This document shows, in pieces, positions 1 to 61,089 of a stretch of DNA of 61,089 bases. Source of the stretch: Ranitomeya imitator (lineage: Eukaryota); assembly GCF_032444005.1 (NCBI RefSeq), contig NC_091287.1, positions 24,366,001-24,427,089 of the forward strand, in the 5' to 3' direction. The stretch's first letter is position 1. Each line of letters opens with the position of its first letter. The notes under the pieces were generated by a model, which was not told the origin of the DNA, searched no databases, and saw nothing but the letters and a program-made list of their open reading frames with translations. The position numbers and the translations under genes were made by a program.

Positions 1-2912
1 TACAATGTGATACTGCTATATGGATACAATGTGATACTGCTATATGGATACAGTGTGATACTGCTATATGGATACAGTGTGATACTGCTATATGGATACA
101 GTGTGATACTGCTATATGGATACAATGTGATACTGCTATATGGGTACAATGTGATACTGCTATATGGATACAATGTGATACTGCTATATGGATACAATGT
201 GATACTGCTATATGGATACAGTGTGATACTGCTATATGGATACAATGTGATACTGCTATATGGATACAGTGTGATATTGCTATATGGATACAATGTGATA
301 TTGCTATATGGATACAATGTGATACTGCTATATGGATACAATGTGATACTGCTATATGGATACAGTGTGATACTGCTATATGGATACAGTGTGATACTGC
401 TATATGGATACAGTGTGATACTGCTATATGGATACAGTGTGATACTGCTATATGGATACAATGTGATACTGCTATATGGGTACAATATGATACTGCTATA
501 TGGATACAATGTGATACTGCTATATGGATACAATGTGATACTGCTATATGGATACAGTGTGATACTGCTATATGGATACAGTGTGATACTGCTATATGGA
601 TACAATGTGATACTGCTATATGGATACAATGTGATACTGCTATATGGATACAATGTGATACTGCTATATGGATACAGTGTGATACTGCTATATGGATACA
701 GTGTGATACTGCTATATGGATACAATGTGATACTGCTATATGGATACAATGTGATACTGCTATATGGATACAATGTGATACTGCTATATGGATACAGTGT
801 GATACTGCTATATGGATACAGTGTGATACTGCTATATGGATACAGTGTGATACTGCTATATGGATACAATGTTATACTGCTATATGGGTACAATGTGATA
901 CTGCTATATGGATACAATGTGATACTGCTATATGGATACAATGTGATACTGCTATATGGGTACAATGTGATACTGCTATATGGATACAATGTGATACTGC
1001 TATATGGGTACAATGTGATACTGCTATATGGATACAATGTGATACTGCTATATGGATACAATGTGATACTGCTATATGGATACAATGTGATACTGCTATA
1101 TGGGTACAATGTGATACTGCTATATGGATACAATGTGATACTACTATATGGATACAATGTGATACTGCTATATGGATACAATGTGATACTACTATATGGA
1201 TACAATGTGATACTGCTATATGGATACAATGTGATACTGCTATATGGGTACAATGTGATACTGCTATATGGATACAATGTGATACTACTATATGGATACA
1301 ATGTGATACTGCTATATGGATACAATGTGATACTGCTATATGGATACAATGTGATACTGCTATATGGATACAATGTGATACTGCTATATGGATACAATGT
1401 GATACTGCTATATGGATACAATGTGATACTGCTATATGGATACAATGTGATACTGCTATATGGATACAATGTGATACTGCTATATGGATACAATGTGATA
1501 CTGCTATAAGATACAATGTGATACTGCTATATGGATACAATGTGATACTACTATATGGATACAGTGTGATACTGCTATATGGATACAATGTGATACTGCT
1601 ATATGGATACACTGTGATACTGGTATATGGATACAATGTGATTCTGCTATATGGATACAATGTGATACTGCTATATGGATACAATGTGATACTGCTATAA
1701 GATACACTGTGATACTGCTATATGGATACAATGTGATACTGCTATATGGATACAATGTGATACTACTATATGGATACAATGTGATACTACTATATGGATA
1801 CAATGTGATACTGCTATATGGATACAGTGTGATACTGCTATATGGATACAATGTGATACTGCTATAAGATACAATGTGATACTGCTATATGGATACAATG
1901 TGATACTGCTATATGGATACAATGTGATACTGCTATATGGATACACTGATATTGCTATATGGATACAATGTGATACTGCTATATGGATACACTGTGATAC
2001 TGCTATATGGATACAATGTGATACTGCTATATGGATACAATGTGATACTGCTATATGGATACAATGTGATACTGCTATATGGATACACTGTGATACTGCT
2101 ATATGGATACAATGTGATACTGCTATATGGATACAATGTGATACTGCTATATGGATACAATGTGATACTGCTATATGGATACAATGTGATACTGCTATAT
2201 GGATACAATGTGATACTGCTATAAGATACAATGTGATACTGCTATATGGATACACTGATATTGCTATATGGATACAATGTGATACTGCTATATGGATACA
2301 ATGTGATACTACTATATGGATACAATGTGATACTGCTATATGGATACACTGTGATACTGCTATATGGATACAATGTGATACTGCTATATGGATACAATGT
2401 GATACTGCTATATGGATACAATGTGATACTACTATATGGATACAATGTGATACTGCTATATGGATACAATGTGATACTGCTATATGGATACAATGTGATA
2501 CTGCTATATGGATACAATGTGATACTGCTATAAGATACAATGTGATACTGCTATATGGATACACTGATATTGCTATATGGATACAATGTGATACTGCTAT
2601 ATGGATACAATGTGATACTGCTATATGGATACAATGTGATACTGCTATAAGATACAATGTGATACTGCTATATGGATACACTGATATTGCTATATGGATA
2701 CAATGTGATACTGCTATATGGATACAATGTGATACTGCTATATGGATACAATGTGATACTACTATATGGATACAATGTGATACTGCTATATGGATACAAT
2801 GTGATACTACTATATGGATACAATGTGATACTGCTATATGGATACAATGTGATACTGCTATATGGATACAATGTGATACTGCTATAAGATACAATGTGAT
2901 ACTGCTATATGG
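1..2912. repeat. 24-bp satellite/minisatellite (TACAATGTGATACTGCTATATGGA)n, left part; extends beyond the window start
   Basis: About 120 near-identical tandem units; 23-bp (…CTATAAGA) and 22-bp (TACACTGATATTGC…) length variants occur from ~1500 onward. Confidence 0.98.
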
Positions 2913-3364
2913 TGTAAGACTCATGCTGGTGTGGTAGTTGGAGGCAGATATATCTCGCCCAGGTGTTTGTCCTATGTGAATTAGGCCACTCAGTATCTTC
3001 AGGGTGCTAATGGGTTAATGATTGCAGGAATAAAAGATGACCAGCTGGGTGTTTCCAGTGTCTGCCTGGGGCACACAGATTGCCTGCCTGTGTGAGACAA
3101 ACGTGAGTGAAGAGCTCTGCTCAAGATCTGTATGATGTTAGCTGGGTGGGAGAAGCCCCCCCAGTTGTTGAGATAGCAACGTATTTGTTTAGTTAGTGCC
3201 GGACAGGCTAGGATTTATTTTTATGTTTTGTTCATGTTGCTTTCACGTTAATAAATCTGACCTGAGGTCAGCCTGCTCAGAAACCTGCTGTACGCCTCAG
3301 ATTCAGTGCACAAACCACGTGTCCTTTGACCCCAGCAAAGGCGATCCCAGAGTGTTTTGTCACA
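2913..3364 (+). repeat. 5' LTR (452 bp)
   Basis: About 98% identical to 7704-8158 (about 9 substitutions plus a 3-bp indel by eye); AATAAA at 3250-3255. Confidence 0.96.
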
Positions 3365-3367
3365 TTG

Positions 3368-3386
3368 TGGTGGAGAACGCGGGCAT
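3368..3386 (+). promoter_or_regulatory. Primer-binding site, tRNA-Ala type
   Basis: TGGTGGAGAACGCGGGCAT lies 3 nt after the 5' LTR and is complementary, with 1 mismatch, to the vertebrate tRNA-Ala 3' end (…GCCCGCAUUCUCCACCA, recalled). Confidence 0.8.
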
Positions 3387-3406
3387 ACCGTGGCACAGGC
3401 GACAGC

Positions 3407-6400
3407 ATGGAAGACGTGGTGAAAGCCTTAGTACAGTCCACTGCCGTACAGCAGCAGGCCACTGCCGCACCACACGAAGCTAATCGCTTGATGGCCGCAC
3501 AGCTGAAGGAGTTACTGGACATGACGGTTGCAGACCGCCAACTTCTCCAACAGGTGGCGCAGCGCCTGGTGAGCATGCCTGACGCTGACCCGGAAGCAGA
3601 GTCCAGAAGGATCCATGTGAGTCGATACTGGCAAAAGCTGACTGCAGAAGATGACGTCGAGGCATATCTGACAACTTTTGAGCGGACGGCATTGAGAGAG
3701 AAGTGGCCGAAGGCACGATGGGCCGATTTGATTGCCCCGTTTCTCTCCGGCGAGGCCCAAAAAGCTTACCATGATTTGGACCCGGAGGTCGCTCAGGACT
3801 TTGAGAAGCTGAAAGCTGAGATCCTGGCCCGGCTGGGTGTGACGACGGCTGTCCGTGCACAGAGGGTACATCAGTGGACATACCAGCAAGATAAACCAGC
3901 GCGGTCTCAGATGTTCGACCTGATCTACTTGACAAAGAAATGGCTGCAACCCGAGGTACTGACAATACCCGAAATAATCCAGCGGGTTGTCCTGGACAAG
4001 TACCTGAGAGTACTACCCCCAGCGCTGAAAAGGTGGGTAAGCCAAGGAAATCCCACGACAGCGGATCAACTTGTGGAGTTGGTCGAGCGTTATTCCGTGG
4101 CAGAAGGACTTCCCGACGACACCGCCAACCCCCGGTCTGTGCCTCCTCCTCGTGGAACCGGTAAGACTGTTCCAGGGACCACGGGTGAAGGAAAATCGCT
4201 TAAAACTGTGGGGGAGGAGTCCGGGACTGCTCACACTCCGAGACCAAGAGTATTGGACGGTGGTCTCAGTAGGGGACCTGTTAGGTGTTTCCGCTGCCAT
4301 GAGAAGGGTCATGTTTCTGCGAACTGTCCTGTTACCGCTGAACCCATGCAGTGCGACGTTATAGACTCTAGAAAACGCATGTCTTTGGTTACACAGCTAG
4401 TGAGTGTGAATGCGGGTCAAAATGATACAGTGAAACACCTGTGTGAATTATCTGTTGATGGGAAAAATGTTGTGGCATTACTAGACTCTGGAAGTGTGGT
4501 GACTCTGGTGAAAGCTAGTCTGGTGGCACTTCCGTCTGGTCCGTCTGACAAGTTTTCTGTGACGTGTGTGCATGGTGACACCCGCTCGTACTTAACAGCG
4601 GTCATATGGATTTCTACTCCCTATGGGTCAGTGCAGCACAAAGTGGGACTCGTTCCCGCATTGTTACATGATGTAATCCTGGGCAGGGATTTTCCCTATT
4701 TCTGGCAGTTGTGGGAGAATCAGTTACTCCTTCACGGTAGCTGTACCCGTGAATCTTCTCCCATGCCATCTGGAGGTCCCGAGTCCCTAGAGGAGACCCC
4801 ACAGGAAGATGTTGCTGGGGAGGTTAGTGAATCTAACCTTCAGTACCCCTTCTCCGTCATGGCGGGGGAAACAGAGGAAACTGAGGAACCTCAGCGAGAG
4901 GCGGAGGCAGACAGCCATCCGGCACCCTGCCTGCCAGATTTGGGAGTCCAGGTGGATGACTTCCACAGCGAGCAAATGAAAGATCCTACCCTGACTCCGG
5001 CTAGGAAAAATGTAAAAATGATAGATGGGGTACCCGTAGAACCTGACACTAGGCTAGCGTACCCGTATATGGTTCTTGAAAATGATTTGCTCTACCAGGT
5101 AGAAAAAAAAGGGGAAGACACAGTGCAACGGTTAGTGGTACCCAAACCTTATCGGCGGAAGGTACTGGATTTGGCCCACGGACATATAATGGGGGGACAT
5201 CTGGGGGTACAGAAAACCACAGAAAGGATATTGCATTGTTTTGTGTGGCCTGGAATACATTGTGATGTGCGTAACTATTGTGAGTCCTGTCCAGAGTGCC
5301 AAATCGCGGCCCCTAAATCTCAGTTCCGTAGCCCTTTGGTACCCCTTCCTATCATCGGGGTCCCTTTTGAGAGAATTGGGATGGATTTGGTTGGGCCCCT
5401 TCCCCGATCCGCACGTGGGCACCAACATATCCTCGTCATCGTGGACTATGCCACTCGTTACCCGGAAGCCGTCCCTTTGCATAGCACAGCTACCAAGACG
5501 ATCGCCAAGGAATTGGTACAAGTGTTTAGTCGGGTGGGAATTCCAAAACAGATACTCACCGACCAGGGGACTCCCTTTATGTCGAGGGTAATGAAGGAGC
5601 TCTGCAGGCTCTTACAAATAGACCCGTTGCGTACGTCTGTCTATCACCCTCAAACAGATGGCCTGGTTGAGCGCTTCAACAAAACCTTAAAACAGATGCT
5701 CCGGAAGGCGATAGACAAAGATGGGAAGAACTGGGATTACTTGTTACCCTATTTGCTGTTTGCCATTAGGGAAGTTCCCCAGTCTTCCACAGGATTTTCG
5801 CCTTTCGAACTGTTGTACGCCCGTCGTCCCCGGGGACTGCTGGACGTCGCAAAAGAAACCTGGGAAGGTCAAGTCACTCCCTTTAAAACGGTGATCGACC
5901 ATGTAACACAAATGCAGGATCGTATTGCCGCTGTCATGCCCATTGTTAGGGACCATATGTTACAGGCCCAGGGAGCCCAGAGGCAAAGTTATGATAGAGG
6001 CGCTAAGGTCCGTACATTTGCACCCGGCGATAGGGTGTTGGTCCTAATCCCTACGGTGGATAGTAAATTCCTGGCGAAATGGCAGGGCCCATTTGAGGTC
6101 CGAGAAAGAGTTGGTGAAGTGAACTATAAAGTGTACCAGCCGGGTAAGAGAAAACCGGAACAGATTTATCATGTGAATCTGATAAAATCCTGGAAAGACC
6201 GCTCTGCCCTAACGGCGGATCTGCCCCGTCCGGTTTGTTCACCTACTGTACCAGAGGTGCAGGTTGCTGAGACTCTCTCAGAACGACAAAAATCTGAGGT
6301 TAAGCAATTTTTGTTACAGAACCGACAGTTTTTCTCCGAAAAACCTGGCCGGACTAAGTTGGTGAAACATGAGATTGTCACAGAGCCTGGCGTCACTGTT

Positions 6401-7708
6401 CATGTGAAGCCCTACCGGATTCCGGAAGCCCGCCGTGAAGCCGTCTCCCGGGAAGTGATGGCAATGTTGGACTTAGGAGTCATTGAAGAGTCGCACAGCG
6501 CCTGGTCCAGTCCAATTGTGTTGATACCTAAACCGGATAGCTCCATCCGGTTTTGTAATGACTTTAGGAAACTGAATGCAGTTTCTAAATTTGATGCGTA
6601 CCCTATGCCCCGGGTCGATGAGTTGATCGACCGGCTTGGTAAAGCCCGATACATTACGACCCTGGATTTAACAAAGGGGTACTGGCAGATTCCTCTGGCC
6701 GAGGCGGCCAGAGAGAAGACGGCATTTGCTACACCGGAAGGTCTGTTCCAGTATGTCTATATGCCGTTTGGACTTCACGGAGCTCCCGCAACGTTCCAGA
6801 GATTGATGGATCGAGTCTTGAGGCCTCACAGACAGTACGCTTCTGCCTACCTGGATGACATCGTAATTTACAGCATGGACTGGGAAACTCATCTCCAGAA
6901 GGTACAAGCCGTGATTGATGACCTGCGAGATGCAGGTTTAACGGCAAACCCCAAGAAATGCCACATCGGGCTTGAAGAAGCCCGATACTTGGGCTACGTG
7001 ATTGGCCGAGGAGTGGTTAAACCCCAGATCGACAAAATACAGGCAATTCAGGGCTGGCCACAACCAGTGAACAAGAAACAAGTGCAGGCTTTCCTGGGGA
7101 TTGCCGGCTATTATCGCCGGTTCATACCCAATTTTGCAGCCATGGCTACTCCCTTGACGGATCTTACCAAGGGGAAGGGTTCCGTCATGGTAAAATGGAC
7201 CTCAGCTGCTGAAGAGGCCTTCCACAGCCTGAAACGGGCTTTGTGCTCTCAGCCCGTACTAGTGACTCCTGATTTCAGCAGCGAGTTTGTGGTACAAACT
7301 GATGCCTCTGATACTGGTGTCGGAGCTGTACTTTCCCAGGTGAGGGACGGAGTCGAACACCCGGTCCTCTATCTCAGTCGGAAACTGAATGTACATGAGC
7401 AGAGGTATGCCGTGGTTGAAAAAGAGTGCCTAGCCATTAAATGGGCTCTCGACTCCCTCAAGTATTACCTGGCTGGTAGGAAGTTTAGGCTGGTCACAGA
7501 CCATGCCCCTCTCAAGTGGATGCACCTCCACAAGGACCGTAATAGTCGGGTAACCAGGTGGTTCCTTGCCCTGCAGGCTTACTCTTTTACGGTGGAGCAC
7601 CGACCTGGGGTGCAGATGGGGAACGCCGATGCCCTATCCCGAGTGCACTGTTTCAAAAGTGTTCTTGCTCGACCGGAGTGGTCTGAGCAAGGGGGGGGGG
7701 ATATGTAA
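3407..7708 (+). CDS. Gag-Pol polyprotein, 1433 aa from the first ATG (SCAN-like Gag, CCHC knuckle, aspartic protease, integrase, RT, RNase H)
   Basis: SCAN-like segment ~3870-4095 (…KKWLQPE…VVLDKYLRVLP…WV…QLVELVERY); CFRCHEKGHVSANC 4286-4327; LLDSG ~4478-4492; integrase H-H-C-C plus MDLVGP/TDQGTPF/GLVERFN and GPF motifs; RT LDLTKGYWQI and YLDD (6848-6859); RNase H TDASDTGVGAVL…DHAPL…NADALSR. The track start at 3326 is a non-ATG codon inside the LTR. Confidence 0.95.
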   Translation: MEDVVKALVQSTAVQQQATAAPHEANRLMAAQLKELLDMTVADRQLLQQVAQRLVSMPDADPEAESRRIHVSRYWQKLTAEDDVEAYLTTFERTALREKWPKARWADLIAPFLSGEAQKAYHDLDPEVAQDFEKLKAEILARLGVTTAVRAQRVHQWTYQQDKPARSQMFDLIYLTKKWLQPEVLTIPEIIQRVVLDKYLRVLPPALKRWVSQGNPTTADQLVELVERYSVAEGLPDDTANPRSVPPPRGTGKTVPGTTGEGKSLKTVGEESGTAHTPRPRVLDGGLSRGPVRCFRCHEKGHVSANCPVTAEPMQCDVIDSRKRMSLVTQLVSVNAGQNDTVKHLCELSVDGKNVVALLDSGSVVTLVKASLVALPSGPSDKFSVTCVHGDTRSYLTAVIWISTPYGSVQHKVGLVPALLHDVILGRDFPYFWQLWENQLLLHGSCTRESSPMPSGGPESLEETPQEDVAGEVSESNLQYPFSVMAGETEETEEPQREAEADSHPAPCLPDLGVQVDDFHSEQMKDPTLTPARKNVKMIDGVPVEPDTRLAYPYMVLENDLLYQVEKKGEDTVQRLVVPKPYRRKVLDLAHGHIMGGHLGVQKTTERILHCFVWPGIHCDVRNYCESCPECQIAAPKSQFRSPLVPLPIIGVPFERIGMDLVGPLPRSARGHQHILVIVDYATRYPEAVPLHSTATKTIAKELVQVFSRVGIPKQILTDQGTPFMSRVMKELCRLLQIDPLRTSVYHPQTDGLVERFNKTLKQMLRKAIDKDGKNWDYLLPYLLFAIREVPQSSTGFSPFELLYARRPRGLLDVAKETWEGQVTPFKTVIDHVTQMQDRIAAVMPIVRDHMLQAQGAQRQSYDRGAKVRTFAPGDRVLVLIPTVDSKFLAKWQGPFEVRERVGEVNYKVYQPGKRKPEQIYHVNLIKSWKDRSALTADLPRPVCSPTVPEVQVAETLSERQKSEVKQFLLQNRQFFSEKPGRTKLVKHEIVTEPGVTVHVKPYRIPEARREAVSREVMAMLDLGVIEESHSAWSSPIVLIPKPDSSIRFCNDFRKLNAVSKFDAYPMPRVDELIDRLGKARYITTLDLTKGYWQIPLAEAAREKTAFATPEGLFQYVYMPFGLHGAPATFQRLMDRVLRPHRQYASAYLDDIVIYSMDWETHLQKVQAVIDDLRDAGLTANPKKCHIGLEEARYLGYVIGRGVVKPQIDKIQAIQGWPQPVNKKQVQAFLGIAGYYRRFIPNFAAMATPLTDLTKGKGSVMVKWTSAAEEAFHSLKRALCSQPVLVTPDFSSEFVVQTDASDTGVGAVLSQVRDGVEHPVLYLSRKLNVHEQRYAVVEKECLAIKWALDSLKYYLAGRKFRLVTDHAPLKWMHLHKDRNSRVTRWFLALQAYSFTVEHRPGVQMGNADALSRVHCFKSVLARPEWSEQGGGDM
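7689..7700 (+). promoter_or_regulatory. Polypurine tract
   Basis: AAGGGGGGGGGG ends 3 nt before the 3' LTR. Confidence 0.9.
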
Positions 7709-8158
7709 GACTCATGCTGGTGTGGTAGATGGAGGCAGGTATATCTCGCCCAGGTGTTTGTCCTATGTGAATTAGGCCACTCAGTATCTTCAGGGTGCTA
7801 ATGGGTTAATGATTGCAGGAATAAAAGATGACCAGCTGGGGGTTTTCAGCGTCTGCCTGGGGCACACAGATTGCCTGCCTGTGTGGGACAAACGTGAGTG
7901 AAGAGCTCTGCTCAAGATCTGTATGATGTTAGCTGGGTGGGAGAAGCCCCCCCAGTTGTTGAGATAGCAACGTATTTGTTTAGTTAGTGCCGGACAGGCT
8001 AGGATTTATTTTTATGTTTTGTTTTTTATGTTGCTTTCACATTAATAAATCTGACCTGAGGTCAGCCTGCTCAGAAACCTGCTGTACGCCTCAGATTCAA
8101 TGCACAAACCACGTGTCCTTTGACCCCAGCAAAGGCGATCCCAGAGTGTTTTGTCACA
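7704..8158 (+). repeat. 3' LTR (455 bp)
   Basis: Direct repeat of 2913-3364; AATAAA at 8044-8049. Confidence 0.96.
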
Positions 8159-10666
8159 ATGGATACACTGATATTGCTATATGGATACAATGTGATACTG
8201 CTATATGGATACACTGTGATACTGCTATATGGATACAATGTGATACTGCTATATGGATACAATGTGATACTGCTATATGGATACAGTGTGATACTGCTAT
8301 ATGGATACAATGTGATACTGCTATATGGATACAATGTGATACTGCTATATGGATACAATGTGATACTGCTATATGGATACAATGTGATACTGCTATATGG
8401 ATACAATGTGATACTGCTATATGGATACAATGTGATACTGCTATATGGATACAATGTGATACTGCTATATGGATACAATGTGATACTGCTATATGGATAC
8501 AATGTGATACTGCTATATGGATACAATGTGATACTACTATATGGATACAATGTGATACTGCTATATGGATACAATGTGATACTGCTATATGGATACAATG
8601 TGATACTGCTATATGGATACAATGTGATACTGCTATATGGATACAATGTGATACTGCTATATGGATACAATGTGATACTGCTATATGGATACAATGTTAT
8701 ACTGCTATATGGATACAATGTGATACTGCTATAAGATACAATGTGATACTACTATATGGATACAATGTGATACTGCTATATGGATACAATGTGATACTGC
8801 TATATGGATACACTGTGATACTGCTATATGGATACAATGTGATACTGCTATATGGATACAATGTGATACTGCTATATGGATACAATGTGATACTGCTATA
8901 AGATACAATGTGATACTGCTATATGGATACAATGTGATACTGCTATATGGATACAATGTGATACTGCTATATGGATACACTGTGATACTGCTATATGGAT
9001 ACAATGTGATACTGCTATATGGATACAATGTGATACTGCTATATGGATACAATGTGATACTGCTATAAGATACAATGTGATACTGCTATATGGATACACT
9101 GATATTTCTATATGGATACAATGTGATACTGCTATATGGATACACTGTGATACTGCTATATGGATACAATGTGATACTGCTATATGGATACAATGTGATA
9201 CTGCTATATGGATACAATGTGATACTCCTATATGGATACAATGTGATACTGCTATATGGATACACTGTGATACTGCTATATGGATACAGTGTGATACTGC
9301 TATATGGATACAGTGTGATACTGCTATATGGATACAATGTGATACTGCTATATGGATACAATGTGATACTCCTATATGGATACAATGTGATACTGCTATA
9401 TGGATACACTGTGATACTGCTATATGGATACAGTGTGATACTGCTATATGGATACACTGTGATACTGCTATATGGATACACTGTGATACTGCTATATGGA
9501 TACAATGTGATACTGCTATATGGATACAATGTGATACTGCTATATGGATACAATGTGATACTGCTATATGGATACAATGTGATACTGCTATATGGATACA
9601 ATGTGATACTGCTATATGGATACAATGTGATACTGCTATATGGATACACTGTGATACTGCTATATGGATACAATGTGATACTGCTATATGGATACAGTGT
9701 GATACTGCTATATAGATACAATGTGATACTGCTATATGGATACAATGTGATACTGCTATATGGATACACTGTGATACTGCTATATGGATACAATGTGATA
9801 CTGCTATATGGATGCACTGTGATACTGCTATATGGATACACTGTGATATTGCTATATGGATACAATGTGATACTGCTATATGGATACACTGTGATACTGC
9901 TATATGGATACAATGTGATACTGCTATATGGATACACTGTGATATTGCTATATGGATACAATGTTATACTGCTATATGGATACACTGTGATACTGCTATA
10001 TGGATACAATGTGATACTGCTATATGGATACAATGTGATACTGCTATATGGATACAATGTGATACTGCTATATGGATACACTGTGATACTGCTATATGGA
10101 TACAATGTGATACTGCTATATGGATACAATGTGATACTGCTATATGGATACAATGTGATACTGCTATATGGATACAATGTGATACTGCTATATGGATACA
10201 CTGTGATACTGCTATATGGATACAATGTGATACTGCTATATGGATACACTGTGATACTGCTATATGGATACAATGTGATACTGCTATATGGATACACTGT
10301 GATACTGCTATATGGATACACTGTGATACTGCTATATGGATACAATGTGATACTGCTTTATGGATACAATGTGATACTGCTATATGGATACAATGTGATA
10401 CTGCTATATGGATACAATGTGATACTGCTATATGGATACACTGTGATACTGCTTTATGGATACAATGTGATACTGCTATATGGATACACTGTGATACTGC
10501 TATATGGATACACTGTGATATTGCTATATGGATACAATGTGATACTGCTATATGGATACACTGTGATACTGCTTTATGGATACAATGTGATACTGCTATA
10601 TGGATACACTGTGATACTGCTATATGTAGACAATGTGATACTGTTGTATGGATACAATGGCATACT
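8159..10666. repeat. 24-bp satellite, right part
   Basis: Same unit resumes in register at the TSD, about 104 units; the CACTGTG variant is enriched toward the right end; the array decays at ~10625-10666. Confidence 0.98.
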
Positions 10667-10669
10667 GAG

Positions 10670-11150
10670 AGCTCTACGATGTGGAATGGGCCAGAGGCCA
10701 GGGTACGAGGTACAGGAGGGCGAGACAGAGGTTTAGTCAGACAGTCAGGGCAGGTAGCACGGGTTCACAATCCACAGCCGGAGTCAAGGATGGAGAAGTC
10801 AAAGTGAGTGGGTAAGCAGGCCAGGTTGATAATGGGAGACAGAATACAGAGATATACATAAACATGTGCTAGCAGGCTAGGAACCAATGTTCAGGCAAGA
10901 AGAGGTGGGAGGAACTGTCTAATATAGACACAGTAGACACAGGATAAGCCAGTGAACATAATCTGTGTAGGACACAGCAGGGTTAAATTCCTGCTTCCTA
11001 AAGCCAAATGGAAGCCACATGCAGATGCAGTGGTGCTGAGGAGTGCTGAAGAGGCAAGCTCAGCAGGACTGCCTGACACGAGGAGACGTCACGTGGTGAC
11101 CACGGTGAGTAGGACGGTGCTGAGGTGTTATGCGAGTTACCGCCGTGACA
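10670..11150 (-). mobile_element. Probable LTR fragment or solo-LTR relic
   Basis: Ends in CCGTGACA (TGTCACGG on the minus strand), like the other solo LTRs here; the other terminus and a TSD were not found. Confidence 0.35.
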
Positions 11151-11799
11151 CAGACTAACTGAGGTGGACGGGGGTGCACATAGATTTTGCACAGGTATTC
11201 ACTATCACTACTTCTTATACTCTTTGTTTTCTGTTTTAGTATTGCGGTAGTTTGTTACTGATGATGGTTTGTTCCGGCACCAGCAGTGGATGGGGCTTCT
11301 TCTCTCATAGAGGGAGCATCAATCACCCCGACCTTATCATGTGTTATTTGTAATTATGCGTCTGTGTTCCTGTCGATCCCGAGGTTTATATTTCAGAGAT
11401 GAGAATATAGAAGTAATGTATCTCACTGACACAAATCACATTCCACCAGCGAGGACGGACAGAGCCACTTACAGGACTATCATTCCGTTACATCACGCAG
11501 GCGTCGGTGTGACTGAATTTATATTTATGTTGGACGCGGTCATTGTATAATTGGGAGAATTGCCAGAGAAGATATCGTGTGATAAATCTGGGAACAATCT
11601 GTGTCCTGTGTATTGTGAGAGGTAAATATGTCAGAGATCCGGGAGATACATAAGGCATTAAAGGGGTATTCCAATCATACGCCATCACTTTACGATCAGC
11701 GGGGGTCCGACCTCTGTGAGCCTCATGGATCCTAAGATTGAAAGAAGCTGTATCACTGCTTTAGCTTTATGGCTCTTTTGTAGTTTATTCCTGCCACCT

Positions 11800-12100
11800 T
11801 GCCAGCTTGTATTGTTAAAACATTTTTTGGAAATGTTTTTTTTTATATCATGATCTTTATTTAAACAAAAAAAGTAATCTTCCAATTCTCCCACTGACCA
11901 CTGAGGATTTTTTTCAGATTCGCACTTCTTGACATCTAAGGAAGAGTTTTCAGCAGGCTCGTTATCATCAGAGGCTGTATTACAATGACATCTGATAACA
12001 TGATCCAGCAATAACAATAGATGATGTCTCAATAGATGACCCTGCGCCTCCTCCCTTCACAATGACCTTTGCACTCGCACATTAGATGCTTCAGTACAAA
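11800..12100. mobile_element. Remnant of the non-autonomous DNA element family seen at 45880-48471
   Basis: Shares TTTTCAGCAG…TTATCATCAGAGGC…TA(C/T)AATGACA and TTCACAATGACCTTTGCAC…CATTAGAT with 46085-46130 and 47380-47412. Confidence 0.55.
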
Positions 12101-12139
12101 AGATAGGATCAGGGGTTTATATTGATGTGTCTTGTTTTC

Positions 12140-12830
12140 TCTCATAGATAGGTAGATAGATAAATATATAGACAGATCATAAATAATAGATAGATAATAA
12201 ATAGATGATAGATAATAGGTAACAAAATAATAGATAGATAATAGATAAATGATAGATAATACATAGATAGATAATACATAGATAGATAATAGATAGACAA
12301 TAGATAATNNNNNNNNNNNNNNNNNNNNNNNNNNNNNNNNNNNNNNNNNNNNNNNNNNNNNNNNNNNNNNNNNNNNNNNNNNNNNNNNNNNNNNNNNNNN
12401 NNNNNNNNNNNNNNNNNNNNNNNNNNNNNNNNNNNNNNNNNNNNNNNNNNNNNNNNNNNNNNNNNNNNNNNNNNNNNNNNNNNNNNNNNNNNNNNNNNNN
12501 NNNNNNNNNNNNNNNNNNNNNNNNNNNNNNNNNNNNNNNNNNNNNNNNNNNNNNNNNNNNNNNNNNNNNNNNNNNNNNNNNNNNNNNNNNNNNNNNNNNN
12601 NNNNNNNNNNNNNNNNNNNNNNNNNNNNNNNNNNNNNNNNNNNNNNNNNNNNNNNNNNNNNNNNNNNNNNNNNNNNNNNNNNNNNNNNNNNNNNNNNNNN
12701 NNNNNNNNNNNNNNNNNNNNNNNNNNNNNNNNNNNNNNNNNNNNNNNNNNNNNNNNNNNNNNNNNNTAGATAAATTATAGATAATAGATAGATAATAGAT
12801 CGATTATATGGATGGATGGATTGATAGATT
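12140..12830. repeat. Degenerate (GATA/TAGA)n microsatellite spanning an N gap (12309-12766, 458 N)
   Basis: Visible GATA/GATAATA units on both sides of the N run. Confidence 0.9.
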
Positions 12831-13441
12831 AAATTGTATTTGCTTTGTGTATAGCTCTAAGAATTGCTTTTGTAAGAGAGAGCTTCCTCTGTGACAATAC
12901 CTTTTGTGTCTCGGTTGTTTTGCCGTTTTATGTGTTTTCCTCTTGGCTGAGTTTCTTAGTGCATCTGCCTATTAATGTCAATTAAATGGTGAAAACAAGT
13001 TATATGTTGCTCTGATGATCCCTATGAAGCCATTAAGCTGTAAGATGCAAACTTTGATTGAAGCTTCATCCAGCAGAACAATCGCTCGGGAGCTCCAACT
13101 ACATTTCTCTCCTACTCTATGAACAATATTGCGTTTATTGTAAACTCTCATTGGGAATTCATCCTGATAATTCCATTGAGATCACAAATAAAATGCTGAC
13201 TGGGATTGCATCAAGCTGCATCAAGCAATAGAGCGGAGCTTTATGTGAGGCTGATGATGGCTCTCTATGTACAGTCTTATGCACAGTGCACCAAATAAAT
13301 ATTAACCACCATCAGGTGATTGGTGTTTGTTTGGTCATTTCTAAGGACCAAAATGGTATATGGACAATAAGACTGGGATCATCGGTAATCACATATAGAG
13401 ACAAACCCAGGAAAAGGCTATGGGGTACTGTATTTGTTCTA

Positions 13442-14800
13442 TCAACGCATGGTCAACTACCAATCAAAGCATGGTCAACCACTAATCAATGCATACTCAA
13501 CCACTGATTAATGCATCATCAATCACAAATCAACACATACTCAGGCACTGATCAGGGCATTGCTCAACCACCGATCAATGCATGCTCAAGCACTGATCAG
13601 AACATGCTCAACCACCGATCAACACATGCTCAACCACTGATCAACACATACTCATCCACTGATCAGGGCTTGCTCAACCACTTATCAGGGCTTGCTCAAC
13701 CACTGATCAACGCATTCTCAACCACTAATCAGAACATGCTCAACCACCGATCAACACATGCTCAACCACTGATCAGAACATGCTCAACCACTGATCAACA
13801 TATGCTCAACCACTGATCAACACATGCTCATCCACTGATCAGGGCTTGCTCAACCACTGATCAGGGCTTGCTCAACCACTGATCAACGCATTCTCAACCA
13901 CTAATCAGAACATGCTCAACCACTGATCAACACATTTTCAACCACTGATCAGAACATGCTCAACCACTGATCAACATATGCTCAACCACTGATCAACATT
14001 TGCTCAACCACTGATCAACACATGCTCAACCACTGATCAACACATGCTCAACCACTGATCAGGGCATGCTCAACCACTGTTCAAGGCATTCTCAACCACT
14101 GATCAACACATGCTCAACCACTGATCAACGCATGTTCAACCACTGATCAGAACATGCTCAACCACTGATCCACATATGCTCAACCACTGATCAACACATG
14201 CTCAACCACTGATCAGGGCATGCTCAACCACTGTTCAACGCATTCTCAACCACTGATCAACACATGTTCAACCACTGATCAGAACATGCTCAACCACTGA
14301 TCAACACATGTTCAACAACTGATCAGAACATGCTCAACCACTGATCAACATATGCGCAACCACTGATCAGGGCATGCTCAACCACTGTTCAACGCATTCT
14401 CAACCACTGATCAACACATGCACAACCACTGATCAGGCCATGCTCAACCACTGTGTAACGCATTCTCAACCACTGATCAGAACATGCTCAACCACTTATC
14501 AGAACATGCTCAACCACTGTTCAGCGCATGCTCATTCACTGATCGGGGCATGTTCAACTACTAATCAACAAAAGCTTAGCCACTGATCAAAGCTTCTTGA
14601 GTATTAATCAACACATGCTCAACCATAGATCTATGAATGGTCAAACACTGATCCATCTGCACATGCTCAACTGATGATCAATGAATGATCAACACGTGAT
14701 CCAAACATGTTCTTCACACACCAATCCATCAATTCACACAGGTTGAACCACCAATTAGTGCTTGATTAACCACCTTTCAACCCATGCTCAACTACTGATC
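13442..14800. repeat. 22-bp minisatellite (TCAACCACTGATCAACACATGC)n, ~60 units
   Basis: 22-bp periodicity with a homogeneous core and degenerate edges; variants …CAGGGCATGC, …CAGAACATGC and …GTTCAACGCATTC. Confidence 0.93.
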
Positions 14801-16422
14801 CATTCAAGTTCTTCCTCACTGTGGTCATTCAGCAAGAAACTGGAACTTTATTATAATTTATGGGCTTTCCAATGGTGAAGCACCAGTGATTGGACATATA
14901 TAACTCGTACTGTAGATAGGTGATACCTTTCCATTGTGGGACTACCCTTTTATGTTAGTCCATCACCTGGCTCAAAGTCTCATAGTAAATAATGAAAAAC
15001 TGTTAATATTATTCTTTATGTTGCAAATTACGATGCATGCCCATATTTTCACCATAATTTGGACTCTCTCTTCTTTATCTTTATCCCTATTCTTGATAAC
15101 TTTTTGAAAGGTGGACAGGCCCTCCTGTGACCGCAACAAATTTACTAGAATTCGGTGTAAATAAATTATCAGTTTTCCACTGTATAGGTGATGCTTTTTA
15201 AGTCAGGGTGGATCCAACTGCAAGACCAGCCAAGTGGAGTTGAATGGAGCTACCGTTCGAGCATGCGCCCCTCTACTACAAGCCTAAGACACTGGTGAAG
15301 TTTTCTTTGTATGTTCAGTGTCAAAGACCTGGAATGGAGAGACTATTCATGTATATCTGTGACCAATCACTACATTAAACTCCTCCCGGTTAAGGTCTCG
15401 TATCTAGGGTTGGATGGAGACTTAAATTCTCCATTTTGATTTATCAGTGCTGGTTCTAGTGATTGGACTCATACAATCTACCATTTATCACCGATATAGT
15501 TCTGCTAATTCATGGAGATAAGAATGCTCTTTAAAGTAGAATAACTAACCTTTGGTATGGTCGATTTGAGTCCATCAGGGTCAAGTATAGATTAGCTCTC
15601 AGTTCTGTCTCATTTAAGGGCTCCCGAATGAAGCACTCACCTCTTCGTCAGACTACCCCTTTAAGTGTGAGGTGCACTGTTACTTTAAGACATGAGTAAT
15701 AAAGCTGATGATAACTTTTTTAGACATTAATACTGTAACAATTAAGATTACAAGATATGAGTATCAGATCAGAGGAGGCCTGACACCTAGCACCACAACT
15801 GATCAGTTTATCGTTGGAAAAGGATAAGCAAATCTTTAAATATTTCAAATCTCAGGTTTCCTTGAATTTGGCCAGGAAATTCTCATTCTCATTGAATGTA
15901 TTCCGTGCCATCTCTAAAGACAAAACATAATAAACAAAATCAAAAGAAAATAGAAAAAATCATACTCAAATGGCCCTCACCTGTCTTGCCATGCCACCCT
16001 GCTGCAATCTGGTCATTTTCTTTGGTCCAGTTGTCATTGGGCCATCTTCTGCATTTTTATCGCCTACCACTTTTGGGACCCCGTATGATTGTTGACTAGG
16101 CCCAGCAATGTCTTGACATTTTATGAGGCCATACACAACTTGATATTACAGGGCCTAGTCTGCATACGATAAACCAAAGATAGCAGGCACAGAAAAATTA
16201 TGAAGATGGCCCAATGACGACTGGGCCAAAGAAAACTGCTTGTTCGGAGCCTAACTACGTGGCTTAACAGGTTAGGGCAGTGTAAGTATAATTTTTGCTG
16301 CATTCACCTGAACTGAATCACAAATAAACCTGGATTTGAGCTAAACCAATTTTTTTCATAATATTCATGGCAAATTAAATATGTCTCAAGTTGATTCACA
16401 AATCTCTTTTGGTGGTAGTACC

Positions 16423-16650
16423 AAGTGTCAGACACCCAATGATCTGACCTTGATGACCTAAAGTGTCAGACACCCAATGATCTGACCTTGATGACCTAAA
16501 GTGTCAGACACCCAATGATCTGACCTTGATGACCTAAAGTGTCAGTCACCCAATGATCTGACCTTGATGACCTAAAGTGTCAGACACCCAATGATCTGAC
16601 CTTGATGACCTAAAGTGTCAGACACCCAATGATCTGACCTTGATGACCTA
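16423..16650. repeat. 6 x 38-bp tandem repeat (AAGTGTCAGACACCCAATGATCTGACCTTGATGACCTA)
   Basis: Six copies with a single substitution among them; each contains TGACCT-TGA-TGACCT. Confidence 0.97.
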
Positions 16651-17575
16651 TTGCAAAGACAGGTCCTCAATATCTCAGTCCTAGACAACCCCTGTAATTA
16701 CTCCGGTCGTTTGGGTTTGAAGACCAGAAATCATGCTGTAGACTGTAACAAATGTCCAATAACTGGGCTCACCCCATAGTGGGGAAATACGGTACTTCTT
16801 TGCACTGCTATGTAAAACCAGTGAGCACAAATCATACATTGTGCCACATGAGATTGAGCATCTGCATCCGTATTCTGGGCACCGCGTAGATGTATGAATT
16901 TCAGTGCCTATGTTATTGCTGGCCTGATTAGTCTGCCCATTCATATAGTAGGGATAATTGCATTGCTGAATGTAATCTGGCATTCGTGTCCGAGCGTGCA
17001 GCTCATTAAATGAACCCTGGCAGAGAACAGGAGGCTTTATACAAATTTGCAAATTAGGAATGCACAATAAGCGGAGAAAGGAGGAAATCAAACCCATTAC
17101 TCTAATTTAATTTTCAGTTTTGGATTTCCGCCTCATCTTTAGCGCTCTTCACCGGGAAGTGAGCGTTAAATTTAATTCTTTATATTGTCTCAGGATTCTA
17201 TGTGTAATCAAGTTTAAAGAGCGGTTGTGGAGTCATTAGAAACTTTGGCACATGGGGCATCTGTTGGCCACAGTCACTCCGACATCCTAGCTAGCAGAGG
17301 ACTGGAGGCAGCACATCTCGGCGGAGTATGAATAGTTATATGATTAGCAGCCCTACATGTAAACCATCGTGTCTCCTTACATGATAAAGGAGCCCTCTTA
17401 GCCACAAGAGTTGCAAATGTAGCTCCCGTATGTACATTACAATTTTTTTATGGGAAATTGAAACACATGCCCAATCCACGGGTTCATCCAAACTGGGTGA
17501 ACCCTTAAAACTCATCTACTTTTAGGTATGGTCTCATCAAAGGGATGGTCCATAGGCAAAAATAAATTTTATCTA

Positions 17576-19130
17576 CATTGTGTGCAGAATTATTAGGCAA
17601 GTTGTATTTTAGAGGATTATTTTTATTATTGATCAACAACTATGTTCTCAATCAACCCAAAAGACTCATAAATATCAAAGCTTAATATTTTTGGAAGTTG
17701 GAGTGGTTTTTTTTTTAGATTTGGCTATCTTAGGAGGATATCTGTTTGTGCAGGTAACTATTACTGTGCAGAATTATTAGGCAACTTAATAAAAAACAAA
17801 TATATTCCCATCTCACTTGTTTATTTTCACCAGGTAAACCAATATAACTGCACAAAATTTAGAAATAAACATTTCTGACATTCAAAAACAAAGCCCCCCA
17901 AAATTAGGGACCAATAGTGACCCTTTCTTTACGATGACACTCAACAGCCTCCATCCATAGATTCTGTCAGTTGCTTGATCTGTTTACGATGAACATTGCG
18001 TGCAGCGGCCACCACAGCCTCCAGACACTGCTCCGAGAGGTGGACTGTTCTCCCTCCCTGTAGATCTCACATTTTATGAGGGACCACAGGTTCTCTATGG
18101 GGTTCAGATCAGGTGAACAAGGGGGCCATGTCATTATTTTTTCTTCTTTGAGACCTTTACTGGCCAGCCATGCTGTGGAGTAGTTAAAGACATGTGATGG
18201 AGCATTGTCCTGCATGAAAATCATGTTTTTCTTGAACTATACCGACTTCTTCCTGTACCACTGCTTGAAGAAGTTGTCTTCCAGAAACTGGCAGTAGGTC
18301 TGGGAGTTGAGCTTCACTCCATCCTCAACCCGAAAAGGTCCCACAAGTTCATCTTTGATGATCCCAGCCCATACCAGTCCCCACCTCCACCTTGCTGGCA
18401 TCTGAGTCGGAGTGGAGCTCTCTGCCCTTTACTGACCAGCCTCTGGCCCATCCATCTGGCCCATCAAGAGTCACTCTCATTTCATCAGTCCATAAAACCT
18501 TTGAAAAGTCAGTCTTAGGATATTTCTTGGCCCAGTCTTGACATTTTATCTTATGTTTCTTGTTCACAGGTGGTCGTTTTTCAGCCTTCCTTACCTTGGC
18601 CATGTCCCTGAGTATCGCACACCTTGTGCTTTTTGTGACTCCAGTAATGTTGCAGCTCTGAAATATGGCAAAACTGGTGGCAAATGGCATCTTGGCAGCT
18701 TCTCGCTTGATTTTCCTCAATTCATGGGCAGTTATTTTGCGCCTTTTTTGCCCAAAACGCTTCTTGCGACCCTGTTGGCTATTTGCCATGAAACGCTTGA
18801 TTGTTCGGTGATCGCGCTTCAAAAGTTTGGTAATTTCAAGACTGCTGCATCCCTCTGCAAGACATCTCACAATTGTGGACTTTTCAGAGCCGTCAAATCT
18901 CTCTTCTCACCCATTTTGCCAAAGGAAAGGAAGTTGCCTAATATTTAAGCACACCTTATATAGGGTTTTGATGTCATTAGACAACACCGCTCTCATTACA
19001 GAGATGCACATCACCTGATTTACATAATTGGTCGTTGGCTCTCAAGCCTGAACAGCTTGGAGTAGAACAACATGTATAAAAAGGATCATGTTTTGAAAAC
19101 ACAACTTGCCTTATAATTCTGCACACAGTG
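17576..19130 (-). mobile_element. Tc1-like DNA transposon, DD37E type, 1555 bp, decayed
   Basis: TA TSD (17574-75 and 19131-32); TIR CA(C/T)TGTGTGCAGAATTAT(T/A)AGGCAAGTTG; inner repeats at ~17761 and ~18930. Confidence 0.93.
17904..18914 (-). pseudogene. Frameshifted Tc1 transposase
   Basis: Fragments MGEKRDL…, RCLAEGCSSLEI…VLWTDEMRVTLDGPDGW and FMQDNAPSH…WPPCSPDLNPIENLW lie in different frames; 37 residues separate the second D and the E. Confidence 0.9.
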
Positions 19131-20050
19131 TAAATCCCTGTCTATTTGATGCATTTGTCCCTTAGCTGTGAACTGTACTATGTGCACAGTGACAGTGCCT
19201 GCTCTCTTGTTGGCTCACATTTGTAGTAGCGAGATGGAAACGCGGGGGTGTTACCATACCCAGCAGAGACCAGTGATGTCACCTCGGGGTCAGTGCTGAT
19301 CCCCTGCACGCCAGGTGTTATACCACTATATTGCCCGCTCGTTACTGCAGATCTAACCCAACAAGAAAGCGGGCACTGTCACTGTGCACCTCACAGTGCA
19401 CAGCACATGGACAGTGCAGGGACTAGCCCAGCCCCTGAAACAAGTGTCAACATTGTTATTAGAAAATAGCTTAAATTTTGGTATCAAATAGATAGATAAA
19501 ATTTACTTTTACCTTTGGACCACCCCTATAATTTCCGACAATCTTACAGCACTGTTGGCATTATTGGCACTAGACATGAGCAAAAAGATTTGGAGGGCTC
19601 TGGTCCATCACTATTTTGTGGCCCCCGGACCAGAGCTCTCCAACTTTCTTTTACCTGTGACCTCTCCAGCTCCTCTTCTGATCTATAATCCAGGCACGAC
19701 ATTATCTTTGTAGCGCAATGCCCACATCACTTGGTGCTGAGCCTACTAATCAGAGGAGGTACCTGGGATTTTGCAGGTGGCAGGAGGTTTGCAGGACTCT
19801 AGTCTGGAAGCCATGGACTACAGATGTGGCTCCTGGACCAAGGCTTTGCAGAACCCAAATTGGCATGTATGTGTACTTAGGGTTACCAGAAGAGTGCCTC
19901 CGCTGGTCAAACTGAAGAGTTGACTTTGCTTGCACCTTTAATGGAAATTGTATAAATCCTGATTGGGTGTCAAATGGTTTTGGTTGAGGAAAAGAGTAGT
20001 ATATGTGAAATATAATGGCTAGACAGTCCTGATATTTACTTACATACATA

Positions 20051-21495
20051 CAGTAATGTGCAAAAGTTTTAGGCAGGTGTGGAAAAAGTGCTGCAAAAGA
20101 AAGAACCTTACGAAAATAGAAGTGTCAATAGTTTATTTTTATCAATGAAATGAAAGTAATGCAAAGAGAATGAAGACAAGAGAAATGTACATTAAATCAA
20201 TATTTGGTGATTGCCCTTTGCCTTCAAAACATCGACATTTTTTCTACGTATACTGTACATGTACAGTTTTCGCAGGTTCTCGGCAGGAGGTGGTTCCAAA
20301 CATCTTGGAGACCTGACCCCAGATCTTCTGTGTATGAGGCTTGAGCGGATCCTTCGGTCTCTTCATGTGATCCCAGACAGACTGGATGATGTGAGATCAG
20401 GGATCTGTGGGGGCCGGATTATCACTCCCAGGACTCCTCATTCTTAATGTCTGGATGTTTGAGGTCGTTGTCCGGCTGCAGAATACATTTGGAGCCAATC
20501 AGCCACCTCCCTGATGGGATTACATGATGGATCAGTATCTGTTTGTATCTCTCAGTATTGAGGACACCATTAATCCTGACATAATCCCTAACACCATTTG
20601 CTGAAATGCAGCCACAAACTTGCAAGGCCCCCACTGTGCTTCACTGTTCCTGTAGACCCTCATTATTGTGCCTCCGGGGAACAAACTGCTTATGTTACAG
20701 CCAAATATTTCACATTTTACTCCTCGTTCCAAAGCTCCTGCTGCCGTTTTTCAGCTTTTGTGCATAACTGGGTCACTTGGCCTTGTCTCCATGGGTTTTT
20801 GGCTGCAATTCTTCCATGTAGACCACTTCTGGCCAGACGTCACCGAACAGTAGACTGGTGTAGTTGGGTCCCATTGGTTGCTGCCAGTTCTGAGCTGATG
20901 GCACTGCTGGTCATCTTTCATTCTGACGGGAAATAAGCATGATGTGTCTTCCATCGGTTGCGCTGAGTTTCCTTGGCTACACTGTTTCTACAGTTATCAA
21001 TGTTGCCCATCACTTGGTGCTTATTTAAAGTATCTTGATCAGCACATCTCGAAACCCGAAACATCTCGAAATCACAGTCTGCTTTGAAATGTTTGCCTGG
21101 TTGAGACCTTGCCGATGCAGTATAACTACCCTGTGTCTGTCTTGCCATGGTGTATGATGTGTGATATGAAGCTGTCTTCCACAACCTCACCTTTGTAGCA
21201 GAGATTTTTTTTGGCCCTCACCCACTTTTAAGCCTCCAAGAGGTGTTTCTGTTTCAGTTAATTACTGTGCTTCAATCTACATATAATTTTTTTTTCATCA
21301 GTTTGGTAGAATTGTTTACTTATATACCTGACTATATTCCTACAAAATCGCGGACTGTGCAAATAAAAGTACCTTGGAGAATTGATGAAGGCAAATGGCG
21401 GTCACCAAATATTAATTTTATTTACTTTTCTATTTCATTCATTCACTTTACATTTTGGTAACTGATTAAAAATAATACAGACACCCACCTGCCTC
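20051..21495 (-). mobile_element. Heavily decayed Tc1-like transposon
   Basis: TA-CAGTAATGTGCAAAAGTTTTAGGCAGGTGTGG left end and truncated right end CACCTGCCT; remnant peptide GALQVCGCISANGV…RINGVLNTERYKQILIHHVIPSG…ILQPDNDLKH (20422-20634). Confidence 0.8.
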
Positions 21496-22885
21496 AGAAT
21501 TAAAGGGGTATTCTGATTTTTACAAGAACCGTTATATTATTTCTATTTCTTCTTCTACAAAAAAAAATCAATTCCACCTTCAAACTGCAGAATCCGCTGG
21601 ATGCGGATGTGATTCCTGCCGTAGCTCCAGGGGGTGCAGAGGTTACCCCTCTGCCTCTTCTCTGAGATAAGATGAACTGTGGATTGAGTCCCTTTAACAT
21701 AAAATTTTCATTAGGAAGATTATATCCTCCATAGTCTGCTACACTCTCGGTAGGATAGATGATAATGATCTGCCAGTCCTCCAGGGCTGGGGATAAAAAT
21801 CACTGACGCGAGTGTCTACTGCGGCTCGAAATAAAAATCAGCACGTTTGTATTGATATCCAATTAAAGGGCAACTTCAGGAGGTCGTGATAGCTACAATC
21901 ATCAATGCAGCCCGGCTTACTGATGATTCACCTATAATCAGTGCTACTGTACAATCACATGTATGTAATGTGCATGTATTCATCCTGAGCCTCCTGATTC
22001 ATGAATGGAACACCAAAGCTGCAGTGTAGACTGACACTGGCCTGAGAGTAGTAAACAGGAAACAGGAGTGGATGGATTATGATTTCATATGGCCAAAAAG
22101 AACCCAAAAGGCTCACTTTTTTGCATACTGGATAATAAAGGGACGCACATTTTGCATATTTCCACCCACAATTCTCATTTTATGGGCTTCCTACAGCCAG
22201 GGCTTAAAGACGGTAATTTTAGGGAAATTAAATGTGTTAAAAGACTAAAAATATAGAAGGTAATTTCTATTTTTAAGGTCATTTTTCATTTATATGCCTT
22301 TTAAAGGGAATGTATTATCCGAAGATGACATAGTCTTTTAAATTTTATTGTTAAGTAATTTAAGAAAGAGTTAATTTCTTGTTTTTGTATAATATTCTCA
22401 CACAGTAGGCTGTTTTCTGCTTATCAGTTTATCTGTGTAGGCCGGGACAGGTCAAGCAGAGTCATCTCATTATTGTTTTTAGCAATCTTATGACTAAAGG
22501 TTGGGGTCAGTTGTGTCATCTCATTATTATCGCTAGAAGGTGGTCGAGTTATTGACCCCTTTATTGTTCTGGTGGAGGCCTAGATAAGGCAGTGTAATAA
22601 CATAGTGCACTGTATGCAGCTCTACTGCTACTCCCTGGTCTCTGGTGAGGGGCTAGAATCCATCATCTCCTATTAGTCTATGGACACTTTTCCGTCCATT
22701 CACTCTTATTCGTTTCTGCCGCCATGAGGCCATTACTCCATTCTGCTCTCTCTATGGCGATAATACATGAAGAAGTCTCCATTATGACCTCCCGGACTTA
22801 CATCTAATTAACAAAATTAAAATGATCTCCATGAAAGTTTCCATTAAAACTTCAAATGTTTTTGGTAATAATGATGAAAACTTAA

Positions 22886-24850
22886 AGGGAACCTATTGAA
22901 AAATCTAATCTCCCCAACACCCCAAATCGTTACTATAACTGCATATCCTTTTAAATGATTAGGTTGTCAATCCTTTTACGACTTCTTTAGCAGAGAAAAA
23001 TCGTGCTTTGAAAATTCAGTCTTTAAGTGCATTGGGGCATGACTGTGCACTTACAGCTTCTCAGCCTCCTCTGTATTCCCTCATCTGTCCGAGATTACAT
23101 GTTCCGCGATGTTTGGAACAACCTCCTGCCGAGCTGCTACAAAAACTGTGGACGTTTACCTAAAAAAAAAAAATGTTGCTGTTTTGAAGGAGAAATATTG
23201 ATTTGATTTAGTCTTGAAGTGCATTGGGGCGTGATGATGCACTTACAGCTTCTCAGCCTCTGCTGTACTCCCCAACTAACGGCAGCACCCCTCCTCTGGC
23301 TGATTGACAGGTCAGTGCCCATTTACCAGAACAAATGATCTGACAATCAGCCAGGGAAAAGTGCTGCTAGGTCAGGAATACATTGGATACTAAGGAGCTG
23401 TAAGTGCATTGTCACGCCCCACTGCACTTTCAGACAGATCTTCAAAGCTTGATTTCTAGCTACTGGAGAGGTGCTTTGGGGGGAGGGGGAGGCTAACTGG
23501 TTTATATTTTTATAGGATTGCACAGACAATTTGGTGTGTTTTGGAGAGTTACAAGTTTTTGCTCTCTTCCCTTTAACATTTCTTAGTCAATCACTGGCTG
23601 GAGCAGGTCAGTGTTACTGATTAGCTAAAAGGAAATTTCGGGCAATTTTTGGGGTCGAGGGTGGGATCAAGAAGCAAAAAACCAGAGGGATTGAGTAAGC
23701 ACCAGAATTAGACCGGCATGTGGTCAGGGAGGTTGAGGATTTTGCTAGGTCAGGAATACACTGGATGCTAAGGAGCTGTAAGTGCATTTTCACGCCCCAC
23801 TGCACTTTCAGACAGATCTTCAAAGCTTGATTTCTAGCTACTGGAGAGGTGCTTTGGGGGGAGGGGGAGGCTAACTGGTATATATTTTTATAGGATTGCA
23901 CAGACAATTTGGTGTGTTTTGGAGAGTTACAAGTTTTTGCTCTCTTCCCTTTAACATTCTTAGTCAATCACTGGCTGGAGCAGGTCAGTGTTACTGATTA
24001 GCTAAAAGGAAATTTCGGGCAATTTTTGGGGTCGAGGGTGGGATCAAGAAGCAAAAAACCAGAGGGATTCAGTAAGCACCAGAATTAGACCGGCATGTGG
24101 TCAGGGAGGTTGAGGATTTTGCTAGGTCAGGAATACACCGGATGCTAAGGAGCTGTAAGTGCATCTTCACACCCCAATGCACTTCTAGGCTGCATGGCTC
24201 TGCTCTCAACATTAAGTAATCTCTGTCTGAAATTACATGTTCCAAGATGTCTGGAAAAGCATCCTGCCAAGCTCCTACAAAAACTGCGCACGTGTACCTT
24301 AAAAAATTGTTGCTGTTTTGAAGGAGAACTATTGATTTATTTAGTCTTGGGACGTGATGATGCACTTACAGCTTATAAGCCTCTGCTGTACTGCCCAACT
24401 AACAACAGCACCCCTCCTCTGGCTGATTGACAGGTCAGTAGCCATTTACTAGAAAAAACGATCTGTCAATCAACCATGGAAGGGTGCTGGTATGTCAGGG
24501 ATGCACCAGGTACTAAGGAGCTGTAAGTGCATTGTCACGCCCCACTGCACTTTCAGACTGATCTTCAAAGACTGATTTTTAGATACTGGGGGATTGACTG
24601 GTTTATATTTTTAAAGGGATACACAGGCGTATTAGTGTTTTTTGAGGTGTTAGAAGTAATTGATAATGTTCCTTTTAAAATTGTGCGCCAATCACTGGCA
24701 GGAGCGGGTCAGTATCAGTGATTAGCTAAGAGTAGAATTTCTCGGCATTTCTGGTGTCGAGGGTGGGATCAAGAAGTAAAAGACCAGAGGGATTGTGTAA
24801 GCACCAGAATCGGACCTGCATGCGGTCGGGGAGGTTGGGGATTTTCATAA
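22886..24850. mobile_element. T2-type MITE-derived composite with an internal 378-bp tandem duplication (units start at 23366, 23744 and 24121)
   Basis: Begins TTAA-AGGGAACCT; recurrent AAGTGCATTGGGGC…GCACTTACAGC units occur in both orientations; the right terminus is incomplete. Confidence 0.65.
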
Positions 24851-25886
24851 TTATGTTTTATTCTCGATACGCCCACCTCTAATAATAATAAAATAATAGC
24901 AATAACCCGAGTCCTTTGTGCGGCAGACCTGGGGGTGCAGTCAGTGTTTTATATATTGGCATTTATGGCATTGAGACGGGTAATTGACAACGTTAACATT
25001 CAAATATTATATTAGGCAATTAGTGGTCTCGGCATCTGATATCAGCGAGCGCTCACGTATTGTCCCAGGATTATTATCGCGTCCGGCGTCTCGGGTGAAA
25101 TACGGCTTTTTATATTGAGTGAACCTCTCCTTACAGCCCCGTTGCTTTTCCCTCGTGTCTCCTTTCTCGAGCTTAATGGCGTGACCCCTTGTTACAGGAG
25201 ATATTTGCCGCTCGGCGAGACGCTTCTACTGCAGCTTATTTACGGCTGAATCTCGTTATTGCCTCCTCATTGTGGCATTTCAGAATATGTAATGAGGATC
25301 TGCCGGGGATTTGTTATTCGCCTCTTTCCATTCCTTTTTAGAAAGCCTAAATTTCACCAAAAGATTGCACAAATTTTTATTTTGTATTATCGTCAGATTC
25401 AAAGATTTTTTTTTACGTTAAGAAATGCCAACCATGTACGATTGACGGCAGTCCTATTCCTAATCAGTCGGATGGGTTACCATTAGTGCTTTGTGGAGTC
25501 TGGGGCACACTGCCACCCATACCAAAGTGGTAGTGATTGGTACTGCAGTTCAGCTACATCAAGTGATGGAGATATTGTGCCTGGGCTGCAATACAAGACT
25601 CATCACAACACTTTTATTTCTGCTAATCCTTCGGGATCAGTAGGGTTGACCCCCGCGATGGCTAACTATGACCTATCCTGGGACGTTACGATGAAATGTT
25701 GCATATAAAGACACTTTAAAGATTAATTTCATTGGATTATGGTTAAAAGGGCTTTAAAAAGTGGCAACTGCTGTGCTTGCCATTTTGTGACTTCGACTTG
25801 CCATTACCTACTAATTCAATAGAGAGTTTGAATGTAGTTTGCTTTTCCTGCCCCAAGGGTCACTGAACATTAGACCTCCCAATATA

Positions 25887-26083
25887 CAGGGTGGGCCATT
25901 TATATGGATACGCCTGGGTGGGCCATTTATAAAGTTGGATTCAAAATGGCCGACTTCAAAATGGCCGCCACCCATCTTGAAAAGTTTTCCCCCTCCCATG
26001 TACTAATGTGCCACAAATAGGAAGTTGATATCACCAACCATTCCCATTTTATTTAGGCGTATCGATATACAAGGCCCACCCTG
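25887..26083. mobile_element. Tc1/mariner-type MITE, 197 bp
   Basis: TA TSD; 29-bp TIR CAGGGTGGGCCATTTATATGGATACGCCT with 3 mismatches between ends. Confidence 0.9.
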
Positions 26084-27006
26084 TAGTCATAGCACCATGC
26101 CTTCTTAAAACGCTGATTAACCTTAAAGAGTAACTAAACTTTTTTGTTTTTATATGTTGTAGCCAATGTTTAGTAGCTTTTCGTAGGTCTGATTTAAGCA
26201 CCAATGAATGGACAAAGGCAAAAGACGCTTAGCGTGTAGCAGAGCGGTGTACCGGCATTGTAGAATGTCTACAGGTTTGTTCATCCCTAGAGGATTAGTT
26301 GAGCACTTCTGCTCCTTCCTTTAAGCAATTGGTGTCTAAGTCCCTGAGCACAAGGTGAAAACTTTTATAAAATAGGAAATAAATTGGAAAGCAGTGTCAT
26401 TTTTTTATTGTATTTTTTAATAATTGGTCTTCTACCGAGACCCTATGCCACCCCAACTCTTCTCGTGTACCGTCCATAGTACAGTTACTGTATGGACCAA
26501 GCCATATTTAATCCTATTAGTAAAGAACGGGTCGGCAGATCTCAGACATCCATCATGAGCAAGACACATTATTTGTATTGCCATTCTCAGATGAGCCGAG
26601 AGTTGATGAACGCGATATTGATTCTGCTCTTCTGGTCTCCTGGATTTATGCGTTGGCACAAATTCAATCAAAATTTTCAAAGTGAAAAAAAAAATGGATC
26701 ATCACTTAGCGTAAAATCCGGACAAATCCTCCTATGACTAATAACACTCATCTCTATTTGGTGTCCAAGTTCACATTGGTTGTCAAAAGTAAACGATAGG
26801 GTACAACCATATTTACCATTTTAGGTCTATGCAAAACTTTGGTCACCTTGTCACCCAACCAGCGATCAATCTGTTCCACCTCTAGAGAATTTATCACATA
26901 TTCACTCCACCATGTCTTCAGTAACCTTCATGTTAGAGAGAAGACGCTCCTTGAAACTATGATGTTCAAATGCCAGAACAAATGATTAGGGCGCTAGGAT
27001 TAAAAA

Positions 27007-27091
27007 CGTGTAGTCTCGAAAGCTTGCAATTTGTGACCATCTTTTCAGTTAGCCATTAAAAGGTATCAACCACTGAGGACTCTCAATTCTA
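27007..27091 (+). mobile_element. 5'-truncated Penelope-like short retroposon (family B)
   Basis: 11-bp direct repeat AGGATTAAAAA (26996-27006 and 27092-27102); the body is near-identical to 43690-43772 and starts inside hammerhead stem II. Confidence 0.8.
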
Positions 27092-27123
27092 AGGATTAAA
27101 AAAGTAATATTCTTACTATTCAA

Positions 27124-27592
27124 AGGGTATCTGTCAGTAATAGTAGACCCCCAAACCGCATGTATGGTCTTTGAACGCTAAATCTATTGACACATTTATA
27201 TCTTCTACCTATTGCTGTATTCCCTAGAAATCTGCAGTTTAAATTATATGCAAATGAGGCATTAGGTGCTTTGGGCGTGACATAGCACTTCCCGAACCCC
27301 TTGATTCCCGAGGATGGTTTACTGATCAGCGCCAGGCTTTTTTTTGATTGACAGCTCCCTGCCTAATTTTGATGCCTGGCGCCTATCTTCACACAATTAA
27401 GGGGAGGTACGGGCTTTGGAAGTTCTCTGCCATACCCAAAGCATGTAGTGTCTCATTTGCATATGAATTAAAATGCTGATTATTCAGGAATGCAGCAACC
27501 TATAGAAGATATAAAGGTGTCGATGGATCTATCAAAGACTTTCATGCCCATGTATGAGGATTAGGGAAGTTGATGTTTCAGACAGATTCCTT
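27124..27592. mobile_element. T2/Kolobok-type MITE
   Basis: TIR AGGGTATCTGTC / GACAGATTCCTT followed by TTAA; imperfect palindromic arms with ATGCAAATGAG / CTCATTTGCAT. Confidence 0.75.
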
Positions 27593-27694
27593 TTAAATTA
27601 AAAAAAAATTGATTAGTGAGGAACCTACTTCTGGGATCCTCTTCTTTTCCGAGAACAAGTGTTCTCTTAACCCTGATTCTGTGATTGCCGCGCT

Positions 27695-28186
27695 AGATCA
27701 ACCTTTCTAAGCTGTCTATATGAGCATATAGGTCATAGAAAGTTGAATAAAATGATACCTTGATATCTGTGATTCGATGTTTTATTCCAGAGAAATTCAC
27801 ATTCTTGTTAAAATGTAAATTACCGGTTAAGATCTATGGGCCAGACATAGATCTCCCCAAGAATCTGCCTCCAGAGCTTATTATAAATGAAAACGGGTGT
27901 TACCAGTGTGACAGGTAGATCTGGAGAGCAGACTGTCAGCCATTACATGTCTCACACTAGTATTGCCTCCTTTTCATTTAAAATCATCTTTGGAGGCAGA
28001 TTCTTAGGAGAGATCTATGTCCCGCCCATAGATCTTAACAGCTAATTTACATATTAAGAAAAACATGTCTTTCTCTGTAATAAAACATCAGATCACAGAT
28101 ATAAAGGTATCATTTTGTTCAACTTTCTATGTGCTACATACCCATATAGATGGCTTAGGAAAATTGATTGTACTGAGGAATTCCCT
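27695..28186. mobile_element. Palindromic T2-type MITE with left terminus lost
   Basis: Long imperfect inverted arms (CATAGAAAGTTGAATAAAATGATACC vs GGTATCATTTTGTTCAACTTTCTATG); right end TTCCCT-TTAA. Confidence 0.7.
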
Positions 28187-30028
28187 TTAAGCTTTTTAAC
28201 CATTTTAAGCATTATGTTTTTGCATTTTTCTTCCTTGACCTGTATGTTACTAAAAATCATGGTGACTACCAATATGGTGGCCAATGTTTCCAGAATTTAC
28301 AACTTTTTTTTTTGAGGGATATGTCTTTTTTTATATTTTTTTTTTAGGAATTAGGGATGTTCTAAAACATGTTTTTGGTTAAAAGTATGTTCTCATATAT
28401 CTGCATTTTCTTCATGTGAGATATCAGTGGCGTAAATCACAACAATCCCTCTATATAGAGAACTTCAAAGCCCAGAAGAGTCTTTTCAAGGTTGAATACC
28501 CGGCATTTTATATACATTTACTTTACATTTGGAAATTACAGCTGCATAAAATGATCTCAGCTGAATGCTCCACTTTTCGCATCTATATAGGCTTCAAGGG
28601 CTGCACAGAGCCCGTCGTCTCAGAAGTCTTCTTTCTGTGCATTATTTGATCTTTGAGTCTCATGGAAAAAAAGCTTTTATGATGATATCGGCAAAAAGTC
28701 TTATTATAGCTCAAAATAGTCTGCGGTATACAAGCATGCCACTCTACGCGGTGGATTATCAGGCCGAATATTTCGCAAGTGTAATACTGCTGCTACCTTG
28801 TCCAACCACCGATCTATTGACCCAAACTAGCAAGTATCATAGATCTGTGATGCTGTCAGTTTGGGTCACGACTCTTTAGCACCTTAACACTTGTATTTGT
28901 GCCAAGACTTGCAAATATTACGGTCAACTTGTAACCATGATCTCTGCTTTCAACTTGTAACTCTGATCCATGATCTTAAAAAAATCTGAAAAAAAAAAAA
29001 TTGGTTCAAATTGAGCACTCTAGGGCATCGAGAAAAATAGTAGCCGTGCCCTCAACGGAGTTAATTAGGCATTAAAAGTCTGAAACCTAGCACTACGTTT
29101 GACCTTCTTTTCGGAAGTTTCAAGGTTTTAGCTGGTCACAAGAAGGCACAATAGTATAGTAGAGTAAGGTATTGTATCTGGCTAATAAAATATTGGGCAC
29201 AGTCAGCATAAAGGTCAGAGTGTAGAACTTCTGAAGATGAGAAGAATATGCGGCATTCACCAATTCGGAAAAGTGTAATAGTCCTTTATTCTGTGCTGCG
29301 GGACATGGACAAGAGCGTGGCAGGCAGCTAACAGAGGCATGCGGGGAGAAACAGGAGGAACGACAGCTATTTCATGTAACAACAGTTCCACGGGTCCAGG
29401 ACCTGGTGAACCTCTCCAGCTCTCTGGCTATGGGTCTGCTGGTCCACTACAGGAATTTTATTTTTAATAGACTTTTCCCCAGAAATGACACCTTGGCAAT
29501 AATGCCTCTGTAATGTCTTGCAATTAAACATGCCAATAATTCTATCTCATACGGGCATGTGATAGGAAACTTGAAGGCATATGGAGGTATAGTAAAGGTC
29601 CACACATTTTTGTGGGAACCATATTATGGATGTATACAACAATGTTATGTCTATGGGTATACTAATCCTATGTAGGTCAATGTGAAAAAAGATGCAACAT
29701 ATTGCTTTTGAGCTCTATACCTGGGGTCATGTGGCTTATCATCACTCAGCCTTTCAAAAATCTGTGCCATGCCCACCATTGGGCTGCATTTGGCATTGCC
29801 ACTCTACCCTATTGACTTAAATACTGAGCTGAGCAGTGGAATAACTAGGTCCATTGGGCCAATTGCAAAATTTGGACCTGGTCTTCCACCTGCATATTAG
29901 TCAGATGTATGAACCCTTCTAGTGATCTAGATCCTTTAAAGATATGCATGTAACCATGTAATAATGTTCCTTGTCCTTGCTCCTTCCTGTAATAATTTCC
30001 ACCATCCTGGACCCCTTCAAGGGATAAT

Positions 30029-30801
30029 TGTCATGGGTGTGCCAGATTTTACAGGCAGTCGCTCTGTATCTGGCTGCAGAAGGTTTCTGCTTTTGGCATT
30101 GCAGAGGCCTTTTTAACCCTGCTGTTGTCTTCGGTCAAAAATGACCGACCTTGAACTTCAATATTCTTTAAAATATTCAAGATGCGGCTCTGAAACCCAT
30201 GGCCGACCGACCCATCCTCATTTAAGTCAATCAACCACAAGTTTCAGAACCGCATCTTGAACACCCCAAAAAATACCAAAGTTCAAAATAGGTCTCCCCA
30301 GACCGAAGACAACAGCAGGGTTAATCCTTCTGACTTTTTGGACCCAGTGGCAACCTCCCTCCGGTTCTAATTGACACACCTGGACCTTGGTGTTTATAGA
30401 CTCTCAGTCTGCTTCAGGCAGTCGCCGGTAATATTCACATTTTCCCTTGTGAAGGCTTGGAGCTATAGCAGTCGGTTTCCTCTCTAGTTCTGTTAGAGGA
30501 TAATTGGTGTTACCTTTCTGAGTCTGCTCAAGCTATGTGGAATCCTGCTTGTTTGTCTCCCTTCTCTTTAGTGTACAGTGGGACTGACCAGCTCTCATCC
30601 CCCTCTTCCCTATTCAGGGCCTAGCTCTAGGGATATACCTGTCTTAGGTTCTTGCTCGGCGATTGGTGTGGAACCAATATAGAGACGGTAGGGGAGGCAG
30701 GGTGTTATTTGACATGCCTAGGGGTCTCCACTCCCCCTTTCCCTAGCGTATGGGCTTCTTTCCCTCATGTTGCACTTAGTCTTCCCACACTGTGTGTGAC
30801 A
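30029..30801. mobile_element. Solo LTR (~565 bp excluding the nested MITE)
   Basis: TGTCAT…GTGACA ends; 5-bp TSD ATAAT (30024-30028 and 30802-30806). Confidence 0.85.
30117..30320. mobile_element. piggyBac-type MITE, 204 bp, nested in the solo LTR
   Basis: TTAA TSD (30113-16 and 30321-24); perfect 20-bp TIR CCCTGCTGTTGTCTTCGGTC; internal 21-bp inverted pair TTCAAGATGCGGCTCTGAAAC / GTTTCAGAACCGCATCTTGAA. Confidence 0.9.
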
Positions 30802-32650
30802 ATAATATCCTCATTCTGGCCCCTTCTAGTAATAATGCTTCTACCTTGGTCCTGGCCCCTTCCAGTAATAATGCTCCCCATCCTGAGCCCATCCAGTGAT
30901 AATGCTTTCCATCCTGGACTCCATCTTAAAACCTTTCCTGTCCCCCATCCAGGGCTCCTTCTGTTCTTCTCCAGCACATTTTAAAAAGGAGCAAACGATT
31001 ATTCATACTGTTCCCTGATCCACGATGTGTGGCGTATTCTTCTATAGGTAGCACAGAAGCTGATTTCAATGTGCCAGTATGGGCAGCGCATGACATCACT
31101 GCCATGTGTCGCCTGTCACGGGCAAGCCAACATTGGCTGCCGGCATATGATTTCCCTGCAGCTTGTATTGCAGTGCAGGGAGACGGCGGGTCTCTGCGCC
31201 ACAATACATTTCAGCTGAATGATTTGCATCCGAGGATGCTCATCCAGGTGAAATAGGCACTGGTCTCAGTGGGCCTCCCTCCTGCACAGGCCCGGTCACG
31301 ATCATTTCTGTTTTTCCAATCCTGGTCAACCCCTTTAGTTCTAAAGATGGTATCCTCATATTGAATCTGTGTAATCCACTTTAAGATTATATATTTTGAT
31401 CAATACTGTATAGCAATTAGTCATGGATACGGTTAGAGGCCTTGTGTTAGTTGTTATTTTTTAACGTGGATAATTTAGTTTTTTTTATATTTTTTTGTGG
31501 AATTTCTTATTTCAAGTACCTGTTTTTATGTAAACGGTGTTATATTTGTACATGTATATTCATGTTTATTATCAGTGGCTATCTCTTAGTAATTTCTGGC
31601 ATTTTTACTACATACTTTAAATTTGAAATTACATAATGTTTCTAGCATTTTATTATGGGATTTTGATTATATTTTATAAGGGGAGAGGTTAGGTGGTCAA
31701 TGATTATTTGATTGTAAAGTAAAAAAATAAATAAATAATATTTCCAAGCATTTACAAATTACAAAATGTTGTCAATATAAAACTTAAAAAATAGAACAAA
31801 GTATCATAAATAGAGCTACTTGTACTGTATGCATACTCCGGCTACTCTGATGAAACGTGAGGCTTTCTAATAACGCTACTTGTTATCTTGTCCCTTTTGT
31901 CCTTTAGATGTGTAAATAATTTAGAACTGGTGCTAAAAAAAAAAATCGGGATGATGTCGGGTATTCAATGTCTAGCCAAAAATAAACCAGTTGTAGATCA
32001 GTATTGAGCTGGGATGGTGATTTGCCCATCTGTCCTGCTAATAAAATGCATCATCTGCTTCTGTCTTCGACCTACTGAACACATAACCTTTTAAATAGTA
32101 TTAGTCAGAAAATCCTCCTGGAAAATATACTATAGCTTTTTTTTTATTTTTTATTTTTTTTTGTGTGTATATATGCCTTTCTATATGTTTTGTGACTTTT
32201 TTTTATTTTTTTATTTTCTTATTTGACTTTATCGTTAAGTCCCTAATGGTAAGAAAAGCTATATCCGTTGTTTGGGCATTTAATGTAATCACTAGCGACA
32301 TCCTCTATCTATAGCAGATGGCCTGAGCCTTTTTAATCAAAACTCAAGACCAATAGTCTCCTTTACTGCAATGTATACTGAGTGACAGCTGGACAGATGG
32401 GTGTTACCTCTCTTACCAAAAGTGACTATATTGCTTCCTGATCTCTCTTTTGTGCGTTAAATGGTCTTAATAAATCTATTTATACGGCCACCAGAGTTAC
32501 GGATCAAACAGTGAAGCAGCATCTTAGCAAAGCTAAAAGCTCGGAGAATATTGAAGAGAAATGCTTTTATTCATTAAGGGCTAATAGAATGTTGTGCATG
32601 CAAAAAAAAAGTAATTTTAACAAAAGTACGACATTTTAAGGATGTCTTAA

Positions 32651-33287
32651 AGGGAACCTGTCACCCCCAAAATCGATAGTGAGGTAAGTTCACCGTCATC
32701 AGGGGCTTATCTACAGCATTCTGCAATGCTGTAGATAAGCCGCCTATGTTACCTGAAAGAGGAGAAAAAGAGGTTATATTATACTCACCCAGGGGCGGTC
32801 TCGCTGCGGTCTGGTCAAATGGGCGTCTCAGGTCCGCTCCGGCGCCTCCCATCTTCATTCCATGACGTCCTCTTCTGGTCTTCACGCCGCGGCTCCGGCG
32901 CAGGTGTACTCTGTCTGCCATGTTGAGGGCAGAGGAAAGTACTGTAGTGCGCAGGCGCCGGAAAGGTCAGAGAGGCCCGGCGCCTACGCACTGCAGTATT
33001 TTGCTCTGCCCTCAACAGGGCAGACAAAGTACGCCTGCGCCAGAGCCGCGGCATGAAGACCAGAAGAGGACGTCATGGAATGAAGATGGGAGGCGCCAGA
33101 GCGGACCTGAGACACCCATTTGACCAGACCGCAGCGGGACCGCCCCTGGGTGAGTATAATCTAACCTCTTTTTCTCCTCTTTCAGGTTACATCGGGGGCT
33201 TATCTACAGCATCCCAGAATTCTGCAGATAAGCCCCTGATGACGGTGAGCTTACCTCACCATCAATTTTGGGGGTGACAGGTTCCCT
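32651..33287. mobile_element. T2/Kolobok-type MITE, 637 bp, palindromic throughout
   Basis: TTAA TSD (32647-50 and 33288-91); TIR AGGGAACCTGTCACCCCCAAAAT; arms pair almost to the centre. Confidence 0.95.
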
Positions 33288-35189
33288 TTAAACATGGGAA
33301 AAAAAACTATTCTTACTGGACAAAATGTAACTTTTCTTTTGCAAAATGTAAAACTTAGAGTAGGAATGTAGCTTTGCTTTATAGATTGGAACACGGGTCT
33401 ACGAAAAAATAGAATAACATTTTGACTTGTAATATGCAACGGGCCTTCATGAGTGTTACATTTTCTTTCCTAGATGGATAAAAATGTAAGCAGCACTACA
33501 AAAAAAAGATGCAAATTATAGGACATTACCAGCCCATGTGGCAACGTTTCGATTCATAATGTGCACCTTTCTTTTATTTATTTGTTTAATTTAAATTGTA
33601 TTTTTTTCTTGTTTTTTCTTTTAGATAGATAAATAGATTAATATGAGTAGGTAGATATTAGATACATGGATAGATATCAGATAGATGTTAGTTAGATAGA
33701 ATTTGTAGTTTATTTAGAAATACACATTGGATATACAGTAAGCGACTTAAAATATAATTTAGCCTATTTTCCAGTAAAATGTTGTATATTTTTAACTTAT
33801 TCTCTATATAGTACAAAAAATCTGATTTCTAAAAAAGATTATATACATTATTAAAAAATAAAATAACATAAAAAAGTATGTATTTTATCTTCCATCAAAT
33901 TTTTTTTAAGAGGAAAGCATAATGAATGCAATAACTAGACCTGATTGTTCATGTGCAGATTAACTCCCAAGAGCCAAATTTCGTCTGTGGGGTTGGTGGC
34001 AGTTCCTGTTACTGAATTTCAGATTGCCTCCAGGAAAATTCTAAGGGAAAAAAAATCTCTAGGGCTTTATGACTTTGGCATGGTAGAGTCTTCCGACAGA
34101 ATTTGACGAGGAAAAGCTAATTTTAGCTGGACTGGTTAAAAATTAAATCTGAAATGAAATGTGTTGTGAAACAGAAGAACAAAACCTTAAAATATGAAAA
34201 TACATGCCATATTTTCTCTGCTGTATATACAATGTTGTACTTTATGGAATCATTAATAAAAAAAAATCTCTTGATTTCTTTTTAAGTGATGATTTGATAT
34301 TTTTATATAAAAATAGAACAAAGAACTTACAATACATAATAATTAAAAATGTATATACAGTATATAAAATGTAAAGAAAAAAACTCCTAGAATACTAACA
34401 GAATTCTTAGAAATATCTGAATTAATATTTTTTCAAAATTATTTTGTAAAATAAATTTGATTTTGAATGAAGACGTTTGTACTAAGAATATAATAAATGA
34501 AAACTGTATAAAACGTTAAAATCCTTAAAATAAAACAATTTTAAAAATATAAAAGTTTGTCGCAAAAGTTTCTTTTTACAGACAAGAAATGTTTTAATTC
34601 ATTGCGTATTAAATATTTAAAAATGTTATATTTCCATTGTGTTAACAGTTAAACAGAAGCTAAGGATTAACTACAATTTTCATCTTCTGTTCCATCCTGT
34701 TTTCTTTCCGCCCCCCCCCCCCCCCATGAAAAATGCAAAACATTAGATTGTAGAATCCATCTACTTATTAATTCATGTTCTTAATTTCCATTAACCTCAT
34801 GGGGAGTAAAATAAAACTTAATTGCCCGAATGTTGCTAGTGAGTAAAGAGGTGTCATGTCAAGTTATTATGTCAAACAATGGATACTAATCAAATGAGCT
34901 GGAATTTTTAATGTTAAAGCAAACTGTAATTGTAGGAAGAGGAGCCTCATCAGTTTTATAGGTTTTACATGTAAAGGCAAATAAAAAAAAAGTTATAAAA
35001 TAAACTACTAGTACCTTTCAAACAGCTAAAGTAACTTAGTGACACATTTTCTCACCGGATAAAATGTAGTTAAGTTAATTGATCATAATGCTAACCCCTG
35101 TCTAAATGCCCTAAACGAGCCATAGCATAGGGCTGTTAAAAGAGCTACTTTGGCTGAGTTGACTTGGCCATTTATTTAATTGCTTACAG

Positions 35190-35273
35190 AATATATCTCT
35201 CAGCTCACAGTTAACACAAAAATAAACTTTATCACTAGACTCACATCAAGGTCCTCTAACGCAATGTCAAGAG
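35190..35273 (+). other. Candidate 84-nt phase-1 symmetric exon (unverified)
   Basis: Acceptor TTTATTTAATTGCTTACAG and donor GAG|GTAAGA; only one open frame (EYISQLTVNTKINFITRLTSRSSNAMSR); the peptide is not recognised. Confidence 0.25.
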
Positions 35274-35419
35274 GTAAGAACTCCAAAACTTCTGTCTGCA
35301 AGTGGCTGTCTTGTTGGAAAAAAATTCTGGTTTGGCTAAATAGCTTAATGTTTGGACATTAAGAGTTATAGGGTCACTAACAGGTGTCACTTGAGATACA
35401 GCTCATGGAGGACAGCTGA

Positions 35420-35754
35420 TTTGCATACCTTTTTTTCCAGGAACATTGGTTCAGTCATCGCTTTGAGTATAGAGAGCGGTGGTTGTAGCCGCACTCTCGG
35501 CCCTGGCTGACGCTTGCTCTGCTTTTGGGCTGGCTGTCAGTTAGGGCAGGGGGCACACTTTGCGGTGACTGAGCCAGTGCCAGCGCCACTTCCATGGATG
35601 AAATGGGAATGCTGCCGCAGAGAATAAAGTTTCTTTTCTCCCTGCAGCGTTCGGCTAAGTGCAGGCGCCAGGCAGCATAATAACACTATGAACCTGCAGA
35701 TTGTCCCCATATCTCCAAGTTAATAGCGTTTTTTTTTCTGGTGACAGGTTCCCT
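35420..35754. mobile_element. Right part of a T2-type MITE
   Basis: Ends GGTGACAGGTTCCCT-TTAA, the same terminus as 32651-33287; the left end was not located. Confidence 0.5.
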
Positions 35755-36275
35755 TTAAGGATTTTCTGTTATCTTTGGACACAGTTGATTACAAAATGAA
35801 TTGTGATGGATATCTGGATGGATCTGTGGATTTATTTCTATAGGATTCAAGCCGGTGATTAAATAGACAACATTGCAGTTCCATTAGGATAAAATAAAAT
35901 GCAAATCCGCTTTCTGTTCACTTAACGTAAAATATCCATATGTCATAAAACTCTAATAGATGTCCGGCCACATGAGAAGAATTGTGGTTCAGTGATTTCA
36001 TTTTAATTGAAAGGTCTTTCAACACGAAAATGGTCATACCGTTTCGCATTTGTGAAAACATTTTCTTATAGCGATCAGAATATGTTTTGAAATTATGTTT
36101 TGAAATTCACCAGATTTGCCAAATTTTTCAAAAACATTCAAGCATTTGCCTCAAATAGATTCACCACGAATCGAAAGTACAGCAAAGTCTCCAATTTCCC
36201 CGAAAAGCATATATGACACTACACTTTTTCCTTCACATCCCAGTCTTTTTCACTGCTGTGCTGTCATACACTATC

Positions 36276-36580
36276 GGCAAATAAGCCTCCTTACCTTGAC
36301 AAGCCAGAGATGGTATGTCACTCTCCATAAGGAGAAACGATACCCCTTAGACCCCAGTCCAGAGCCTCTCACCTAGCCAAATTAGTTCTCATGCTTCACA
36401 CTGACGAGGGCCAACAGCCTGAAACACCGTGTCTGCGAATTGAGATACTAATTTGGCTTTTATCCTAAGTCATATTGCATGACTCGTTAAAGAGTTGATT
36501 GTGACTTGTAGGATCGCTACTTCCAACAGGTGGCGCTATAGAGTTTAAGTCCTCTTTTTCTCAGAAGAGGCAATTTGCAT
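36276..36580 (+). mobile_element. Hammerhead-bearing retrozyme-like monomer (family A), diverged single copy
   Basis: Colinear, permuted homolog of the 293-bp unit at 37333-37625; possible 6-bp TSD ACTATC (36270-75 and 36581-86, weak). Confidence 0.8.
36395..36439 (+). ncRNA. Type I hammerhead ribozyme
   Basis: TTCACA-CTGACGA-GGGC(CAACA)GCCT-GAA-ACA(CCG)TGT-C|TGCGAA; intact core with GUC triplet and one stem I mismatch; extended stem AGCCAAATTAGT / ACTAATTTGGCT. Confidence 0.85.
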
Positions 36581-37170
36581 ACTATCTGCACAGTCATTTC
36601 AGTGGTTTATAGCTGCATGGCATAATGGTGAAGCCCGCGGGGCCATACCCAAGGTCATGTGAGCCTTCTCTAACTGATGCAATCTTTTGCGGAAAATGTT
36701 CAAATTTTCCAGGTTCAGCAAATTCCTAAAGATTCGACAGAGATTCAGTTGGCATCGAATCGATTTGCTCATCTCTAAATCTTTAACTTATTTGGCCCAT
36801 ATTCGATGTGATTCTGGCCTAAAAGATCCCTAATAACTTCCCTCTAAAAACATATCAACCTTTTATTCAAAGATCATTTCCTTAAAGACCTCAACAGCCA
36901 TCGGCAAGCCACAAATCCAATTTCATGGTATTATCTAGTGTGGTTTCTCTGCTAGGAAGTAATTTGCCTTTAATGGAACTGGTAGCGCTCCTCATTATAA
37001 TACATTGCTTATGGGAATTTTACCAAGTTAATATATTTAATATTCTGGAACTATGTAAAATGCCTGTAGCCTAAGAGGATATGGAATAGAGCATTGGTTG
37101 TATCTCCTAGAGTCAGTTTGTGTGCAAAAACAACAAGACTAAGGGACTCAAATATGGATTTTATAAAAAA

Positions 37171-37294
37171 ATAAAGATATATATCTTCGTACCGTGTTAG
37201 CCAGTAGATAGAAAAATATTTAGAATTGAGAGTCCTCAGTGGTTGATGAAGTCTAGTCTTTGCCTGATGAAGAGACCTGTGTAGACTTGAAAGC
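37171..37294. mobile_element. Penelope-like family B fragment: inverted 3' part (37171-37247) plus a direct hammerhead-bearing part (37248-37294)
   Basis: 37171-37247 contains the reverse complement of the family B 3' end (ATCAACCACTGAGGACTCTCAATTCTAAATATTTT); TTGC-CTGATGA-AGAGAC…GAAAGC at 37260-37294 has a damaged stem II. Confidence 0.75.
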
Positions 37295-37377
37295 ATGTCG
37301 AGGTGAGGAGACTTAAAGCCGCAATGCTCCTCATAGGTGGCACTAGAGTTCTAGTTCTCTTCCTCTCTGAAGAGACA

Positions 37378-37455
37378 ATTTGCATATTTCCCAGAGGAGC
37401 ATTGCGGCTTTAAGTCTCCTCACCTCGACATGCTTATCATGTCACTCTCTGCAAG
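37378..37455 (+). promoter_or_regulatory. snRNA-type promoter-like motifs: octamer (37378-85), SPH/ZNF143-like (37387-407), PSE-like (37444-55)
   Basis: ATTTGCAT is exact; TTTCCCAGAGGAGCATTGCGG resembles the Staf/SPH site; ACTCTC(T/C)(G/A)(C/T)AAG occurs in all three copies (36320, 37444, 37737) and resembles the Xenopus PSE as recalled. Confidence 0.55.
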
Positions 37456-37509
37456 GAGAAACGATACTTCTTGGATCCCGGTCAGTTGCCTCTCAATCAG
37501 CCAAATCAG

Positions 37510-37569
37510 ATCTCCACTTTGCACTGACGAGGGGCAGTACCCCGAAACACAGTGTCTGCAAATCGAGAT
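37510..37569 (+). ncRNA. Type I hammerhead ribozyme, fully canonical; predicted cleavage after 37556
   Basis: TTTGCA(37518-23)-CTGACGA-GGGG(CAGTA)CCCC-GAA-ACA(CAG)TGT-C|TGCAAA(37557-62); stem I is extended by ATCTC/GAGAT across a CAC/TC internal loop. Confidence 0.93.
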
Positions 37570-38163
37570 TCATGTGACAAGGCTCGTTAAAGGGTCGACA
37601 TTGACTGTTAGGATTGCTACTTCCAATAGGTGGCACTAGAGTTCTAGTTATCTTCCTCTCTGAAGAGACAATTTGCCTATTTCCCAGAGGAGCATTGCGG
37701 CTGTAAGTCTACTCACCTTAACATGCTTATCATGTCACTCTCCGCAAGGAGAAGCGATACTTCTTGGATCCCATATAAAAAAGTGAAAAACTGTAAATAT
37801 CTTACTGTTACTGAGAAAGCTAGGGGCAACCAATATGGCTGTCATTACACTTCCTATAGCTCTTTCCTGAACATATTGGCTTGACTACCTTGAGCCCACC
37901 AGAGAAGATGAAACTGGGGGAATTACCTTTACAAACTTTGCTTAACCTCATGGTTGATGTTGTGACTGATGCCCATTTTCATGTCCTGGACCCCTCTCTG
38001 ATGTCAAATGTTATGTGTAAAATAGTTATAGCTAATTATGTTTGATACATAACCAGTCCCCAATACTACAATAGAATAAGGATTCCTTTAAAGCTAGATG
38101 TCAGCCATTAGAGAGCTCTTCTGCCAGCCATGTTGATTGTCAACCAGCTTATATGAACTTATA

Positions 38164-39815
38164 CAGTTAGGGCCAGAAATATTTGGACAGTGACACAAGT
38201 TTTGTTATTTTAGCTGTTTACAAAAACATGTTCAGAAATACAATTATATATATAATATGGGCTGAAAGTGCACACTCCCAGCTGCAATATGATAGTTTCC
38301 ACATCCAAATCGGAGAAAGGGTTTAGGAATCATAGCTCTGTAATGCATAGCGTCCTCTTTTTCAAGGGACCAAAAGTAATTGGACAATGGACTCTAAGGG
38401 CTGCAATTAACTCTGAAAGTGTCTCCCTCGTTAACCTGTAATCAATGAAGTAGTTAAAAGGTCAGGGGTGGATTCCAGGTGTGTGGTTTTGCATTTGGAA
38501 GCTGTTGCTGTGAGCAGACAACATGCGGTCAAAGGAACTCTCAATTGAGGTGAAGCAGAACATCCTGAGGCTGAAAAAAAAGAAAAAATCCATCAGAGAG
38601 ATAGCAGACATGCTTGGAGTAGCAAAATCAACAGTTGGGTACATTCTGAGAAAAAAGGAATTGACTGGTGAGCTTGGGAACTCAAAAAGGCCTGGGCGTC
38701 CACGGATGACAAGAGTGGTGGATGATCGCCGCATACTTAATTTGGTGAAGAAGAACCCGTTCACAACATCAACTGAAGTCCAGAACACTCTCAGTGAAGT
38801 AGGTGTATCTGTCTCTAAGTCAACAGTAAAGAGAAGACTCCATGACAGTAAATACAAAGGGTTCACATCTAGATGCAAACCATTCATCAATACCAAAAAT
38901 AGACAGGCCAGAGTTAAATTTGCAGAAAAACACCTCAAGAAGCCAGCTCAGTTCTGGAAAAGTATTCTATGGACAGATGAGACAAAGATCAACCTGTACC
39001 AGAATGATGGGAAGAAAAAAGTTTGGAGAAGAAAGGGAACGGCACATGATCCAAGGCACACCACATCCTCTGTAAAACATGGTGGAGGCAACGTGATGGC
39101 ATGGGCATGCATGGCTTTCAATGGCACTGGGTCACTTGTGTTTATTGATGACATAAGAGCAGACAAGAGTAGCCGGATGAATTCTGAAGTGTACCGGGAT
39201 ATACTTTCAGCCCAGATTCAGCCAAATGCTGCAAAGTTGATTGGATGGCGCTTCATAGTACAGATGGACAATGACCCCAAGCATACAGCCAAAGCTACCC
39301 AGGAGTTCATGAGTGCCAAAAAGTGGAACATTCTGCAATGGCCAAGTCAATCTCCAGATCTAAACCCAATTGAGCATGCATTTCACTTGCTCAAATCCAG
39401 ACTTAAGACGGAAAGACCCACAAACAAGCAAGACCTGAAGGCTGCGGCTGTAAAGGCCTGGCAAAGCATTAAAAAGGACGAAACCCAGCGTTTGGTGATG
39501 TCCATGGGTTCCAGACTTAAGGCAGTGATTGCCTCCAAAGGATTTGCAACAAAATATTGAAAATAAAAATATTTTGTTTGGGTTATGTTTATTTGTCCAA
39601 TTACTTTTGACCTCCTAAAATGTGGAGTGTTTGTAAAGAAATGTGTACAATTCCTACATTTTCTATCAGATATTTTTGTTCAACCCTTCAAATTAAACGT
39701 TACAATCTGCACTTGAATTCTGTTGTAGAGGTTTCATTTCAAATCCAATGTGGTGGCATGCAGAGCCCAACTCGCGAAAATTGTGTCACTGTCCAAATAT
39801 TTCTGGCCCTAACTG
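38164..39815 (+). mobile_element. Full-length Tc1-like DNA transposon, 1652 bp
   Basis: TA TSD; perfect 35-bp TIR CAGTTAGGGCCAGAAATATTTGGACAGTGACACAA; inner inverted 17-mers at 38371-87 and 39593-609. Confidence 0.97.
38523..39560 (+). CDS. Intact Tc1 transposase, DD34E, 345 aa
   Basis: PAIRED-like HTH and GRPR motif; LWTDETK, QMDNDPKH and SPDLNPIEH, with 34 residues between the second D and the E. Confidence 0.95.
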   Translation: MRSKELSIEVKQNILRLKKKKKSIREIADMLGVAKSTVGYILRKKELTGELGNSKRPGRPRMTRVVDDRRILNLVKKNPFTTSTEVQNTLSEVGVSVSKSTVKRRLHDSKYKGFTSRCKPFINTKNRQARVKFAEKHLKKPAQFWKSILWTDETKINLYQNDGKKKVWRRKGTAHDPRHTTSSVKHGGGNVMAWACMAFNGTGSLVFIDDIRADKSSRMNSEVYRDILSAQIQPNAAKLIGWRFIVQMDNDPKHTAKATQEFMSAKKWNILQWPSQSPDLNPIEHAFHLLKSRLKTERPTNKQDLKAAAVKAWQSIKKDETQRLVMSMGSRLKAVIASKGFATKY

Positions 39816-40064
39816 TATATACCCAGGTTGTCCATCCATGAAAACATTAAAAAAATGCTAAGAGTTTTATAGCAGAAGTCATACTCACCACGGCACCAAT
39901 TCTAAGGCTTCCTGGTCTCTCGACAGTCTCTGTAGTTCCATCCAGTAAATGTTTTGTCTTCTACACTTACTATTAATGCAGCTTATTACCGGCTAAGCAG
40001 TGACCCACTGTAGCCAGTGATTGTCTGCAGCAGTAAAGAGCTGAAGTGAAATGCCGAGATCGGT

Positions 40065-40485
40065 TGTTAGGATCCAGGCTTCGGTTAGAGTAACTGTTAG
40101 AGTAATTGTATTGCAACTACTAAGGGTAGCAGAGACAGGTAGCAATGTCAGAGAAGTCTGAGGACGGTACACAGGAGTAGCAGGATTGTATGGAGGATAA
40201 GCAGGTAACAGCAGCAGGATTGTAATGGAGGATAAGCAAGTAATGAAAAAGCTAGACTAAAGGCTGGGATCTCAATAATCTTACAAGGAGGCAAGTTCAA
40301 GGCCAAGTTTAAGTAGGGTGTCCAATCAAGCACAGAGTGAGCCAATCAGGAAAACACAGGGTGTAGCTGACCAGAAACAACAGGTACTGGTATCTGAACT
40401 TTCAGGGAGCTGTCATAGAGCTGAATAGCTAAAGGGGAAGAGCTTCTGCCTAGTACACAGGAGTCACCAGTTTCGAGTCCTGACA
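40065..40485. mobile_element. Possible solo LTR relic
   Basis: TGTTAGGA…TCCTGACA ends match as inverted repeats at 7/8; no matching TSD. Confidence 0.4.
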
Positions 40486-41075
40486 CCACTGAGGCACAAG
40501 GAAGCATCAGAAACATAATGACTGGGGATTGGAAAGGGGAACAGTTTATGATGTACACTGCAGTCTGTCAAGGGTTTTGCTAGCACATCACGAAAAGATG
40601 TTAAAGTAGAATCTTGAGAAATTGGAGTCTTTAGGAAATAGACTGAAGTTTCCACCCTTACCTCTCTGCAAATTTCACCCTTCTGCCAAATTGTGGCAAA
40701 CCGATAGTAGGACTCTGAACTTTATACCTTTTCTTCTACTAGCTCCACATTAATGCACTGTTTGTTCAGGCACTAGGACTCTGCTGATTGGACCTTTTAT
40801 TAATGAGCCAATATTCTGTGTTTGCTTTTTTCTTCATGTAAATTAACGTAATAATTTAACACAACATTGTAATACGGTTTCCAGATCTCGGCTTCATCAC
40901 CCCGCAGATGGATAACATTCGTCATAGTAATAACATCTTCAGACAAAATGAGGATAAAACAATGTAACAATGTGAATATAGTCATGCAAATGGAACACGA
41001 CAATAAATATAGTACTTGCAAGGGGCATATACATCCAAATCCATTGTGATCCCCAATGGGGACAGTGATGATGAC

Positions 41076-41513
41076 TAGGCTTGAGCGAAACGGATCGGAC
41101 AAATTCAAAAGTCATGAAACCCGACCCGATCCTAGTGTGGGATCGGCCATGCGGTCGGCGATCTTCGCGCCAAAGTCGCGTATCGTATGACGCGTTTGGT
41201 GCCATTTTTTCAGCCAATGAAGGAGCGTGGACAGAGTGATGACATAGGTCTTAGGGGCGTGCACGCCTATCGCCATATTCTCGCTTGTGCGCTGTAGCGA
41301 TTTGCAATGTGTAACACCAGCTTTTCTGTTCAGGGATGGAGTGGAGAGAGAGAGAGATTGAGATTTCCCATTGACTTTGCATTGGGTTTCGTGTTTTGGT
41401 CGATCCCCGACTTTTCGCGATAATCGGCCGATTTCACTCGACTCGACTTTTGAGATAGTCGGGTTTCGCGAAACCCGGCTCGACCCTAAAAAAGTAAAAG
41501 TCGCTCAACCCTA
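41076..41513. mobile_element. hAT-type MITE, 438 bp, CpG-rich
   Basis: 8-bp TSD ATGATGAC (41068-75 and 41514-21); TIR TAGG(C/G)TTGAGCGA. Confidence 0.93.
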
Positions 41514-43213
41514 ATGATGACGTCTGTACAGCACTGTATGCCTGAAAAAGATGATGGTCTGTGAAAGAAGTGGTTAATTTCTGTTCTGAATAAAATAGAA
41601 GAAAATAGTATTATGCAAGAATGGCCTATGTTCCAGTTATCATCTGCCTACATGCCGATATCCACATGGCCGTTGGTCAGTTTTAGATTACCAGAAATTG
41701 TCAAAGACATGTTGTTGTTTTCAATATGGTCTGTAGCCACCCAGAAATTCTATGTGTTCAGCCAAGTTTTCTTGAGAACTTTATCTTTTGAACCAGAACA
41801 CATTGACATGCTGGCAATAGATTAAGCTCATAAAATCAATGACAAAAGGATAAGTTTTTTTTTAACTTTTGTTTTTTTCTTCCCCTTCGTCCAAGATCCA
41901 TAACTTTTTATTTTTCTGGAGTTAACGTGAACGTGTCAGCAGGATTTTGCTAAGTAATCCAGAGGTATTGTCATGTTGGCAGTGTTACACTGGTTAAAAT
42001 AATACTTGAAGTAAAGAATTCCGTCTTGTGGTTCTTGTGTAATCAGTATTACAAGTTTTCAGTTAGATGCCCATGCTCCAGGCTGAGACTGCAGGCAGAG
42101 TCTTATCTTCCTGCACTAAGTTAGAGAAACCAAGGAAAGACTGGCCCACAGGCTACCCCGAAGTTCAAACAGTCTGTCTCTATGATGAGGAACATGTTTG
42201 TGCTTCGGGTGGCCACAATTTTACCAAATTTCATGGTGACATTGTTTTGCGATGAAGCGCTAGACTTAGGTAGTGTTTCACTAAATATCATCCTGTCCTT
42301 TGGGTTTTGTAGATTTCTATTCTCTTCCCACCCATCTGTTCTTGGTTTGGTTGGGTAACGAACCGGCAAGCCCTGCATGTGCTGCGGCTGTCAAACAGCC
42401 GTGAGAGGTGCAGCTGTGGGGACTCAAACATATTTTTCCAGCCCGCCGAAGTCAATCGGTTAGCACACAAGCATGCTTGGATAACACCTTATTTGAGCAT
42501 GTTCGCTCATCATTATAGGTCACCAATATCATATCGGTACGGCTGCTAGTTGGAAATGTTGAGTTGCGGCGCTGTCAACTGTATAATGTGACCGGATACT
42601 ACACATCCACCCGACTATTGCATTCAATGGGGGTCAGTTATGCAGTACCGAGCTTTGGCCACTGTAGTTGACGGAGCTGGGCAGCACCATAAATGAGCAC
42701 TTTCACCAGAAAAACAGCTGATTGGTGAGAGTGCCGGAAGGCCACTCCCACCGCTCAGATATTACTAACCTTTCCTAAGGATAGACCATAAATATAAAAG
42801 TCCCAGACAACTCCCTTTTAACAAATTAATGATGGAAAAGGATATGACATTAATATGAAACTAGTTTGCCCGTGCAAAATTTTCTCACATTGGTTGTCGG
42901 GGGCGCAGGCAATTTCAGGAAAATCAAGCTGGTCAAATGTAAATGCATTTAATGAGATGATGAACACAGAGAGGTATTTATATATGTAGATTGGTAATAC
43001 AATAAATTGGTTTGATAAGTAGAGGCTAAAAAAATGTTTTGAAGTTGTGGTGCCACCTGCAGGTTATTGTTTTTTTCTGCAGGTTTCTGAAAATGAATGT
43101 TTAAACTGTTTTTATTGATTAAATTGTGAATGTGTGGTTTGTTTGTGTCTTTTCTTGCTTAAAGGGGCAAGTTTACCTTTCAAATAGTGTATTATTTGTG
43201 TGTGTGTGGGGCA

Positions 43214-43492
43214 AAGTAATCACCGAAAAAGCAGCGCATGTTTACAAATGTGTTTGCATATGTGACTCACCATTTGTGTGTGTGGGTGAAGTAATCACCG
43301 AAAAAGCAGTGCATGTTTACAAATGTGTTTGCATATGTGACTCACCATTTGTGTGTGTGGGTGAAGTAATCACTGAAAAAGCAGTGCATGTTTACAAATG
43401 TGTTTGCATATGTGACTCACCATTTGTGTGTGTGGGCGAAGTAATCACTGAAAAAGCTGGGCATGTTTACAAATGTGTTTGCATATGTGACC
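43214..43492. repeat. 3.7 x 75-bp tandem repeat
   Basis: AAGTAATCAC starts at 43214, 43289, 43364 and 43439; the flanking 43040-43240 has a diverged copy at ~43810-44020. Confidence 0.92.
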
Positions 43493-43606
43493 TCCACCTG
43501 CAGTGGAGTGTGCAATCTTCCAATGTCCTTGAAATCGGCTGGGCAAGGAGTTCAACAAGCTGGAAAGCCCCCAAGGCAAATGTTAGGATTTGTTTGTGAT
43601 GTCTGT

Positions 43607-43778
43607 GATTTTTTTTTTCTGTGCTATGTTGTGTATTAATATGTGATTCTTCAGAATTTCTTTTAGTCTTTACCTGATGAAGAGACCTGAGTAGTCTCGA
43701 AAGCTTGCAATTCGTTACCATCTTTTCAGTTAGCCATTTAAAGGTATCAACCACTGAGGACTCTCAATTCTAAATATT
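43607..43778 (+). mobile_element. Penelope-like short retroposon (family B), 172 bp
   Basis: 14-bp TSD TTTGTGATGTCTGT (43593-606 and 43779-92); contains a minimal hammerhead. Confidence 0.82.
43670..43710 (+). ncRNA. Minimal type I hammerhead (palindromic helix III, probably active only as a dimer)
   Basis: TTAC-CTGATGA-A-GAGAC(CTGAGTA)GTCTC-GAA-AGCT-T-GCAA; the 37260 copy has TTGC, which restores stem I. Confidence 0.65.
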
Positions 43779-45356
43779 TTTGTGATGTCTGTAAGCTGCT
43801 TTGTGGTAGTGTGGTGCCACCTGCAGGTCATTTTTCCTTACTGCAGGTTTATGAAAATTAATTTTTTAAGTGTATTTTGTGATCACATCGTGGATGTGTG
43901 GTTTATTTGGCTATTTTCTTGCTAAAGGGGGCAAGTTTACCTTTCAAATGGTGTATCATTTGTGTGTGTGGGTGCAGTATGAACGTAGATACAAAATAAT
44001 CACCAAAAAAGTGTTTAGAAATAATATAAAAGGATTAACGATAAAAAAAAAAAAAAAAATTACAATTAAAAAATAGTATTTTTTTAAATAATGCCCAATA
44101 ATAATAAAATAATATAATGCAAAAATAATGATTGATAGCAAAAACAACAATAATAATTTAGAATAATAAATAAAATGCATGATATATTATTACCTTAATG
44201 GAGAACACATGTAACATTCCTATAAGTTATCTATCACGGTATTAGAAAATCACCGCCGGCAGCCGGGGTAGACAGTGAGTGATAATGACACATGACCATT
44301 TGATGAACAGTACTTTGCAGAGAAAATATTTTTCAGGATAAATGGTCTATAATCTAAAATTATTCTCAGCAGCATAATGGGAAACTTTGCATTTATGGAG
44401 AGCAGAGCCTCCCAGACAGTGTAAAGCAGTAGATCAGACGAGGAGGACACATTAGCCTGTAAGTACATTGTGCACAGCTTAGCCGGCCGAGATCTGGTCT
44501 TAGTGATATATGTTCCTTCCTCTTGTAAATGGAATATTTAGTGATGGTAAGAAAAGCACCCATCTGCTGCATGTATAATGCTTCTCTACTCTGCAAATGT
44601 CAATTCATGCTTCAAGGGTTATTAGATACCAAACTCCGATTATGGTGGAATACATGCAGAGATTGAGGATGCTTAAAAAAAAATCAGACCTTTACTTTGA
44701 TGTTTGGGATAAATCTTCAAGTAATAAAAAAAAAATAGAACAAATGAAAGATAAATAAAAATGAGCAAAAAAATAAAAAATAACCCATTCCTTCAAATAT
44801 GGTGGAGTATGCGGGCAATAAATGTTAGATCTGTGAAATAAGAATGAAAAAAAAAATAAATAAAAAGAAAGTTGAAACAAAGGATAAAATATAAACAAAG
44901 ATAAAGTGAGAGCTGGCTTCATATTTTTGAATGGGACATAAAGAAATGGAATGTTGAGCTGAATGTCTGCTATGTTTGGCTTGCGATTATTTCACTTCCT
45001 GAGACCTCTGAACCCAATAGTGAAGCTGTTGTCTATGATGAAACCATTTTTATTAGATAAATGCACATAATTAACATGTAAACATCTTTGCCAACTTTCT
45101 CAGAACATCTGGGAGGCTCCGAGAAAAGAAAAGACCAGATAAAGATCTCACATAGTTGGCAAATATCTCACAGACAAAAGTATTTTTCCGGTTTTCTGTA
45201 TGCGATATTGGGATGCGTGGAATGGGCTTTCCTAGGGTCACGACATGAAAAAAATGGCATGGAGACCAGTAAAAATTTGCCACCCTCTGAATTTCCCTTG
45301 ACGGCCAAGATTGTATATTTTTCATTAACAGGTCTCTTTGTACTACTGCTACTTAT

Positions 45357-45668
45357 TAGTGATGAGCGAGTATACTCGTTGCTCGGGTTTTCCAGAGCAC
45401 GCTTGGATGGTCTCCGACTATTTATGACTGCTCGGAGATTTAGTTTTCCTTGCCGCAGCTGCATGATTTACAGCTACTAGCCAGCCTGAGTACAGGTGGG
45501 GATTCCCTAGCAACCAGGCAACCCCCACATGTACTCAGCCTGGCTAGTAGCTGTAAATCATGCAGCTATGTCAACAAAAACTAAATCTCCGAGTCATCAC
45601 AAATACTCAGAGGACCACCCGAGCGTGCTCTGGAAAACCCGAGCAACCAGTATACTCGCTCATCACTA
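45357..45668. mobile_element. hAT-type MITE, 312 bp, palindromic throughout
   Basis: 8-bp TSD CTACTTAT (45349-56 and 45669-76); TIR TAGTGATGAGCGAGTATACT. Confidence 0.95.
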
Positions 45669-46134
45669 CTACTTATAGGTTTAATTTATATTTTGTCAAA
45701 CTGTGGCAAAGCTGTAGAAATCCATTACTATATGACATGGTCCCTCTGACCTAGTGCAAGGCTTATGTAAACGTCAGTCTTCTCTTCACTGACCCTCTCA
45801 TTCTATGCATGATCCTCTGCTGTTAGATTAGACAATGTTGTTGGGCCTAAAGGTGGGAAACTTAGCTCCACTGCATTAAAAGAAAACCATAGTCAGAAAA
45901 TTACCTATTATTTAAATATATATTTTTGTTAAATGTATTTTTTTTAAAAAATGATTAAAAAATGGCGATGTTTTGTTTTATTTTTAAATTGTCACAATCT
46001 TTGTTTAAAAAAAATGAGTACATTTGCATTTTTTCAGCCTGACCACCTGGACTGTTTCAGATTCCTCCTGTCCATTCAGTAAACGTTTTCAGCAGTTTCT
46101 TTATCATCAGAGGCAGGATTATAATGACAAGTGT

Positions 46135-46725
46135 AACACCTCTATACACTGCTGATATCCCAGGATCCATCATTCACAATAGGTGATGTCACAGCTCACC
46201 TCCTCCTGTACAATGACTGATAACACCTCTATATACAGTAGATAACACAGGATCCACCATTCACAATAGGTGATATCACAGCTCACCTCCTCCTCCTGTA
46301 CAATGACTGATAACACCTCTATATACAGTAGATAACACAGGATCCACCATTCACAATAGGTGATATCACAGCTCACCTCCTCCTCCTGTACAATGACTGA
46401 AAACACCTCTATATACAGTAGATAACACAGGATCCACCATTCACAATAGTTGGTGTCACAGCTCACCTTCTCCTCCTGCACAATGACTGATAACACCTCT
46501 ATATACAGTAGATAACACAGGATCCACCATTCACAATAGGTTATGTCACAGCTCACCTCCTCCTCCTGCACAATGACTGATAACACCTCTATATACAGTA
46601 GATAACACAGGATCCACCATTCACATTAGGTCATGTCACAGCTCACTTCCTCCTCCTGTACAATGACTGATAAGATAACACCTCTATATACAGCAGATAA
46701 CACAAAATTTACCAATCACAATAGG
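46135..46725. repeat. ~6.5 x 90-bp tandem repeat inside the element
   Basis: The unit beginning TAACACCTCT starts at ~46135, 46221, 46311, 46401, 46491, 46581 and ~46677. Confidence 0.93.
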
Positions 46726-47355
46726 TGTCACGAATCATTAAGGTATTCATGGCAGCTCTGGGTCTGCTGTAATTTAAATGTTGCATTTGCTTTTGTTCCA
46801 GCAAGAGTTAATGTCTGTCTCTTGCTTGCTGTTCTTTTAGTCTGGTCAGCTGATGTTAGTTGGTAACCACTCCCACTTTCCTTTAAATGGTCACATGACC
46901 CACCAGCTGATCGTTGGTAGTAGAGTTCTTCTATGCAGGCCAGTTAGGGGTGTGGAGCTCACCTGTGACGGTGGTGTTGGTGCTGTGGGAGTTCTGTTAT
47001 TGTGGTGCCACTTTCTCTGCTGCTTTAGAGCTTAGTAGCAGAGCCGGAGATGAGTATTTCCCTTTTTGTCTGCCCCATGTTTGTCTCTTCCCCTGTGTGT
47101 TACCTTCTGCAATGGTGAGGCTAGCGTACTTGCCAGTCAGTGCACTAGCCAGGGTTCATAGATGTGACAGTCAGAGACTAGCATGTGACGGCGGCGGGGG
47201 GAAGCACTCGCTTAGGGCGTTAGGGAAGCTAAGGGACAGGCATAGATTGGTGTTTGGAGGTGTCCCATCTCTTGCTCCATACCGTTAGGGCCTTCCTCTC
47301 CCTTTTCCATCCCATTGAATTTATTTGCTGTGTTGACCAGTGTCTATGCGTGACT
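46726..47355. mobile_element. Solo LTR, 630 bp
   Basis: TGTCACG…CGTGACT ends (last base mutated); flanks ATAGG and ATAAG form a 5-bp TSD with 1 mismatch; the host sequence resumes afterwards. Confidence 0.72.
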
Positions 47356-47439
47356 ATAAGGGATGTCACGCTCCCCTCTTTTCACAATGACCTTTGCACA
47401 CGCTCATTAGATTCCTTAATGCTAAAGATGGGGTCGGTG

Positions 47440-48231
47440 TGTTAGGTATCGAGTTCCCGCCGCTGGACAGGGGGGATCTCAAACCACCTCCGCTGCGGTC
47501 TCCCATTCTTCTCCAGCCGCAGTGGAGTCTGCTCAGCAGAGACGTCGGTCCCAGTGTCTGGCTCGGGCAGATACTCTGCGCTTGGTTGCTGCTACTCTTC
47601 CAGGAACAGCTGTTGTAGCCAGTACTGGTCAGTGGCGAGCAGACGTCTCTGGGACTAAGTCCTGCTTTTCCCCTTCTGAGCATGCCCAAAGGAAGACTTC
47701 TCATTGGAGGTCGGGGGTCACACGATCAGGTCCTGTAGCAACTCCCATTGGTCCTCCAGAAAGGTCCTTGTCTGCTGCAGTTATAAAAGGTTTGCATGGC
47801 AACATGGCCATGCGCTAGTATCAGCTTATGTTATGAGCTTTGCTATTTGGTGGTCATGTCTGCTTGTGGTCAGGTTCGGCTGAAATAAACCCCTAGAATA
47901 CCGAGGTATTGTGTGTTTGAATTCAGAGCAGGCGTATAGCCACTAGAATTCCCCCGCTCCACCGGAGAGGAGTTGTTTGTGTGTTTAGCTGACTGCATGA
48001 CCACTAATTGCTTTCTGCTCTGTTAGGTAGCTGTGATCCTCTGTGAGGTTAACAGGGCACAGCGTTTTCCTATCTAGGTGACTCTGTGAAGTAACAGAAT
48101 TAGCTTATACCGCCATATAGTGCCGCCAATTGCTAGCAGCAGGTTCCTCTCCTGTACGGTGGACCCCGGGCTGCGAACGCACCTTTAATAACATATATAT
48201 ATATATTTGGTGTATTCCGCCAGCCCTAACA
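47440..48231 (+). mobile_element. Solo LTR, 792 bp
   Basis: TGTTAGG…CCTAACA ends; perfect 5-bp TSD CGGTG (47435-39 and 48232-36); TATAAAA at ~47783 and AATAAA at ~47884. Confidence 0.92.
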
Positions 48232-49426
48232 CGGTGTCTGACCATTAACGTACATGTGCATTTCCTGAAACCACAGGAAGTTAGTTTCTTAAATACCCTA
48301 GTGGCCGGTGTGAGAATAGCAAGATTTTTTATTTACTAGGATTATTATTTATTTGGTTCCTATTTGACTAGGATTGTGATATGAAAAAAAGACATTGTCA
48401 AAAATATTTTAAAAATACATTTAACCCAAAAACCAGATTTAAAGAAATAATTTTCTGACTATAGCTTCCCTTTAAACACACGGAGCTGTAGAATTGGAGC
48501 ATCCGCATCATTTTACTGGGGCCTATTGTTTTTCTACTGTATATGTTGGGCATAATAATTCCCTGCTGTATGTCTCCGTGAGGAGAGATCTGCTTAGTGC
48601 AGGGATTTCGAGGATTATTTCATTTAATTATTTGCAATAGATTCAATTATCAGCCAGAGATAAGCACATTTGCTCCATTTTATTCCTCTTATTAAACCAA
48701 ACAGGGGTCAAAGGTTTTGCTTCTAATATCCATCCATGCTGTAGCTCGAGCAAATGTAGCACATGAAAAAGAAAACAATAAACAACCGCTTACATACACC
48801 ATCAATACACACAAATACGGTAGTTTTTGTGTTTAGATTTTTCTCTCTGGTGCAAATGATAAGAAAGCCTAGTGAGAATAACAGTAATGATATGTGTTGT
48901 GTATGTATATACTGTGACAAAGTCATTGGTAAAGTGCTGAGTGGGAGATATGTGTCACTAAGCATAATGGCGTCAGTGATATAAAACCCAGAGTTCTTTC
49001 CTCCAGCACACTAAGTGCCGTGAGGGGTTAAGTTGACTTATATAATGGGCTGGCTTTAAGTGGACATCTATAGAGCGGGTGGGAGGATGTCCACCTTTTC
49101 TCCACCTCAGGGTGTGGTCTGGGGCTTAAGTAGCTGGACTCCAGAAGCAGTCTTGGTTCAGCAGGGCTGGAGAGAGGATCTCCAGAGGTTTGTGTCCTGA
49201 GGAGGAAAGACTGAACCTGTGTTGCTCCAGAGCGGGCAACTCCCCGTAAATGTATGGACTGTGTACAGCATTTTTGTCTTCTTTGTTGCTTTCCTGTTTT
49301 TGCTGAAGGGCTGTAGTTTACATTCCCCTTCTTGTTGGTTTCTGCTGCCATATAATAAAACATTCGATGATTTAAAGAGACAGTTTTCTACCTCCTTGTA
49401 CCGATGAGTGAATTGAACTATCACTA

Positions 49427-49462
49427 TGTATATATATATATATATATATATATACATACATA
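49427..49462. repeat. (TA)n/(TACA)n microsatellite
   Basis: Visible directly in the sequence. Confidence 0.9.
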
Positions 49463-49502
49463 CAGAATAGTTTTATTTATTATTAAGCTACATATATATA
49501 TA

Positions 49503-51712
49503 CTAGATGGTGGCCCGATTCTAACGCATTGGGTATTCTAGAATATGCATGTCCACGTAGTATATTGCCCAGTCACGTAGTATATTGCCCGGTCGCGTAG
49601 TATATTGCCCAGCCACATAGTATATTGCACAGCCCACATAGTATATTGCCCAGCCACGTAGTATATTGCACAGCCACATAGTATATTGCCCAGCCACGTA
49701 GTATATTGCCCAGTCACATAGTATATTGCCCGGTCGCGTAGTATATTGCCCAGCCACGTAGTATATTTCACAGCCCACGTAGTATATTGCCCAGCCACGT
49801 AGTATATTGCACAGCCACGTATATTGGCCAGCCACGTAGTATATTGCCCCGCCACGTAGTATATTGCCCAGCCACGTAATATATTGCCCAGCCACGTAGT
49901 ATATTGCCCCGCCACGTAGTATATTGGCCAGTCACGTAGTATATTGTCCCGCCACGTAGTATATTGCCCACCCACGTAGTATATTGCCCAGTCACGTAGT
50001 ATATTGCACAGTCACATAGTATATTGCCCAGCCATGTAGTATATTGGCCAGCCACGTAGTATATTGCCCAGTCACGTAGTATATTGCCCAGCCACGTAGT
50101 ATATTGCCCAGTCACGTACTATATTGCACCCAGCCACGTAGTATGTTGCCCAGCCACGTAGTATATTGCCCAGTCATGTAGTATATTGCACAGCGACGAA
50201 GTATACAGCACAGAGTCACGTAGTATATTGCCCAGCCACGTAGTATATTGCCCCACCACGTAGTATATTGGCCAGTCATGTAGTATATTGTCCCGCCACG
50301 TAGTATATTGCCCAGTGACGTAGTATCTTGCCCAGCCACGTAGTATATTGCCCAGCCACGTACTATATTGCGCCCAGCCATGTAGTATATTGCCCAGTCA
50401 CGAACTATATTGCGCCCAGCCATGTAGTATATTGCACAGCCCACGTAGTATATTGCCCAGCCACGTAGTATATTCCACAGCCACATAGTATATTGCCCAG
50501 CCACGTAGTATATTGCCCAGTCACGTAGTATATTGCCCGGTCGCGTAGTATATTGCCCAGCCACGTAGTATATTTCACAGCCCACGTAGTATATTGTCCC
50601 GCCACGTAGTATATTGTCCCGCCACGTAGTATATTGCCCAATGACGTAGTATCTTGCCCAGCCACGTAGTATATTGCCCAGCCACGTACTATATTGCGCC
50701 CAGCCATGTAGTATATTGCCCAGTCACGAACTATATTGCGCCCAGTCATGTAGTATATTGCCCAGCCACGTAGTATATTGCCCAGTCATTTAGTATATTG
50801 CACAGCGACGGAGTATACAGCACAGAGCCACGTAGTATATTGCCCAGCCACGTAGTATATTGCCCAATCACGTAGTATATTGCCCAGTCATGTAGTATAT
50901 TGCACAGCGACAAAGTATACAGCACAGAGCCACGGAGAATATTGCACAGCGACGGAGTATATTGCACAGCCTCGTAGTATATTGCACAGCCACGTAGTAT
51001 ATTGCACAGTGATGGAGTATACAGCACAGAGCCACGTAGTATAGAGACTTAAAATAAAAATAAACATATACTCACCTTCCGAAGGCCCGTTGAAGTCCTG
51101 CTATATTCACCATCCGCCGCCTTTCCCGCTCCTCGGGACGCTCCGGTGACCGCTCCATTGCAAGCGGCAACTTCCGGTCCCAGGGCAGGTATGAGCGAAG
51201 GACCTGTGATGACGTCGAGGTCACATGACCGTGACGTCATGGCAGGTCCTTGTCGCATACAATCCTTGCCACCGGAACCTGCCGCTTGCATGGAGCGGTC
51301 ATAGGAGCGTCCCGAGGAGCGGGAAAGGCGGCGGATGGTGAGTATAGCAGGTTTTTGTTTTTTATTATTATTTTTAACATTACCTATTTTTACTATTGAT
51401 GCTGCATAGGCAGCATCAATAGTAAATAGTTGGGGACACACAGGGTTAATAGCAGCGGTAACGGAGTGCGTTACCCGTGTCATAATGCGGTCCGTTACCG
51501 CCGGCATTAACCCTGTGTGAGCGGTGACTGGAGGGGATTACGGAGCGGGCGCCGGGCACTGAGTGCAGGGGAGTAGGGGAGGGACTAATCGGACTGTGCC
51601 CGTCGCTGATTGGTCGTGGCAGCCATGACAGGCAGCTGCCGCGACCAATCAGTGACGCGGGATTTCCGGGACAGAAAGACGGAAGTACCCCTTAGACAAT
51701 TATATATATAGA
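49503..51712 (-). mobile_element. Non-autonomous Helitron, 2210 bp
   Basis: On the minus strand: A|TC 5' end (51712), 3' CTAG|T (49503-06), and a hairpin CCCGAT…ATTGGG (49514-33) 7 nt from the CTAG; no TSD. Confidence 0.85.
49553..51043. repeat. 20-bp minisatellite (CACGTAGTATATTGCCCAGC/T)n, ~73 units, inside the Helitron
   Basis: 20-bp period with some 21-bp variants. Confidence 0.96.
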
Positions 51713-53060
51713 TATATATAGAGAGATATATATATGTATCAATAATAAAAACGCAAAAAAATAAAAAAACAATAAAATAATTAAAATGAAATAATTTCTG
51801 TAAATGTAAGTATTTGAGATGACTTCTTACCTTGCTCAGTATTTCTACCCTCCCTTCCCATTCACGAGTAGAACATTCTTTATTTAGGGTCTGTAACCTT
51901 TGTGCCACCGATTTCTTGGCTTGTGACCATCACAAATTTTGCTGCTAGTCATAGAGAAGATTGTATTGCATTGTTATTATCTCACTTTTGACTTGTTATG
52001 TTGTCATTGTGTTTTGGTTTTATTTGAGTACTATATGGCGGTATTCCTATTGTATTGCTTTTTTACTACGGAATATTATCTTTGCAGTGCATTATATGGG
52101 TGGCACTGTACAGTATTATTATTTATGTCACTGTATAAAAGTGTATGACCAGGGTGTATGGCGCTAATAATTATTGTAGGTAATGTACGGTACCGTTATA
52201 TCAACGCTGTGGCTGGTTGGCACCTGGGCTCACGTGTGATGCCAAATAAACACCTCCTGACCTTCCAGGTATCACCCCTGCTGTCATGTGCCGTACGCTA
52301 TAGCTGCCACAGTCGGATTTCATTTTTGGCGCACATAGGACTTAAGTCTCAGGAGACTGGTACCTTAAGAACTATGGAAGGGGTCATAATGACCCCTTGC
52401 CATTATTTTGTTCTTCAATGTTTTATTCAGTTTTTTTACTATTTACCCTCCATGTACTGTGACTTTTATTTATTTTTTATTTTCTTTACAATATGTGTTG
52501 CAATCTACAAAATATATATATTTTCGGTTGTATAAAAACAATTGTATCTGTTCTAAAAAATATACATATTTTAATAAGCGGCATAACTGGAAGCCCAATG
52601 CAAAATCTCCCAGCAGGACCCCCAAATATCAAGGAGCTTTAATATGCCCTCCCCCCGACTATGACACCAATTTCTGCACCCACTACCCTTATGCCCCATG
52701 GTTTTAACAACAAATTGTGTGGAAATTGTGAAATTGAGGCTTTTTAAAAAAAAAATATCTAGAATCATCAAGGTGGGATTATTTGAAAACGTTATTGCAG
52801 TATTAAAGGCAGGAGCTAGATTGCAGTAGTATATTGAATGTACACTATGTGACAATATCGTCTTGGCACTATATGTCAGTATTATGTGTGCTACAAATAT
52901 AAAAGAAGTGCGGAGGCTCCTACCACCCTTACTGTGGCCAGTATTCCTGTAAACTGCGGCAGTACTATGTAACATCTACATTGTGCGGTAGTATTGCTTT
53001 GGCACTATTTCTCAGTATTATGTGTGCGATGTTCTGCTCTGGTTGTTGCTCGGGGTCACA

Positions 53061-56000
53061 TCTATAATATAACGCTGGGAGCGTCACTCTGTCCGAAGCC
53101 TCTATAGACTGCGCAAGCGCCGGCGCAGTCTGAGCCTCACAGAGCGACGCTCCCGGGAGATCGCGGTGTGCGTTCACACTGAACGCACACCGCGATCTCC
53201 ACCGCAGAAGCAGGGACCGCCAGGAGGGTGAGTATCTGCCTATAGTCACCTGTCCCCGTTACATCGCTGAGCGGCGCCATCTTCCCGGTCTTCGGCCTGT
53301 GACCTTCAGTTCAGAGGGCGCCGCCCTCTGACTGAACAGTCACAGCCAGGAGACCGGGAAGATGGCGGCGCTCAGCGATGGAACGCCGGACAGGTGAGTA
53401 TAGTAAGTGCTGGGGGGCCTGAGCTGGCGGCGATACCGGCACCTGACCCCCACAGCGCGCCGGTGTCCCCGCCTGCTCAGGCCCCCCAGCACTCGGCGCC
53501 GAGCGGGTCAGAGGCAGTATGGGGAAGCAGGATGGAGCAGCACATAAGGATGGGGACGCAGGATGGAGCAGCACATAAGGATGGGGACGCAGGATGGAGC
53601 AGCACATAAGGATGGGGACGCAGGATGGAGCAGCACATAAGGATGGGGACGCAGGATGGAGCAGCACATAAGGATGGGGACGCAGGATGGAGCAGCACAT
53701 AAGGATGGGGACGCAGGATGGAGCAGCACATAAGGATGGGGACGCAGGATGGAGCAGCACATAAGGATGGGGACGCAGGATGGAGCAGCACATAAGGATG
53801 GGGACGCAGGATGGAGCAGCACATAAGGATGGGGACGCAGGATGGAGCAGCACATAAGGATGGGGACGCAGGATGGAGCAGCACATAAGGATGGGGAAGC
53901 AGGATGGAGCAGGACATAAGGATGGGGAAGCAGGATGGAGCAGGACATAAGGATGGGGACGCAGGAAGGAGCAGCACATAAGGATGGGGACGCAGGAAGG
54001 AGCAGCACATAAGGATGGGGACGCAGGATGGAGCAGCACATAAGGATGGGGAAGCAGGATGGAGCAGCACATAAGGATGGGGACGCAGGATGGAGCAGCA
54101 CATAACAGTATGGGGACGCAGGATGGAGCAGCACATAACAGTATGGGGACGCAGGATGGAGCAGCACATAAGGATGGGGACGCAGGATGGAGCAGCACAT
54201 AAGGATGGGGACGCAGGATGGAGCAGCACATAACAGTATGGGGACGCAGGATGGAGCAGCACATAAGGATGGGGACGCAGGATGGAGCAGGACATAAGGA
54301 TGGGGACGCAGGATGGAGCAGCACATAAGGATGGGGACGCAGGATGGAGCAGCACATAAGGATGGGGACGCAGGATGCAGCAGCACATAAGGATGGTGAC
54401 GCAGGATGCAGCAGCACATAAGGATGGGGACGCAGGATGGAGCAGCACATAACAGTATGGGGACGCAGGATGGAGCAGCACATAAGGATGGGGACGCAGG
54501 ATGGAGCAGCACATAAGGATGGGGACGCAGGATGGAGCAGCACATAAGGATGGGGACGCAGGATGGAGCAGCACATAAGGATGGGGACGCAGGATGGAGC
54601 AGCACATAAGGATGGGGACGCAGGATGGAGCAGCACATAAGGATGGGGACGCAGGATGGAGCAGCACATAAGGATGGGGACGCAGGATGGAGCAGCACAT
54701 AAGGATGGGGACGCAGGATGGAGCAGCACATAAGGATGGGGACGCAGGATGGAGCAGCACATAAGGATGGGGACGCAGGATGGAGCAGCACATAAGGATG
54801 GGGACGCAGGATGGGAGCAGCACATAAGGATGGGGACGCAGGATGGAGCAGCACATAAGGATGGGGACGCAGGATGGAGCAGCACATAAGGATGGGGACG
54901 CAGGATGCAGCATGAACATAAGGATGGGGACGCAGGATGCAGCAGCACATAAGGATGGGGACGCAGGATGGAGCAGCACATAACAGGATGGGGACGCAGG
55001 ATGGAGCAGCACATAAGGATGGGGACGCAGGATGGAGCAGCACATAACAGGATGGGGACGCAGGATGGAGCAGCACATAAGGATGGGGACGCAGGATGGA
55101 GCAGCACATAAGGATGGGGACGCAGGATGGAGCAGCACATAAGGATGGGGACGCAGGATGGAGCAGCACATAAGGATGGGGACGCAGGATGGGAGCAGCA
55201 CATAAGGATGGGGATGCAGGATGGAGCAGCACATAGGGATGGGGACGCAGGATGGAGCAGCACATAACAGGATGGGGACGCAGGATGGAGCAGCACATAA
55301 GGATGGGGACGCAGGATGGAGCAGCACATAAGGATGGGGACGCAGGATGGAGCAGCACATAAGGATGGGGACGCAGGATGGAGCAGCACATAACAGGATG
55401 GGGACGCAGGATGGAGCAGCACATAAGGATGGGGACGCAGGATGGGAGCAGCACATAAGGATGGGGACGCAGGATGGAGCAGCACATAACAAGATGGGGA
55501 CGCAGGATGGAGCAGCACATAAGGATGGGGACGCAGGATGGGAGCAGCACATAAGGATGGGGACGCAGGATGGAGCAGCACATAAGGATGGGGACGCAGG
55601 ATGGAGCAGCACATAAGGATGGGGACGCAAGATGCAGCATGAACATAAGGATGGGGACGCAGGATGCAGCATGAACATAAGGATGGGGACGCAGGATGCA
55701 GCATGAACATAAGGATGGGGACGCAGGATGCAGCAGCACATAAGGATGGGGACGCAGGATGCAGCATGAACATAAGGATGGGGACGCAGGATGGGAGCAG
55801 CACATAAGGATGGGGACGCAGGATGCAGCAGCACATAAGGATGGGGACGCAGGATGCAGCATGAACATAAGGATGGGGACGCAGGATGCAGCATGAACAT
55901 AAGGATGGGGACGCAGGATGCAGCATGAACATAAGGATGGGGACGCAGGATGCAGCAGCACATAAGGATGGGGACGCAGGATGCAGCATGAACATAAGGA

Positions 56001-59000
56001 TGGGGACGCAGGATGGGAGCAGCACATAAGGATGGGGACGCAGGATGCAGCAGTACATAAGGATGGGGACGCAGGATGCAGCATGAACATAAGGATGGGG
56101 ACGCAGGATGCAGCATGAACATAAGGATGGGGACGCAGGATGCAGCATGAACATAAGGATGGGGACGCAGGATGGGAGCAGCACATAAGGATGGGGACGC
56201 AGGATGCAGCAGCACATAAGGATGGGGACGCAGGATGGAGCAGCACATAAGGATGGGGACGCAGGATGGAGCAGCACATAAGAATGGGGATGCAGCATGA
56301 ACATAAGGATGGGGACGCAGGATGCAGCATGAACATAAGGATGGGGACGCAAGATGCAGCATGAACATAAGGATGGGGACGCAGGATGCAGCAGCACATA
56401 AGGATGGGGACGCAGGATGCAGCAGTACATAAGGATGGGGACGCAGGATGCAACAGCACATAAGGATGGGGACGCAGGATCGAGCAGCACATAAGGATGG
56501 GGACGCAGGATGCAGCAGCACATAAGGATGGGGACGCAGGATGCAGCAGCACATAAGGATGGGGACGCAGGATGCAGCATGAACATAAGGATGGGGACGC
56601 AGGATGCAGCAGCACATAAGGATGGGGACGCAGGATGCAGCAGCACATAAGGATGGGGACGCAGGATGGAGCAGCACATAAGGATGGGGACGCAGGATGC
56701 AGCAGCACATAAGGATGGGGACGCAGGATGGAGCAGCACATAACAGGATGGGGACGCAGGATGGAGCAGCACATAACAGGATGGGGACGCAGGATGGAGC
56801 ATGAACATAAGGATGGGGACGCAGGATGCAGCAGCACATAAGGATGGGGACGCAGGATGCAGCAGCACATAAGGATGGGGACGCAGGATGGAGCAGCACA
56901 TAAGGATGGGGACGCAGGATGGGAGCAGCACATAAGGATGGGGACGCAGGATGGAGCAGCACATAAGGATGGGGACGCAGGATGCAGCAGCACATAAGGA
57001 TGGGGACGCAGGATGGAGCAGCACATAAGGATGGGGACGCAGGATGGGAGCAGCACATAAGGATGGGGACGCAGGATGGAGCAGCACATAAGGATGGGGA
57101 CGCAGGATGCAGCAGCACATAAGGATGGGGACGCAGGATGCAGCAGCACATAAGGATGGGGACGCAGGATGGAGCAGCGCATGACAGGATGGGGACGCAT
57201 GATGGAGCAGCGCATGACAGGATGGGGACGCAGGATGCAGCAGCACATGACAGGATGGGGACGCAGGATGGGAGCAGCGCATCACAGGATGGGAGCAGCG
57301 CATCACAGGATGGGGACGCAGGATGGGAGCAGCGCATAAGAATGGGCATGCAGCATGAACATAAGGATGGGGACGCAGGATGCAGCATGAACATAAGGAT
57401 GGGGACGCAAGATGCAGCATGAACATAAGGATGGGGACGCAGGATGCAGCAGCACATAAGGATGGGGACGCAGGATGCAGCAGTACATAAGGATGGGGAC
57501 GCAGGATGGAGCAGCACATAAGAATGGGGATGCAGCATGAACATAAGGATGGGGACGCAGGATGCAGCATGAACATAAGGATGGGGACGCAAGATGCAGC
57601 ATGAACATAAGGATGGGGACGCAGGATGCAGCAGCACATAAGGATGGGGACGCAGGATGCAGCAGTACATAAGGATGGGGACGCAGGATGCAGCAGCACA
57701 TAAGGATGGGGACGCAGGATCGAGCAGCACATAAGGATGGGGACGCAGGATGCAGCAGCACATAAGGATGGGGACGCAGGATGCAGCAGCACATAAGGAT
57801 GGGGACGCAGGATGCAGCATGAACATAAGGATGGGGACGCAGGATGCAGCAGCACATAAGGATGGGGACGCAGGATGCAGCAGTACATAAGGATGGGGAC
57901 GCAGGATGGAGCAGCACATAAGGATGGGGACGCAGGATGCAGCAGCACATAAGGATGGGGACGCAGGATGGAGCAGCACATAACAGGATGGGGACGCAGG
58001 ATGGAGCAGCACATAACAGGATGGGGACGCAGGATGGAGCATGAACATAAGGATGGGGACGCAGGATGCAGCAGCACATAAGGATGGGGACGCAGGATGC
58101 AGCAGCACATAAGGATGGGGACGCAGGATGGAGCAGCACATAAGGATGGGGACGCAGGATGGGAGCAGCACATAAGGATGGGGACGCAGGATGGAGCAGC
58201 ACATAAGGATGGGGACGCAGGATGCAGCAGCACATAAGGATGAGGACGCAGGATGGAGCAGCACATAAGGATGGGGACGCAGGATGGGAGCAGCACATAA
58301 GGATGGGGACGCAGGATGTAGCAGCACATAAGGATGGGGACGCAGGATGCAGCAGCACATAAGGATGGGGACGCAGGATGCAGCAGCACATAAGGATGGG
58401 GACGCATGATGGAGCAGCGCATGACAGGATGGGGACGCAGGATGCAGCAGCACATGACAGGATGGGGACGCAGGATGGGAGCAGCGCATCACAGGATGGG
58501 AGCAGCGCATCACAGGATGGGGACGCAGGATGGGAGCAGCGCATAAGAATGGGCATGCAGCATGAACATAAGGATGGGGACGCAGGATGCAGCATGAACA
58601 TAAGGATGGGGACGCAAGATGCAGCATGAACATAAGGATGGGGACGCAGGATGCAGCAGCACATAAGGATGGGGACGCAGGATGCAGCAGTACATAAGGA
58701 TGGGGACGCAGGATGGAGCAGCACATAAGAATGGGGATGCAGCATGAACATAAGGATGGGGACGCAGGATGCAGCATGAACATAAGGATGGGGACGCAAG
58801 ATGCAGCATGAACATAAGGATGGGGACGCAGGATGCAGCAGCACATAAGGATGGGGACGCAGGATGCAGCAGTACATAAGGATGGGGACGCAGGATGCAG
58901 CAGCACATAAGGATGGGGACGCAGGATCGAGCAGCACATAAGGATGGGGACGCAGGATGCAGCAGCACATAAGGATGGGGACGCAGGATGCAGCAGCACA

Positions 59001-59965
59001 TAAGGATGGGGACGCAGGATGCAGCATGAACATAAGGATGGGGACGCAGGATGCAGCAGCACATAAGGATGGGGACGCAGGATGCAGCAGTACATAAGGA
59101 TGGGGACGCAGGATGGAGCAGCACATAAGGATGGGGACGCAGGATGCAGCAGCACATAAGGATGGGGACGCAGGATGGAGCAGCACATAACAGGATGGGG
59201 ACGCAGGATGGAGCAGCACATAACAGGATGGGGACGCAGGATGGAGCATGAACATAAGGATGGGGACGCAGGATGCAGCAGCACATAAGGATGGGGACGC
59301 AGGATGCAGCAGCACATAAGGATGGGGACGCAGGATGGAGCAGCACATAAGGATGGGGACGCAGGATGGGAGCAGCACATAAGGATGGGGACGCAGGATG
59401 GAGCAGCACATAAGGATGGGGACGCAGGATGCAGCAGCACATAAGGATGAGGACGCAGGATGGAGCAGCACATAAGGATGGGGACGCAGGATGGGAGCAG
59501 CACATAAGGATGGGGACGCAGGATGTAGCAGCACATAAGGATGGGGACGCAGGATGCAGCAGCACATAAGGATGGGGACGCAGGATGCAGCAGCACATAA
59601 GGATGGGGACGCATGATGGAGCAGCGCATGACAGGATGGGGACGCAGGATGCAGCAGCACATGACAGGATGGGGACGCAGGATGGGAGCAGCGCATCACA
59701 GGATGGGGACGCAGGATGGGAGCAGCACATGACAGGATGGGGACGCAGGATGGGAGCAGCACATGACAGGATGGGGACGCAGGATGGGAGCAGCACATGA
59801 CAGGATGGGGACGCAGGATGGAGCAGCACATGACAGGATGGGGACGCAGGATGGAGCAGCGCATGACAGGATGGGGACGCAGGATGGAGCAGCACATACC
59901 AGGATGGAGACAATATACCAATATAAATGCTCGCCACCCGGGCGTAGAACGGGTTCAATAGCTAG
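53061..59965 (+). mobile_element. Non-autonomous Helitron, 6905 bp
   Basis: A|TC at 53060|53061, CTAG|T at 59962-65|59966, and a hairpin ACCCG…CGGGT 6 nt before the CTAG; a host repeat (GTGCGGTAGTATTG…CAGTATTATGTGT) occurs on both sides. Confidence 0.87.
53515..59909. repeat. 31-bp minisatellite (GGATGGGGACGCAGGATGGAGCAGCACATAA)n, ~200 units, inside the Helitron
   Basis: 31-bp period with 32- and 33-bp variants; ~1.2-kb higher-order repeats in the distal half. Confidence 0.98.
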
Positions 59966-60629
59966 TATTCTATAACATTGACCAAGTGTGGATTTGGAAT
60001 CTATGTGTCTCTAATCACTGCATTGCTATGTGGAATGTACAGTGTGCGGTAGTATTGTCTTGTCAGTATGTGTCAGTATTATGTGTCCACCATTGACCAG
60101 TGCAGCCATCTTTGCTTTCGTACGACTTCTGACATAGGGTATCCATGTGATATGACATCAGTAGTCCGGGAGCAGCGATGTCGCGGCTCAGAAAGCGGCT
60201 TCAGTTCATCCTTGAAACTTAGTATTATAAAATCGGACACAATTGAGCATTCTGGTGAGAATTTCCCTCCGAGCTCTCAAGAGTTTTCATCGAGGAACCG
60301 CTTTTGTTCTAATTAACTAATTACAATTCCAAAAGCCCTGACTCATGGAGATAAAGTAGAGTCTGGAGCTCAAGGTCACGCGGAGTGGAAGGCAAGGAGC
60401 CACAAGAAGAGATTACTGAGCCATGACATTGACAGCACAGACGTCCACCGGCGGCTCCTGCTCACCTTGTCACCACAGATAAAAGGCCGCAATTTGTAAT
60501 GTTCTCCTCACTTACAGCCCATTACAGGGGGAACGTCACCCACCATTATATCCGGAGCAAACAGAACAGTCATATTGGAGGAACATTGGGGGCTATAGTC
60601 ACCGTTATATTTACTGATGGAACAAATAT

Positions 60630-61089
60630 AATTAGATACATAGATAGATAATACATAGATTATAGATAGATAATAGATAGATAGATAATAGAGAATAGAT
60701 AGATAATAGATATTTAATAGATAGATAATAGATAGATATATTATAGATNNNNNNNNNNNNNNNNNNNNNNNNNNNNNNNNNNNNNNNNNNNNNNNNNNNN
60801 NNNNNNNNNNNNNNNNNNNNNNNNNNNNNNNNNNNNNNNNNNNNNNNNNNNNNNNNNNNNNNNNNNNNNNNNNNNNNNNNNNNNNNNNNNNNNNNNNNNN
60901 NNNNNNNNNNNNNNNNNNNNNNNNNNNNNNNNNNNNNNNNNNNNNNNNNNNNNNNNNNNNNNNNNNNNNNNNNNNNNNNNNNNNNNNNNNNNNNNNNNNN
61001 NNNNNNNNNNNNNNNNNNNNNNNNNNNNNNNNNNNNNNNNNNNNNNNNNNNNNNNNNNNNNNNNNNNNNNNNNNNNNNNNNNNNNNNGA
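60630..61089. repeat. (GATA)n microsatellite running into an N gap (60749-61087, 339 N)
   Basis: Visible directly in the sequence. Confidence 0.9.

What the first reader, a model, noticed from the sequence alone, without database searches (positions are those of the whole stretch)
37291..37773. Satellite-2/retrozyme-like 293-bp tandem element with a canonical hammerhead ribozyme in a probable frog genome
Seen: a 293-bp unit is present 1.5 times. It contains TTTGCA-CUGACGA-GGGG(CAGUA)CCCC-GAA-ACA(CAG)UGU-C|UGCAAA, with every conserved core base, three paired stems, a GUC triplet, and an extended stem I with an internal loop placed to contact loop II. There is no ORF. Established: non-coding tandem repeats of a few hundred bp with one type I hammerhead per unit are retrozymes (newt satellite 2, Schistosoma SMalpha); they produce monomeric and circular RNAs and are thought to be mobilised by other elements' RT. 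Inference: this is an anuran retrozyme family, possibly uncharacterised in this lineage, that would yield ~293-nt linear or circular RNAs from dimeric loci.
Basis: partly seen in the sequence, partly recalled or inferred. Interest (0 to 1): 0.85.

Follow-up and report, generated by a model that had tools for sequence, protein, structure and literature searches.

The report
Dead frog hammerhead retrozyme copy
This is a real but worn-out insertion of a small protein-free mobile repeat that carries a self-cutting hammerhead RNA motif. Such elements (non-LTR retrozymes) are already described in salamanders and frogs, so it is a sound example rather than a discovery.

Summary
A 147-nt segment recurs with a 293-nt period (37333-37479 and 37626-37772, 95% identical). 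It brackets one complete type I hammerhead at 37518-37562, with the cut predicted after C37556. A strict hammerhead descriptor finds this one site in the window and a hit in only 6 of 1000 shuffled windows. Rfam Hammerhead_1 aligns over its full length at 25.5 bits, below its gathering score of 34.

A second copy, about 77% identical, lies at 36283-36581. Its own hammerhead keeps all 12 core bases and shows two compensatory pair changes.

The leftmost 42 nt of the reported span are a perfect inverted copy of 37394-37435, not a direct repeat. A partial tandem with an inverted 5' piece is the published signature of Penelope-like retroelement insertions. The tandem period equals the short unit, and neither end lies at the cleavage site. 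This implies a circular or multimeric RNA template.

Each locus has one hammerhead, so neither can release unit-length RNA. Helix III is weak and a dimeric ("double hammerhead") fold is favoured, as in salamander elements.

Anuran retrozymes are already published (57 Xenopus families). This scan has also noted many hammerhead retrozymes elsewhere in this genome. Verdict: new member of a known kind, low interest.

The parts
37291..37332 (-). 42-nt inverted 5' arm. It is a perfect reverse-complement copy of 37394-37435 and abuts the start of the direct copy.
   Evidence: the repeat finder I1 shows 100% complementarity with 61 nt between the arms. The hairpin folds at -100 kcal/mol, z -16.
37333..37479 (+). 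Repeat arm A, the first half-unit. It contains the octamer ATTTGCAT at 37378-37385.
   Evidence: Direct repeat D1; octamer search.
37480..37625 (+). Single-copy half of the unit. It carries the hammerhead.
   Evidence: It lies between the two arms of D1.
37518..37562 (+). Type I hammerhead ribozyme motif. The predicted cut is after C17 at 37556.
   Evidence: Rfam RF00163 full-length match, 25.5 bits. Strict descriptor hit, found in 6 of 1000 shuffles.
37509..37570 (+). Hammerhead with its extended helix I: 37509-14 pairs with 37565-70, beyond an internal loop of CAC/UC.
   Evidence: Centroid fold.
37626..37772 (+). Repeat arm A', the second copy of A, with 8 differences. The insertion ends at 37772.
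   Evidence: D1 at 95% identity; list of differences.
36283..36581 (+). Older copy of about one unit from the same family. It is circularly permuted relative to the 1.5-mer. It carries 23 extra nt (36447-36469) that complete a 10-bp distal helix I.
   Evidence: blastn. Alignment A1 gives 77% identity excluding gaps. Fold z -5.0 for the extended hammerhead.
36395..36439 (+). Hammerhead of the older copy, cut predicted after C36433. The core is intact, with two compensatory pair changes, one G-U and one A.C mismatch.
   Evidence: Rfam RF00163 at 21.6 bits; pair counts.

Best explanation
Both loci are old, non-coding insertions of one family of non-LTR retrozymes. These are short mobile repeats whose RNA carries a type I hammerhead.

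In source loci with two or more units, the transcript would cut itself at each hammerhead. This probably happens through a dimeric 'double hammerhead', because helix III is only 3 bp with a 3-nt loop. The unit-length RNA would then be circularised by a host ligase. It would be copied back into DNA by the reverse transcriptase of an autonomous element, most likely a Penelope-like element.

The copy at 37291-37772 was laid down as a 1.5-unit partial tandem with a short inverted piece at its 5' end. The copy at 36283-36581 is about one unit. Each has one hammerhead, so each is a dead-end product that can at most cut a host read-through transcript once.

What is shown here:
- the motif
- the repeat architecture
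- the second copy
- the pattern of substitutions
- the predicted fold energies

What is inferred:
- transcription
- cleavage
- circularisation
- the identity of the mobilising enzyme
For: Motif: the hammerhead is complete and rare by chance. A covariance model built from the two copies finds no other hammerhead in the window.

Family: a second copy lies 1.1 kb away on the same strand at 77% identity. It has 9 of 45 hammerhead positions changed but none of the 12 core bases (P about 0.04). There are compensatory changes in helix I (U-A to C-G) and helix II (G-C to C-G).

Retrozyme rather than any other repeat:
- The unit is 293 nt with head-to-tail repetition.
- GC is 47% for the unit and 45% for the solo copy.
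- There is no ORF and no tRNA-like part.
These match the definition in Cervera and de la Pena 2020 (PMC7229834).

Template: the insertion is longer than one unit. Its ends lie 224 nt before and 216 nt after the cut site. The two copies end at different phases of the unit. This fits a circular or multimeric RNA with internal initiation, not a cleaved linear monomer or a fixed 3' end.

Mobilising enzyme: a partial tandem with an inverted piece at the 5' end is the published signature of Penelope-like insertions (PMC8557442). Their enzyme initiates internally and extends both DNA strands (PMC11167929). Xenopus retrozymes are related to Penelope pLTRs.

Dimer: the canonical single fold is -7.8 kcal/mol against -13.6 for a competing fold that sequesters C3-G5. 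The domain-swapped double hammerhead is -26.8, against -15.6 for two single folds. Dimer dependence is documented for newt and axolotl hammerheads.
Against: - Only two copies could be examined, so covariation rests on two sequences. Shuffles reach the observed value in 129 of 500 trials.
- The hammerhead as a whole is no better conserved than the rest of the unit (80% against 77%).
- Both Rfam scores are below the gathering score.
- No convincing target-site duplication was found for either copy.
- The circular fold of the 293-nt unit is no more stable than shuffles (z -0.7 to -1.9), whereas retrozyme circles are described as highly self-paired.
- The inverted arm does not end at the same phase as the direct copy's 3' end, so it is not the textbook 'inverted 5'-truncated copy'.
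- No Penelope-like RT or GIY-YIG ORF was seen among ORFs of 110 aa or more in the window.
- No expression or cleavage data exist.
Confidence: 0.8

Rival explanations
1. The copies are 5'-truncated insertions of an autonomous Penelope-like element. They would consist only of its hammerhead-bearing pseudo-LTR, not of a separate non-autonomous retrozyme family.
For: Penelope-like elements carry type I hammerheads in their pLTRs. They are heavily 5'-truncated and form tandem and inverted structures. Xenopus retrozyme families are sister to pLTRs.
Against: The tandem period is 293 nt, which is the whole short unit and not a multi-kb element. The two copies end at different phases of the unit rather than at one fixed 3' end. 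No RT or GIY-YIG ORF was detected in the window.
Confidence: 0.1
2. The unit is a SINE-like retroposon mobilised by a LINE (CR1, L2 or L1). On this reading the hammerhead acts as in Schistosoma SM-alpha, and the inverted arm comes from twin priming.
For: An A-rich stretch follows the 3' end at 37773-37790. 5' inversions occur in LINE-mediated insertions (established knowledge).
Against: There is no tRNA-like or pol III-type head. The two copies do not share a 3' end. The 1.5-unit tandem is not expected from a linear SINE transcript. The inverted arm duplicates sequence also present in the direct copy, unlike classical twin priming.
Confidence: 0.05
3. The hammerhead-like sequence is a chance motif inside an ordinary local duplication and has never been a ribozyme.
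For: Rfam scores are below the gathering score. The minimum-energy fold is not the hammerhead.
Against: The strict descriptor hits 6 of 1000 shuffles. A second homologous copy keeps all core bases at 23% divergence and shows two compensatory pairs. The same genome is reported to be rich in such elements (unchecked notes).
Confidence: 0.02
4. A host-exapted ribozyme that processes a host transcript, in the manner of the amniote HH9/HH10 intronic hammerheads.
For: Both hammerheads are on the same strand, 1.1 kb apart. If co-transcribed they would excise a defined RNA.
Against: There is no Rfam match to HH9 or HH10. No host gene was recognised in the window. The surroundings are transposons and satellites. 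The two copies have diverged at the rate of the neutral-looking rest of the unit.
Confidence: 0.03

Closest known systems
Non-LTR retrozymes of animals (Cervera and de la Pena 2020, PMC7229834). Anuran examples are in Li, Clavereau and Pollet 2026 (bioRxiv 10.64898/2026.07.22.740005).
   Same: It has a type I hammerhead and a non-coding unit within the 150-450 bp range. The unit is repeated head to tail, GC is below 50%, and there is no LTR, PBS or PPT. More than one copy is present. The size is close to the amphibian average of 316 bp.
   Different: This locus has only 1.5 units and one hammerhead, so it counts as a monomer-class relic, not an 'active' retrozyme. The predicted circle of the 293-nt unit is not unusually self-paired. 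No clear target-site duplication was found. RNA was not examined.
Newt and salamander satellite 2, and axolotl Rtz331/Rtz353
   Same: It is an amphibian element with a unit of about 300-350 nt and a type I hammerhead with a weak helix III. A dimeric hammerhead is predicted to be favoured. An octamer motif lies inside the unit, as in the snRNA-type promoter reported for newt satellite 2 (Coats et al. 1994, cited in PMC2220036).
   Different: Helix III here is 3 bp with a 3-nt loop (a 9-nt near-palindrome), not 1-2 bp capped by a tetraloop. Sequence homology to satellite 2 was not tested because no sequence was available to the tools. A promoter is not demonstrated.
Pseudo-LTRs of Penelope-like elements
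   Same: They also carry a hammerhead, and their insertions also show a partial tandem with an inverted piece at the 5' end.
   Different: No RT/GIY-YIG ORF is present, and the tandem period equals a 293-nt unit. This hammerhead is canonical, with a closed helix III, whereas the hammerheads reported for Penelope-like elements are described as minimal variants.
Schistosoma SM-alpha
   Same: It is a short non-coding repeat with one type I hammerhead that has an extended helix I and an internal loop.
   Different: SM-alpha is a SINE-like element with a pol III promoter (as stated in PMC2220036). No tRNA-like part is found here.

Membership tests
Hammerhead ribozyme, type I | Core CUGANGA ... GAA, the A15.1-U16.1 pair, H17, and three helices with helix I open | tested here: met
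   Both copies satisfy it. Helix lengths are I=6, II=4, III=3 in the main copy.
Rfam Hammerhead_1 (RF00163) | Score at or above the gathering threshold of 34 bits | tested here: not met
   Scores are 25.5 and 21.6 bits, as full-length alignments 1-45. There is no hit at gathering on the whole window.
Hammerhead ribozyme | Mg2+-dependent self-cleavage after position 17 | not testable with these tools
   This needs in vitro transcription of monomeric and dimeric constructs.
Non-LTR retrozyme | Non-coding unit of about 150-450 bp repeated head to tail, one type I hammerhead per unit | tested here: met
   Period 293, 1.5 units. No ORF above 86 aa.
Non-LTR retrozyme ('active' in the sense of Li et al. 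2026) | [quoted passage not shown] | tested here: not met
   Each locus has one hammerhead. The criterion is quoted.
Non-LTR retrozyme | GC below 50%, and no LTR, PBS or PPT | tested here: met
   GC is 47% and 45%. The only repeats are the 147-nt tandem arms and the 42-nt inverted arm.
Non-LTR retrozyme | Target-site duplication longer than 4 bp, when present | tested here: inconclusive
   Only weak candidates exist. One is CATAC(AC)TATC around the solo copy. The other is ATAGAAAA/ATATAAAA around 37207-37772. Both were read.
Non-LTR retrozyme | Unit RNA predicted to be highly self-paired as a circle | tested here: inconclusive
   The main unit gives z -0.7 to -1.9. The solo copy gives z -4.4.
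Non-LTR retrozyme | Abundant linear and circular unit-length RNAs | not testable with these tools
   No transcriptome access.
Non-LTR retrozyme | Dispersed multi-copy family in the genome | tested here: inconclusive
   There are two copies in this window. The rest of the genome is not searchable. Two metagenome scans found nothing.
Penelope-like element (pLTR) | Contiguity with, or a tandem period of, an RT plus GIY-YIG element | tested here: not met
   The period is 293 nt. Pfam scans of ORFs of 110 aa or more show only a Ty3/Gypsy pol and a Tc1 transposase.
Newt satellite 2 | Internal snRNA-type promoter (octamer/DSE plus PSE) | tested here: inconclusive
   The octamer ATTTGCAT sits at homologous positions in both copies (37378, 36573). 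However, octamers are common in the window: 10 found against 6.4 expected. No PSE model was available.

The most novel reading that the evidence does not exclude
The stretch 37207-37772 could be one chimeric insertion made from two different small RNAs, the ~172-nt 'Y' retroposon and the hammerhead unit. The two DNA ends would have been primed separately and joined by template switches, one of them a snap-back on the nascent cDNA. That would make it a fossil of the both-strand priming and internal initiation seen in vitro for a Penelope-like enzyme. In addition, the unit may carry its own octamer-based snRNA-type promoter, as newt satellite 2 does. That would imply a shared retrozyme design across frogs and salamanders.
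Probability: 0.12. Interest if true: 0.45.

Novelty: new member of a known kind. Interest (0 to 1): 0.17.

Why it matters
It adds one more family, with a unit of 293 to about 316 nt, to the catalogue of amphibian hammerhead retrozymes. It also gives a small worked example of how such elements are laid down: longer than one unit, ends away from the cleavage site, and an inverted 5' piece. This is consistent with a circular or multimeric RNA template and a Penelope-type enzyme. It does not open a new question. The kind, its presence in frogs and its link to Penelope-like elements are all published, and this particular locus is inactive.

Tried and rejected
- Rfam at gathering thresholds on the whole window gave nothing. 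An E-value search on 651 nt listed only generic miRNA-hairpin hits to the 42-bp inverted repeat. The hammerhead appeared only when about 90 nt were searched.
- TRF does not call the repeat.
- Two scans of metagenome contigs with degenerate patterns of this hammerhead found no further copies.
- A full-text search for the hammerhead's sequence strings found only unrelated papers.
- The primers published for Xenopus retrozymes were looked over by eye only. They showed no obvious match to this unit, and no search was run.
- An exact look-up of the neighbouring Tc1 transposase, meant to name the organism, found nothing. The organism was therefore not verified here. Earlier notes of this scan call it a poison frog.
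- The Coats et al. 1994 paper on the newt promoter is not held.
- The CTGATGA...GAAAGC motif at 37264 and 43674 was considered as a second, minimal hammerhead. Rfam gives no hit, helix III cannot close in a monomer, and helix I is poor, so it is not claimed.
- The competing fold that pairs GCACUG with CAGUGU was considered as a conserved off-switch. The one relevant substitution in the older copy breaks a pair without compensation, so there is no support.

Full report
**The observation**

The repeat finder gives one direct-repeat family, 37333-37479 and 37626-37772. It is 147 nt long, 95% identical, with a spacing of 293, and blastn confirms it. Together with the 146 nt between the arms, this makes 440 nt, or 1.5 units. 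TRF reports nothing there, as expected for fewer than two copies.

The hammerhead lies in the single-copy half:
- helix I 5' strand UUUGCA, 37518-23
- CUGACGA, 37524-30
- helix II GGGG/CCCC with loop CAGUA, 37531-43
- GAA, 37544-46
- helix III ACA/UGU with loop CAG, 37547-55
- C17 at 37556
- helix I 3' strand UGCAAA, 37557-62

Beyond a CAC/UC internal loop, helix I continues as GAUCUC (37509-14) paired with GAGAUU (37565-70).

**Whether the motif could be chance**

I wrote a descriptor that requires all core bases, the A15.1-U16.1 pair, a non-G at position 17, and helices of at least 5, 3 and 3 pairs. It finds this one site on either strand of the window. It gives any hit in 6 of 1000 dinucleotide-preserving shuffles.

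Rfam gives no hit at gathering thresholds. It gives none in a 651-nt E-value search either, because of its filters. On a 91-nt stretch, Hammerhead_1 (RF00163) aligns over all 45 model positions at 25.5 bits (E 1e-4 for that stretch), below the gathering score of 34. The motif is therefore canonical in architecture but is not a close relative of the Rfam seed sequences.

**A second copy**

blastn of the unit against the window finds a diverged copy at about 36283-36581 on the same strand. Alignment gives 77% identity excluding gaps and 69% including them. This copy is about one unit long and is circularly permuted relative to the 1.5-mer. It runs from the phase of 37411 to the phase of about 37388.

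It has its own hammerhead at 36395-36439 (RF00163, 21.6 bits), with the cut predicted after C36433. Nine of the 45 hammerhead positions differ between the copies. None of the nine is among the 12 invariant core positions (P about 0.04).

The changes in the helices are:
- pair 2.4/1.4 changes from U-A to C-G
- the fourth pair of helix II changes from G-C to C-G
- the first pair of helix II becomes G-U
- one helix I pair becomes A.C

With two sequences this is suggestive only, and the tool's own shuffle control is unimpressive (129 of 500). The hammerhead as a whole is also no better conserved than the rest of the unit (80% against 77%). A covariance model built from the two hammerheads finds no third one in the window.

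**The unit may be a deletion derivative**

The older copy has 23 nt (36447-36469) that the 293-nt unit lacks. These nucleotides pair with 36377-36386 and extend helix I by 10 bp. As a result, the extended hammerhead of the older copy folds far better than shuffles (z -5.0), while that of the main copy does not (z -0.4). With these 23 nt the unit would be about 316 nt. Earlier unchecked notes of this scan mention families of 314-316 nt elsewhere in this genome. I could not compare the sequences.

**The left end**

The first 42 nt of the reported span (37291-37332) are not a direct repeat. They are a 100% reverse-complement copy of 37394-37435 and abut the start of the direct copy. If transcribed, this stretch would form a 42-45 bp perfect hairpin (-100 kcal/mol, z -16). 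That hairpin explains the spurious miRNA-family hits.

A perfect match over 42 nt bounds post-event divergence only loosely, at below about 7%. The two direct arms differ at 8 positions. Polarised by eye against the older copy, 5-6 changes are derived in A' and one in A. The arms may therefore already have differed in the template, although the asymmetry is not significant (P 0.125 for the 6:1 split, the most asymmetric reading).

**How the copy was made**

The direct part is longer than one unit. It starts 224 nt before the cut site and ends 216 nt after it. The two copies in the window end at different phases of the unit. This excludes reverse transcription from the 3' end of a self-cleaved linear monomer, and it excludes a fixed 3' terminus. 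It fits a circular or uncleaved multimeric RNA with internal initiation.

The published literature agrees on three points:
- Cervera and de la Pena propose rolling reverse transcription of retrozyme circles and name Penelope-like elements as the likely helpers (PMC7229834).
- Craig et al. describe Penelope-like insertions as 5'-truncated partial tandems, often with an inverted 5'-truncated copy next to the 5' end and a 30-40 bp tail (PMC8557442).
- Frangieh et al. show that such an enzyme cleaves and extends both strands and initiates internally (PMC11167929).

The fit is not perfect. The inverted arm does not end at the same phase as the direct copy's 3' end. No convincing target-site duplication was found.

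**How the ribozyme would work**

As a lone 45-mer, the canonical hammerhead fold has -7.8 kcal/mol. A competing fold has -13.6 and pairs GCACUG (including C3-G5) with CAGUGU. The helix III segment ACACAGUGU is a near-palindrome. A domain-swapped double hammerhead with an 8-bp helix III evaluates at -26.8 kcal/mol, against -15.6 for two single hammerheads.

This is the behaviour documented for newt and axolotl hammerheads, which cleave poorly alone and well as dimers (citing Forster et al. 1988). It implies that only loci with two or more units would process efficiently. Neither locus here qualifies. By the criterion of Li et al., at least two consecutive complete hammerheads, both are inactive monomer-class derivatives.

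**Other features of the unit**

There is no ORF above 86 aa and no tRNA-like part. GC is 47% for the unit and 45% for the solo copy. The circularised 293-nt unit does not fold better than shuffles (z -0.7 to -1.9), while the older copy does (z -4.4).

The octamer ATTTGCAT sits at homologous positions in both copies (37378 and 36573) and is mutated in arm A'. Octamers are common in the window, with 10 found against 6.4 expected. Newt satellite 2 is reported to have an snRNA-type promoter (Coats et al. 1994, as cited in PMC2220036). A sibling note of this scan proposes the same for this unit. I could not test it beyond the octamer.

**Surroundings**

The window is a transposon- and satellite-rich region. 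It contains:
- a Ty3/Gypsy pol ORF inside a 24-bp satellite
- a Tc1 element with 43-nt terminal inverted repeats at 38160-39819, about 390 bp downstream of the insertion
- several other satellites

No host gene and no Penelope-like ORF were recognised.

Immediately left of the insertion lie two fragments of another short retroposon, which I call Y. Elsewhere in the window Y has clear 14-nt target-site duplications. The order and orientation of these pieces at 37207-37333 is unexplained (note).

**What is already known**

- Non-LTR retrozymes were defined in 2020, with amphibian examples (PMC7229834).
- A 2026 preprint finds them in all seven amphibians sampled and reports 57 families in Xenopus. 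It also reports monomers spread over the chromosomes, relatedness to Penelope pLTRs, and in vitro cleavage for only one of nine tested dimers.
- This scan's own notes list many hammerhead retrozyme insertions elsewhere in this genome. These are unchecked by me.

The sequence of this family was not found in the text searches available to me. Repbase and Dfam could not be consulted.

**Verdict**

The retrozyme reading is supported for the family. This locus is a dead copy. It is a new member of a known kind, of low interest.

Noticed in passing
43607-43778 (+); 27010-27091 (+); fragments 37212-37247 (-) and 37254-~37295 (+): A short (~172 nt) non-coding retroposon, called 'Y' here. One copy is flanked by a perfect 14-nt target duplication, TTTGTGATGTCTGT (43593-43606 and 43779-43792). 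A 5'-truncated copy is flanked by AGGATTAAAAA[C/A]GT (26996-27009 and 27092-27105). It contains a hammerhead-like string (CTGATGA A GAGAC...GTCTC GAA AGCT). Rfam does not recognise this string, and it could only be a 'minimal' dimer-dependent variant.
   Followed up: partly
37207-37333: The Y fragments and the retrozyme pieces alternate in orientation: Y tail inverted, Y middle direct, unit arm inverted, unit direct. A 4-nt overlap, AAGC, lies at the Y/unit joint. This could be nested insertions with a deletion or one chimeric event.
   Followed up: partly
38160-39819: A Tc1/mariner element with an intact-looking 345-aa transposase ORF (38523-39560; HTH_Tnp_Tc3_2 and DDE_3). Its terminal inverted repeats are 43 nt long and 98% identical.
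   Followed up: partly
1-2912 and 8169-10667, with 3326-7708 between: A 24-bp satellite (over 220 copies, 95% matches) is split by a Ty3/Gypsy-type element. The element's 1460-aa ORF has a SCAN domain and, unusually, integrase domains upstream of RT and RNase H.
   Followed up: no
53519-59911: A 31-bp purine-rich satellite, about 204 copies, open in several reading frames on the minus strand. The long 'ORFs' there are artefacts of the repeat.
   Followed up: no
23365-24184: A 377-bp tandem repeat, 2.2 copies, 97% identical. No hammerhead was found by the descriptor or the covariance model. Its nature is unknown.
   Followed up: no
37441-37470 and 36315-36345: The block ATGTCACTCTC...AAGGAGAAACGATAC is among the best conserved parts of the unit outside the hammerhead (80-87% in 15-nt windows). 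It might be a promoter element, but this is untested.
   Followed up: no
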